Shown: positions 1 to 39,189 of the stretch, one piece after another
Numbering within the stretch: position 1 is the stretch's first letter
Layout of the letters: each line of letters begins with the position of its first letter
From: Spirochaetota bacterium
GTDB taxonomy: Bacteria; Spirochaetota; Spirochaetia; Treponematales; Breznakiellaceae
Reading direction: 5' to 3'
DNA length: 39,189 bases
Assembly (NCBI GenBank): GCA_023398155.1
Contig: JAEWSV010000338.1
Coordinates: forward strand, 1-39,189
Translations under genes and position numbers: made by a program
The notes under the pieces: model-generated
The model's database searches: none
The model's input: only the letters and a program-made list of their open reading frames with translations
What the model was told of the DNA's origin: nothing

Positions 1-217
1 TCATGGCCTTGGACTTGGCGCACCCCTTCTCGTAGAATTCGCTCACGTACGCCGCGAGCGCGTCCTGCCTGAGGCGCTGGATGGGAAGCCGTTTCAGCGC
101 ATCGAGTTTGCGGGAGACCTCGGCGACTGTAACCGTGCGCGCATTTTGAGAAAATTTCCCACGTGTTTTGAGAATTATCCGTGTTTTAGCGAGTTTTGGT
201 GGGTATTTGCGTGCCAA
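1..217 (-). CDS. Partial ORF running off the left edge; function unknown (weak resemblance to the N-terminal region of tyrosine recombinases)
   Basis: Minus-strand frame is open from a TAG at 251-253 down to base 1. Translation: ...KLAKTRIILKTRGKFSQNARTVTVAEVSRKLDALKRLPIQRLRQDALAAYVSEFYEKGCAKSKAM. There is no ATG, only TTG(217) or GTG(247) without an SD, so the 5' end is uncertain and the upstream part may be non-coding. Confidence 0.3.
   Translation of the reverse strand, partial: MARKYPPKLAKTRIILKTRGKFSQNARTVTVAEVSRKLDALKRLPIQRLRQDALAAYVSEFYEKGCAKSKAM
141..215. repeat. Cluster of T-rich direct repeats at the left phage boundary; candidate transposase end-binding sites
   Basis: GCATTTTGAGAA (141-152), GTGTTTTGAGAA (163-174), GTGTTTTAGCGA (181-192), GTTTTGGTGGG (193-203) and GTATTTGCGTGC (203-214). 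Spacing is about 18-22 bp, directly after the last phage ORF. Confidence 0.35.
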
Positions 218-224
218 AGAGACA

Positions 225-452
225 TCATAAATCTTCCAGGGGAGCACCCCCTACGATCAGATCGCGGGCGGGTAACTCTGGCCAATCTACGGAATCGGGA
301 AAGCCTGGCTGTTGGGGAACGTCGCGCAGTTGCTGCCTATATTCTCTCCACCTGGCACGCTCGTTTGCTGTTAAGGTGGCGTCCGGACTCTGCGTCCAAT
401 CACAGGCCGAAAGGCGGCCATCTCGTTCAGATCGAGCTTCCTGAGATGTCAT
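225..452 (-). CDS. Tail fibre assembly/chaperone-like protein (C-terminal-domain-only, 75 aa)
   Basis: Contains DWTQSPDATLT...RWREYRQQLRDVPQQPGFPDSVDWPELP, the W-x-YR-x-LRDV...GFP..V.WP..P signature of phage tail fibre assembly proteins. Its ATG (452) overlaps the RT stop as ATGA. Confidence 0.5.
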   Translation of the reverse strand: MTSQEARSERDGRLSACDWTQSPDATLTANERARWREYRQQLRDVPQQPGFPDSVDWPELPARDLIVGGAPLEDL

Positions 453-1468
453 TGAGACCCCCCTCTGATTATAATCTTGCCTAGTATTGATTCAACAGAC
501 CTGCGGGATGATGCATGCTTAGCATGGGCCGTGAAGCTCATTATGCTCTCTCGTATCTTTTCCTGCGGAGCCATGGAGGCAACCAATTTTCGAAGCCTGC
601 GCATTGAGCAGCGGAGTATTCGTTTTCTCAGTAGTATATGGGTTGCCCAGATTCTGAAACCACAAAAGGCAATGCCGTTTCGGCCGTGGAAATAACCAGA
701 TTTAGGGTTTACGGTAAGGGACAAGTTGCTCTTGATGAATCGCTCTAGTTCCGAGGAAAGTGCTCTGATTTCCTTTTTATCATGCGCGATAACGACGAAG
801 TCGTCCATATATCTGACGTAGTATTTAATGCCAAGGCGATCCTTTGCATAATGGTCAAGGATATCGAGATATGCATTCGCCAACAGCTGAGATGTGAGTG
901 ATCCGATCGGGATCCCACAGCCAGGGCTATTTCGATTTGAATCTATGATGCGATCGAGGAGATCCAGTACTCTGAGGTCCTTGATTGTTTTCCTGACTAT
1001 TGCTTTAAGGATGTCGTGACGAACGGACGGGAAATATGATTTTATGTCTCCCTTGTAGACATAATAGGAACCCCATCGACGCTTAGCTTGCCGAGCGAAT
1101 TGTTGAACACGATGAACGGCCAGGATGGTTCCGTGGTGAATACGGCACGCGTGGGAATCGTGGATGAAACGTCGATCAAACAGAGGCTCGACAACCTGCA
1201 CAATTGCGTGGTGCACCACCCTATCTCGGAATGAAGGAGCGGAAATAAGGCGGCGCTTTGGTTCGTTGATCCAGAATTCTCGCAGCGGAAGAGGCTGCCA
1301 TGTCCCCCAAATCAATTCGTTTTGAATCGTGATGAGATTTTCCTCTAGGTTTGAAGCGAACTCAAGAGAAGCCCGTCTGTATCGCTTGCCCTTTGTTGCA
1401 GCCTTGTATGCAGCATACAGGTTTTCAAAATCAATTACCTTGTCCCAGATGTTTGATCTACAACTCAT
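449..1468 (-). CDS. DGR reverse transcriptase (339 aa from the ATG at 1468; alternative ATG at 1567)
   Basis: Motifs IPIGSLTSQLLANAYL and YVRYMDDFVV. N-terminus SNIWDKVIDFENLYAAYKAATKGKR aligns by eye with the start of Bordetella phage BPP-1 Brt. Lies next to TR and avd. Confidence 0.9.
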   Translation of the reverse strand: MSCRSNIWDKVIDFENLYAAYKAATKGKRYRRASLEFASNLEENLITIQNELIWGTWQPLPLREFWINEPKRRLISAPSFRDRVVHHAIVQVVEPLFDRRFIHDSHACRIHHGTILAVHRVQQFARQAKRRWGSYYVYKGDIKSYFPSVRHDILKAIVRKTIKDLRVLDLLDRIIDSNRNSPGCGIPIGSLTSQLLANAYLDILDHYAKDRLGIKYYVRYMDDFVVIAHDKKEIRALSSELERFIKSNLSLTVNPKSGYFHGRNGIAFCGFRIWATHILLRKRILRCSMRRLRKLVASMAPQEKIRESIMSFTAHAKHASSRRSVESILGKIIIRGGSQ

Positions 1469-1732
1469 GGAAAAGGCGCCGCGCGACGGCCAATCGGTAA
1501 GATTCGGACGCGCGCGGCTGTTGATATTTTCCCCTATCGGGGAAGGGATAAGACTCCTTTTCTCCATCGCTCTGTCCGTTCCTCCGTAAAGGAGCGGCTT
1601 CTGGCCTTGGAGTAGAGCCGGGCGAAAGCCGATGTTGCTGTTGACGTTCACACGGCGGTTGTTCAGGTTCAGTGCGGCCACCCCGGCATCAGCGCCGTTG
1701 TTCCAACTGCCGCCACGGATCGGCAAGCGCTC
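1469..1732 (-). ncRNA. DGR template RNA region (TR plus 147-nt spacer upstream of the RT start)
   Basis: TR at 1616-1732 is followed, in the transcription direction, by a 147-nt non-coding spacer before the RT ATG at 1468. BPP-1 has a comparable layout. Confidence 0.6.
1616..1732 (-). repeat. DGR template repeat (TR), 117 bp
   Basis: Identical to 2123-2239 except at 7 positions (1641, 1647, 1648, 1659, 1663, 1699, 1702). All 7 are T on the plus strand, which is A on the coding strand. Confidence 0.92.
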
Positions 1733-1752
1733 CATGTTACAGCCTTACCCCT

Positions 1753-2085
1753 TTAGGCGCTGGACTTGGTCCAGCCGCCTATCATGCGACCAATTTCCGT
1801 GAGCATTCCGCTCAATAGTTCATATTTTTTTATTGGAAGAAATTCCATTTTGAATCCGAGCCGAACGAGTATCTTTAATCGAGCGAGTTCGATGTCTGCA
1901 CGCTCTATCCACTTCCATTTGTCGCGCACAACATTCGCTCGAGCCAGGGACGCACCAACGTCAATGGACGCGCGTATCGTCTCCGCGGCGAGGGTGAATC
2001 GCTCGCTCTTGGGATATGATCGTAGCGATTCATATAGGTACAACGTCATGTCCTCCCATTTCTGATAGACCCGCATGGTTTCCAT
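1753..2085 (-). CDS. avd: DGR accessory variability determinant (Avd, about 110 aa)
   Basis: Small helical protein between VR and TR. C-terminus LTEIGRMIGGWTKS resembles the BPP-1 Avd end. The longer ORF to 2160 would overlap VR, so the ATG at 2085 (or 2076) is preferred. Confidence 0.8.
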   Translation of the reverse strand: METMRVYQKWEDMTLYLYESLRSYPKSERFTLAAETIRASIDVGASLARANVVRDKWKWIERADIELARLKILVRLGFKMEFLPIKKYELLSGMLTEIGRMIGGWTKSSA

Positions 2086-2113
2086 AATCAGATTCCAGGA
2101 CCCAGGATCCAGA

Positions 2114-5100
2114 TCACATAAAAGCCGGGCGAAAGCCGATGTTGCTGCTGACGAACACACGGCGGGTGTACAGGTTCAGTGCGGCCACCCCGGCATCAGC
2201 GCCGTAGTACCAACTGCCGCCACGGATCGGCAAGCGCTCGCCATAATTTCGTACGTACACGGCTCCTTTAGCCGCGAATGGCAGAGCGGCCGCCCCGTTA
2301 ATCTTATGGGCGATCATCAGCCGCATCATGAGCTGTCTCGTCGCTAGTGGCAGCGCGTCATAGCCTGCGCTCATCGTCACACTGCGGGCGCCGGACTCTC
2401 CGGAGATGTGCGTATAGTCGTAGTCGGGGGCCCCGGACCCTAGGCCGTTGCCGCAATCATCGGAAGGCACGGCCCTCGCTGAGGCCAAGATCGGGGCTCC
2501 GTTTATTGAGGCGACCGTATCCGTGCCGGTGGTTCCGGTCGAATCCAGATACACGCCCGTGGCAACCCATGATCCCTCCGGTTCGTCGTAATTATTGTCG
2601 AAGGTGGACGGAACATAGATTTGTCCATCGACCAGTTTCCATCCGGCCGCCCACTCCCAAACGTTACCAACAAGGTCGGCAACACCGTCGGGAGCATTGT
2701 TATGCCGCCAAGAATTTGGGCCGAGACCAAGCTTCGTCGCACCGTTTCCGCTCGCAACTCCTGGGATCGCTCCGTCGGCACGCTGAGCAGTCTCCCATAA
2801 GGCATCATGCGCTTGGCCCCAGGCCGTATTACCACGGGGCTGAGGGTGGCCTTCTTTGAGGCTCCAAAGGATGAGTCCGGCACGCTCAAGATCCGTGGCC
2901 ATGTGCCACCCGACGATGGTTGTTCCGTTATCCTTATTGGAGCAGGCCGCCTTGGCATTATCATAATTGATCGAAACCCAAGGGAATCTTCCAGGCATTG
3001 AGCAAGCGAGCCCCCCGTCATTGAATGCCTTATAGGCTCCGATGAAATACTCTGACTTTTCGACTCCACCCTTGACGAAGGCAGGGAATACACCAGATCC
3101 AAGGTCTGCGTGTATATCCTGCATCCTGAACTTGGGGACGACGTACATGATTGACGGCTTGCCGTTTTTGTCGTAGATAGCGGTTAGGCGACCGCCAGAG
3201 GATGATTCAACTTGGGATCGGAACTCGTCTTTGAGCTGGATTAGCACACTATGAAAAGGGGGCTTGGATTCATACTGCCTTAATGCAAAATCGTCAGGGA
3301 ATGCTGTAGCTGTTATCACTGCAGTAGAATTTGTTTCATTTGCTGTTGCAACGAATACACCATTACCGTAAGCAAGCGCTGACCAGTTACGCACGGCTGG
3401 CAAGGATTGCTGTGTCCAATCTATCCCATCTCGTGATGTGACTGCGTCGGCTGTTCCAAGGCTTAGTGCTACAAACAGGCCATTCCCATGGGCAACAGCC
3501 TCCCAAGACCCGGAGATTGGAATGGTTCTTTGCGTCCAGTCGATTCCATCTGGAGATGTCGCCGCGATTTCGGTCCCTGCCTTCATGATGACGAAGAGAC
3601 CATTTCCAAAGGCGATTGCATGCCATTGCCCTGAAGAAGGGAGATTTCGTTGCGTCCAAGCCTCTCCGTCCGGAGAAGTCAACGCGACAGCCCCATTATG
3701 TGGAGTAATGACAAATTTGCCGTTGCCAAAAGCGATAGCTGACAGGTATCCCACGGCAGGGAGATCCCGCTGTGTCCATGCCACTCCATTCGGAGAAGTA
3801 AAGGCACGACCATCACTGAAAGTTATTACAACGAATAGCCCATTCCCATAAGCAATGTCCCACCATACTCCTCCAGTGGGGAAAACTTGCTGTGTCCAGT
3901 TTTCTGCATCAGGAGATGTAACAATACCAGTTGGACCGTCACCAACCGCAACAAATATACCGTTTCCAAAGGCTATCCCATACCAAGCACCTGAGATTGG
4001 AATGGTTCTTTGCGTCCACACCTCTCCATCTGGGGAAGTCGCAATGACATTTGTACCGGCGAGCAAGGCTACATACATACCGTTTCCGTAAGCGATTGCT
4101 CGCCAGTATCCCGAAACGGGAAGCGTTCGCTGCAGCGCTTTCCAAACCAGCTCCGGTATCGTCCCTTCGCCGCCACCGCCTCCTCCCTCGGCCACCACGG
4201 CTTTGACGAACGCGGTCGTGGCGACCTGAGTGTTGTCCGATGCCGTGGCCGGAGTGGGGGCGGTCGGGGTGCCCGTAAAGGCGGGGCTCGCGAGGGGCGC
4301 GGCGGCCAGTGTTGTACGGGCGGCCGCCGCGTCGGCTGCGGCGAGGAGCGTCCGAGCGAACGCGGTCAGGTCGGTGGTGGAGAACGTGTCGGACCCAGTG
4401 GAGTAGATGAGCTTGTTGGCCGCGGTCGCGAGGGAAGCCAGGGCGGTAAGCGTCGCGTCCAGCGGTTGCTTCCCGCTGAGGGCCGTGGTGATGGTGGTTG
4501 CAAAGTTGGGGTCGTTACCCAACGCCGTGGCCAGTTCATTCAGGGTATCGAGCGTCGCCGGAGAGGAATTCACAAGGGCTGCCACCACGGCTTTGACGAA
4601 CGCCGTCGTCGCGACTTGGGTACTATCCGTGGCAGTTGCCGGCGTCGGGGCCGTCGGGGTGCCCGTAAAGGCGGGGCTCGCAAGAGGGGCCGCGGCGAGC
4701 GTCGTGCGGGCGGCCGCCGCATCGGCCGCGGCGAGGAGCGTCCGGGCGAAGGCGGTAAGGTCGGTGGTGGAGAACGTGTCGGACCCGGTGGCGTAGATGA
4801 GCTTGTTGGCCGCGGTCGCGAGGGCGGCAAGGGCGGTCAAGGTCGCGTCCAGCGGCTGCTTACCGCCGAGGGCCGTGGTGATCGTGGTGGCGAAGTTTGG
4901 GTCGTTGCCCAGCGCGGTGGCCAGTTCGTTCAGGGTGTCGAGCGTCGCCGGCGAGGAATTCACGAGAGCCGCGACCACGGCCTTGACGAACGCCGTCGTG
5001 GCGATCTGCGTGCTGTCGGTGGCCGTGGCCGGCGTCGGGGCGGTCGGGGTGCCTGTTAAGGCAGGGCTCGCGAGGGGGGCGGCGGCGAGCGTCGTGCGGG

Positions 5101-6265
5101 CGGCCGCCGCATCGGCCGCGGCGAGCAGCGTCCGGGCGAACGCGGTCAAATCGGTGGTGGAGAACGTGTCGGACCCGGTGGCGTAGATGAGCTTGTTGGC
5201 CGCGGTCGCGAGGGCGGCCAGGGCGGTCAGAGTCGCGTCCAGCGGCTGCTTATTGCCGAGGGCGGTAGCCATCGTGGTGGCGAAGTTGGGATCATCACCC
5301 AGCGCCGCGGCAAGCTCGTTGAGCGTATCGAGCGTCGTCGGAGCGGAATCGACGAGCGCGGCAACCACGGCCTTGACGAACGCCGTCGTCGCGATCTGGG
5401 TGGTGTTGGTTGCCGTCGCCGCGGTGGGCGCGGTTGGGACTCCCGTAAGCGCGGGGCTATTGAGAGGTGCCTTCGTGGCGTCGACGTCTTCTCGAGTCGT
5501 AGCTTCTGCCTGAAGGTCGGTCAGGCGGACGATGTGATTCGGGTCCGTGGGGACGCCAACCTTCGCCTGAGCGCCGAGGTCGCGGCACATGATCATCTCA
5601 GGATCGGCATCAGGGGTGGATCCATGGACCTCCTCCCCCTCGGCTGAGGCATGCACGTCTATGGCGTCGGTCCGATCTTGTATTTCTTGAGAAATAGCCG
5701 AGGCGAGGGCGTTGTCTCCGGCGGTTCGTGCGGACGCTTCCCCTTGCAGGTCGGTCAACCGGATGATGTGATTGGGGTCCGTGGGGACTCCCACCTTTGC
5801 CTGCGCCCCTGAATCGCGGGTCATGATCTGGCCGGCGACAGCCGCCGTCGTGGCTCCGTGAGCATTGCTACCCGTGGCGATCTTGTGCGCATCCAATTCT
5901 TCAAGGGCGGTGTCGACCTCTTCCCGCACCACGTTGTACAGCTCGGCGGCCAGGAGATCCCCGTACACATGGTAGTCCGCGTAAACGGCGGCATGCGGAG
6001 TGAGGAAGATTAGGGACCGGTAACAGGGGAATCCGGATAAATCCGACCCGATGGTATCCTGCTTGAAAAGGACATAGTCCTTGTTCAGCTCCAGGAGAGA
6101 CCCCAACGGATTGGCGGGATTCGTATAGAGGCGAAGGGTGTCGGCATAGAAAATATCATGGACCAAGAAGCACTCTTCGTTTGCGATCGGAGCCGCGATG
6201 AGTTCGCCTTGAATATCGTTTTCGACGAGAAGCCGATCGGGGTCGGTCTGAAGTAGGGTTTTCAT
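2114..6265 (-). CDS. Tail fibre / receptor-binding protein, DGR target (1383 aa)
   Basis: N-terminal fibre region, 130-aa tandem repeats with SPALTGTPTAPT...TQIATTAFV motifs and a Gly linker EGGGGGGEG. Then seven GNGxFVA...TSPDGxxWTQ blades. The C-terminal FGE-sulfatase/C-type-lectin-like domain (VADLVGNVWEW ... RGGSWYYGADAG ... GFRPAFM) contains the VR. Confidence 0.9.
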   Translation of the reverse strand: MKTLLQTDPDRLLVENDIQGELIAAPIANEECFLVHDIFYADTLRLYTNPANPLGSLLELNKDYVLFKQDTIGSDLSGFPCYRSLIFLTPHAAVYADYHVYGDLLAAELYNVVREEVDTALEELDAHKIATGSNAHGATTAAVAGQIMTRDSGAQAKVGVPTDPNHIIRLTDLQGEASARTAGDNALASAISQEIQDRTDAIDVHASAEGEEVHGSTPDADPEMIMCRDLGAQAKVGVPTDPNHIVRLTDLQAEATTREDVDATKAPLNSPALTGVPTAPTAATATNTTQIATTAFVKAVVAALVDSAPTTLDTLNELAAALGDDPNFATTMATALGNKQPLDATLTALAALATAANKLIYATGSDTFSTTDLTAFARTLLAAADAAAARTTLAAAPLASPALTGTPTAPTPATATDSTQIATTAFVKAVVAALVNSSPATLDTLNELATALGNDPNFATTITTALGGKQPLDATLTALAALATAANKLIYATGSDTFSTTDLTAFARTLLAAADAAAARTTLAAAPLASPAFTGTPTAPTPATATDSTQVATTAFVKAVVAALVNSSPATLDTLNELATALGNDPNFATTITTALSGKQPLDATLTALASLATAANKLIYSTGSDTFSTTDLTAFARTLLAAADAAAARTTLAAAPLASPAFTGTPTAPTPATASDNTQVATTAFVKAVVAEGGGGGGEGTIPELVWKALQRTLPVSGYWRAIAYGNGMYVALLAGTNVIATSPDGEVWTQRTIPISGAWYGIAFGNGIFVAVGDGPTGIVTSPDAENWTQQVFPTGGVWWDIAYGNGLFVVITFSDGRAFTSPNGVAWTQRDLPAVGYLSAIAFGNGKFVITPHNGAVALTSPDGEAWTQRNLPSSGQWHAIAFGNGLFVIMKAGTEIAATSPDGIDWTQRTIPISGSWEAVAHGNGLFVALSLGTADAVTSRDGIDWTQQSLPAVRNWSALAYGNGVFVATANETNSTAVITATAFPDDFALRQYESKPPFHSVLIQLKDEFRSQVESSSGGRLTAIYDKNGKPSIMYVVPKFRMQDIHADLGSGVFPAFVKGGVEKSEYFIGAYKAFNDGGLACSMPGRFPWVSINYDNAKAACSNKDNGTTIVGWHMATDLERAGLILWSLKEGHPQPRGNTAWGQAHDALWETAQRADGAIPGVASGNGATKLGLGPNSWRHNNAPDGVADLVGNVWEWAAGWKLVDGQIYVPSTFDNNYDEPEGSWVATGVYLDSTGTTGTDTVASINGAPILASARAVPSDDCGNGLGSGAPDYDYTHISGESGARSVTMSAGYDALPLATRQLMMRLMIAHKINGAAALPFAAKGAVYVRNYGERLPIRGGSWYYGADAGVAALNLYTRRVFVSSNIGFRPAFM
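2123..2239 (-). repeat. DGR variable repeat (VR), last 39 codons of the fibre gene
   Basis: 117 bp matching TR. The 7 differences are at 2148, 2154, 2155, 2166, 2170, 2206 and 2209. TR-encoded N residues become Y, Y, Y, T, F and S in VR. Confidence 0.92.
3300..4150 (-). repeat. Seven tandem ~46-aa (~138-bp) coding repeats, beta-propeller-like (Asp-box-like TSPDGxxWTQ)
   Basis: Seven copies of W..IA[YF]GNG.FVA....G.....TSPDG..WTQ, each with one GNG motif. This stretch is visibly more AT-rich than the neighbouring fibre sequence. Confidence 0.7.
4191..5465 (-). repeat. 390-bp (130-aa) tandem coding repeats, 3 full units plus a partial fourth
   Basis: Antisense ORFs 4407-4796, 4797-5186 and 5187-5513 all begin MSLLAAVA with an exact 390-bp period. 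The sense repeat is SPA[LF]TG.PTAPT.ATA..TQ.ATTAFVKAVVAALV...LDTLNELA.ALG.DPNFATT... Confidence 0.9.
5513..5830 (-). repeat. Two imperfect ~85-bp direct repeats (5513-5596 and 5746-5830) in the fibre N-terminal region
   Basis: They encode IMCRDLGAQAKVGVPTDPNHIVRLTDLQ and IMTRDSGAQAKVGVPTDPNHIIRLTDLQ. Confidence 0.75.
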
Positions 6266-8577
6266 ACGGGGTCTCCTTTCCTTTCAACGACGCCTGGTCG
6301 ATCTTTCACGGTTCCGCCGCCCACGACGCGGCTATCCCGATTGTGCTTCCGGACTTCCAGGATCTTGTACGCCTGGGACAGGCCCGCGCCGAACTCCAGG
6401 CTGTGCTCGTCGATGATGCCGTGGACCCATCCGTAGCCGCGCATGGACTCGACGGCAACGTGATCCCCGACGTCCATACGGGGATCAGCCCACGGCGTAA
6501 TCGATTGCCGGGCGCGGAATGACCGATAGAAGGCCGCGGACGATCGGGCTATCTCGGTCGCCAGAGATACGGAGGGGATCCCGGATAGGGTGAGGTCCTT
6601 GACGATTTCTCCCCTCTCGCGGATGCCTTCTTCGTCCCGGAAGCGCAGTGTCTTTGCCGCGCCCGATTCCACGAGCCGGCGGCCATAGATCGACACTCCG
6701 AACGTCTGCTCCGTCGCGAAGTAGTTCCAGACCTTGACGAGGCACCCGTAGCTGTTCGGTTCGATGGTGTACTCGAACTGGCCCGGCTTCTGCCGGTTTC
6801 CCGGAACGATGGACGTGATCGCAATCTTGTCGGACAGCTCTACGACGAACTCGTAAGGGACGTTGGGGCTGTTCCGAACCGAGATGTCATCGCTCTCAAT
6901 CTGGGCTCCGTACTCCGCCGGCCGGGCGGGGATGATCTGCTCGTCGTCCAGCAGCTTGATGATCTTGGCGTTGTCCAAGACCATCACGGCGACCGTGAGC
7001 TGCTCATCCAGTGAGGTATTCCCAAAATTCCAGACCTTGACCGTGATGGTTCCGTCGCCGTTGTCCTCGGCCTCGTATTCGAGGCTCTCCCACGCGAAGG
7101 CGTCGGAGAACTCGACGCGGAGGTAGCTGTCCGGCTTGGCGATGGTGAATTCCCATCCTGGCGGGAGGCCGGCGCCGGGCTCCCGGTCGTAGGTGGGAAC
7201 GACGGTTTGTTCTGGGGGGTACTCCTGAACGGGGATCTCGATGTACCGCCGCGTGAACGTCTCCTCCGCGGACTCGCCCTCGTCGAAGGACAGCGTGGTG
7301 TACTGCACCGTGACCACCGTCGGGATCTTGTCCTGGGATTCCGAGGCAAGCTTGCTGTACTCGTCCGCGGAGAACCACCGTCGCGGGTACCTCGACCTAC
7401 CGCGCATCGACTCGGCCCGCTGCACGACCAGTTGATGGCCATCGGTGGACACGTAGCAAAGGGCTCCGGTGATGATGCAGAGGCTGTTGAGCGCAGATCC
7501 GACGGTGCCGGAATAGGAAAAGAGCGGGAGGACGACGGCCCGCAGCCGCTCGTCGATCGATTTGATCCCGAGCCCGATCCGCGTCGCCAGGTAGCGGAAC
7601 GCGTCGACCGCGGAGACCGATTCGGCGATGGCCGCGTCGATCGGCCGGTCCTTCCGGAACGCTATGAGGTCCGACGCCTTGATCTTCACGTCCGCGTCAT
7701 CCTCTGAAGACTCGATGCTTTGAGTGTAGAACGTGGACGAGAAGACATCCTCGTCGGCCAAGGACAAGCGGACCTCCACGGGAATACCCGGCTGGAGGGA
7801 CCCGTACAGTTCGGAGTCGGAATTGTAGAAGTCGAACTCCCGCGCGGCGTTGAATAGCGTGAGGCTCAAAGAGCGGATGATCACGCGGCCGATGGTCGCT
7901 TCCTTATTCTCCGCCCGCTTCGTCTCGATCTTCCAGTTGACCAGGTCGTCGGCCGTGAAGGATCGAACGAGGGAGGGCGAAAACAGGAGGATCCACGGCC
8001 GCAGGGATGGCGTCCCCCGGTGTATTTCCAGCTCGATGTACGAGGCCTTCCGGGCCGTCTCCGTAGCGGTGAACGCCTCGACTATCTCAGCGGTCAAATT
8101 CCCTACGATTTCCCGAAGAGCGAGGACCGACCGGTCCGCGGCGTAGATCCTCAGCGTAGCGTCGATGATGATCCTGGACGGGTCGGTCACGATCTTGAAG
8201 GTCCGTATCGTCCGCGGAGAAAAGCGGATCCCGACCAGATCGTTGAGCGAACCGTCGGCCCCGGCCAGAGCGCCGATGTACCCGACATGGGACTTCTGAA
8301 AACTCCGCCGCGGTTGATACCCGGACGACGCGTGGATGTTCTGTACGGACGGGAATAGCCGCTCCGGGAGTGATCTCCCGAGAAAGAAGCGGTCGCGATG
8401 GTAGAAGGTGAATCCGTCGGTGATTTGATCGGGGATGCATCCATCGATCGCGTTCGGGGCCAGCACCGCAAGCGAGGGGTCGAACCTGAGACTCGCGAAG
8501 TCGACGGTCACCGCCGTAGCGAACTGCCGACCGTCTCCGCGTATGGCTGCGTCGAGCGCCTCGGAGGTGCGAATCAC
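6262..8577 (-). CDS. Large tail-tip / baseplate-like structural protein (771 aa)
   Basis: Lies between the tape-measure-distal genes and the fibre. GTGA overlap upstream and ATGA overlap with the fibre start. No motif recognised. Confidence 0.5.
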   Translation of the reverse strand: MIRTSEALDAAIRGDGRQFATAVTVDFASLRFDPSLAVLAPNAIDGCIPDQITDGFTFYHRDRFFLGRSLPERLFPSVQNIHASSGYQPRRSFQKSHVGYIGALAGADGSLNDLVGIRFSPRTIRTFKIVTDPSRIIIDATLRIYAADRSVLALREIVGNLTAEIVEAFTATETARKASYIELEIHRGTPSLRPWILLFSPSLVRSFTADDLVNWKIETKRAENKEATIGRVIIRSLSLTLFNAAREFDFYNSDSELYGSLQPGIPVEVRLSLADEDVFSSTFYTQSIESSEDDADVKIKASDLIAFRKDRPIDAAIAESVSAVDAFRYLATRIGLGIKSIDERLRAVVLPLFSYSGTVGSALNSLCIITGALCYVSTDGHQLVVQRAESMRGRSRYPRRWFSADEYSKLASESQDKIPTVVTVQYTTLSFDEGESAEETFTRRYIEIPVQEYPPEQTVVPTYDREPGAGLPPGWEFTIAKPDSYLRVEFSDAFAWESLEYEAEDNGDGTITVKVWNFGNTSLDEQLTVAVMVLDNAKIIKLLDDEQIIPARPAEYGAQIESDDISVRNSPNVPYEFVVELSDKIAITSIVPGNRQKPGQFEYTIEPNSYGCLVKVWNYFATEQTFGVSIYGRRLVESGAAKTLRFRDEEGIRERGEIVKDLTLSGIPSVSLATEIARSSAAFYRSFRARQSITPWADPRMDVGDHVAVESMRGYGWVHGIIDEHSLEFGAGLSQAYKILEVRKHNRDSRVVGGGTVKDRPGVVERKGDPV

Positions 8578-9137
8578 GGGAGCGGGACCCTCTCGTAGAT
8601 TTCGATGGCGTAGTTCTCTACACGAAGCTCGTCACCGACCGTGAGCGCGACACTCGTCTGCCGCGGGCCGTTTACGGAAATGGAGGCGTCCGTGTTCGGC
8701 GCCTTTCTGGTCTCGCCTTTTCCGTATGAAACGTTGCCGGAACCGGCGCGGCTATTGTGCGCGACGTTGTGGCCGTGGTCCACGAGCATCCAGCCCTGAG
8801 GCCCGCCCTCAAAAGCGACGGTGCGGTCCCCTACGACGCGGAAGTACTTATTCGCGTAGAACGAGGAGATATGCCGCCAGGCGGTACCCGGCCACTTATC
8901 TTGCGGCAGAGGATCCGTTTGGACGACCTCCGAGCCGAGCGTGACGCCGGGGAGGCGCACGTACTTGCCGCCGATGGGCGGGCATCCCCAGTTGTCCTTG
9001 AGCTCCGCGAGGGCCTCGCCGATGAGCTTCACGCTCTTCACGAGGTTGTTGAAGTTGTCGTCGGTGACGGCGGCGTCTTCCAGGAGTTCGGCCGGAACGA
9101 CCGTGGCGAGCTGGTCGAGAATATCGGGCAACGTCAT
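8574..9137 (-). CDS. Tail-associated protein (187 aa), function unknown
   Basis: Coding-like ORF in the tail-tip block, coupled to the downstream gene by GTGA. Confidence 0.45.
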   Translation of the reverse strand: MTLPDILDQLATVVPAELLEDAAVTDDNFNNLVKSVKLIGEALAELKDNWGCPPIGGKYVRLPGVTLGSEVVQTDPLPQDKWPGTAWRHISSFYANKYFRVVGDRTVAFEGGPQGWMLVDHGHNVAHNSRAGSGNVSYGKGETRKAPNTDASISVNGPRQTSVALTVGDELRVENYAIEIYERVPLP

Positions 9138-9140
9138 TCG

Positions 9141-9545
9141 CTACTCCAATTCGAGAGTCACGGACTCGTAGATGAATAAGCCCAACGATCGGTTGCGGGG
9201 CTTATATTTGACCGGGTTCACCAGGTCTATGGCATGGCCGACATGGCCGGATGTTTCCTTGTGGAGGTAGATGACGATCGACTCCGCCGTCGCGGCGGCG
9301 TCGTATATGGAGAGTAGATCGTCGAGCGCGTCCTGCATGGCGACGGCCCACGTGAGCTTGAACTTAGTGGAAAGCCGGATCAAATCCTTCCGCTTCCGCC
9401 CGGACGCCATGGTCTTGACGTTGGCGGTTTCCACGGGAGTCGGCTCCACGGAATATCCGAATGGGATAAGGAAGGCCGTCCCGTCGATGGAAAGAAAATC
9501 CCGGTGCAGCCCGGAGGCGATGAACTCAGCCGTCGTCACCGTCAT
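9141..9545 (-). CDS. Minor/distal tail protein (134 aa)
   Basis: Immediately downstream of the tape measure with an ATGA overlap at 9542-9545. Confidence 0.45.
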   Translation of the reverse strand: MTVTTAEFIASGLHRDFLSIDGTAFLIPFGYSVEPTPVETANVKTMASGRKRKDLIRLSTKFKLTWAVAMQDALDDLLSIYDAAATAESIVIYLHKETSGHVGHAIDLVNPVKYKPRNRSLGLFIYESVTLELE

Positions 9546-12500
9546 TCCCCCATGTAGTAATTCCGCTTCGCTTCCTCGACGATCGAAAGAAGCTCCCGAT
9601 CGGCATCGCGGATCGCGCCCATGACGTCATCCCGCGTCAGGCCATCAGTATCCTGGAAGTTGAGCTGGAAAACTGGAGCGTAGCTAAAGCCTCCCCCCGC
9701 GCCTTTCCGGTCGATGCCGGCCGCGCGGAACATCGCGTCGATGTTCTCCGTGGTAATCGGCAAGTACAGCTCGGGGATGCCGGCCTCGGCGGTGATGGCC
9801 GGCGCCCCGGAAGACATCGTGATGTTAGTACCGCCGGCCTGCGGCATGAAGATGCCGCCCGCGGCGAGCTTCTTCGGGGGAGCGGGAAGCGGCTGCGGCG
9901 TATACTCGGCAGGCTCCGGTGCCCCCGCGGCGACACCGGCCTGGGCGCCGGCGAGGACGGCGGCGACCGTGAAGGCGGCAGCGGCCGGCGGGTTCCACCA
10001 GTTGGCCGCGGCCTTCGCGACGTTCTCGGCCGCCTGCAGGGTGAGGTTCAATACGGTAGACGCCTTTTCCCACTTCGCCTTTTCGATCGCGGCGGCAGCG
10101 GCCGCGGTCCCGGCGGCGTTCTCCGTTTCAATCTGCGAAACGGTGAATTCGTATTCGATCCGGTTGCGCTCGTTGAGGAGGTCGTTCTCGGCCTTGAGCT
10201 GCTCGGCCGCACGCTTCTTGTCCTCCTGGTCCTTCTTCTTGGCTTCCTGGGCCTCGCGCTTTTTCTTCCGCTCATCCTCGAGCTGCTTCTCCAGTTCGCG
10301 GAGTCTCCGGATGTTCGTCTCTTCGGAAATGGAGGTCTCGAGATCCGCGATGGTTCGCGCGTACTCTTCCTGCTGGGTCTGGTACTGCCGCTCTTCGTAG
10401 GCCTCCTGAGCGGCCTCGTTCTCCTCGCGGTGCGCCTCGCGCATCTCGTTCAATTGGTCATCGAGGGCCGATAGAGCGGCGTTCTTTTCCTGTTCTATTT
10501 CCGCAAGGCGCTCCGCGTATTCTTGCGCGTCACGTTCGGCCTGGTTGCCGATGAGCCCCGTGGCGATGTTCGCGACGGACGAGAACACCTCGGTGATCTT
10601 CCCGCCGATGACGTCGATCTTGGCGGCTATCTTATCGAAGAGTGAAGACGTGCTCTTCTCGATCTGCTTCTTCACGTCCACAGTCGCCGCTCCGAGTTCA
10701 AGGATCTCGCCCCGGAGGGCGGCGGCCCGCTGCGCGTCGGCGGCGGATCCGGAGGCCATGAGCGTGTTGTATTCGCCCATGAGGGAGCGCTGTTTTTCGA
10801 TGAGGGCGTTGCGTTTCTCCTGGAGGGCGTTACGCTCGATCTCCTTGTCCGTCTTCCCGAGGAGGCCGGTCTCCTTCTTGAGCGCGATTTCGCGGTCGAT
10901 GGCGGCTTCCGTTTTCTCGGCCGTACCGCCTATTCTTTCAAGGTCAACGGCGAGGAGACGGCGGGAGCTTTCCTCCTGCACGGCCATGGCTTCGGCACGG
11001 CGGGCGTCGGATTTCGCGAGGCCCTCCGTGATGGCCGAGAGGCGGGAGCGGATGGCGACGGCCGACGTCTCGGATAGGTTGGTATCGGCGAGGCGCAAGT
11101 TCAGCGCGGTCTGCTCGGCGGAGAGGCCCTTCGCGTTGTTGAGCTCCGCGTCCGCGGCGCTCTTGGCCGCCTCCTGGATATTGCGGAGCGCCTGCTCCAC
11201 GGTGAGGCCGGAGGCGGAGAGGAAGGTGATCGAGGCGTCGAGCTCGAGGCCGACGGACTCGGCGGAGAGCTCCTTGAGGCGGGCGCGGGTCGTGGCGAGT
11301 TCGGCGGCGATCTTGCCGTAGCCCCCCGTAATGCTGGAATCGAGGGAAGCGGCCATCGCCTTGGACACATCCGCCCCTCCCTTGCGGGCGGCCACGTCCT
11401 CCTGGACGAAGGTATGGAGGAGCGCCAGGCGCTTCCCCTGCGCCTCCTTCTCGATCGCGTACAGATCCTCGCCGTTCTTGGCCGCGAGCGATCGACGGAC
11501 GGCATACTCGTCATCCAGATCCTGGAGGCGCTCTGCCCTCGTCTTGTTAGAGCTCTTGGCAGGATCGGGATCGCCGGCGGGCGCACCCCCGTCCCGTGGA
11601 GGAGGAGGGGCCCCACCTGGAGAACCAGACCCGGCATCAAGAAGCTTTTCTCTCGCTTCCATCACAACAATGAGCTGCCTCGCGAGATCGCCGGCTTTAT
11701 CCCTTGCTCGCCCTAGATCTATTTCGATGGTCCTGGCAATCCCTTGGGATTCTCTTGGGTCATTCGACTTTCGAGCCTTTGCAAGCCGCTCTTCCAGAAG
11801 CTCAATTTTCTGAGTCGTCTCGAAATGCTTTTTTGCCAACTCAACTTGCTGCTTGTCCAGCGCCGCGAGCTGCTCCTTCGCGCGGGCCTCCGCGGTCTTC
11901 TCCAGGAGATCGTTGAGCGTCCCCTGGGCGGCAGCCTGGGCAAGGATCTCCGCGGTGAGCTCCGGATACAGCCGCTTGAGGTCGCCGACGAGTTCGGCCA
12001 TGCGCTCCATGTCGGTCGCGGTTTTGCCGGTTTTGGCGTTGAGCGAAGCGTACTCCTGGGCGAGGGGAGCCGCCTGCGCCTTGAGGCCGATGACCGCGTC
12101 CGTATTGTCGATGACGGCCTGCTTTGCCCGCTCCGCTGCCTTGGCGAATTCCGTGACGGTCGCGACGGCGACGGTGATGCCGACGATGGCGGCCCCCAGG
12201 GGATTCGCCGCAGCCGCCCCGGACAGCGCGATCATGGCCGCCCGGGCGGCGATGAGGCCTTTGGTGAACCCGGCGACGGCCGCCGTCGTGGCGAGCGCTA
12301 CGACCACGACCTTGCCGATGGAGACGATATTGGCGAGCGTCTCGCGATCCAGGTTCGCCAGGGCTTCGGATATGGAGACGAGTGGGCCGAGAAGGTCCTG
12401 GGCCGACACGAGCACTTCATCGCCGAGGCGCTGCGCGAAGACGACCGCGTTCAACCTCGCCTGCGTGAGGCCATCCCCGAACTTGTTGACGCCATCGGTA

Positions 12501-13489
12501 GATGCGGAAAAGGCGGTATCGAGGGCCCCGGCTGCCGTACCCATATCGCCGAGATCCTTCGTGAACTTCTCCGCGCCCTGCCCTGTCAGGTAGAGGGCTA
12601 TCTGTCCGCCTTCGATTGAACCGAAGAGATTCGTGACGGAGACCCCGGTCTCGTCCGCGTAGCCCTTGAGCGCCTGCAGGGCGCCCTGGAAGCCGCCGAA
12701 CTTCTGGATGAGCTCGGTTCCGCTCGTTACGCCGAGCGCCTTGAACGCGGCGTTCAGGGTATCGGTTCCGCGCAGGAGCTCCGCTTGAGCGGCCGCCGTC
12801 TTGGTCGCGACTTCGGCAGCACCCCCGATGACGCCCGTTCCGGCGGAGAAGACGGCGAAGAGCTCGGCCTGAGAAACGCCGAGGGTGGCCGAAAGCGAGG
12901 TGACGCGCTGGATGGAGGTGGCGAGCTCGGGGAAGGTGGTCTGGCCATTCCGGACCGTGATGAACGCGAGATCGGCGACCTGGCGCTGGGCGACGGCCGA
13001 CGTATCTCCGTACGCCTTGGTCACCGCGGACAGAAGGTTGATCGAGTCCGTCGTGGTGGCCGCGCCGGCGGCGGCAGCTTTCGCGGAGATCTCGAGCTTC
13101 TCTATCGTGTCCGGAGCATCGCCGTAGGCGGAGATGACCTGGTAGGCGCCGGATACCAGGTCATCGGTCGTCTTCCGCACTTCGGGAGACAGGTCCTGGA
13201 TGGCGGCCTTGAGTTCCTGGATTCGCGCGGTCTGGCCGGGGATGAGCGTCTCGACCTGGGAAAGGGCGGCGTTGTAGTCGGCCGCCATCTTACCGACCGC
13301 GATACCGACAGCGACGATCGCGGTGGTTGCGATCGCGGACTGCTTGGCGATGTCGCCGAGGATCCGGTTCGCCGCTTCCGTCTTCTCGTTGAAGTCGTCC
13401 AGGGCCTTGTCGGCGTCCTGGAAGCCGGCCGCGAGTCCGGTTGCGTCTCCGATGATCTTGTAGATGACTTCGCGGGCGGTTATAGCCAT
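9542..13489 (-). CDS. Tail tape measure protein (1315 aa)
   Basis: Very long Ala/Glu/Lys-rich protein with predicted coiled-coil character and hydrophobic segments. Lies directly after the tail chaperone pair. Confidence 0.85.
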   Translation of the reverse strand: MAITAREVIYKIIGDATGLAAGFQDADKALDDFNEKTEAANRILGDIAKQSAIATTAIVAVGIAVGKMAADYNAALSQVETLIPGQTARIQELKAAIQDLSPEVRKTTDDLVSGAYQVISAYGDAPDTIEKLEISAKAAAAGAATTTDSINLLSAVTKAYGDTSAVAQRQVADLAFITVRNGQTTFPELATSIQRVTSLSATLGVSQAELFAVFSAGTGVIGGAAEVATKTAAAQAELLRGTDTLNAAFKALGVTSGTELIQKFGGFQGALQALKGYADETGVSVTNLFGSIEGGQIALYLTGQGAEKFTKDLGDMGTAAGALDTAFSASTDGVNKFGDGLTQARLNAVVFAQRLGDEVLVSAQDLLGPLVSISEALANLDRETLANIVSIGKVVVVALATTAAVAGFTKGLIAARAAMIALSGAAAANPLGAAIVGITVAVATVTEFAKAAERAKQAVIDNTDAVIGLKAQAAPLAQEYASLNAKTGKTATDMERMAELVGDLKRLYPELTAEILAQAAAQGTLNDLLEKTAEARAKEQLAALDKQQVELAKKHFETTQKIELLEERLAKARKSNDPRESQGIARTIEIDLGRARDKAGDLARQLIVVMEAREKLLDAGSGSPGGAPPPPRDGGAPAGDPDPAKSSNKTRAERLQDLDDEYAVRRSLAAKNGEDLYAIEKEAQGKRLALLHTFVQEDVAARKGGADVSKAMAASLDSSITGGYGKIAAELATTRARLKELSAESVGLELDASITFLSASGLTVEQALRNIQEAAKSAADAELNNAKGLSAEQTALNLRLADTNLSETSAVAIRSRLSAITEGLAKSDARRAEAMAVQEESSRRLLAVDLERIGGTAEKTEAAIDREIALKKETGLLGKTDKEIERNALQEKRNALIEKQRSLMGEYNTLMASGSAADAQRAAALRGEILELGAATVDVKKQIEKSTSSLFDKIAAKIDVIGGKITEVFSSVANIATGLIGNQAERDAQEYAERLAEIEQEKNAALSALDDQLNEMREAHREENEAAQEAYEERQYQTQQEEYARTIADLETSISEETNIRRLRELEKQLEDERKKKREAQEAKKKDQEDKKRAAEQLKAENDLLNERNRIEYEFTVSQIETENAAGTAAAAAAIEKAKWEKASTVLNLTLQAAENVAKAAANWWNPPAAAAFTVAAVLAGAQAGVAAGAPEPAEYTPQPLPAPPKKLAAGGIFMPQAGGTNITMSSGAPAITAEAGIPELYLPITTENIDAMFRAAGIDRKGAGGGFSYAPVFQLNFQDTDGLTRDDVMGAIRDADRELLSIVEEAKRNYYMGE

Positions 13490-13716
13490 TACAGGTACAC
13501 CTCGTATAGTTCTCGCTCTTTCCCGGAGGAGAGCGGATCCCGCTCATCGGCGGAGGCTTTACCGAATCCGCGGCGCAGCAGGTCGAACGCCACCCCGTTG
13601 CGGAGCTTCCGGTTGATCGTCTCGATCGCCCAATGACGCAGAACGTGATCCTCCGTCACTCCATACAGGACGGAGAGGCGATCTAGCGTTTCGGCCCAGT
13701 CATGTTTTTTTTTGAG
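13489..13716 (-). CDS. -1 frame extension of the tail assembly chaperone (G-T-like fusion product)
   Basis: The -1 frame is open from the A9 run to a TAA at 13491-13489: LKKKHDWAETLDRLSVLYGVTEDHVLRHWAIETINRKLRNGVAFDLLRRGFGKASADERDPLSSGKERELYEVYL. That stop overlaps the tape measure ATG as TAATG. Confidence 0.6.
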   Translation of the reverse strand, partial: LKKKHDWAETLDRLSVLYGVTEDHVLRHWAIETINRKLRNGVAFDLLRRGFGKASADERDPLSSGKERELYEVYL

Positions 13717-14111
13717 GCGTCGCCGTCTACTTCGCCGGATCGTGAGCGCGCGGAATTCTCGATTATCGAACGGACGATTTCCGAGAAGAAGATGTCCACC
13801 ATGTCCTTGTTCGCCTCCATGGCGATCGTCTCGCGCGTGACCTCCGGATAGAAGAACGAGCAGAATCCGGCCACGAAGGTTATGGTGTCGTCCGTGATCT
13901 CACGGTTCCGTTCTCTCGCGTAGCGGTCCAGGTCCTCTTTCGATTCCGAACCGGCCGCCGCGGCCTGCTTCGCCCTGAGCGCGTTGAACGCTTCCATGAC
14001 CGGGATGGCCGCCCCGGAGGGGATGTAGCCGAGCTCGTACTCTTTCCCCAGGAACCGGACCTTCCGGGAGGGTGCGCGAAGGGCGTCGAGGTTGAGGATC
14101 TCCGTCTGCAT
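13683..14111 (-). CDS. Tail assembly chaperone (142 aa)
   Basis: Lies between the major tail protein and the tape measure. An A9 slippery run sits 7 codons before its stop. Confidence 0.65.
   Translation of the reverse strand: MQTEILNLDALRAPSRKVRFLGKEYELGYIPSGAAIPVMEAFNALRAKQAAAAGSESKEDLDRYARERNREITDDTITFVAGFCSFFYPEVTRETIAMEANKDMVDIFFSEIVRSIIENSARSRSGEVDGDASKKNMTGPKR
13704..13713 (-). promoter_or_regulatory. Programmed -1 ribosomal frameshift slippery site (A AAA AAA AAC)
   Basis: Nine consecutive T on the plus strand (13705-13713). The zero frame reads TCA AAA AAA AAC. Confidence 0.6.
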
Positions 14112-14127
14112 CGATGGTCTCCTTGGA

Positions 14128-14162
14128 GCCGGGGCGGCCGGTAGTGATCCGGCCGCCCCGGC
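14128..14162 (-). other. Perfect 14-bp GC-rich stem-loop between the major tail and chaperone genes
   Basis: GCCGGGGCGGCCGG tagtgat CCGGCCGCCCCGGC with no U-run. Likely an mRNA stabiliser or attenuator that sets the tube:chaperone ratio. Confidence 0.55.
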
Positions 14163-14183
14163 GGATTCTCAGCTTCGCGCCGA

Positions 14184-15056
14184 TCAGACTTCCTGCTTCT
14201 CGCGCATGAGGCTCTTGGGCTCCATGTCCGCGAGGATGGCCATGTCCGGGTGCGGGGTGAACTCGAACGAGAAGGGGATTTCGGCCACGGTGTCCGCGTC
14301 GTTCTTGCTCTTCAGCGTGATCACGTCCTCGCTCGTGCAGAAGCCGTACGGAAGCTCCCAGGTCCTGGAGATGATGCGCCCGTCGTCGGCCTTCCGCTTG
14401 TTGGTGAGCCGCATCGCGAGATTCTTGGAGACGCCGGCCGAACCGTGATAGAGGGTGTAGGACTTAGCGGGGGTCACGTCGTAGGTGATCCGGACGTCCT
14501 TGGCCGCGTCGTAGTTTCCCGTGTCGGCCGGGGAGATGATCACGACGAAGAAGGCTCCCGCGTAGGGCACGACCGCGAAGTCGAGCCCCTCCACGAGGTT
14601 GACCAGGCCGGCGCCCTCCGACTGCTTCACCACGAGGTTCGCGGGCTCCGCGCCGTCGTGGTTGAACTTGGAGAGCGGGATCGGGACGTTCTTCTGGACG
14701 GTGCCCACCGGGTGGGTGTCCGTGACCGTCGCAAGGACGCCCGGTTCCGATTCCACGGTCACGATACCCGCCATGACCTTAGCGATGACCGGGAGGTGGC
14801 GCTCGAGGAGACTGAACTCCACGGTCACCTTCTTGTCGGTCTGGCCGCGCAGGGGAACGATGCCGTTGTCCGCCTTGACCTCGCTCTTCGTGGAGGAGGG
14901 CGTGATCTTGACGCCGCGGGCCAGGCCGAGGTCCAGGAGATCGGACAGGGTGTAGTTCTTCGCGACCGTGTCGATGGCGACGGGCGTCTGGGTGATCTCG
15001 ATCTTCGCCGAGCCGAGGGTCATCGCGTTGGGATTCTGCGACTTGGTCAAATCCAT
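14184..15056 (-). CDS. Major tail (tube) protein, siphovirus type (290 aa)
   Basis: Lies upstream of the chaperone/tape measure genes. No sheath gene is present. Confidence 0.55.
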   Translation of the reverse strand: MDLTKSQNPNAMTLGSAKIEITQTPVAIDTVAKNYTLSDLLDLGLARGVKITPSSTKSEVKADNGIVPLRGQTDKKVTVEFSLLERHLPVIAKVMAGIVTVESEPGVLATVTDTHPVGTVQKNVPIPLSKFNHDGAEPANLVVKQSEGAGLVNLVEGLDFAVVPYAGAFFVVIISPADTGNYDAAKDVRITYDVTPAKSYTLYHGSAGVSKNLAMRLTNKRKADDGRIISRTWELPYGFCTSEDVITLKSKNDADTVAEIPFSFEFTPHPDMAILADMEPKSLMREKQEV

Positions 15057-15073
15057 GATCTTGCTCCTTCGGA

Positions 15074-15529
15074 CTACGCGTCCGTGGTGACGGCCAGGGC
15101 CGCCGCCTCGTAATCAAATTCGATCTCGACGAGCCAATGCTCGTCGTAGCTGTACGACCTCTCGTCGGCGAGATCCGTGAAGAGCTCGTCATCCTCTCGG
15201 ATCGCCTGATGGTACGCGACGGCCCACGCGCCGGGAGCGACTGCGATACCGCCCTGTTCCTCGTCGAACCAGAGGGCGAGCTTCAGGGAAACATCCAGCG
15301 CGTCGGATACGCCCCGATCCGACGGCGGAATCTCCCCGCTCGCCGAAGCCCGGAGGCGGAGCCGCGTCCGGCCGTTGCCGACTACCACGGGATGCGGTAT
15401 CGGGACCAGGCGGACATGGAAGCGCTCGGGCTGCAGCGTGGACGGTTCCAGGATCACCTGCACTCCGCAGTCTTGCGCGAGCTTGGCCTTGTAGGCGTTC
15501 AAGACGGCGATCCAATTGCGGTAGCTCAT
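15074..15529 (-). CDS. Tail completion / neck protein (151 aa)
   Basis: Real start is the ATG at 15529, in ATGA overlap with the upstream gene. The 434-aa track ORF is an artefactual 5' extension. Confidence 0.45.
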   Translation of the reverse strand: MSYRNWIAVLNAYKAKLAQDCGVQVILEPSTLQPERFHVRLVPIPHPVVVGNGRTRLRLRASASGEIPPSDRGVSDALDVSLKLALWFDEEQGGIAVAPGAWAVAYHQAIREDDELFTDLADERSYSYDEHWLVEIEFDYEAAALAVTTDA

Positions 15530-16194
15530 GAGTAGTAATCCCCCACGATCTCGTCGACGATTCGCAGCTCTTCCTCGTCGAGATAGAGGAAGCGCCGGAC
15601 CGGCACCTTCACCTTCTTGCTCAGGATGAACACCACGAAGGCGTCGAAGCGCCTGGCGGTGGATTTTTTCCCGGACGCGAGTTTCCGGCTTCCCTTGAGG
15701 GACGCCATGATCACGTTGGATCGAACGGTGTTCGACCCCCTCTTGAACGGCCGATAAACGGAGTAGCCGTCCGCCCGGAGGCCGTCGAGAACCTCCTTGG
15801 GCGACCAGCCGTAACGCCGCATCAGGGTCCGCGTCCGCCAGGACGCGGGGATCGTGAGCCACTTCGCGTTCTTCGGCGTCACCTCGTATTCGGTGCTGTC
15901 GTCGTCCGGGTGGTTCATAACCGCGGCGATATGGTTGCTCGACACGATCGCTTCGGTATCGGTGGACCGCTCGTGGATCGAGGCCATGAGGCGGCCGTCG
16001 TCCCGGAGCGTCTTGTCGCCGCGCTTCACCGCCTTGGTGAGGGGCGCGTTCGGCGGAGCGACGCCGCGGTCGATCTTGCGCAGGATCATCGAATGGCCCG
16101 CCGCGGCGATCTTGCGCATGAGCGGACGGGAATCGTAGACGCGCGACATGAGCGACGCGTTCCGCTTGGAGTACTCCTCCAGCCGATAGTTCAC
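15526..16194 (-). CDS. Virion morphogenesis protein (Mu G-like family), 222 aa
   Basis: N-terminal region ...RPLMRKIAAAGHSMILRKIDRGVAPPNAPLTKAVKRGDKTLRDDGRLMASI resembles phage virion morphogenesis proteins. GTG start overlaps the upstream stop. Confidence 0.5.
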   Translation of the reverse strand: MNYRLEEYSKRNASLMSRVYDSRPLMRKIAAAGHSMILRKIDRGVAPPNAPLTKAVKRGDKTLRDDGRLMASIHERSTDTEAIVSSNHIAAVMNHPDDDSTEYEVTPKNAKWLTIPASWRTRTLMRRYGWSPKEVLDGLRADGYSVYRPFKRGSNTVRSNVIMASLKGSRKLASGKKSTARRFDAFVVFILSKKVKVPVRRFLYLDEEELRIVDEIVGDYYS

Positions 16195-16595
16195 GAGATC
16201 GGCCTCCGCACCGGCTTGGCCACGGCTCCCGCGGGCGGCGGCGTGGTGCGCGCCTTCTCGACGTCGCCGTAGTGGACCGAGACCAGATCGGTCGCGGCCG
16301 TGAGGTATTCCCCGCCGCCCTTCGCGTCGCCGTTGAAGACGTAGAGCTCATACACGGTGAGTAGCCTTGCGATGTCACGGTGCAGCGGAAGCGCGAGGTC
16401 GAGCGTCCTTCCTACTATGGAAAGGAAACCTTCAGCCCGGATCATCCCCGCCTCGATGCAGCGCTCGGTAATCGTGTCGTCGTCGTTGGTCAGCTCGCCG
16501 TAGAGTTTGGCGGAGATGGTCGCCTTGACCGCATCCACCGAAAGAGAAGCGGAGGGCGCGTCCTGTGCCGGTAGATCTTCGTAGTTGTCGCTCAT
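16191..16595 (-). CDS. Head-tail connector protein (Mu gp36-like), 134 aa
   Basis: Pattern L..ELTNDDD..I....I..A...AEGFL......L.LPL......L......Y lies downstream of the capsid module. Confidence 0.45.
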   Translation of the reverse strand: MSDNYEDLPAQDAPSASLSVDAVKATISAKLYGELTNDDDTITERCIEAGMIRAEGFLSIVGRTLDLALPLHRDIARLLTVYELYVFNGDAKGGGEYLTAATDLVSVHYGDVEKARTTPPPAGAVAKPVRRPIS

Positions 16596-16640
16596 GACGC
16601 CTCCCTCCGCTGGATTTCGCTAGTGTTTCGTTCCGACGCT

Positions 16641-17087
16641 TCAGGCGTCGCCGATGACCGAAGCGCCTCCGGAACCGGCCGCGGCCTTCGGCTTACGTCC
16701 GGGGCGTTTCTTTTCGCCTCCGGGCGACGCGGCGGCCGCCGAAGGCGTTTTGGGCGCCCGTTTTCGCTGAATGACTCGCGCCTTCGGTTTGCCGTGAGGA
16801 GTGTCCTTAATCGTGGCGATCACCGACTTTTCGCGTATCAGGTAGGCGAGGTACGCGACGGCGCAACAGAGAGCGCCCGTCACCGCGAAGAGGAACACGA
16901 GCAGCACCTGGATGCCGCCCAGCACTTTGATGACGGTCGCATCCGCGGACGGAACCGCGGACGGAACCACGGGCGCTACCGCGAGCTCGGCAGCAACGGG
17001 CGCGGCCGCCTCCGCCTTGGCCGCGAAGATCGGTGCGCTGATGAACACGAGCATCAGGGCGAGGGAGAGGGCGAAGAACTTCTTCAT
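16641..17087 (-). CDS. Membrane/secreted moron protein (148 aa): signal peptide, Ala/Pro linker, one TM helix, basic tail
   Basis: MKKFFALSLALMLVFISAPIFAAKA..., TM GGIQVLLVFLFAVTGALCCAVAYLAYLI, then a K/R/P-rich C-terminus. Strong SD (AAAGGAG). Sits between capsid and connector genes behind a hairpin. Confidence 0.6.
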   Translation of the reverse strand: MKKFFALSLALMLVFISAPIFAAKAEAAAPVAAELAVAPVVPSAVPSADATVIKVLGGIQVLLVFLFAVTGALCCAVAYLAYLIREKSVIATIKDTPHGKPKARVIQRKRAPKTPSAAAASPGGEKKRPGRKPKAAAGSGGASVIGDA

Positions 17088-17108
17088 GATGTCTCCTTTA
17101 ATTAGAAA

Positions 17109-17140
17109 GGGCCGCCGTCGATTCGTTCCGGCGACGGCCC
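17109..17140 (-). terminator. Stem-loop followed by UUUCU downstream of the capsid gene (attenuating terminator)
   Basis: Minus strand reads GGGCCGUCG...CGACGGCCC, then tttct. Confidence 0.4.
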
Positions 17141-17234
17141 GGTTGTATTTGCGGTCCGGTTTACCGGATTCCGCGTCGTAGACGCTGGACTCGGAAACTC
17201 CGTCAGATCCGCGCGCCTCAAAAGGGGATCAGAC

Positions 17235-18224
17235 TCAGGCGACGACCTTGCGCTTCCTCATGGCGGCCAGGACGGGGGCGGGCAACGGCTTGGAGTTGCC
17301 GATGATCTTGATCGCGCTCGGGTCGTCCATGACCTTCACCTTGGCGAAGAACGGCATGGGCGCGAGTCCGGCCTCGAAGTCGTCGATGGCCAGGTAGAAC
17401 AGGGTGTGCGGCGCGCCGACGTCGATGGTCTGGATGTACTTGTCCGGGATGACCGGCGTGGCGGCCGCGGATCCGGGCTTCTTGTAGGTGACCGTCATCG
17501 GGACGATCTTGTACTTCCCCTCGAGGACCAGGCCGTCGGCGACGAATTGGCCGGGGAACGTCTTGAGATCGGTGATGACGTTCAGGATCTTGGTGTAGGC
17601 TGCGGAGCTCGTGAGGAAGCGGATGTCGGCCGCGAACCCGCTGCCCTGCTGTTCCACGTACATCTCCTCCAAGACCTTGCGGATGTCTCCGTAGGACATG
17701 TTGGTTATGTCGACGGCGTCCATCGTATCGATGGCGCCGTAGTCCACCTTGTAGCTCTTGAGGGCGCCGGACTCGGTGGTCATGGGGTAGTCGATCTTGC
17801 CGCTCAGGGACTGCGCGGCCATGATCTCGGTGCCCTTCCGGCAGATGCCGCGAAGGATCTCGATCTTCTCCGAGGAGAAGGATTCCACGCCCGCCTCGAT
17901 CCCCATGGCGATGAGATTGTTGAGCTCGGCCGCGGAGATGGTCAGCGAAGGATTGAACGCCTCCGGATCGATCAACAGCGTGGTGTTGTCGCCGCCGTCG
18001 ATCGGCTGGGACCGGGTCCCCTTGCGCACCACGGGAACCGCGCCGGTGATATCCTTGATCTCGCTCAGCGGCAGCATGCTGCTGTTCCGCTGCTTCCGGC
18101 GGGATTCCGGATACACGAGGTCCATGATCGGCGTCTGGAGCTTCGGCAGAAGCCTGAGGAGGCGCGCGACCTCCGCGGGGGTGAAGTACCGCCTGAGGGC
18201 GGTGATGACGGTCTGGTTGATCAT
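17235..18224 (-). CDS. Major capsid protein (lambda gpE-like family), 329 aa
   Basis: N-terminus ...RYFTPAEVARLLRLLPKLQTPIMDLVYP, plus size and position after a decoration-like protein. Confidence 0.75.
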   Translation of the reverse strand: MINQTVITALRRYFTPAEVARLLRLLPKLQTPIMDLVYPESRRKQRNSSMLPLSEIKDITGAVPVVRKGTRSQPIDGGDNTTLLIDPEAFNPSLTISAAELNNLIAMGIEAGVESFSSEKIEILRGICRKGTEIMAAQSLSGKIDYPMTTESGALKSYKVDYGAIDTMDAVDITNMSYGDIRKVLEEMYVEQQGSGFAADIRFLTSSAAYTKILNVITDLKTFPGQFVADGLVLEGKYKIVPMTVTYKKPGSAAATPVIPDKYIQTIDVGAPHTLFYLAIDDFEAGLAPMPFFAKVKVMDDPSAIKIIGNSKPLPAPVLAAMRKRKVVA

Positions 18225-18239
18225 GTCGTTGCCGCCTCC

Positions 18240-18605
18240 TTACGCGGCGTAGATGCCGCGCGCGGCCAGGGCGGCGATGGCGGCGGCGCTGGGGGCGGTC
18301 ACTCCGTCGGCGATGAGGAGCTTTTCCTTGCGGACGACGCCGTGCACGGCGACGGATTCGACATCCACCTCCGCAACGTCGGCGACGTCTTCCAGGAGGA
18401 CGGCGCAGGCTTCGTCCGCGTCGGCTCCCTCGACGGTATCCAACACCGGCGTGTACTCGCCCGCTCCGGATACCGTCAGCTTGAGAAGCATGCCGGCCTT
18501 GAGGTCGGTGAGCCCTTCGGCGAAGGTGCCCGCGAGCACGATGTGGTGATCGCCGTGCAGGATGCTCGCCTGCGTGGTGGTGACCTTTCCGATGATTGCG
18601 TTCAT
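18240..18605 (-). CDS. Head decoration protein (lambda gpD-like), 121 aa
   Basis: Size, position between scaffold and capsid genes, and the C-terminal ...LAARGIYAA pattern. Confidence 0.55.
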   Translation of the reverse strand: MNAIIGKVTTTQASILHGDHHIVLAGTFAEGLTDLKAGMLLKLTVSGAGEYTPVLDTVEGADADEACAVLLEDVADVAEVDVESVAVHGVVRKEKLLIADGVTAPSAAAIAALAARGIYAA

Positions 18606-18614
18606 GTCGTCTCC

Positions 18615-19676
18615 TTACGCGTACGCCGTGAGGCCGCCGAGCGAGGCGCCCTTCTTGGCGGCGGGATCGCTCGGGTCGCTGAGCATGATCTCGCCCCGGA
18701 CCACCTGTTCGGGCAGGGCTTCCAGAATCTTCCGGAAGACGTCGAAGGCGGATTCCTTCTCTCCCGACTGCGATTCCTTCCCGTCGGACAGCTCGATGAT
18801 GTCGGCGATGGGGAGGCTGTCGGCCAGGGCGATCAGCTCTTTCTCCAGGCCCTTGGGGATCTTCCCTTCGGCGGCCTTGAGGAGCGCGTCCTTCTTGGAC
18901 TTCCGGAGGCCCGCCATGAGGGAGGCAAGCCGCGGGTCCGCCGGGCGGTCGGAGAGCTCGATAGCCTCGTCCGGGTACTTTTCGGCCAGCCGCTTGAGCT
19001 GGTCCTTGAGCCGGCCGACTTCGGCCGTCAGCGCGGGGTCGGCTCCCGGCTTGGCGCCTTCGGCCGACTTGGCCTTCAGGGCCGCGTATGCGGCCGCGGC
19101 GGTTTTCTTCTTGGCCTCGTCGGTCATCGCCGCAATGGCCTCTTCAATGGGATCCATCGAGTCCTCCTTGTGGGGTTGCGCACCGGCATCGCCGGCCTCG
19201 TCGTTCAAATGCATGGTTTGGTTGTCGGGGTTGGGGAACATGTCCGCCTCGGGACAGTCCGAGAGCTTGATGGCGTCGGGGATACCGAGTTCCCGGAGCC
19301 CCTTCACCGCGCCGGGCTCGGAGCCGCACATCTTGAGATGGTGAAGATATCGCTTGCCGTCTTCGGCTCTCCGGGGCGCGCCGATGGACCAGGTAGGGTA
19401 TTGCCCTTTTTCGTAGGCGCTCTGCATGAGGTCGTTCAAGGTGACCACGCCGAAGAGGCCGGTCTCTCCCGGCCGTGATTCGCTGGGGCCGCTCCAGAGC
19501 TTATCCACGGTTCCGAGGGCGGGGGCCCAATCGGCGAGGGCGTGCGGCCAGATCGTGACCGCCGCGCTCTTGGGAGCGTAGGTCTCCACGATCTCGTCGA
19601 TATCCTTCTTCGTGACCACCGTGCCCTTCTGCCCGTGTACGCCGGTCCGGCTCAGCTCCAGTTTCTTCGTAAGCAT
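18615..19676 (-). CDS. Capsid scaffold / prohead protease (P2 gpO / Mu I-like), 353 aa
   Basis: N-terminus LELSRTGVHGQKGTVVTKKDIDEIVETYAPK resembles gpO FFRIGVEGDT.DGRVISAQDIQEMAETFDP. The C-terminal half is acidic and helical. Confidence 0.6.
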   Translation of the reverse strand: MLTKKLELSRTGVHGQKGTVVTKKDIDEIVETYAPKSAAVTIWPHALADWAPALGTVDKLWSGPSESRPGETGLFGVVTLNDLMQSAYEKGQYPTWSIGAPRRAEDGKRYLHHLKMCGSEPGAVKGLRELGIPDAIKLSDCPEADMFPNPDNQTMHLNDEAGDAGAQPHKEDSMDPIEEAIAAMTDEAKKKTAAAAYAALKAKSAEGAKPGADPALTAEVGRLKDQLKRLAEKYPDEAIELSDRPADPRLASLMAGLRKSKKDALLKAAEGKIPKGLEKELIALADSLPIADIIELSDGKESQSGEKESAFDVFRKILEALPEQVVRGEIMLSDPSDPAAKKGASLGGLTAYA

Positions 19677-19708
19677 GCCCGAATCGTACCAGCGACCGGG
19701 GGCCGCAC

Positions 19709-19723
19709 GCTCAAGCGTAGATA
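19709..19723 (-). promoter_or_regulatory. Candidate late-promoter element TATCTACGCTTGAGC upstream of the head/tail arm
   Basis: 13 of 15 nt match TATCCGCGCTTGAGC at 31271-31285 upstream of the lysis/packaging arm. Both are preceded by TTT and lie just downstream of a terminator. Confidence 0.5.
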
Positions 19724-19761
19724 AAGGGTTTTCGGGATTTCTACAAATAAAATAGAAACAA

Positions 19762-19789
19762 GAAAGCCCCGTCAGGGGACGGGGCTTTC
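19762..19789 (-). terminator. Rho-independent terminator after the secreted-protein gene
   Basis: GAAAGCCCCGTC aggg GACGGGGCTTTC, followed on the minus strand by ttgtttctatttt. Confidence 0.75.
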
Positions 19790-19815
19790 TTGGATACCGA
19801 CTATCTAGCGATCTA

Positions 19816-20262
19816 TCATTGTCTTGTTCTTAATTCGTCATGCAGCGCGACAGGGTCATAATCTTGAGGATACAGGCGGAACTGCGCGGTCTTCGCCTCC
19901 GAGTAGACAACCAACCAGCCCCCTATAGTTTGCCAGAACAATGAAACCTTGATCTTCCCAGTTTTGAATGGTCTTCCATACTTTTCGATAAGTGTATCGA
20001 TGATATCGTCGGTCGACATTGATTCCGATTGAAACTCGATCATAGAAAGCATTCGAAGTTGGAACAGATATTTGCTCTGAAATGGGTGTCCCCAAAGTGT
20101 CTTTTCATACACGAGGGCCGCATCCTCTTCCGCTATTGGGGCACCCTCCGCCTTGATCACTTGATTCTTTGTCCCATACCACGCCGCCTTCATATACTCT
20201 TGAGCCCCGGCGGAGGTAGCCGCAAGGATCAATAACAGGGGAATAACGCGGTTCATGGTCAT
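19816..20262 (-). CDS. Secreted protein of unknown function (148 aa) next to the repressor
   Basis: Start at 20262 follows AAGGAG. Signal peptide MTMNRVIPLLLILAATSAGAQE. Visibly AT-richer than the phage backbone, with its own terminator. Confidence 0.6.
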   Translation of the reverse strand: MTMNRVIPLLLILAATSAGAQEYMKAAWYGTKNQVIKAEGAPIAEEDAALVYEKTLWGHPFQSKYLFQLRMLSMIEFQSESMSTDDIIDTLIEKYGRPFKTGKIKVSLFWQTIGGWLVVYSEAKTAQFRLYPQDYDPVALHDELRTRQ

Positions 20263-20463
20263 TCGATGGCTCCTTCTTTCGATACCAGCCGTTTCATCAA
20301 AAATATACCCGGCCCGCCATAACACCTGAAAAGTTGTCTTCGTCGGTCATCGTCTTCGCTGTATTTGCGCGCTCAGGCCGATTTCTGGCGTTCAATTCGC
20401 GTTCAAGGCTAAAACTAGTACCTCCGGAAGACGGACCGGTTTCGGGCCGCTCTTGGCGATTAT

Positions 20464-21195
20464 TCAGTACGGATGCTTGTGAAGCCATCCGATCACCTTC
20501 CCCTCGATCTTGACGGCCTCCATGTCAGCCCCCTTGAGCACCCGCGGCGCATAGCGTTCGTTCTCGCTGATGATGCGAATCTCCGCTCCGAAAGGGTCAA
20601 ACTCCACGCGCTTCACGAGCAGCTTGTCATTGATGGAGAGGACATAGACGCCGTCTCCAGGATCGTCGATCGGGACGAAGAATACCACGTCCTCGTCGAA
20701 AAGCCCGATCTTTGTCATGGAGTCGCCTTTGACCTTGAGAGCACGAACGGTCGCTGGATTATAGGGAGCCAGGAAGCTTGTGATGATAGGGATGGGGCGC
20801 GTAGTTTGATACTCCGCGATGTCGTGTCCGGGGCCTGCTGAAACTTTTGAATTGTAGAATGGAACTAAGACGATATCGGAATCCTCTGAGGAAAGGCTCA
20901 TTGGAATGACGTGTCTCCCGCGTAGTTGGATGGCATCCGATGAGTCATTAGATTCTACCGTTGATAAAACTATCTCTGGCCGCAAGTGCATTTCTCCACG
21001 CCCTGTTAATATCCAGTTCGAATCGATACCAAACACATTTGTGATTGCCGAAATTACATCCGCCCTTGGGATCGTTCCTCTTTGGAATAAATTGCTAAAA
21101 GTGCTTTGATTCAAGCCAATTTTTGCCGCGAAAGCGGTATCTGAGAGCTTTGTTTCATCAACTACTAGCCGAACGCGAGCCAGGATGTCATTCAT
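20464..21195 (-). CDS. CI/LexA-like phage repressor (HTH plus S24 peptidase), 243 aa
   Basis: N-terminal HTH LSDTAFAAKIGLNQSTFSNLFQRG. C-terminal KVKGDSM...LLVKRVE carries the Ser/Lys autocleavage motifs. Confidence 0.85.
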   Translation of the reverse strand: MNDILARVRLVVDETKLSDTAFAAKIGLNQSTFSNLFQRGTIPRADVISAITNVFGIDSNWILTGRGEMHLRPEIVLSTVESNDSSDAIQLRGRHVIPMSLSSEDSDIVLVPFYNSKVSAGPGHDIAEYQTTRPIPIITSFLAPYNPATVRALKVKGDSMTKIGLFDEDVVFFVPIDDPGDGVYVLSINDKLLVKRVEFDPFGAEIRIISENERYAPRVLKGADMEAVKIEGKVIGWLHKHPY

Positions 21196-21222
21196 GCTTT
21201 CCCCGAAAAAAACCTAATTGGG

Positions 21223-21251
21223 TTGACAATAAACACCGATGGGTTTATTGT
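21223..21251 (+). promoter_or_regulatory. Early promoter (TTGACA-17-TATTGT) with an embedded palindromic operator
   Basis: -35 at 21223-21228 and -10 at 21246-21251. The 9-bp inverted repeat ACAATAAAC (21226-34) / GTTTATTGT (21243-51) spans the spacer and -10. Confidence 0.65.
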
Positions 21252-21277
21252 GTTCGAGGTGGCCCTAAATAGGGCCG

Positions 21278-21300
21278 AAAAGTGCCACTCTGGCACTTTT
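21278..21300. other. Perfect 10-bp inverted repeat AAAAGTGCCA ctc TGGCACTTTT (bidirectional terminator/attenuator or protein site)
   Basis: Lies about 25 nt downstream of the early promoter. A/T runs on both sides give U-tracts in either direction. Confidence 0.45.
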
Positions 21301-21326
21301 GCGAAGCCCGAAGCAACGCCCGATTG

Positions 21327-21332
21327 ATTCTA
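21327..21332 (-). promoter_or_regulatory. -10 element TAGAAT (minus strand), fourth copy of the cargo-promoter motif, facing the repressor gene
   Basis: Minus strand reads CCGATAGTAGAAT, compared with TCGTGGTAGAAT in the cassette promoters. Possible -35 TAGTCA lies 17 nt upstream. Confidence 0.4.
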
Positions 21333-21574
21333 CTATCGGACGTTTCGCTTGACTATTGGAAGTTTTTCCAGCGGGAGCGCGCCTGAATGAAGGCTCCGCT
21401 CCACGCGAGGGTTCATTGACAGCGAAGCATCGATCTTCTGAACGCCCGGTACCGTCGGCCGCGCGCGTCCAAAACCCAATACGACGGAACGTGCGGCCGC
21501 GACAGTCGGACCTCAAGTCCGGGAGTGCGATGCTCCGGCGGCCGCGTTAGCCCCGAATGGGGAAAGGAGCATGT

Positions 21575-21844
21575 ATGGATGCTATTCATGACGAGTTCCT
21601 TGAGGAGCCTTCGGCAACATCAAGGAAGAAAAGAGAAGTTGTTGAGCTATTCAGCCTTCTGGTCTACAAGCTGGATGGGAGCCTTAAAATCGCATCGAGA
21701 ACGAGCAGCGGGCCTTTCGAAAACGCGCTCATTGTTGACGTGGCCGGCAATCGATATTCGGTGGTGGGCGTCGATGCGGATGAGACGGGCACGGCGTTGC
21801 AAATCAGGATGGAAAAAAAGTCATATCGGCCGGACCCAAGGTAA
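21575..21844 (+). CDS. Hypothetical protein (89 aa), first early-leader ORF
   Basis: ATG at 21575 lies 5 nt after AAGGAG. Converges on the 21859-22260 gene with a 14-nt gap. Confidence 0.5.
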   Translation: MDAIHDEFLEEPSATSRKKREVVELFSLLVYKLDGSLKIASRTSSGPFENALIVDVAGNRYSVVGVDADETGTALQIRMEKKSYRPDPR

Positions 21845-21858
21845 ATTGCCGGGGCCGT

Positions 21859-22260
21859 TCAATCCTTCTGCGTCTTGCCTTCCCTAAGGACGGTGTTGAT
21901 CAACGCATTAGCCATGTCATCCTCAATCTTGCGCCTTTTCACCTCTGCTTTTGAGCGATCCAAGCGAGCCTCATGGGTGATGATTGTTGCCATCTCTTTC
22001 CATGTATAAGCGTCATACCCGAGAATCCCGTACTTCTGGCGTGCTTCGGCAACCGATTGTCTCGAAACAAGGATTATAACCGATTCCATATCCTGGTATT
22101 CCATCAAGAAATCGTAATAAGCCCGCAGGATATGCCGATAAGGCGATCGCTTGTGTGCCACCGACGCATCGTGGCGGTTGGAGCAAAAACATCGCGTAAC
22201 GAGGCCATAAGCCAGCACCTGCGCGATTTGTTCTAAATCCATCGAATCGACCTTCGCCAT
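21859..22260 (-). CDS. Cargo cassette A protein (133 aa), unknown function
   Basis: GGAGG SD with its own TGgTACAAT promoter. No motif recognised. Confidence 0.6.
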   Translation of the reverse strand: MAKVDSMDLEQIAQVLAYGLVTRCFCSNRHDASVAHKRSPYRHILRAYYDFLMEYQDMESVIILVSRQSVAEARQKYGILGYDAYTWKEMATIITHEARLDRSKAEVKRRKIEDDMANALINTVLREGKTQKD

Positions 22261-22290
22261 GCCTCTCTTCCTCCGCTCACGAGATGATCG

Positions 22291-22350
22291 ATTGTACCAC
22301 GACGTAGCCCCTAGAAAGCAAAACCCCGCCCAGTGAGGCGAGAGGGGCGC
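22291..22350 (-). promoter_or_regulatory. Cassette A module: imperfect hairpin plus U-run, then extended -10 promoter TGgTACAAT
   Basis: Minus strand reads ...GGGCGGGGTTTTGCTTTCTAGGGGCTACGTCGTGGTACAATCG. The -10 is at 22296-22291. Confidence 0.55.
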
Positions 22351-22361
22351 AAAGGAGTTGT

Positions 22362-22745
22362 CTATGATCGAATCAAGGCATCACGGAAGAAATCGTGAAT
22401 CAGTTCCGGCGTGTTCGCGCCTGGCGGAAGACGAATCCCGCCGCGGGCGTCCGCCGAGCTCCGAAAAAAGTCATTCGCGCGGAGCAGACGGAACACCAGC
22501 AATATCTTCAACTCTGTCGGAGCTTCGGAGAGGATTCCGGCTCTTTCTTCGGGATTGGAATCAAGGATTTTCAGAACGAACTCATTCAGTTCCTTCCGAT
22601 TGCGCTGCTCTCTTTCGGGAAGGGTTCTTCCTGCTTCCTGAAAAGCACCCCAAACCTTTTCAATCTCCCTCATCGGGAACACCTCTTCCCGAAACGAGTC
22701 CCACTCCAGAAGAACGGAGCTAGTTAGGATAAATTGCTCGGCCAC
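22362..22745 (-). CDS. Cargo cassette B protein (127 aa), unknown function
   Basis: GTG start at 22745 after GAGGG. Its own TGgTAGAAT promoter has the -10 at 22787-22782. Confidence 0.55.
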   Translation of the reverse strand: MAEQFILTSSVLLEWDSFREEVFPMREIEKVWGAFQEAGRTLPEREQRNRKELNEFVLKILDSNPEERAGILSEAPTELKILLVFRLLRANDFFRSSADARGGIRLPPGANTPELIHDFFRDALIRS

Positions 22746-22781
22746 GTATTCACCCTCATACCGCTTTCGAACTGATATCCC

Positions 22782-22937
22782 ATTCTACCACGACCTATTC
22801 CCCTAGAAAGAAAAACCCCGCGCCGTAAGGCGCGGGGATCCAACAAAAACGCCCGCTACACCCCAGCTTTGAACGGGCAAGGTGTAACGAGCGAAAGGAT
22901 GGAAAGAGTATGCAGCAGAAATTGCGCGATGTCAGAC
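22782..22937. repeat. Repeat copy B (~156 bp): minus-strand promoter and terminator plus a plus-strand ner-type translation start
   Basis: Roughly 85 percent identical by eye to 23446-23601. Contains hairpin CCCCGCGCC gtaa GGCGCGGGG (22816-22837) with a minus-strand U-run, then AAGGATGGAAAGAGT-ATG-xAG-AAA-TTG-CGC-GAT-GTC. Confidence 0.8.
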
Positions 22938-23149
22938 AAGGAGGAATAGCCATGAACGAGGAAGCGCCATTTGACGAGCCTGTCGATGCCGCAATCCGGG
23001 CTGCGTATCTCAAGCCGAGCCCCATGAACGCCGTTGAAATCGCGTCGCTCGTCAAGAACATGTTCGGAATAGAGCTGGGCGTGGAACGCATCAAAGCGCG
23101 CTTGGCATCGTTACCCCCTCATCTCGTCGGGTATTACCAAGGGGCGTAG
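22910..23149 (+). CDS. Hypothetical small protein (79 aa; alternative start 22952 after AAGGAGG)
   Basis: The first 8 codons (MQQKLRDV) duplicate the Ner-like gene start (MTQKLRDV). Its stop lies 3 nt from the stop of the convergent gene 23153-23410. Confidence 0.5.
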   Translation: MQQKLRDVRQGGIAMNEEAPFDEPVDAAIRAAYLKPSPMNAVEIASLVKNMFGIELGVERIKARLASLPPHLVGYYQGA

Positions 23150-23152
23150 GGA

Positions 23153-23410
23153 TCATAATCCGGAAGAGAGTGTCTCCTTAAGGGAATCGAGGAGCTTGCG
23201 CTCTTTGAAGTATCCCTCCGGGCGAAGTTTCAACAAGAAAAGGGCGCGGATCAATGAGGCCATGCGCTCGGCGGAATTCACGCCTGCTGCGAAGTCAATG
23301 GATCGGTCGAGGTCGCCAAAGTCGGTATCCTCCGAAACGAATTCCTTCCGGGAAATCGCAAAGGACTTGATGGCGGCAGAGGCGATTAGCCGTGTCTCGT
23401 CATTCGTCAT
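23153..23410 (-). CDS. Cargo cassette C protein (85 aa), unknown function
   Basis: AGGAGG SD with its own TGgTAGAAT promoter (-10 at 23451-23446). Confidence 0.55.
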   Translation of the reverse strand: MTNDETRLIASAAIKSFAISRKEFVSEDTDFGDLDRSIDFAAGVNSAERMASLIRALFLLKLRPEGYFKERKLLDSLKETLSSGL

Positions 23411-23445
23411 TCAAAACCTCCTCTATATGGCTTGTTCAGCTCCAG

Positions 23446-23601
23446 ATTCTACCACGACCTAATCTTCCAGAAATCAAAAACCCCGCACCGTAGGGCGCGG
23501 GGATCCAACGAAAACGCCCGCGACACCAAAGCTTTGGACGGCGTGGTGTAACGGGCGAAAGGATGGAAAGAGTATGACTCAGAAATTGCGCGATGTCAAA
23601 C
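23446..23601. repeat. Repeat copy C (~156 bp), upstream of and including the Ner-like gene start
   Basis: See copy B. Hairpin CCCCGCACC gtag GGCGCGGGG lies at 23481-23502. Confidence 0.8.
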
Positions 23602-23846
23602 GGGGGAGACCCTTCCCCAAGGACCCGGACCGCAAGGCCCGCGTCATGGCCGTTGTATGGGACCGAGGCTTGTCCGTTTCAGACCTGGCAAATTCTATGG
23701 ATGTCGACCAGAGCACTTTGTCAAAAGTAATCTGGGGTGTCCGTCGGTCGCCGGTGATGGAGACGCGGATCGCGGCTTACTTCGGGATGACGCGGGACGA
23801 GCTGTTCCCGCGGAAGCGGGCGGAAAGCCGGAGGGACGCGGCATGA
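23574..23846 (+). CDS. Ner-like HTH DNA-binding regulator (90 aa)
   Basis: LSVSDLANSMDVDQSTLSKVIWGVRRSPVMETRIAAYFGMTRDELFP. It is the first gene of the transposition operon. Confidence 0.55.
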   Translation: MTQKLRDVKRGRPFPKDPDRKARVMAVVWDRGLSVSDLANSMDVDQSTLSKVIWGVRRSPVMETRIAAYFGMTRDELFPRKRAESRRDAA

Positions 23847-24217
23847 GCGCAATCGGCTACAGGGTCGACCGCGAGGCCGGCGTCCTTTGGATCACCCACC
23901 GCGGCAGGGGCGACGAGCTTTCGATGAACCTCCGTCACTACGGCATCGATCACGTTCCCGCATTGCGAAACGCCTCGGTAGGCATCACCTTCGATCCGGC
24001 CCTGACGGAAAAATCCTTCCTGGCATTCCGCGCCGCGGCGATCGCGGTTGTTGAAGCCCTGACCGCCCGCCGGGGCGTGGCTTATGGAGAGCAACGCGCT
24101 TTCGGGCTTGATCTTGCGGCCGTTCAGGCGCACCAAGTCAAGAACACCTCGGAACAGGGCCGCGACTTGGCTGAGTGGGTTCGATCCACGCGCGAGAAAG
24201 CGGGAGGCATAGCATGA
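23843..24217 (+). CDS. Hypothetical early protein (124 aa)
   Basis: ATGA overlaps at both ends, with coding-like composition. Confidence 0.5.
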   Translation: MSAIGYRVDREAGVLWITHRGRGDELSMNLRHYGIDHVPALRNASVGITFDPALTEKSFLAFRAAAIAVVEALTARRGVAYGEQRAFGLDLAAVQAHQVKNTSEQGRDLAEWVRSTREKAGGIA

Positions 24218-24534
24218 ACGAGCAGCCGAAACCGTGTCCCTTCTGCGGAAGGGATTCCGCCTTTTTGTACGGATGCGTCGGGGGCCACTTCGTCAAGTGT
24301 ATCTCCTGCAGCTCTAGGTCGGCCGTCTATCCGCTCAAGAGTGAAGCCATCGCCGCCTGGAATCGCCGAGCCGAGTCGATCGATTACGCGAACGCCGTCG
24401 TCGACAACATGGCTGGAGCAATCGAGCTTCTCACCGAATCCCGAGACGCGCTCGGGGTAGTGGTAGCGGATCTCAAAGCCAAGACCGACCGCCTTGAGGC
24501 CGAGCTTTCGAAGAAACACCGGAGGGACGAATGA
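24214..24534 (+). CDS. Lar-family (restriction alleviation-like) zinc-finger protein (106 aa)
   Basis: KPCPFCG...VKCISC...EAIAAWNRRAE is the typical Lar-family pattern. A C-terminal predicted coiled-coil extension follows. Confidence 0.65.
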   Translation: MNEQPKPCPFCGRDSAFLYGCVGGHFVKCISCSSRSAVYPLKSEAIAAWNRRAESIDYANAVVDNMAGAIELLTESRDALGVVVADLKAKTDRLEAELSKKHRRDE

Positions 24535-24806
24535 GCGACACCACCACCATGACCTGCCGAAAGATAGACATTCCGCCCTGCCGGCCCGAGCCGACTTACG
24601 CGATACGCAGGGGGGTATTCGGATCCTTGTTCTACAGCAGGGGGCGGCGGTATTACGTCGAGATCCCGCGCCCCCTGTTCCCCGACGATCCGGCTGTATT
24701 CAGGCGGACGCAGTTTGACTCCTATCGCGATGCTGCCGCGTTCTTCAGCCACATCCAGAATCAGTTTCACCTGCTGGGGTCTATGGAGGCCTCCGTATGC
24801 GATTGA
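24531..24806 (+). CDS. Hypothetical early protein (91 aa)
   Basis: ATGA-coupled and overlaps the transposase start by 10 nt. Confidence 0.45.
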   Translation: MSDTTTMTCRKIDIPPCRPEPTYAIRRGVFGSLFYSRGRRYYVEIPRPLFPDDPAVFRRTQFDSYRDAAAFFSHIQNQFHLLGSMEASVCD

Positions 24807-26707
24807 TCACCACCGCCGAAGTACAGAACGCCTTCCAGGTCACGAGCCGAAAGGAGGCGATCCGAAAGGCCAGACAGCTCGGGGCAGTCTTCTACGAGGG
24901 GAGCGGCGGCTTCATGTGGGACCTGGAAACGCTGCCCCAGGAGGTGCAGCTCGCGCTACTCGCCAACGAACGCGGGCAGGACGCCAACGCGCCGCTACCC
25001 GAGAGCTTCCTCATCGCCCCGGAGAAAAACCGGAAAAAGGCGCTCGCCATCGCCGCGCTCATCGCGACATGGAAGGACTACGAGACGTCGCTCGGCGGTC
25101 GCGTGGAAGACTTCGTCGACCTCTACAATAAATGGCAGATCGGGGCCGGTATCAGGCGCCTGCTGAATAAGTCGATTTCCGTTCCGACGTTCTACCGGTG
25201 GCTCGAAGCCTTCGATTCGGGCGGCATCGACGCGGTGACGCCGAAATGGGGCAACGCCAAATCCGGGGCGGGGAGCAAGGCGCTCTCGCTGCTGGAGCAG
25301 GACATCGCCAAGGCCTTCTACCTTCACCCCAACAAATGGAGCTCCGCGAAGGTCCATCGCGAGATGGAAAGGATCTACGGGACCAAAGCGAGCGCGCAGA
25401 CCGTGGCCCGGTACCTCGCCAGCATTCCCCCGCACATCGCGAGCTACTACCGCGACGGAGAAACCAAGTTCAAGGCCAAGCACCTGCAGTACATCGTGGG
25501 GAATCCCCTGCGGTACGAATCGATGGAGATGGTCGTATCGGACCACCACAACTGGGACTTCCTCGTCGAACGGAAGGGGAAGATATTCCGGCCGTGGATC
25601 ACCGTTTTCCAGGATCAACGATCGAGGAAAATCCTTTCCTGGTCGCACAGCCTGTATCCGTCCGGCCAATCCATCGCCGAGGCGCTGTACATGCTCCTGG
25701 TCCGGTACGGCGCTCCGAAGGTCCTGCATATCGACAACGGTAAGGACTACCGAGGGCAGTACCTCAACGGGAAGAAGGTTGAGGTGACCATCGAGAACAA
25801 TGGGATGAGCGAAGAGTCCCAGGTGGAGATCCAGGGCGTGCTCGCCGGGCTCGGGATCAGGGTGATCTTCGCCCTGCCGTACCACGGCCAGTCCAAGCCC
25901 ATCGAGCGGCATTTCGGCACGTTCGCCGGGGACTTCGCACGGGAGTTCAACACCTACGTGGGAAGCAACACGGTGGCTCGCCCCGAAGAGAGCCGGTTCT
26001 ATTACCGGAAGATCGGAAAGCGCGAGAAGAAGGAAGTAGGCGTCACCTACGACGCCTACTTGTCCGCCTGGGAGGCGTACGTCGAGCAGTGGAACGCGAC
26101 CTGGCGCCACTCCGGCGTCGGCATGGAAGGGCGTACCCCCAACGAAGTGTTCTACGAGAACTGGCGGACCAAGCGGTCGGTTTCACCGGAGTACCTGGAG
26201 ATCGCCTTCGCCAAGACGGACACGCGCGTCGTGCAGAGGGACGGCGTCGAGCTGGACCACAACCGGTACTGGGGGCCGGAGCTCCGGCGCTACGTCGGGA
26301 CGACGGTCCTCGTGAAGCGGACCTTCGCGGAACAACATCGCGCGATCGTGTTCGATCTCGATGGCCGTTTCTTGACCTACGCGGAGGCGGACTACTTCGC
26401 CGAAACGGGAGACCTTGCCGCGGACAACGAACGGGTGAACGAAGCTCGGAAATTGTCCCTGGAAGACATCAAGGAGTACGCCAAGGGTATCCCGGAGCTT
26501 GAAGAGGGCAAGCGGGGCGCCATCGACTTCGCCCAGGCCAACCGCGGCATGTACGCCGAACCTCCCGAGCCGGAGAATCTCAGGATCGAACAGGTGGTGA
26601 ACGGAAGCTTCGAGCTCCCTCCGCCCGCGGAACGGCCGCCCTTGTCGGTCGTGAAACCCGAGACCAGGCGCAAGCTTCGGTCATCCCTCGATGAATCAGT
26701 GGAGTGA
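24797..26707 (+). CDS. DDE transposase, MuA-like (636 aa)
   Basis: Candidate catalytic triad in VVSDHHNWDF, LHIDNGKDYRG and GQSKPIERHFGTF. A MuB-like ATPase follows. Confidence 0.85.
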   Translation: MRLITTAEVQNAFQVTSRKEAIRKARQLGAVFYEGSGGFMWDLETLPQEVQLALLANERGQDANAPLPESFLIAPEKNRKKALAIAALIATWKDYETSLGGRVEDFVDLYNKWQIGAGIRRLLNKSISVPTFYRWLEAFDSGGIDAVTPKWGNAKSGAGSKALSLLEQDIAKAFYLHPNKWSSAKVHREMERIYGTKASAQTVARYLASIPPHIASYYRDGETKFKAKHLQYIVGNPLRYESMEMVVSDHHNWDFLVERKGKIFRPWITVFQDQRSRKILSWSHSLYPSGQSIAEALYMLLVRYGAPKVLHIDNGKDYRGQYLNGKKVEVTIENNGMSEESQVEIQGVLAGLGIRVIFALPYHGQSKPIERHFGTFAGDFAREFNTYVGSNTVARPEESRFYYRKIGKREKKEVGVTYDAYLSAWEAYVEQWNATWRHSGVGMEGRTPNEVFYENWRTKRSVSPEYLEIAFAKTDTRVVQRDGVELDHNRYWGPELRRYVGTTVLVKRTFAEQHRAIVFDLDGRFLTYAEADYFAETGDLAADNERVNEARKLSLEDIKEYAKGIPELEEGKRGAIDFAQANRGMYAEPPEPENLRIEQVVNGSFELPPPAERPPLSVVKPETRRKLRSSLDESVE

Positions 26708-26710
26708 TCT

Positions 26711-27646
26711 ATGTCGGATATTCAGACGATCGTGAATTTGAAAGACGAGTTTCGGGCCTTCCTCGCGGAAACCGGTCAGTCGCAGCGACAGGCGTCCATC
26801 AATATGGGCAAGGCCGCAAGCGCCATCAGCGAATGGCTCAACGACAAATACCCCGGAACCGTCGCGGAGCTCGAAGATGCAGTCCGGCGCTACCTCAAGC
26901 GAGAGCGGAACCGGCGCATCCTCAAGAAACCGGGCATCGTGAAGACGGAGAACTACGGCAGGATCTGGAACGTCATCGCCATCGCCCACGAGAGCAAGTT
27001 CATCGGGCTGATCACCGGAGATGCCGGAACGGGGAAGACGGTATCCGCCGAATCCTACAACACGGACAATCCCGCGACGAGCATCTACGTGCTGGTCAAC
27101 GGGCTGACCACGAAGAAGATCATCCTGCAGCAGCTCGCCGAAGCGCTCAAGATCGACATGAGCGGGACGGACAACGATCTTGCCCATCGGGTGTCCATGG
27201 CTCTTATCGATGGCGACTACGTCGTGATCATCGACCAGGCCGACTATCTCAAAGGGCCGATCCTGGAAATGCTCCGGCACGTGGTCATGGACAAAGGGCA
27301 CTCGGGGCTCGTGCTCATCGGGCTTTCTCGGCTCCTGTACCAGTTGGACAACATCCGCGACGACCATGAACAGATCACGAGCCGCATCGGCATCTTCTAC
27401 CAGACCCAGGCCATGAAGGATTCGGACGCGGCGAAGATCATGAAAACCCTTTGGCCGAATATCGGGAACGACGTCGCGAAGGACGCGGCGAAGTTCGCGG
27501 GCGGGAGCTATAGGGTCCTCACGAATCTCATCGAGAACATCCAGCGCACCTTGATCGTCAACAAGCTCGATCTCCCCGACTCGGAGGTCGTTGCCGTGGC
27601 GATCCAGGAAATGTTCAAGAGGGCCGGCAGGAAGGCAAAGGGGTAA
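26711..27646 (+). CDS. MuB-like AAA+ transposition ATPase (311 aa)
   Basis: N-terminal HTH (QSQRQASINMGKAASAISEWLN), Walker A GDAGTGKT and Walker B VVIIDQAD. Confidence 0.8.
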   Translation: MSDIQTIVNLKDEFRAFLAETGQSQRQASINMGKAASAISEWLNDKYPGTVAELEDAVRRYLKRERNRRILKKPGIVKTENYGRIWNVIAIAHESKFIGLITGDAGTGKTVSAESYNTDNPATSIYVLVNGLTTKKIILQQLAEALKIDMSGTDNDLAHRVSMALIDGDYVVIIDQADYLKGPILEMLRHVVMDKGHSGLVLIGLSRLLYQLDNIRDDHEQITSRIGIFYQTQAMKDSDAAKIMKTLWPNIGNDVAKDAAKFAGGSYRVLTNLIENIQRTLIVNKLDLPDSEVVAVAIQEMFKRAGRKAKG

Positions 27647-27649
27647 GCC

Positions 27650-28339
27650 GTGGGAGACGTTTCCATCAGCAAGATTCAACGCATCAAGGAGCTGTACCAA
27701 GAGCTCGCCGAACAGTTCAGCGCCAGTGTGTTCAAGGTCATCGAGCTGGGCGACGAACTGCTTGAGGTCAAGGACTCCCTGGACCACGGGCAGCTCAAGC
27801 CCTGGATCGAGGAGAATTTCCCGTTCTCGTATCGAACGGCTGTCCGCTACATGAATACGGCGCTCAACAAGAAGGACATCCTCAAACAGCTCAAGGGCAA
27901 GAAGACGCTTCTCCTTACCGACGCCTACGGTTCTGGTGTTGTGAAGGCGGCGTCTCCCAAAAAAGAAAGCGCGCCCGCCGGCGCGGCGCGGCGCGGCATC
28001 CCGAAGGAGCTCGGGGCCACCGCGCAAGCTCTCTGGGACCGCAAGCCGAGTGTCCCTCTTGAGCGATTCCGCGTGTGCGCCCGAGGCGGAACGGTCCTCA
28101 TGAAGACCCCGGACATGCGCAATCCGATCATGGTCTGTTCCGTCACGGCCGAGCCGATCCGCGGATGCGAAGAGGCATACGAGCAGCTGAATGAGGGTCT
28201 GCAGGTACTGTTCGAACAGTATTACGCGACGATCGAAGCTTTCGAACGCGGGCCCTCTCCTGTCGCGGCGCCGGCCCGGCGCGGACGACTCCGCAACGTC
28301 ACCGAGACGGAGCTGGATTCCGATGAGGAAACGGAATGA
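27650..28339 (+). CDS. Early protein (229 aa) with an N-terminal region similar to a domain of unknown function seen in Mu-like phages
   Basis: GELLEVKDSLDHGQLKPWIEENFPFSYRTAVRYMNTA pattern. GTG start. Confidence 0.45.
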   Translation: MGDVSISKIQRIKELYQELAEQFSASVFKVIELGDELLEVKDSLDHGQLKPWIEENFPFSYRTAVRYMNTALNKKDILKQLKGKKTLLLTDAYGSGVVKAASPKKESAPAGAARRGIPKELGATAQALWDRKPSVPLERFRVCARGGTVLMKTPDMRNPIMVCSVTAEPIRGCEEAYEQLNEGLQVLFEQYYATIEAFERGPSPVAAPARRGRLRNVTETELDSDEETE

Positions 28340-28524
28340 AGTCCTTCAGCACCCTTAGGCTCGACTATGACTGCGCCGAATGCGCGGCGCTGACGGAAGT
28401 CGAGGTAACCATGCCCGACTTTGGGGAAACGGTGACCACGCGTTTTTCCTGCCGGGAATGCGGGCAGGAGAACGTGATCACCGTCAACCTCGAACCGGAC
28501 GAGCGAGGCAAAGGGAAGCAATGA
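28336..28524 (+). CDS. Small zinc-ribbon protein (62 aa)
   Basis: Paired CxxC motifs (CAEC ... CREC). ATGA-coupled at both ends. Confidence 0.5.
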   Translation: MKSFSTLRLDYDCAECAALTEVEVTMPDFGETVTTRFSCRECGQENVITVNLEPDERGKGKQ

Positions 28525-28718
28525 CCGAAAAGGAAAAGGACCTCCGAGACCTGGTCGACAAGGCCATCGCGCTCGTGGACGCCGGGATATTTTCCCGGCA
28601 GGAGAAGCACGAAATACTTCGCGAGGTCCGGGGCTCGCTCATCGCGATGAGCAGAGTCCTTGGAACCGAGAAGCCCGATACCACCCCGCCGCCATCGAGC
28701 GGCAATCCCGCAGCCTAA
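28521..28718 (+). CDS. Hypothetical small protein (65 aa)
   Basis: ATG at 28521 overlaps the upstream stop. The track ORF from 28380 is an artefactual extension. Confidence 0.45.
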   Translation: MTEKEKDLRDLVDKAIALVDAGIFSRQEKHEILREVRGSLIAMSRVLGTEKPDTTPPPSSGNPAA

Positions 28719-28729
28719 AGGAGCAGAGC

Positions 28730-29242
28730 ATGGCGCGAACGAAAAGCAACGCGGCGACGATCAAGAGCCTGGAAGAGGCCGATGCGATCCTCAAGGAGAT
28801 GTGCGAAATCGAGGCGGACATCGAATACATCGACAACACCGCAAACGAAAAGATCGCGAAGATCAAGGAAAAGGCGGCCGCGGACGGAAAGGCGCTGCGC
28901 GACCGTTACAAAAGCTGCCACGAGACGCTCAAGTCTTACGCGGCGTACTTCCGGGGCGAGCTGTTCAAGGACCGCAAGTCCCTCGATCGGCCCTTCGGGA
29001 CCCTCGGATTCCGAAAGGCTCCTGACGCGATCTCTTGCACTCAGCAAACGGCCGAGCTTCTCAAGAAGATCGGCCTCGACCAATACGTACGCGTTCGGAT
29101 CGAGCCGGACAAGGAGGCCATGCTGGGTCTGACGGACGACACGCTTTCCAAGGTCGAGGCCGTTCGGAAGAGCCGCGAAGACTTCTATGTCGAGACGAAG
29201 CGGGATCTCGTGAACCAAGAACTGTCCAAGAGGTCGGCGTAG
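28730..29242 (+). CDS. gam: Host-nuclease inhibitor Gam (Mu Gam family), 170 aa
   Basis: N-terminal helical region predicted as coiled coil (LEEADAILKEMCEIEADIEYIDNTANEKIAKIKEKAA). C-terminal ...FRKAPDAIS...VRVRIEPDKEAM... matches the Mu Gam layout and position. Confidence 0.7.
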   Translation: MARTKSNAATIKSLEEADAILKEMCEIEADIEYIDNTANEKIAKIKEKAAADGKALRDRYKSCHETLKSYAAYFRGELFKDRKSLDRPFGTLGFRKAPDAISCTQQTAELLKKIGLDQYVRVRIEPDKEAMLGLTDDTLSKVEAVRKSREDFYVETKRDLVNQELSKRSA

Positions 29243-29305
29243 CGGGGCGGCGAGACCGCCCTGGACGTCCGGTCTCGCCTTTTAACTACACGGAGGAGGA
29301 ATAGC

Positions 29306-29773
29306 GTGAATACGGACTGGATAAGGATAATCCATGTGGCGCGGAAAAAGACGGGCATCGACGAGGACGCGTATCGCGGGATCCTCGCCGGAGCGGGAGC
29401 TGGAAGTTCCAAAGATATTGCAACCGCGGATCAGTTCAATCTCGTCATGGACGCCTTCAAGCTACTTGGATTCCAATACAGCCATCACGCGAACGACTCC
29501 TCCGAGAACAAGCAGCGAGCCACGGAAAGCAGGAATCCCGACTACATCACCTTTAGGCAGGAATATTACATCCGCGGTCTGCAGAGATTGGCCATGAGAG
29601 CGAAGGACGAAAAATCGCTACGGGCCATCATTCATCGGATCGGAAAAGTCGATGACATCGCGTTCCTGAAGAAGAACAAGGCATCCGCCGTAATCCTGGC
29701 CTTGCGCGACATCTGCTGGAAGGCGGGGATCAACCCAGACCACAAGGACGCAAGGAGGCCCTCATGTTCCTGA
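29306..29773 (+). CDS. GemA / Mu gp16-like protein, 155 aa
   Basis: IRIIHVARKKTGIDEDAYRGILAGAGAGSSKDIATADQFNLVMDAFKLLGF. GTG start. Confidence 0.65.
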   Translation: MNTDWIRIIHVARKKTGIDEDAYRGILAGAGAGSSKDIATADQFNLVMDAFKLLGFQYSHHANDSSENKQRATESRNPDYITFRQEYYIRGLQRLAMRAKDEKSLRAIIHRIGKVDDIAFLKKNKASAVILALRDICWKAGINPDHKDARRPSCS

Positions 29774-30150
29774 CGGTCAGAGCGACGGCGAGAACCCTTG
29801 GACTTACGGATTACCAGGTCCATTACCTTCTCGCGATGGGCCGAATCGAGGCCGTAAAGGTCAGGGTGGTCTGGCGTGTATTTTCTCAGGCGGTGAACAC
29901 ATATGCTGAGTCCAGAACTCAAGAAGGAGCTGGAATCGCTCCCGGCGATCATGTCGGTTTCGGAAGTAGCGAATGCCTTAGCCCTTGCCCCGATATCGGT
30001 ATACCGGATGATCTACGACCATCAGCTACCGGCCTACAAGGACGAAAGCGGCGAGTGGAACATAAACAGAGTCGATCTAATCCGTATGTGCAGCCGGGGC
30101 TCGAATCTATGAAACAGCTCGAGCTGTTCGATTTAGGAGCCTGCGCATGA
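29764..30150 (+). CDS. Excisionase-type HTH protein; only the first ~48 codons look coding, the 3' end is doubtful
   Basis: LTVRATARTLGLTDYQVHYLLAMGRIEAVKVRVVWRVFSQAVNTY. After about 29900 the third-position GC drops and the frame overlaps gene 29903-30112. Confidence 0.35.
   Translation: MFLTVRATARTLGLTDYQVHYLLAMGRIEAVKVRVVWRVFSQAVNTYAESRTQEGAGIAPGDHVGFGSSECLSPCPDIGIPDDLRPSATGLQGRKRRVEHKQSRSNPYVQPGLESMKQLELFDLGACA
29903..30112 (+). CDS. Excisionase-type HTH protein (69 aa), possible Mor-like regulator by position
   Basis: MSVSEVANALALAPISVYRMIYDHQLPAYKDESGEWNINRVDLIRM. Third-position GC is high. Confidence 0.55.
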   Translation: MLSPELKKELESLPAIMSVSEVANALALAPISVYRMIYDHQLPAYKDESGEWNINRVDLIRMCSRGSNL

Positions 30151-30368
30151 GCACCGCCATCGTGATAGGAAAGCAACCATCGGAAGCCGTGCAGAGATTC
30201 CTAGGTATTGACGGAGAAATTGCCGAGCGGAAACGGGAGTCCGTCTCCCTATCGGCTCACAGCTCCCATATCGCCGCCCTTGCCGAATCCGCGGTGACCG
30301 AGCTGCAAGATGTTCTCTTCGAGATAGCGGCCATACGATTCGAAGCATCGCAGCGAAGTCTATTCTAG
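30147..30368 (+). CDS. Hypothetical protein (73 aa)
   Basis: ATGA-coupled through a 13-codon relay ORF (30109-30150). Confidence 0.45.
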   Translation: MSTAIVIGKQPSEAVQRFLGIDGEIAERKRESVSLSAHSSHIAALAESAVTELQDVLFEIAAIRFEASQRSLF

Positions 30369-30380
30369 GGGAGGGCGGAA

Positions 30381-31064
30381 ATGGACATCCTCACCAAGAT
30401 AAAGAAGCTTTTAGCCCTTTCCGCGTCTCCGAATGCGAACGAGGCCGCGACGGCGCTCGCACGGGCGCAGGCGCTCATGGTGGAATACGGGATCGACAAG
30501 GAGGCGGTTTCCGCGGCGGACATCGTCGAAGAAAAACTTCGGAGAGTCGGCGGCCGCCGGCCTCCGAAGCATGAGGTCTATTTCGTTTCCGAACTCGGAC
30601 GGACATTCGGGTGCAGGGTTATTCACGGTTACGACATCGATGAGGGCCGCTTTCGAGAGATCCGATGTTGGATATTCATAGGCCCCGCACATAGAACCAA
30701 GATATGCACCCATATGGCGACGGTCCTTTTGCGGAAGCTTAGGTCCTGCCGCGCAGAGTACGTCAAGACGCTCTACAGATGCAGGCCGAGCACAAAGGTT
30801 CGACGAGCCGATGCGTACTGCCTTGGGTGGGTTTTTACCGTGGTTCAGAAGCTTAGCCGGTTCGCAGGATCGCCTGAAGATGAGGCGGCCATGGAATCAT
30901 ACATGAAACGCTACGACGATCTCCAGGAGTGCAAGGCGATTTCACGAGAGGCCGTGAAACGCTCCTCTGCCCATGATTACCGCTCCGGCTACCAGGATGG
31001 TCAACGTATTGAGCTTCAGCACGGAATGAGCGGAGCCGCAGGGCCCGCGATGATAGGAGCTTAA
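30381..31064 (+). CDS. Phage protein with the conserved KIxKLLAL N-terminal motif of a widespread domain of unknown function (227 aa)
   Basis: N-terminus ILTKIKKLLALSASPNANEAATALARAQALMVEYGI. Confidence 0.6.
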   Translation: MDILTKIKKLLALSASPNANEAATALARAQALMVEYGIDKEAVSAADIVEEKLRRVGGRRPPKHEVYFVSELGRTFGCRVIHGYDIDEGRFREIRCWIFIGPAHRTKICTHMATVLLRKLRSCRAEYVKTLYRCRPSTKVRRADAYCLGWVFTVVQKLSRFAGSPEDEAAMESYMKRYDDLQECKAISREAVKRSSAHDYRSGYQDGQRIELQHGMSGAAGPAMIGA

Positions 31065-31093
31065 TCATGGCGAAACCAAGAAAGGAGACGCAT

Positions 31094-31219
31094 ATGACGA
31101 CGAAAGATTTGGTCGCGATCTCGTTCGCGGTGATAGTCGCCGGTAGCTTATGGGAACTTGGACGATTCATTGTTGATCTCATAATCGTATTGATACGGAG
31201 CTGGCTATTTCACCGATGA
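31094..31219 (+). CDS. Small single-TM membrane protein (41 aa; alternative start 31067)
   Basis: Not in the ORF track. AAGGAG lies 6 nt upstream. MTTKDLVAISFAVIVAGSLWELGRFIVDLIIVLIRSWLFHR. Confidence 0.45.
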   Translation: MTTKDLVAISFAVIVAGSLWELGRFIVDLIIVLIRSWLFHR

Positions 31220-31240
31220 AACAGATTCTATATGCGAAGC

Positions 31241-31272
31241 AAAACCCCGGATCACTCCGGGGTTTTGTTTTA
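31241..31272 (+). terminator. Rho-independent terminator closing the early/middle operon
   Basis: AAAACCCCGG atcact CCGGGGTTTT followed by gtttta. Confidence 0.8.
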
Positions 31273-31285
31273 TCCGCGCTTGAGC
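31271..31285 (+). promoter_or_regulatory. Candidate late-promoter element TATCCGCGCTTGAGC upstream of the lysis/packaging arm
   Basis: Matches 19723-19709 (minus strand) at 13 of 15 nt in the same context: terminator, TTT, then the element. It lies 51 nt before the endolysin ATG. Confidence 0.5.
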
Positions 31286-31335
31286 ATCAGGCAGCTTCTA
31301 CGGGCTACGCTGTCGAGCGAACGGGAGGCACGAGT

Positions 31336-39189: not shown

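Follow-up and report, generated by a model that had tools for sequence, protein, structure and literature searches.

The Bordetella phage BPP-1, a P22-like podophage, carries a diversity-generating retroelement (DGR) in the order mtd–avd–TR–brt, with the template repeat (TR) directly upstream of a structured spacer and the reverse transcriptase (RT) gene, and the variable repeat (VR) at the C-terminus of Mtd, a 381-aa receptor-binding protein with a C-type lectin (CLec) fold. The BPP-1 TR is AAC-rich and differs from VR at adenines only, and the target-recognition elements at the 3' end of VR are a GC-rich IMH and a downstream hairpin/cruciform. DGRs are also known from transposable phages, and Toussaint 2013 (Res Microbiol, as cited in PMC5883640) places them in Mu-like Firmicute prophages. 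Hankyphage from Bacteroides (PMC6199706, PMC12135933) and YPCBV-1 from Chromohalobacter (PMC9769972) are transposable or Mu-like temperate phages in which the DGR is aimed at a tail-fibre C-terminus; the former has 117-bp repeats with adenine-only mismatches, and the last three ORFs of the latter encode an FGE-type target, bAvd and bRT. In the Mu-like transposable Bacillus phage BalMu-1 (NC_030945), the RefSeq annotation of which includes a DGR, the element lies by the tail genes near one genome end in the order FGE/SUMF1-type target, Avd, TR, RT-14 RNA and RT. Beyond phages, TaqVP from Thermus aquaticus (PDB 5VF4; bioRxiv 10.1101/432187) is a free-standing bacterial variable protein of ~385 aa.

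The Spirochaetota contig analysed here (JAEWSV010000338.1; the whole stretch of 39,189 nucleotides is referred to as the window) contains a genuine, canonical and complete DGR in an arrangement already known in other Mu-like phages. The initial annotation had tentatively suggested that a DGR in such a phage might be undescribed, and this does not hold, as shown by Toussaint 2013, Hankyphage, BalMu-1 and YPCBV-1. Its central claim of a complete DGR acting on a tail-fibre C-terminus in a BPP-1-like order passed all of the tests we ran, and we consider it very probable that positions 225–6265 (minus strand) form the receptor-binding module of a transposable Mu-like siphophage with a complete DGR of BPP-1-like mechanism. 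Of the features of the DGR class, those present are an RT of the DGR clade with the signature motif and catalytic YxDD, adenine-restricted differences between TR and VR, a VR that closes the target ORF inside a ligand-binding fold of CLec type, and an Avd encoded next to TR.

The repeat pair and its target fibre

TR (1616..1732, minus strand) and VR (2123..2239, minus strand) are 117-bp direct repeats which, when aligned within the window, are identical except at exactly the seven positions first listed for them (TR 1641, 1647, 1648, 1659, 1663, 1699 and 1702, matching VR 2148, 2154, 2155, 2166, 2170, 2206 and 2209). At each of these TR has an A when read on the coding (minus) strand, hence a plus-strand T, and VR carries C, A, A, G, A, A and A on the plus strand in the same order. 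In the coding sense six AAC codons of TR appear in VR as TAC, TAC, TAC, ACC, TTC and AGC, as originally read, changing N to Y, Y, Y, T, F and S. The strict adenine specificity claimed for the pair therefore holds at 7/7 positions, with P = 4.9e-6 that seven random mismatches would all hit A (23 A among the 117 TR bases), and these A-site substitutions in six AAC codons indicate that at least one diversification event has occurred.

The 23 adenines of TR are distributed over eight AAC codons and seven others, and enumeration of the codons found no stop codon that could be reached by mutating any of them. They allow the ligand-binding surface ~7e13 variants at the DNA level or ~1e13 at the protein level, and such a repertoire would let the phage switch receptor specificity. 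The abrupt end of homology reported for the 3' side of VR was reproduced and is equally sharp on the other side, with the 3' end reading ...CGCCCGGCT and the GC-rich 3' end common to both repeats being CGCCCGGC. No further copies of either repeat were found in the window, which has one TR and one VR only. Unlike BPP-1, no hairpin/cruciform of that type was detectable 3' of VR (DNA fold z = +0.83, and an inverted-repeat search was empty), and a distinct IMH/IMH* pair is absent beyond the boundary of TR–VR homology; it should be noted that these are features of BPP-1-like elements and not of all DGRs.

The target gene (2114..6265, minus strand) lies downstream of the tape measure and encodes a 1383-aa tail fibre, the DGR variable protein. 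It consists of N-terminal fibre repeats (the first 683 aa match PHROG tail-fibre families; phrog_2631, E 1e-154), a middle region of 40-aa propeller-like repeats, and a C-terminal variable-protein domain of ~378 aa with a TaqVP-type CLec fold (2117..3250, minus strand). VR had been described as the last 39 codons of this gene, and while it does lie near the gene end, it covers codons 1342–1380 of 1383 and is followed within the domain by two more codons (Phe, Met) before the stop. TaqVP can be aligned with the C-terminal 378 aa over their full length (phmmer against 5vf4_A, E 2.5e-55; structural alignment at 34% identity), the VR segment RGG.W..GA.AG at the C-terminus included, and the domain also matches phrog_2889 (E 2e-97). 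The AlphaFold2 model of the domain (pLDDT 90.5) has TaqVP as its best Foldseek match (TM 0.80–0.84), followed by TvpA (2y3c) and Mtd (1yu4). By this similarity in sequence and predicted fold, VR encodes the last part of a TaqVP-type CLec domain at the tip of the tail fibre, and together with the PHROG matches this bears out the earlier choice of a tail-fibre C-terminus as the DGR target. The setting of the domain differs between systems: TaqVP stands alone, whereas here the domain comes after ~1000 aa made up of phage fibre and propeller-like repeats; in BalMu-1 the target is not the end of a long fibre but a protein of its own (316 aa); and the much shorter Mtd resembles the domain only weakly in fold. 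Among 47 homologues, the codon columns that bear an A in TR have a mean entropy of 2.69 bits compared with 0.81 elsewhere (Mann-Whitney p = 1.6e-6).

Reverse transcriptase, Avd and the spacer RNA

The minus-strand order is target, avd, TR, a 147-nt spacer and RT, and the window coordinates agree with the BPP-1-like order that had been proposed. The RT (449..1468, minus strand; 339 aa) starts at 1468, where the alignment with bRT begins, whereas the mechanical ORF and the 428-aa product of the gene callers begin at ATG 1735 and cross both TR and the spacer. It carries IGSLTSQLLANAYL and YMDD, confirming the motifs noted at the outset, and its IGSLTSQ fits the DGR RT signature [I/V/L]GxxxSQ (PMC7826257). 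The counterparts of bRT Arg74 and Ile181 are retained, and the protein matches Pfam RVT_1 (E 3.6e-19) and phrog_1423 (E 2e-124). Its best PDB match and closest solved homologue is the BPP-1-type bRT 8ub7_A (E 2.3e-52, residues 5–321), far ahead of group II RTs (E 9e-23) and of Drt3a and CRISPR-associated (Cas6-RT-Cas1) RTs (E 1e-7 or worse), which, as far as sequence comparison goes, answers the question of RT class raised with the annotation. Identity is 36% with BPP-1 brt (tblastn, E 1e-48), 41% with the BalMu-1 RT and 38% with that of YPCBV-1.

Avd, the accessory variability determinant (1753..2085, minus strand; 110 aa), passes the cut-off of the NCBIfam equivalog model NF033474 DivGenRetAVD (97 bits, cut-off 80), and also matches Pfam bAvd (E 2.8e-22) and the PHROG 'Avd protein of DGR' (E 2e-26), so that both the RT and Avd models recommended as a check returned hits. 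On the other side of the RT is a gene for a 75-aa tail-fibre assembly chaperone (225..452, minus strand; Pfam PF16778 Phage_tail_APC, E 8e-25, and PHROG tail-fibre assembly families). Its ATG overlaps the RT stop (ATGA), making the two translationally coupled, which distinguishes this DGR from that of BPP-1; BalMu-1 has lysis genes 3' of its RT, compared with the chaperone and the phage terminus here.

The TR–RT spacer contains a full-length match to Rfam RF02921, the RT-14 RNA (1479..1617, minus strand; 59.1 bits where the gathering score is 48.1, model positions 1–144 of 144), as opposed to the RT-10 motif of BPP-1 (PMC5737381). RT-14 is found directly 3' of TR in 16 of the 31 related DGR loci scanned as well as in BalMu-1, it starts 0–8 nt from the end of TR in 9/9 loci where both were mapped, and 19 of its 21 predicted pairs show covariation. 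By these matches the spacer is a conserved structured RNA (Rfam RT-14). The first stem is a poor fit to the Rfam register in the window (3/7 pairs are non-standard), and an alternative register gives five pairs.

An alternative explanation of the repeats is that they are the remnant of an ordinary duplication or gene conversion, in which the adenine pattern arose by chance and the RT belongs to another class such as a group II intron, retron or defence RT. The best NCBIfam match of the RT is indeed a group II RT/maturase model; this scores 139 of 300 bits, far under the cut-off, in a collection which holds no DGR-RT model. Against this stand the improbability of the adenine restriction, the dedicated Avd match, an RT that resembles its BPP-1-type counterpart far more than RTs of the group II or defence types, the IGxxxSQ signature of DGR RTs in place of the alternative QGxxxSP (PMC7826257), the failure to find intron RNA domains or retron msr/msd, with RT-14 instead at the TR boundary, and the dozens of related loci with the same architecture. 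An ordinary duplication beside a non-DGR RT is refuted as far as sequence analysis can do so, and we give it next to no credence.

For the complete DGR, a mechanism can be drawn by homology from BPP-1 (PMC6182149, PMC7826257). The avd–TR–spacer region would be transcribed and an RT–Avd complex would bind the structured spacer, which would fold back beside the 3' boundary of TR so that an internal 2'-OH could prime cDNA synthesis. We infer this priming role for the RT-14 spacer from the parallel with BPP-1 Sp A56 (PMC6182149), and the likely site, which is placed solely by analogy, would be in or beside the conserved A-run after the first stem (spacer nt ~55–58). The RT would then copy TR faithfully except opposite adenines, where any base might be inserted, and the cDNA would replace VR, anchored at the common GC-rich 3' end (...TTTCGCCCGGCT).

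The host phage and its ends

The phage that carries the DGR is transposable (Mu-like), a siphophage of 38.9 kb spanning 128–39062 with ends 5'-TGTAA...TTACA-3'. On the DGR side the terminus (128..224) reads 5'-TGTAACCG... inward from 128 and has CGYRTTTTGAGAA repeats at 140–174. A MuA-type DDE transposase (PF02914 and PF09299 in 24797–26707) is followed by a MuB-like AAA protein (26711–27646), and Mu-type Gam, gp27, portal and F genes were matched by PF07352, PF11985, PF06074 and PF04233, respectively. These genes, the transposon-type ends and the variable flanks substantiate the Mu-like host that had been suggested. The phage differs from Hankyphage and YPCBV-1 in its host and structural modules, with distant protein similarity, and from BalMu-1 in host phylum, in having no nucleotide similarity, and in a genome split into two divergent arms, with head and tail genes on the strand opposite terminase–portal–F.

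This layout could also be taken as a sign that the contig is misassembled or chimeric and that the DGR only seems to sit in a Mu-like phage. The flanks of the window (GCGAC and CTGGT) lie in two host genes unrelated to each other, one aminotransferase-like and the other tag, with no 5-bp duplication between them, and one metagenome contig (L253) ends by running from TR into sequence downstream of VR. However, two independent contigs of ~40 kb from different samples are 100% identical over the 7 kb on the DGR side, and identity among contigs of the same phage breaks off at one fixed position on each side, 128 and 39062, which form the TGTAA...TTACA ends. In relatives with 67% portal identity, too, the phage genes end with Mu F and host genes follow. 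Three different flanks were seen at each phage end, and mismatched flanks are expected of a replicating transposable phage; the contig probably joins the flanks of different insertions. We therefore regard a chimeric origin as very unlikely and retain the Mu-like phage as the true host of the DGR.

Variation among contigs and related loci

The six metagenome contigs of the phage all have the same TR, and VR does not vary among the five independent assemblies that carry the whole of it, which derive from several samples and represent three or more insertion sites. In a contig of the same phage (L256, 651 bp), VR keeps the seven older substitutions and shows a single additional one at 2196, a TR-adenine site, where GAT reads GGT. 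As homing of a full-length repeat is not expected to retain these, the change may have arisen as a simple point mutation or be an error due to low coverage.

Ongoing activity of the DGR is unproven given the identity of VR across five assemblies, and the element might be intact and now silent, or fire only very rarely, with the seven substitutions recording an old event and VR effectively fixed. This would also be in keeping with the single-member 90% cluster of the target protein among 15 billion proteins and with the missing hairpin 3' of VR. We consider it a less likely reading, though one to be taken seriously, because the contigs form an essentially clonal set (2 SNPs over ~25.6 kb), which implies that little time has elapsed, and consensus assemblies conceal minority VR variants. 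Of the two SNPs, one is at a VR adenine site, the RT, Avd, TR and RT-14 each remain intact, catalytic and signature residues included, and the lack of any non-adenine drift between TR and VR over 117 bp argues for recent homogenisation. Related loci keep the order VP–Avd–TR–RT, and in 87 of the 167 with a TR-like repeat at least 90% of the mismatches are at TR adenines.

Repeat pair, retroelement proteins and tail-fibre target

An alignment of 1596–1752 with 2103–2259 places the template repeat (TR, 1616–1732) and the variable repeat (VR, 2123–2239) in a 117-bp block that is the same except in seven columns, with a sharp loss of homology at both edges (pairwise alignment). At these seven positions, all of which were listed in the initial annotation and are confirmed here by the alignment and a script, TR carries a T on the plus strand, i.e. 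an A in coding (minus-strand) sense; of the 117 TR bases, 23 are adenines, and the probability of all seven mismatches falling on A by chance is 4.9e-6 (hypergeometric). In the frame of the 1383-aa ORF, six TR AAC codons are found in VR as TAC, TAC, TAC, ACC, TTC and AGC. Exactly two copies of the repeat are present in the window (whole-window repeat search plus a search for the shared 3' end). VR had been described as the last 39 codons of the fibre gene, and it does lie near the 3' end, but two further codons precede the stop. The codon design of TR is typical, with eight AAC codons and seven other A-bearing codons, no adenine substitution able to yield a stop codon, and ~7e13 DNA variants or ~1e13 protein variants possible. 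Neither a BPP-1-type hairpin downstream of VR nor a separate IMH/IMH* stretch at VR was found, and CGCCCGGC, the GC-rich end common to TR and VR, is the sole candidate anchor.

The reverse transcriptase (RT, 449–1468, minus strand) has an RVT_1 domain, and its best match amongst solved structures is 8ub7 (328 aa; E 2.3e-52 over residues 5–321), which we take to be the BPP-1 enzyme bRT from its length and residue numbering, the entry being named merely 'Reverse transcriptase'. This match is ahead by 30 orders of magnitude, with group II intron RTs at ~1e-22 and Drt3a and CRISPR-associated (Cas6-RT-Cas1) RTs much weaker. The RT also shares 36% identity with BPP-1 brt (tblastn against GenBank phages, E 1e-48), and its IGSLTSQ sequence fits the [I/V/L]GxxxSQ signature of RTs from diversity-generating retroelements (DGRs) and not the QGxxxSP motif that group II and retroviral RTs carry (PMC7826257). 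These structure matches and the motif bear out the DGR-class affinity, rather than a group II one, proposed earlier. The counterparts of bRT Arg74 and Ile181, residues that have been demonstrated to favour mutagenesis at adenines (PMC7826257), are conserved in an alignment of structure homologues. It should be noted that ORF 449–1735 is open from an ATG just 5' of TR, through TR and the spacer RNA described below, and into the RT, so that gene callers report a 428-aa RT. This call is probably an annotation artefact, and the RT proper begins at 1468, the start of its alignment to the Bordetella enzyme; the 339-aa RT gave no hit in an exact look-up because gene callers had used the 428-aa ORF. 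The accessory variability determinant (Avd, 1753–2085, 110 aa) passes the NCBIfam DGR Avd equivalog model (97 bits against a cut-off of 80) and also matches Pfam bAvd and the PHROG 'Avd protein of DGR', in agreement with the identity first given to this gene.

The target tail-fibre gene (2114–6265, minus strand) follows the tape-measure gene and a gene for a 771-aa distal tail protein. The N-terminal half of the protein matches tail-fibre PHROGs (E ~1e-155), and the last 378 residues align end-to-end with PDB 5VF4 (E 2.5e-55), which is TaqVP, the DGR variable protein of Thermus aquaticus (bioRxiv 10.1101/432187). An AlphaFold2 model of the C-terminal domain (47 homologues; mean pLDDT 90.5) superimposes on TaqVP with a TM score of 0.80–0.84, followed by Treponema TvpA, FGE-type proteins and Bordetella Mtd. 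Amongst the 47 homologous variable domains, the columns for A-bearing TR codons have a mean entropy of 2.69 bits vs 0.81 for other VR columns (p = 1.6e-6). The fibre gene also contains two tandem-repeat regions (3407–4040 and 4186–5470), comprising four 390-nt units encoding 130-aa Ala/Thr-rich fibre repeats (78–88% identical) and at least six 120-nt units encoding propeller-like 40-aa W..IAYGNG.FV repeats, which have weak Pfam beta-propeller matches.

A 75-aa tail-fibre assembly chaperone (452–225; PF16778, E 8e-25) has an ATG which overlaps the RT stop codon, and the avd–TR–RT cassette therefore sits between the fibre gene and its chaperone. The G+C content of the DGR cassette, the C-type lectin domain and the propeller-like repeats is 50–58% vs 59–67% for the rest of the structural arm (1–4000 vs 4000–19000), and this mosaic suggests that the variable-protein/DGR module may have been gained horizontally; the terminase–portal–F region is also low (52–54%).

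The RT-14 spacer RNA

An Rfam scan placed a full-length RT-14 RNA (RF02921; 59.1 bits against a gathering threshold of 48.1) at 1617–1479, exactly in the interval between the last bases of TR and the RT start. Weinberg et al. identified nineteen motifs in the vicinity of RT genes, RT-14 among them, and tied only RT-10, the BPP-1 spacer, to a DGR, with the rest left speculative (PMC5737381); we found no report linking RT-14 to DGRs in the literature searched. In two sets of related RT loci scanned, RT-14 was present in 11/18 and 5/13, as well as in Bacillus phage BalMu-1, and in every locus where it and TR were both mapped it starts 0–8 nt from the end of the TR/VR homology (related loci with RT-14 between TR and RT include L001, L003, L012, L014, L015, L017, L018, L024 and L250).

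Compensatory changes were seen for 19 of 21 predicted pairs across 15 instances of RT-14, and the first stem covaries by eye (CTCC/GGAG, ATCCCG/CGGGAT, GCCCC/GGGGC and GTTCG/CGAAC). In the same alignment a conserved AAAGG follows this stem, and the adenosine run corresponds to spacer nt 55–58 in the Spirochaetota phage. The BPP-1 spacer folds back on the 3' region of TR and cDNA is primed from the 2'-OH of Sp A56 (PMC6182149), a parallel with the nt 55–58 run which is suggestive by analogy: the first RT-14 stem would form at the 3' boundary of TR, and the conserved adenosines after it may provide the branch or priming site. RT-14, an orphan Rfam family, is tied to the TR–RT spacer of many DGRs, providing a defined RNA that may be a candidate for BPP-1-like self-priming.

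The repeat pair, Avd, RT, target domain and spacer RNA all support the complete DGR originally proposed, and we consider this interpretation very likely to be correct.

Relatives, metagenome copies and known DGR phages

The gene order variable protein–Avd–TR–RT is kept in related loci, with a TR-like repeat 5' of the RT in 167/240, and by a crude local alignment at least 90% of the mismatches are at TR adenines in 87 of those 167 loci. Closer relatives were not found when each half of the window was compared with GenBank phages by megablast, nor in a protease-based scan, and viral and metagenome contigs contained no exact match to the adenine-masked TR/VR pattern. Searches with the RT gave no relative above ~50% identity in GenBank phages, IMG/VR, GTDB genomes and the metagenome contig set, with the best from the latter three at 49–52% and having no other phage genes in common. 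When the last 400 aa and the last 130 aa of the target served as protein queries, no match exceeded 62% identity, though these searches also missed the target protein itself, which is present in the collection searched; its 90% cluster has a single member.

An exact look-up of Avd recovered this phage from ENA metagenomes, on six contigs; the window itself corresponds to positions 47–39235 of ERZ27268874 k141_55622. TR is identical in 6/6 contigs, and the same seven substitutions are present in 5/5 of those that contain VR in full. There is little divergence between the contigs, which are nearly clonal, and minority alleles are hidden in consensus assemblies; over the ~25.6 kb compared there are two SNPs, one in the RT gene and one in VR. 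The latter, at position 24 of L256, corresponds to window position 2196, where an Asp codon (GAT) has become a Gly codon (GGT) at a TR-adenine site; L256 is 651 bp long and comes from a different sample within the same study series. We estimate the chance of at least one of two random SNPs falling on a TR-adenine site of VR at ~1%. However, L256 retains all seven older substitutions, and the change may be an ordinary mutation or error, since a full homing event is expected to overwrite them. L256 starts inside VR, where microdiversity could have broken the assembly graph. In a further contig, L253, TR and its upstream context run into the sequence normally found after VR (5354–5499, at the contig end); the likeliest cause is an assembly join induced by the repeat, although unmutated TR information copied over VR could in principle give the same result. 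Past activity of the DGR is demonstrated.

The initial annotation suggested that a DGR might be undescribed in a Mu-like phage, but such associations are already established. Hankyphage combines a Mu-like transposase with 117-bp adenine-mismatched repeats (PMC6199706; PMC12135933), Chromohalobacter phage YPCBV-1 is a Mu-like phage with a DGR (PMC9769972), and BalMu-1 (RefSeq) has an FGE-type target, an 'Avd protein of DGR' and an RT annotated near its end. The element is a sequence-divergent addition to these and leaves existing knowledge of DGRs and Mu-like phages unchanged; its distinguishing details are incremental, namely the TaqVP-type domain fused to a very long fibre, the RT-coupled chaperone, the RT-14 spacer and the position beside the transposon end. 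It is one more well-resolved case of tropism-switching machinery on a transposable phage, with TR, VR, Avd, spacer RNA, RT, chaperone and phage terminus all mapped to the nucleotide.

Termini and gene layout of the host phage

Comparison of the window with contigs L251, L252, L254, L255, L257 and L258 showed that identity extends from 128 on the DGR side to 39062 on the F side, and that each end is joined to three different flanks. The phage therefore transposes and is a true transposable phage of 38,935 bp with the ends 5'-TGTAA...TTACA-3', one of which is 97 bp from the end of the chaperone gene. The phage occupies several insertion sites in the source metagenomes, and the read sets could reveal whether VR variation obeys the TR-adenine rule. 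The flanks in the window come from unrelated genes, an aminotransferase-like one on the left and tag on the right, and have no 5-bp duplication in common (GCGAC vs CTGGT); they were probably brought together in this contig from different insertions. A right edge given by a tag gene from 39027 was rejected, as the contig comparison places the junction at 39062/39063. Local alignment of the window edges found no terminal inverted repeats, since the window extends past the true ends of the phage.

The plus strand carries genes for a MuA-type transposase, MuB-like ATPase, Gam, Mu gp27, TerL, Mu portal and Mu F, and the minus strand those for a CI/LexA-like repressor, protease/scaffold, decoration protein, lambda-E-type capsid, tape measure and fibre, together with the DGR. 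There are two arms (225–19676, minus; 23574–38799, plus), one ending with the small terminase-like gp27, TerL, portal and F, and the other running on the opposite strand from protease/scaffold, decoration protein and capsid through tail, fibre and DGR to the other end. This layout is unusual for a Mu-like phage. An inverted late arm arising as an assembly artefact was rejected on the contig-end comparison and because F is the last phage gene in relatives with 67% portal identity (L243 and L244), where host genes directly follow it; on this gene order, the two-arm layout looks like a lineage trait. Taking both together, we lean slightly towards a joint reading, of modest novelty, in which a large DGR clade, including this phage and BalMu-1, would use RT-14 as its self-priming spacer RNA, and the phage would represent a lineage of transposable phages with morphogenesis genes split between the two genome ends.

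The region 38871–38930 includes a motif, GTAACAnAAAGGTAACAGA, that also occurs ~570 bp after F in two distant relatives, L241 and L242. Next to it is an inverted repeat with perfect 13-bp arms, AACAGCTGGAAAA N16 TTTTCCAGCTGTT (38889–38901 / 38918–38930). Both lie ~130–190 bp in from the right terminus and are candidates for end-binding or regulatory sites. Between the arms is a low-GC accessory region (19700–23600) containing a 169-aa ORF (19816–20325) with no family match, an N-terminus resembling a signal peptide by eye and a strong terminator-like hairpin after it, as well as the repressor (20464–21195), which matches PHROG CI-like repressor and UmuD-like families. A further repeat occurs three times, starting at 22308, 22800 and 23465, with 63–89% identity over 38–130 nt and a GC-rich hairpin first.

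Follow-up and report, generated by a model that had tools for sequence, protein, structure and literature searches.

Results

A novel Mu-like phage carries the interval

The window (the whole 39,189-nt stretch analysed) is occupied from 129 to 39061 by a 38.9-kb transposable phage. Its ends were mapped via differing host flanks, three on each side: the element begins with TGTAAC... at 129 and finishes with ...TTACA at 39061, ends of the TG...CA type. Pfam matches to DDE_2, Mu-transpos_C, AAA_22, HTH_35, Gam, GemA, Portal_Mu and Mu_F identify it as Mu-like, and it combines a DDE Mu transposase, a MuB ATPase, Ner, a repressor, TG...CA ends and unlike host flanks. A blastn search against phages matched nothing. 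The only relative found was one truncated IMG/VR contig (L001), whose MuA is 70-71% identical; this contig ends 1.1 kb upstream of MuA and its region upstream of MuA differs from that of the window. Searches of genome and metagenome collections with MuA, MuB, capsid and hand-made degenerate patterns recovered no other relatives. The element is a novel, previously unseen transposable Mu-like phage.

The region studied here, referred to as the interval, lies between a CI-type repressor gene and a ner-like gene (Table 1). A sequence-only reading had placed three minus-strand cargo genes there, pointing the same way as the repressor and lying in an early leader transcribed toward ner and the transposase. 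This context was confirmed by profile matches to a CI/S24 repressor, Ner, a Lar-like restriction-alleviation protein encoded in the early region after ner, and MuA/MuB. The early promoter proposed at 21223 was supported in silico: the candidate, Pe (TTGACA-17-TATTGT), is overlapped by a perfect operator-like palindrome, ACAATAAAC-N8-GTTTATTGT (21226-21251). The late structural arm, over its whole length, also reads on the minus strand.

The GC content of the interval is 0.51-0.55, versus about 0.60-0.67 across most of the phage. GC3 is 0.59 in ORF A, 0.59 in ORF B and 0.67 in ORF C, compared with 0.72 in the phage core genes. Low composition is not confined to these ORFs, as the repressor gene and the gene downstream of it are also low. 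Fourteen other loci, drawn from nine or more assemblies or runs, match the interval at 100% identity, bar a gap at L011. An apparent insertion at that locus was rejected, being a scaffold N-gap inside ner. Because these loci are identical, they hold no natural variant showing gain, loss or exchange of a cassette.

Table 1. Positions of genes and predicted elements in and around the interval (window coordinates).
Feature	Position	Strand	Basis and details
CI-type repressor	20464-21195	-	Phage_CI_repr HTH and Peptidase_S24
Pe, early promoter candidate	21223-21251	+	TTGACA-17-TATTGT; palindrome overlaps at 21226-21251
p1 ORF	21575-21844	+	89 aa; codon score 0.072; called in public assemblies
Cassette A ORF	21859-22260	-	133 aa; pI 8.5; ORFan; codon score 0.108; GGAGG SD
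Module A	22291-22345	-	Weak hairpin 22343-22324 and UUUUGCUUUC, then TCGTGGTACAAT (22302-22291); follows B stop at 22362
Cassette B ORF	22362-22745	-	127 aa; GTG start; pI 5.2; ORFan; codon score 0.046
Direct repeat, copy 1	22781-22937		157 nt; 89% identical to 23445-23601
Module B	22782-22837	-	Strong terminator hairpin 22837-22816 and U5, then TCGTGGTAGAAT (22793-22782)
Antisense-RNA-like element, copy B	22805-22935	-	CTGACA-17-CATACT (22935-22907); long hairpin and terminator (22902-22805)
p2 ORF	22952-23149	+	65 aa from AAGGAGG-preceded ATG, and 65 aa in public assemblies; codon score 0.200
Cassette C ORF	23153-23410	-	85 aa; pI 5.4; ORFan; codon score 0.191
Direct repeat, copy 2	23445-23601		157 nt; ends inside ner codon 10
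Module C	23446-23502	-	Terminator hairpin 23502-23481 and U5, then TCGTGGTAGAAT (23457-23446)
Antisense-RNA-like element, copy C	23470-23599	-	TTGACA-17-CATACT (23599-23571); long hairpin and terminator (23566-23470)
ner-like gene (HTH_35)	23574-23846	+	Profile match; Lar-like, MuA and MuB genes come next
MuA	24797-26707	+	Operon after ner; profile match
MuB	26711-27646	+	Operon after ner; profile match

Three minus-strand ORFs are interleaved with two plus-strand ORFs

The three minus-strand ORFs A, B and C were all confirmed at the coordinates first given. The codon score of A is similar to that of the repressor gene (0.096), and A is also called as a gene in public assemblies. C has a GAGGAGG Shine-Dalgarno (SD) site 6 nt from its ATG. 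Both A and C score like real genes whilst their antisense frames do not, and the scores of A, C and p2 fall among those of genuine small genes in this phage. Codon usage and SD sites thus support A and C as genes. The score of B is equivocal, its antisense ORF (22395-22727) reaching 0.063, but B too is preceded by an SD site. A single-sequence AF2 model of B gave a seven-helix fold (pLDDT 76.6, pTM 0.68); that of A was unusable (pLDDT 40). Pairwise comparison of A, B and C did not find paralogy. In shuffled sequence, 8.6% of shuffles yielded at least three ORFs of at least 85 aa on one strand, so ORF length by itself is not significant.

On the plus strand, p1 is the first ORF past Pe and converges on A with a gap of 14 nt, and p2 meets C tail to tail with a gap of 3 nt; both gaps are as previously read. 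Started at a ner-like ATG at 22910, p2 would be 79 aa. The sequence-only reading had called the region an early leader, a term that p1 and p2 contradict: both score as coding and are interleaved with the cassettes and, on these scores, the interval is not a simple leader.

The two convergent pairs could themselves be functional units, in which an effector expressed in the lysogen (A or C) is neutralised upon induction by its early partner (p1 or p2). This would be a defence plus self-immunity or toxin-antidote logic, reinforced by convergent transcription. The very short gaps fit such pairing, as does GC3, which is similar within pairs and different between them (p1 0.57 and A 0.59; p2 0.66-0.70 and C 0.67), and p2 and C sit between two copies of a repeat as though gained in one event. 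However, B has no partner, no similarity to toxin-antitoxin or defence families was found, and the GC3 likeness is drawn from very short genes. We regard such paired units as decidedly improbable.

Each minus-strand ORF is preceded by a terminator/promoter-like module

Ahead of each of A, B and C the minus strand reads a hairpin, a U-run and an extended -10, TGGTA(G/C)AAT. The motif TCGTGGTANAAT has three copies in 39 kb (0.21 expected), on the minus strand only and exactly where the three modules had been noted. Likewise, TCGTGGTA(C/G)AAT is found at 22291-22302, 22782-22793 and 23446-23457, all on the minus strand, and no further copy was present elsewhere in the window when one mismatch was allowed. 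Within the window TGNTANAAT is confined to the same three sites. Three motif copies were reached in 0/100 shuffles. The motif stands 12-18 nt after the hairpin and U-run and 30-36 nt before the ORF starts. From the -10 hexamers (22296-91, 22787-82 and 23451-46) to the start codons of A, B and C there are 30, 36 and 35 nt, which bears out the claim of 24-30 nt leaders with good, GGAGG-type SD sites.

The best -35 match at the cassette promoters was 3/6, and none of the three has the operator half-site ACAATAAAC. In silico, the arrangement supports three units in one orientation, each having its own promoter-like extended -10. The promoter and terminator rules applied here are of the E. coli type, which is assumed to suit the host.

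Hairpin B is strong (-21.6 kcal/mol, z -4.2), as is hairpin C (-19.4 kcal/mol, z -3.1), whereas hairpin A is weak (-13.1 kcal/mol, z -0.5). On the plus strand an A-run comes before each hairpin and GATCCAAC or CGCAAAGG comes after it, the U-run being absent, and the G.U pair of hairpin C becomes a C.A mismatch. In silico, this supports hairpins B, C and A as predicted terminators in the minus direction only. The claim that all three cassettes are set off by terminators fared unevenly: U-runs are indeed on the minus strand only and hairpins B and C are strong, but hairpin A is weak and nothing similar follows A. Downstream of C lies strong hairpin B and downstream of B lies weak hairpin A, whilst a terminator scan found no minus-strand terminator-like site between A and the repressor gene. 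Transcription of B may therefore run on into A, and that of A may continue across p1 in antisense and enter the repressor gene.

The modules had also been described as near-identical. This is true of the 12-mer and of B against C (89% across 157 nt), but not of module A, which across the 38-nt hairpin stretch is 84% identical to B and 63% to C; across the 17-nt promoter stretch its identity is 82-88%. The modules cease to be homologous precisely at the -10 and, in module A, at the hairpin foot. Module patterns found no match in viral and metagenome contigs; a match inside a gene of a Pseudobdellovibrionaceae MAG was rejected as chance. An integron cassette array with attC sites was also considered and rejected. 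No integrase lies in the interval, the RYYYAAC/GTTRRRY core consensus is mismatched, a long hairpin is found in only 2/3 units, and the cassettes carry promoters of their own.

The minus-strand ORFs might not be genes at all. The interval might instead be a long structured leader, its repeats acting as sites for protein binding or at the DNA level (for the repressor, for Ner or as a transposase enhancer) or remaining as duplication scars. ORFs of this length arise by chance at the GC of the interval, A, B and C lack homologues in any search, the codon score of B is equivocal, and inverted repeats could bind dimeric proteins. Yet all 3/3 motifs precede, at a fixed distance, the SD and start of the longest local ORF, and the U-runs of the hairpins are on one strand only. 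A and C score as gene-like, unlike their antisense frames, B folds confidently (AF2), and a 38.9-kb phage would not normally leave about 1.2 kb non-coding. An interval devoid of minus-strand genes is thus highly improbable.

The cassette products have no detectable relatives

Relatives were sought for all five small proteins. A, B, C, p1 and p2 matched no family in Pfam, PHROGs, PADLOC or NCBIfam; the sole PADLOC match was that of A to PDC-M27A (12 bits, E 0.013), with zero for B, C, p1 and p2. A word-indexed search of 5.8e9 proteins returned only self-matches for A, B and C. One phmmer match to A in an exhaustive search (P0004), a repetitive lipoprotein, was rejected as spurious. The five proteins matched no PDB sequence, and tblastn of the small proteins against phages and plasmids gave no match. 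The sequence-only reading had also called for a structure search; with Foldseek, the model of B found no neighbour in PDB or BFVD.

The statement that the products resemble nothing recognised was thereby upheld for A, B and C in the libraries searched. Its suggestion of lysogenic-conversion, exclusion or defence cargo found no evidence of any kind in the profile, sequence and structure searches. As the five proteins match no protein, family, defence model or structure searched, 'defence cargo' stays a guess. Any role in host interaction, be it exclusion, defence or counter-defence, is likewise a guess from position. The cassettes do share the orientation of the repressor, as had been pointed out, but since the late structural arm is also on the minus strand, co-orientation alone is not evidence of lysogenic expression.

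Small, acidic proteins lacking homologues are typical of anti-defence genes. The cassettes could accordingly be immediate-early counter-defence genes (anti-restriction, anti-CRISPR-like or host-takeover), firing at DNA entry, before and independently of Pe. All are small ORFans without homologues, two are acidic (B and C), the early region also encodes a Lar-like restriction-alleviation protein, and the cassette promoters have no operator half-site. However, a constitutive promoter fits lysogen defence and counter-defence equally, and no similarity to a known anti-defence family was found in PHROGs, Pfam or BFVD. Moreover, the cassettes run opposite to the early operon; lying upstream of the repressor and in its orientation, they follow the pattern of lysogen-expressed genes in phage Fc02 (PMC9936078). 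We consider a counter-defence role unlikely.

A 157-nt duplication ending in modules B and C includes a candidate antisense RNA

A 157-nt direct duplication, of which modules B and C form the tail, takes in the ner translation-initiation region. On its plus strand the repeat carries the ner ribosome-binding region and the first nine ner codons. Copy 1 includes module B and a long hairpin, together with a ner-type SD and an ATG with nine ner-like codons. The repeat joint is located just before the SD of p2, and p2 and C sit between the two copies. A promoter scan found no plus-strand promoter for ner within the repeat, and this candidate was rejected.

The minus strand of the repeat possibly encodes a 90-nt antisense RNA aimed at ner. 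In copy C the promoter-like site, of sigma-70 type and pointing leftwards, overlaps the ner start codon and is one of only four sites in the 39-kb window scoring at least 10/12; the chance of such a site in any one 40-nt stretch of one strand is about 0.0013. Folding of the 97-98-nt elements gave z -5.1 and -5.8 (copy C at -45.9 kcal/mol, z -5.1), and that of the long hairpin alone, on the minus strand, gave z -4.1 and -4.2 in the two copies. In copy B this hairpin (22838-22902) reaches -27.8 kcal/mol (z -4.2) on the minus strand versus -17.7 (z -1.7) on the plus strand. Alifold of the two copies gave -45 kcal/mol for the minus versus -33 for the plus strand. All 27/27 minus-strand pairs are kept in both copies, and the three variable pairs (CG/UG, AU/UG and GU/GC) would be mismatches in their plus-strand equivalents. 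As the two copies are duplicates, promoter and structure are not independent and this covariation has almost no statistical weight. A 2:3 antiterminator pairing of the long hairpin with the terminator was rejected by eye as too weak (6 bp only). No Rfam family reached its gathering threshold, the best being anti-hemB at 24.2 bits versus 49.5, with other matches weaker. All sub-threshold matches were to sRNA families and on the minus strand.

The primary role of hairpins B and C may be to terminate a cis-antisense small RNA, about 90 nt long and present as a duplicate, a reading that adds to the cassette interpretation and does not exclude it. A transcript starting near 23564 as 5'-CCAUCCUUUC, the exact complement of the ner SD region, would form a 15-17-bp hairpin and end at hairpin C. 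Its pairing with the ner leader (for copy B, the p2 leader) would block ribosomes or trigger cleavage, so that the ner-A-B operon (ner, MuA and MuB) would be damped in the lysogen, much as P22 sar, lambda OOP or IS10 RNA-OUT act, with the cassette promoters placed just behind the RNA terminator. Unless the antisense-RNA promoter is real, there is no minus-strand gene upstream of hairpin C for it to terminate. Since the repeat carries a structured, promoter-equipped minus-strand element, hairpin C would more naturally serve as the end of a small antisense RNA. The rarity of the copy C promoter, the stability and strand bias of the fold, the canonical U-run on the minus strand only and the exclusively minus-strand sRNA character of the Rfam matches all point the same way, and phage cis-antisense RNAs are an established class (PMC5415839). 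Against this, the only two copies are mutual duplicates, the -35 of copy B has decayed to CTGACA, and the Rfam scores are far below threshold. The block also encodes the ner N-terminus and SD, which could explain its conservation, and no third copy of the 97-nt element was found in the window or in L001. We judge the antisense RNA to have somewhat less than an even chance of being real.

Discussion

Our preferred interpretation, which we rate as slightly better than an even bet, is that autonomous ORFan cassettes of a moron-like kind stand in tandem in the interval that separates the CI-type repressor gene from ner, with a terminator/promoter junction of about 55 nt copied by recombination. 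From the motifs we infer promoter and terminator activity, expression timing, read-through and interference. The interval would have accreted A, B and C on the strand opposite early transcription, each driven by a -35-independent extended -10 read by the host primary-sigma RNA polymerase. With no operator half-site, these promoters should fire whether repressed or not, the lysogen included. Hairpin B would end the C transcript after an antisense run across p2, and hairpin A would end the B transcript, weakly; the A transcript, lacking a terminator, probably runs on towards the repressor gene, crossing p1 in antisense. Terminator and promoter would together form a portable junction, passed from cassette to cassette by recombination or duplication, a copying evident in the 157-nt duplication by which p2 and C arrived. 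Upon induction, Pe transcripts would read through the hairpins, which have no U-tract on the plus strand, and collide head-on with the cassette promoters. The transcriptional-interference switch proposed earlier is plausible as a matter of geometry.

The cassettes can be compared with several known systems. Morons (reviewed in PMC3594210; for example HK97 gene 15) are extra genes of temperate phages that form independent transcription units with their own promoter and terminator, deviant GC and a prophage site adjoining the immunity region. A, B and C resemble them in having a promoter-like extended -10 each, in their deviant composition and in their position; as to terminators, strong hairpin B follows C, weak hairpin A follows B and none follows A. 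Unlike morons, they are three in tandem with one repeated terminator/promoter junction common to all, and they lie antisense within the early operon, interleaved with plus-strand ORFs. In T4-type phages, PeSL composite promoter/terminator cassettes precede ORFans (PMC2839356, PMC4122927). As with PeSL, a short repeated motif, here in three copies, combines a sigma-70-type promoter with a terminator stem-loop directly upstream of ORFans in a variable region. The PeSL motif was proposed to provide homology for modular shuffling, recombination between its copies yielding indels, replacements or mini-circles, and the duplication flanking p2 and C is the type of product expected. By contrast, the present phage is temperate and transposable rather than a lytic myovirus, and has 3 copies against about 50. 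Its stem-loop lies upstream of the promoter, and the extended -10 without a recognisable -35 differs from the T4-type early promoter with its -35, -10 and AT-rich upstream region.

The B3-like transposable phage Fc02 carries olg1/olg2 upstream of its repressor, lysogen-expressed and with exclusion activity shown; they are transcribed from a distal promoter, antisense to an early-operon gene (PMC9936078). Both phages are transposable, have a repressor and ner, and carry small genes upstream of and co-oriented with the repressor. However, there is no sequence similarity to the cassettes. The ner gene of Fc02 directly adjoins the repressor, and it is the gene following ner that is overlapped, whereas here the cassettes lie between Pe and ner, each with an individual promoter/terminator module.

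The candidate antisense RNA has its own parallels. IS10 RNA-OUT is a cis-antisense RNA of a mobile element, and P22 sar and lambda OOP are cis-antisense RNAs of phages (PMC5415839). Like these, the 97-nt element has consensus matches to an outward promoter at the 5' end of its target and to an intrinsic terminator. The predicted RNA is short, stably folded on the transcribed strand and fully complementary to the target ribosome-binding region, and its target is the first gene of a regulator/transposase operon. Unlike them, it is a prediction, is duplicated with the initiation region of its target, is directly followed by another promoter and belongs to no Rfam family.

More tentatively, and with a probability that we place well under one half, the 157-nt repeat may be a portable, two-faced control module. 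Its plus side would be a ner-type ribosome-binding region masked by its own cis-antisense RNA, and its minus side a constitutive extended -10 behind the RNA terminator. By duplicating, the module would have picked up p2 and C, and p2 would have come under antisense control like that of ner. The minus-strand promoters, stacked and facing Pe, would bring an RNA-based layer to lysis/lysogeny control, the immunity region acting as an ORFan nursery.

If the modules are inactive, the region is an ordinary patch of hypothetical genes. If they work, a transposable phage stacks and insulates accessory genes in its own early operon via a small repeated junction, and the PeSL idea would extend from lytic T4-type phages to temperate elements. 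The ner antisense RNA candidate would, to our knowledge, be the first description of RNA-level control of the Ner/transposase operon in a Mu-like phage. Three cleanly delimited ORFans without relatives among billions of proteins would also make easy candidates for exclusion, defence and counter-defence screens.

Architecture of the Mu-like phage

The element in the window is a transposable, Mu-like phage. Contigs of different assemblies match the window exactly between 129 (TGTAACCG...) and 39061 (...AAATTACA), and beyond these positions three contigs run into three different flanks at each end. The phage thus spans 129-39061, with its ends at 128/129 and 39061/39062 and host DNA at 1-128 and 39062-39189. 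Three different flanks per end point either to transposition into many sites or to packaging of the element together with differing pieces of host DNA. Because a matching 5-bp duplication is missing from the window's two flanks, these may belong to different insertions joined in the contig. The right flank holds a fragment which, judged by eye, we take to resemble DNA-3-methyladenine glycosylase I (Tag). No DNA-level similarity to GenBank phages was found, and the transposase shares less than 30% identity with its counterparts in known Mu-like phages.

The genome has two arms (Table). Rightwards, the Ner-like gene ner is followed by genes for a Lar-like protein, the Mu DDE transposase, MuB, Gam, GemA, terminase, Mu portal and MuF. 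The late genes run leftwards from a 353-aa ORF, presumed to encode a protease or scaffold but with no Pfam match, and the capsid gene, via the tail genes, to a diversity-generating retroelement (DGR). This layout places the repressor mid-genome and divides the head genes between the arms, unlike that of Mu. Curvibacter phage TJ1 (MH766655) likewise has a CI-type repressor mid-genome and divergent arms. In the DGR, a 1383-aa gene has the second member of the repeat pair at its 3' end and also contains four tandem repeats of 390 nt and seven of 120 nt.

A third exact copy of the half-site of the operator-like palindrome at Pe, the candidate early promoter, lies at 38961-38969, about 100 nt from the right end. 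If Pe and the promoter-like site opposing it are both real, about 60 nt would lie in both the repressor and the early transcript. The symmetric A4-hairpin-U4 structure between them, AAAAGUGCCA CUC UGGCACUUUU, could attenuate transcripts in both directions.

Features of the phage discussed in the text
Feature	Coordinates	Strand	Remark
DGR	449-6265	minus	left arm
Reverse transcriptase, RVT_1	449-1735	minus	DGR
bAvd accessory protein	1753-2160	minus	DGR
117-nt template/variable-repeat-like pair	1616-1732 vs 2123-2239		94% identical
1383-aa gene	2114-6265
353-aa ORF	18615-19676	minus	late arm
Terminator	19792-19759		15-bp stem, -27.9 kcal/mol, z -6.9
169-aa protein	19816-20325	minus	directly downstream of repressor
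CI-type repressor, HTH + Peptidase_S24	20464-21195	minus	faces Pe
Pe, promoter-like TTGACA-17-TATTGT	21223-21251	plus	promoter-consensus match
Perfect palindrome ACAATAAAC-N8-GTTTATTGT, operator-like	21226-21251		overlaps Pe
A4-hairpin-U4 structure	21270-21300		just downstream of predicted Pe start
Promoter-like TAGTCA-17-TAGAAT	21327-21355	minus	opposes Pe
ORF p1	21575-21844	plus	convergent with A
Cassette ORF A	21859-22260	minus
Cassette ORF B	22362-22745	minus
Cassette ORF C	23153-23410	minus
Extended -10 motifs	22291-22302, 22782-22793, 23446-23457	minus	modules A, B, C
157-nt direct repeat	22781-22937 vs 23445-23601		89% identical
ORF p2	22952-23149	plus	convergent with C
Ner-like HTH_35 protein	23574-23846	plus	right of repressor
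Mu DDE transposase	24797-26707		beyond ner and Lar-like protein

Predicted terminator/promoter modules precede the three cassette ORFs

The sequence-only reading described three minus-strand genes in this early region, each preceded by a near-identical hairpin terminator and extended -10 promoter, and every element (motif, hairpins, ORFs and spacing) is present as it stated. The 39-kb window holds exactly three copies of the motif TCGTGGTA(C/G)AAT, all of them on the minus strand, against 0.21 expected; none of 100 shuffles gave three. Within the window, TGNTANAAT is confined to the three module sites. Each promoter motif lies 12-18 nt after the hairpin and U-run and 30-36 nt before the start codon of the longest local minus-strand ORF, with a GGAGG-type SD between. 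Hairpins B and C are canonical terminators with nine G/C-rich pairs, a tetraloop and U5 (-21.6 kcal/mol, z -4.2 and -19.4 kcal/mol, z -3.1, respectively); hairpin A is weak (-13.1 kcal/mol, z -0.5). On the plus strand all are preceded by an A-run and lack a following U-run, so the claim that they terminate in the minus direction only is a fair reading.

The hairpin and promoter do repeat as reported, but the repeated unit is larger than had been recognised, as modules B and C form the ends of a 157-nt duplication. Beyond hairpin and promoter, this repeat includes 70 nt upstream of ner, the ner SD, its ATG and about nine codons (MTQKLRDVK vs MQQKLRDVR), and homology ends just 5' of the AAGGAGG SD of p2. 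Module A shares only 55 nt, from hairpin foot to -10, and in none of the three modules does the aligned similarity extend past the -10 hexamer. Most simply, an arrangement '...cassette - module - ner' underwent duplication, or recombination with a relative that had 'p2 - C - module - ner'; such an event would have placed p2 and C between two copies of the module. GC3 is 0.66-0.70 in p2 and C, 0.57-0.59 in A, B and p1, and 0.72-0.74 in ner and beyond, which fits separate origins of these three groups. PeSLs of T4-type phages are short composite promoter/terminator motifs before ORFans, proposed to provide homology for modular shuffling (PMC2839356, PMC4122927), a mode of action matching the history inferred here. 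The shared junction is similar in design, but the window's phage is temperate and transposable; it has three copies of the junction, whose promoter is an extended -10 lacking a -35.

Coding potential and products of the cassettes

At least three ORFs of at least 85 aa arose on one strand in 8.6% of shuffles, so ORF length alone is no proof of coding at such GC content. Codon log-odds trained on 20 long genes of the same phage scored A at 0.108, C at 0.191, p2 at 0.200 and p1 at 0.072 (repressor 0.096, ner 0.059). 'Shadow' ORFs within real genes, used as reference, scored -0.07 at the median and 0.12 at the 95th percentile. Scores were negative for the frames antisense to A, C and p2. B scored 0.046, not separated from the antisense ORF 22395-22727 (0.063); it has its own SD and promoter, and single-sequence fold prediction gave seven helices (pLDDT 76.6, pTM 0.68). 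Gene callers report the same five ORFs in public assemblies. We take A, B and C to be real genes, B on somewhat different evidence than A and C.

Neither the cassette genes nor p1 and p2 gave a match of weight in Pfam, PHROG, PADLOC or NCBIfam. A, B and C each matched only themselves in a set of 5.8 billion clustered proteins, and an exhaustive phmmer search of 1.8 billion representatives with A returned a repetitive lipoprotein as sole match. PDB sequence searches with the small proteins were empty, as was tblastn against phage and plasmid genomes. Pairwise comparison showed that A, B and C are not paralogues. The predicted model of B has no structural neighbour in PDB or BFVD, and that of A was unusable. 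Searches gave no match to a known defence, TA or RNA family. The suggestion of defence or exclusion cargo therefore derives from position in the phage alone.

The 169-aa protein has a signal-peptide-like N-terminus and no family match, and the window's strongest terminator comes after its gene. Among candidates for a surface or exclusion protein expressed in the lysogen, it is the more conventional one.

A candidate antisense RNA against ner

The minus strand of the 157-nt repeat presents, in order, TTGACA-17-CATACT (23599-23571), a long hairpin and a terminator; the CAT of CATACT is the ner ATG on the opposite strand. Four promoter-like sites in the window score at least 10 of 12, this one and Pe included; a given 40-nt stretch on a given strand would contain one by chance with a probability of about 0.0013. 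The remaining two, at 446 (+) and 495 (-), form a back-to-back pair near the left end, where the DGR reverse-transcriptase gene has its 3' end. The 97-nt stretch in repeat copy C folds at -45.9 kcal/mol (z -5.1) and its counterpart in copy B at -49.1 kcal/mol (z -5.8). The long hairpin of copy B reaches -27.8 kcal/mol on the minus strand vs -17.7 on the plus, and the consensus fold of both copies -45 vs -33 kcal/mol. Both copies retain every one of the 27 pairs of the minus-strand structure, and the three variable pairs (CG/UG, AU/UG, GU/GC) are mismatched if read on the plus strand.

An RNA initiated about 7 nt downstream of the -10 would measure about 90 nt and begin 5'-CCAUCCUUUC, complementary to the AAAGGAUGG SD region of ner. 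That the repeat encodes an antisense RNA against the ner ribosome-binding region is a tentative reading, to which we give somewhat less than an even chance; it would complement the cassettes rather than replace them, and would supply hairpin C with a transcript to terminate. IS10 RNA-OUT is an antisense RNA of the design that this candidate matches. As the two copies are duplicates, however, promoter and structure do not count as independent evidence. The copy B -35 is CTGACA, and the repeat block doubles as coding sequence for the ner N-terminus. Rfam gave only sub-threshold, generic sRNA-plus-terminator matches (best 24.2 bits vs 49.5), and a search for a third copy of the element found none. 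The candidate is well-formed, and the phage cis-antisense RNAs P22 sar and lambda OOP share its design (PMC5415839), which here is predicted from sequence alone.

Predicted transcription of the region

Host RNA polymerase would initiate at the three extended -10 promoters. All three lack the operator half-site of Pe and so should be active in the lysogen, and upon infection. From the geometry, the C transcript would run antisense over p2 and through the structured element of copy B to the strong hairpin B, in agreement with the proposal that it covers p2 before terminating there. The B transcript would encounter only the weak hairpin A. No terminator-like site was found between A and the repressor gene, so the A transcript may run antisense through p1, over Pe and into the operon of the repressor and secreted-protein genes, which would terminate at the hairpin following the latter. 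Such read-through would have a parallel in the transposable phage Fc02: its distal pC1 transcript covers exclusion genes, continues into the repressor gene and lies antisense to an early gene (PMC9936078). After induction, Pe transcripts would cross p1, the hairpins, p2 and ner, colliding head-on with the cassette promoters. As the hairpins have no U-tract on the plus strand, these transcripts would be expected to pass through. Transcriptional interference in both directions is thus possible.

Relatives and known systems

Across the interval, all other loci fetched, which come from at least nine assemblies or runs, agree with the window at every position except for a scaffold N-gap inside ner in one. 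One relative emerged when proteins, degenerate patterns and the module were used to search collections of viral, genome and metagenome sequences: the IMG/VR contig L001 (MuA 70-71% and MuB 81% identical), which ends 1.1 kb upstream of MuA. Compared with 23574-24806 of the window, L001 1-1170 carries different genes directly upstream of MuA, with a 216-aa coiled-coil-like ORF and with Lar and ner missing within its reach. By eye, the two share a small ORF (YYVE...RRTQF.SYRDA motif). The differing genes before MuA indicate that the pre-transposase region is hypervariable in this lineage.

An integron array was considered and rejected: integrase and attC core sites are absent, and the cassettes carry promoters. 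Morons are recognised by their own promoter, own terminator and deviant composition (PMC3594210), and at sequence level the cassettes have their own promoters, mostly their own terminators and deviant composition. The sequence-only interpretation is partly supported. The cassettes are probably self-contained ORFan units of the moron/PeSL type, which a Mu-like phage carries here as an antisense stack in its early control region.
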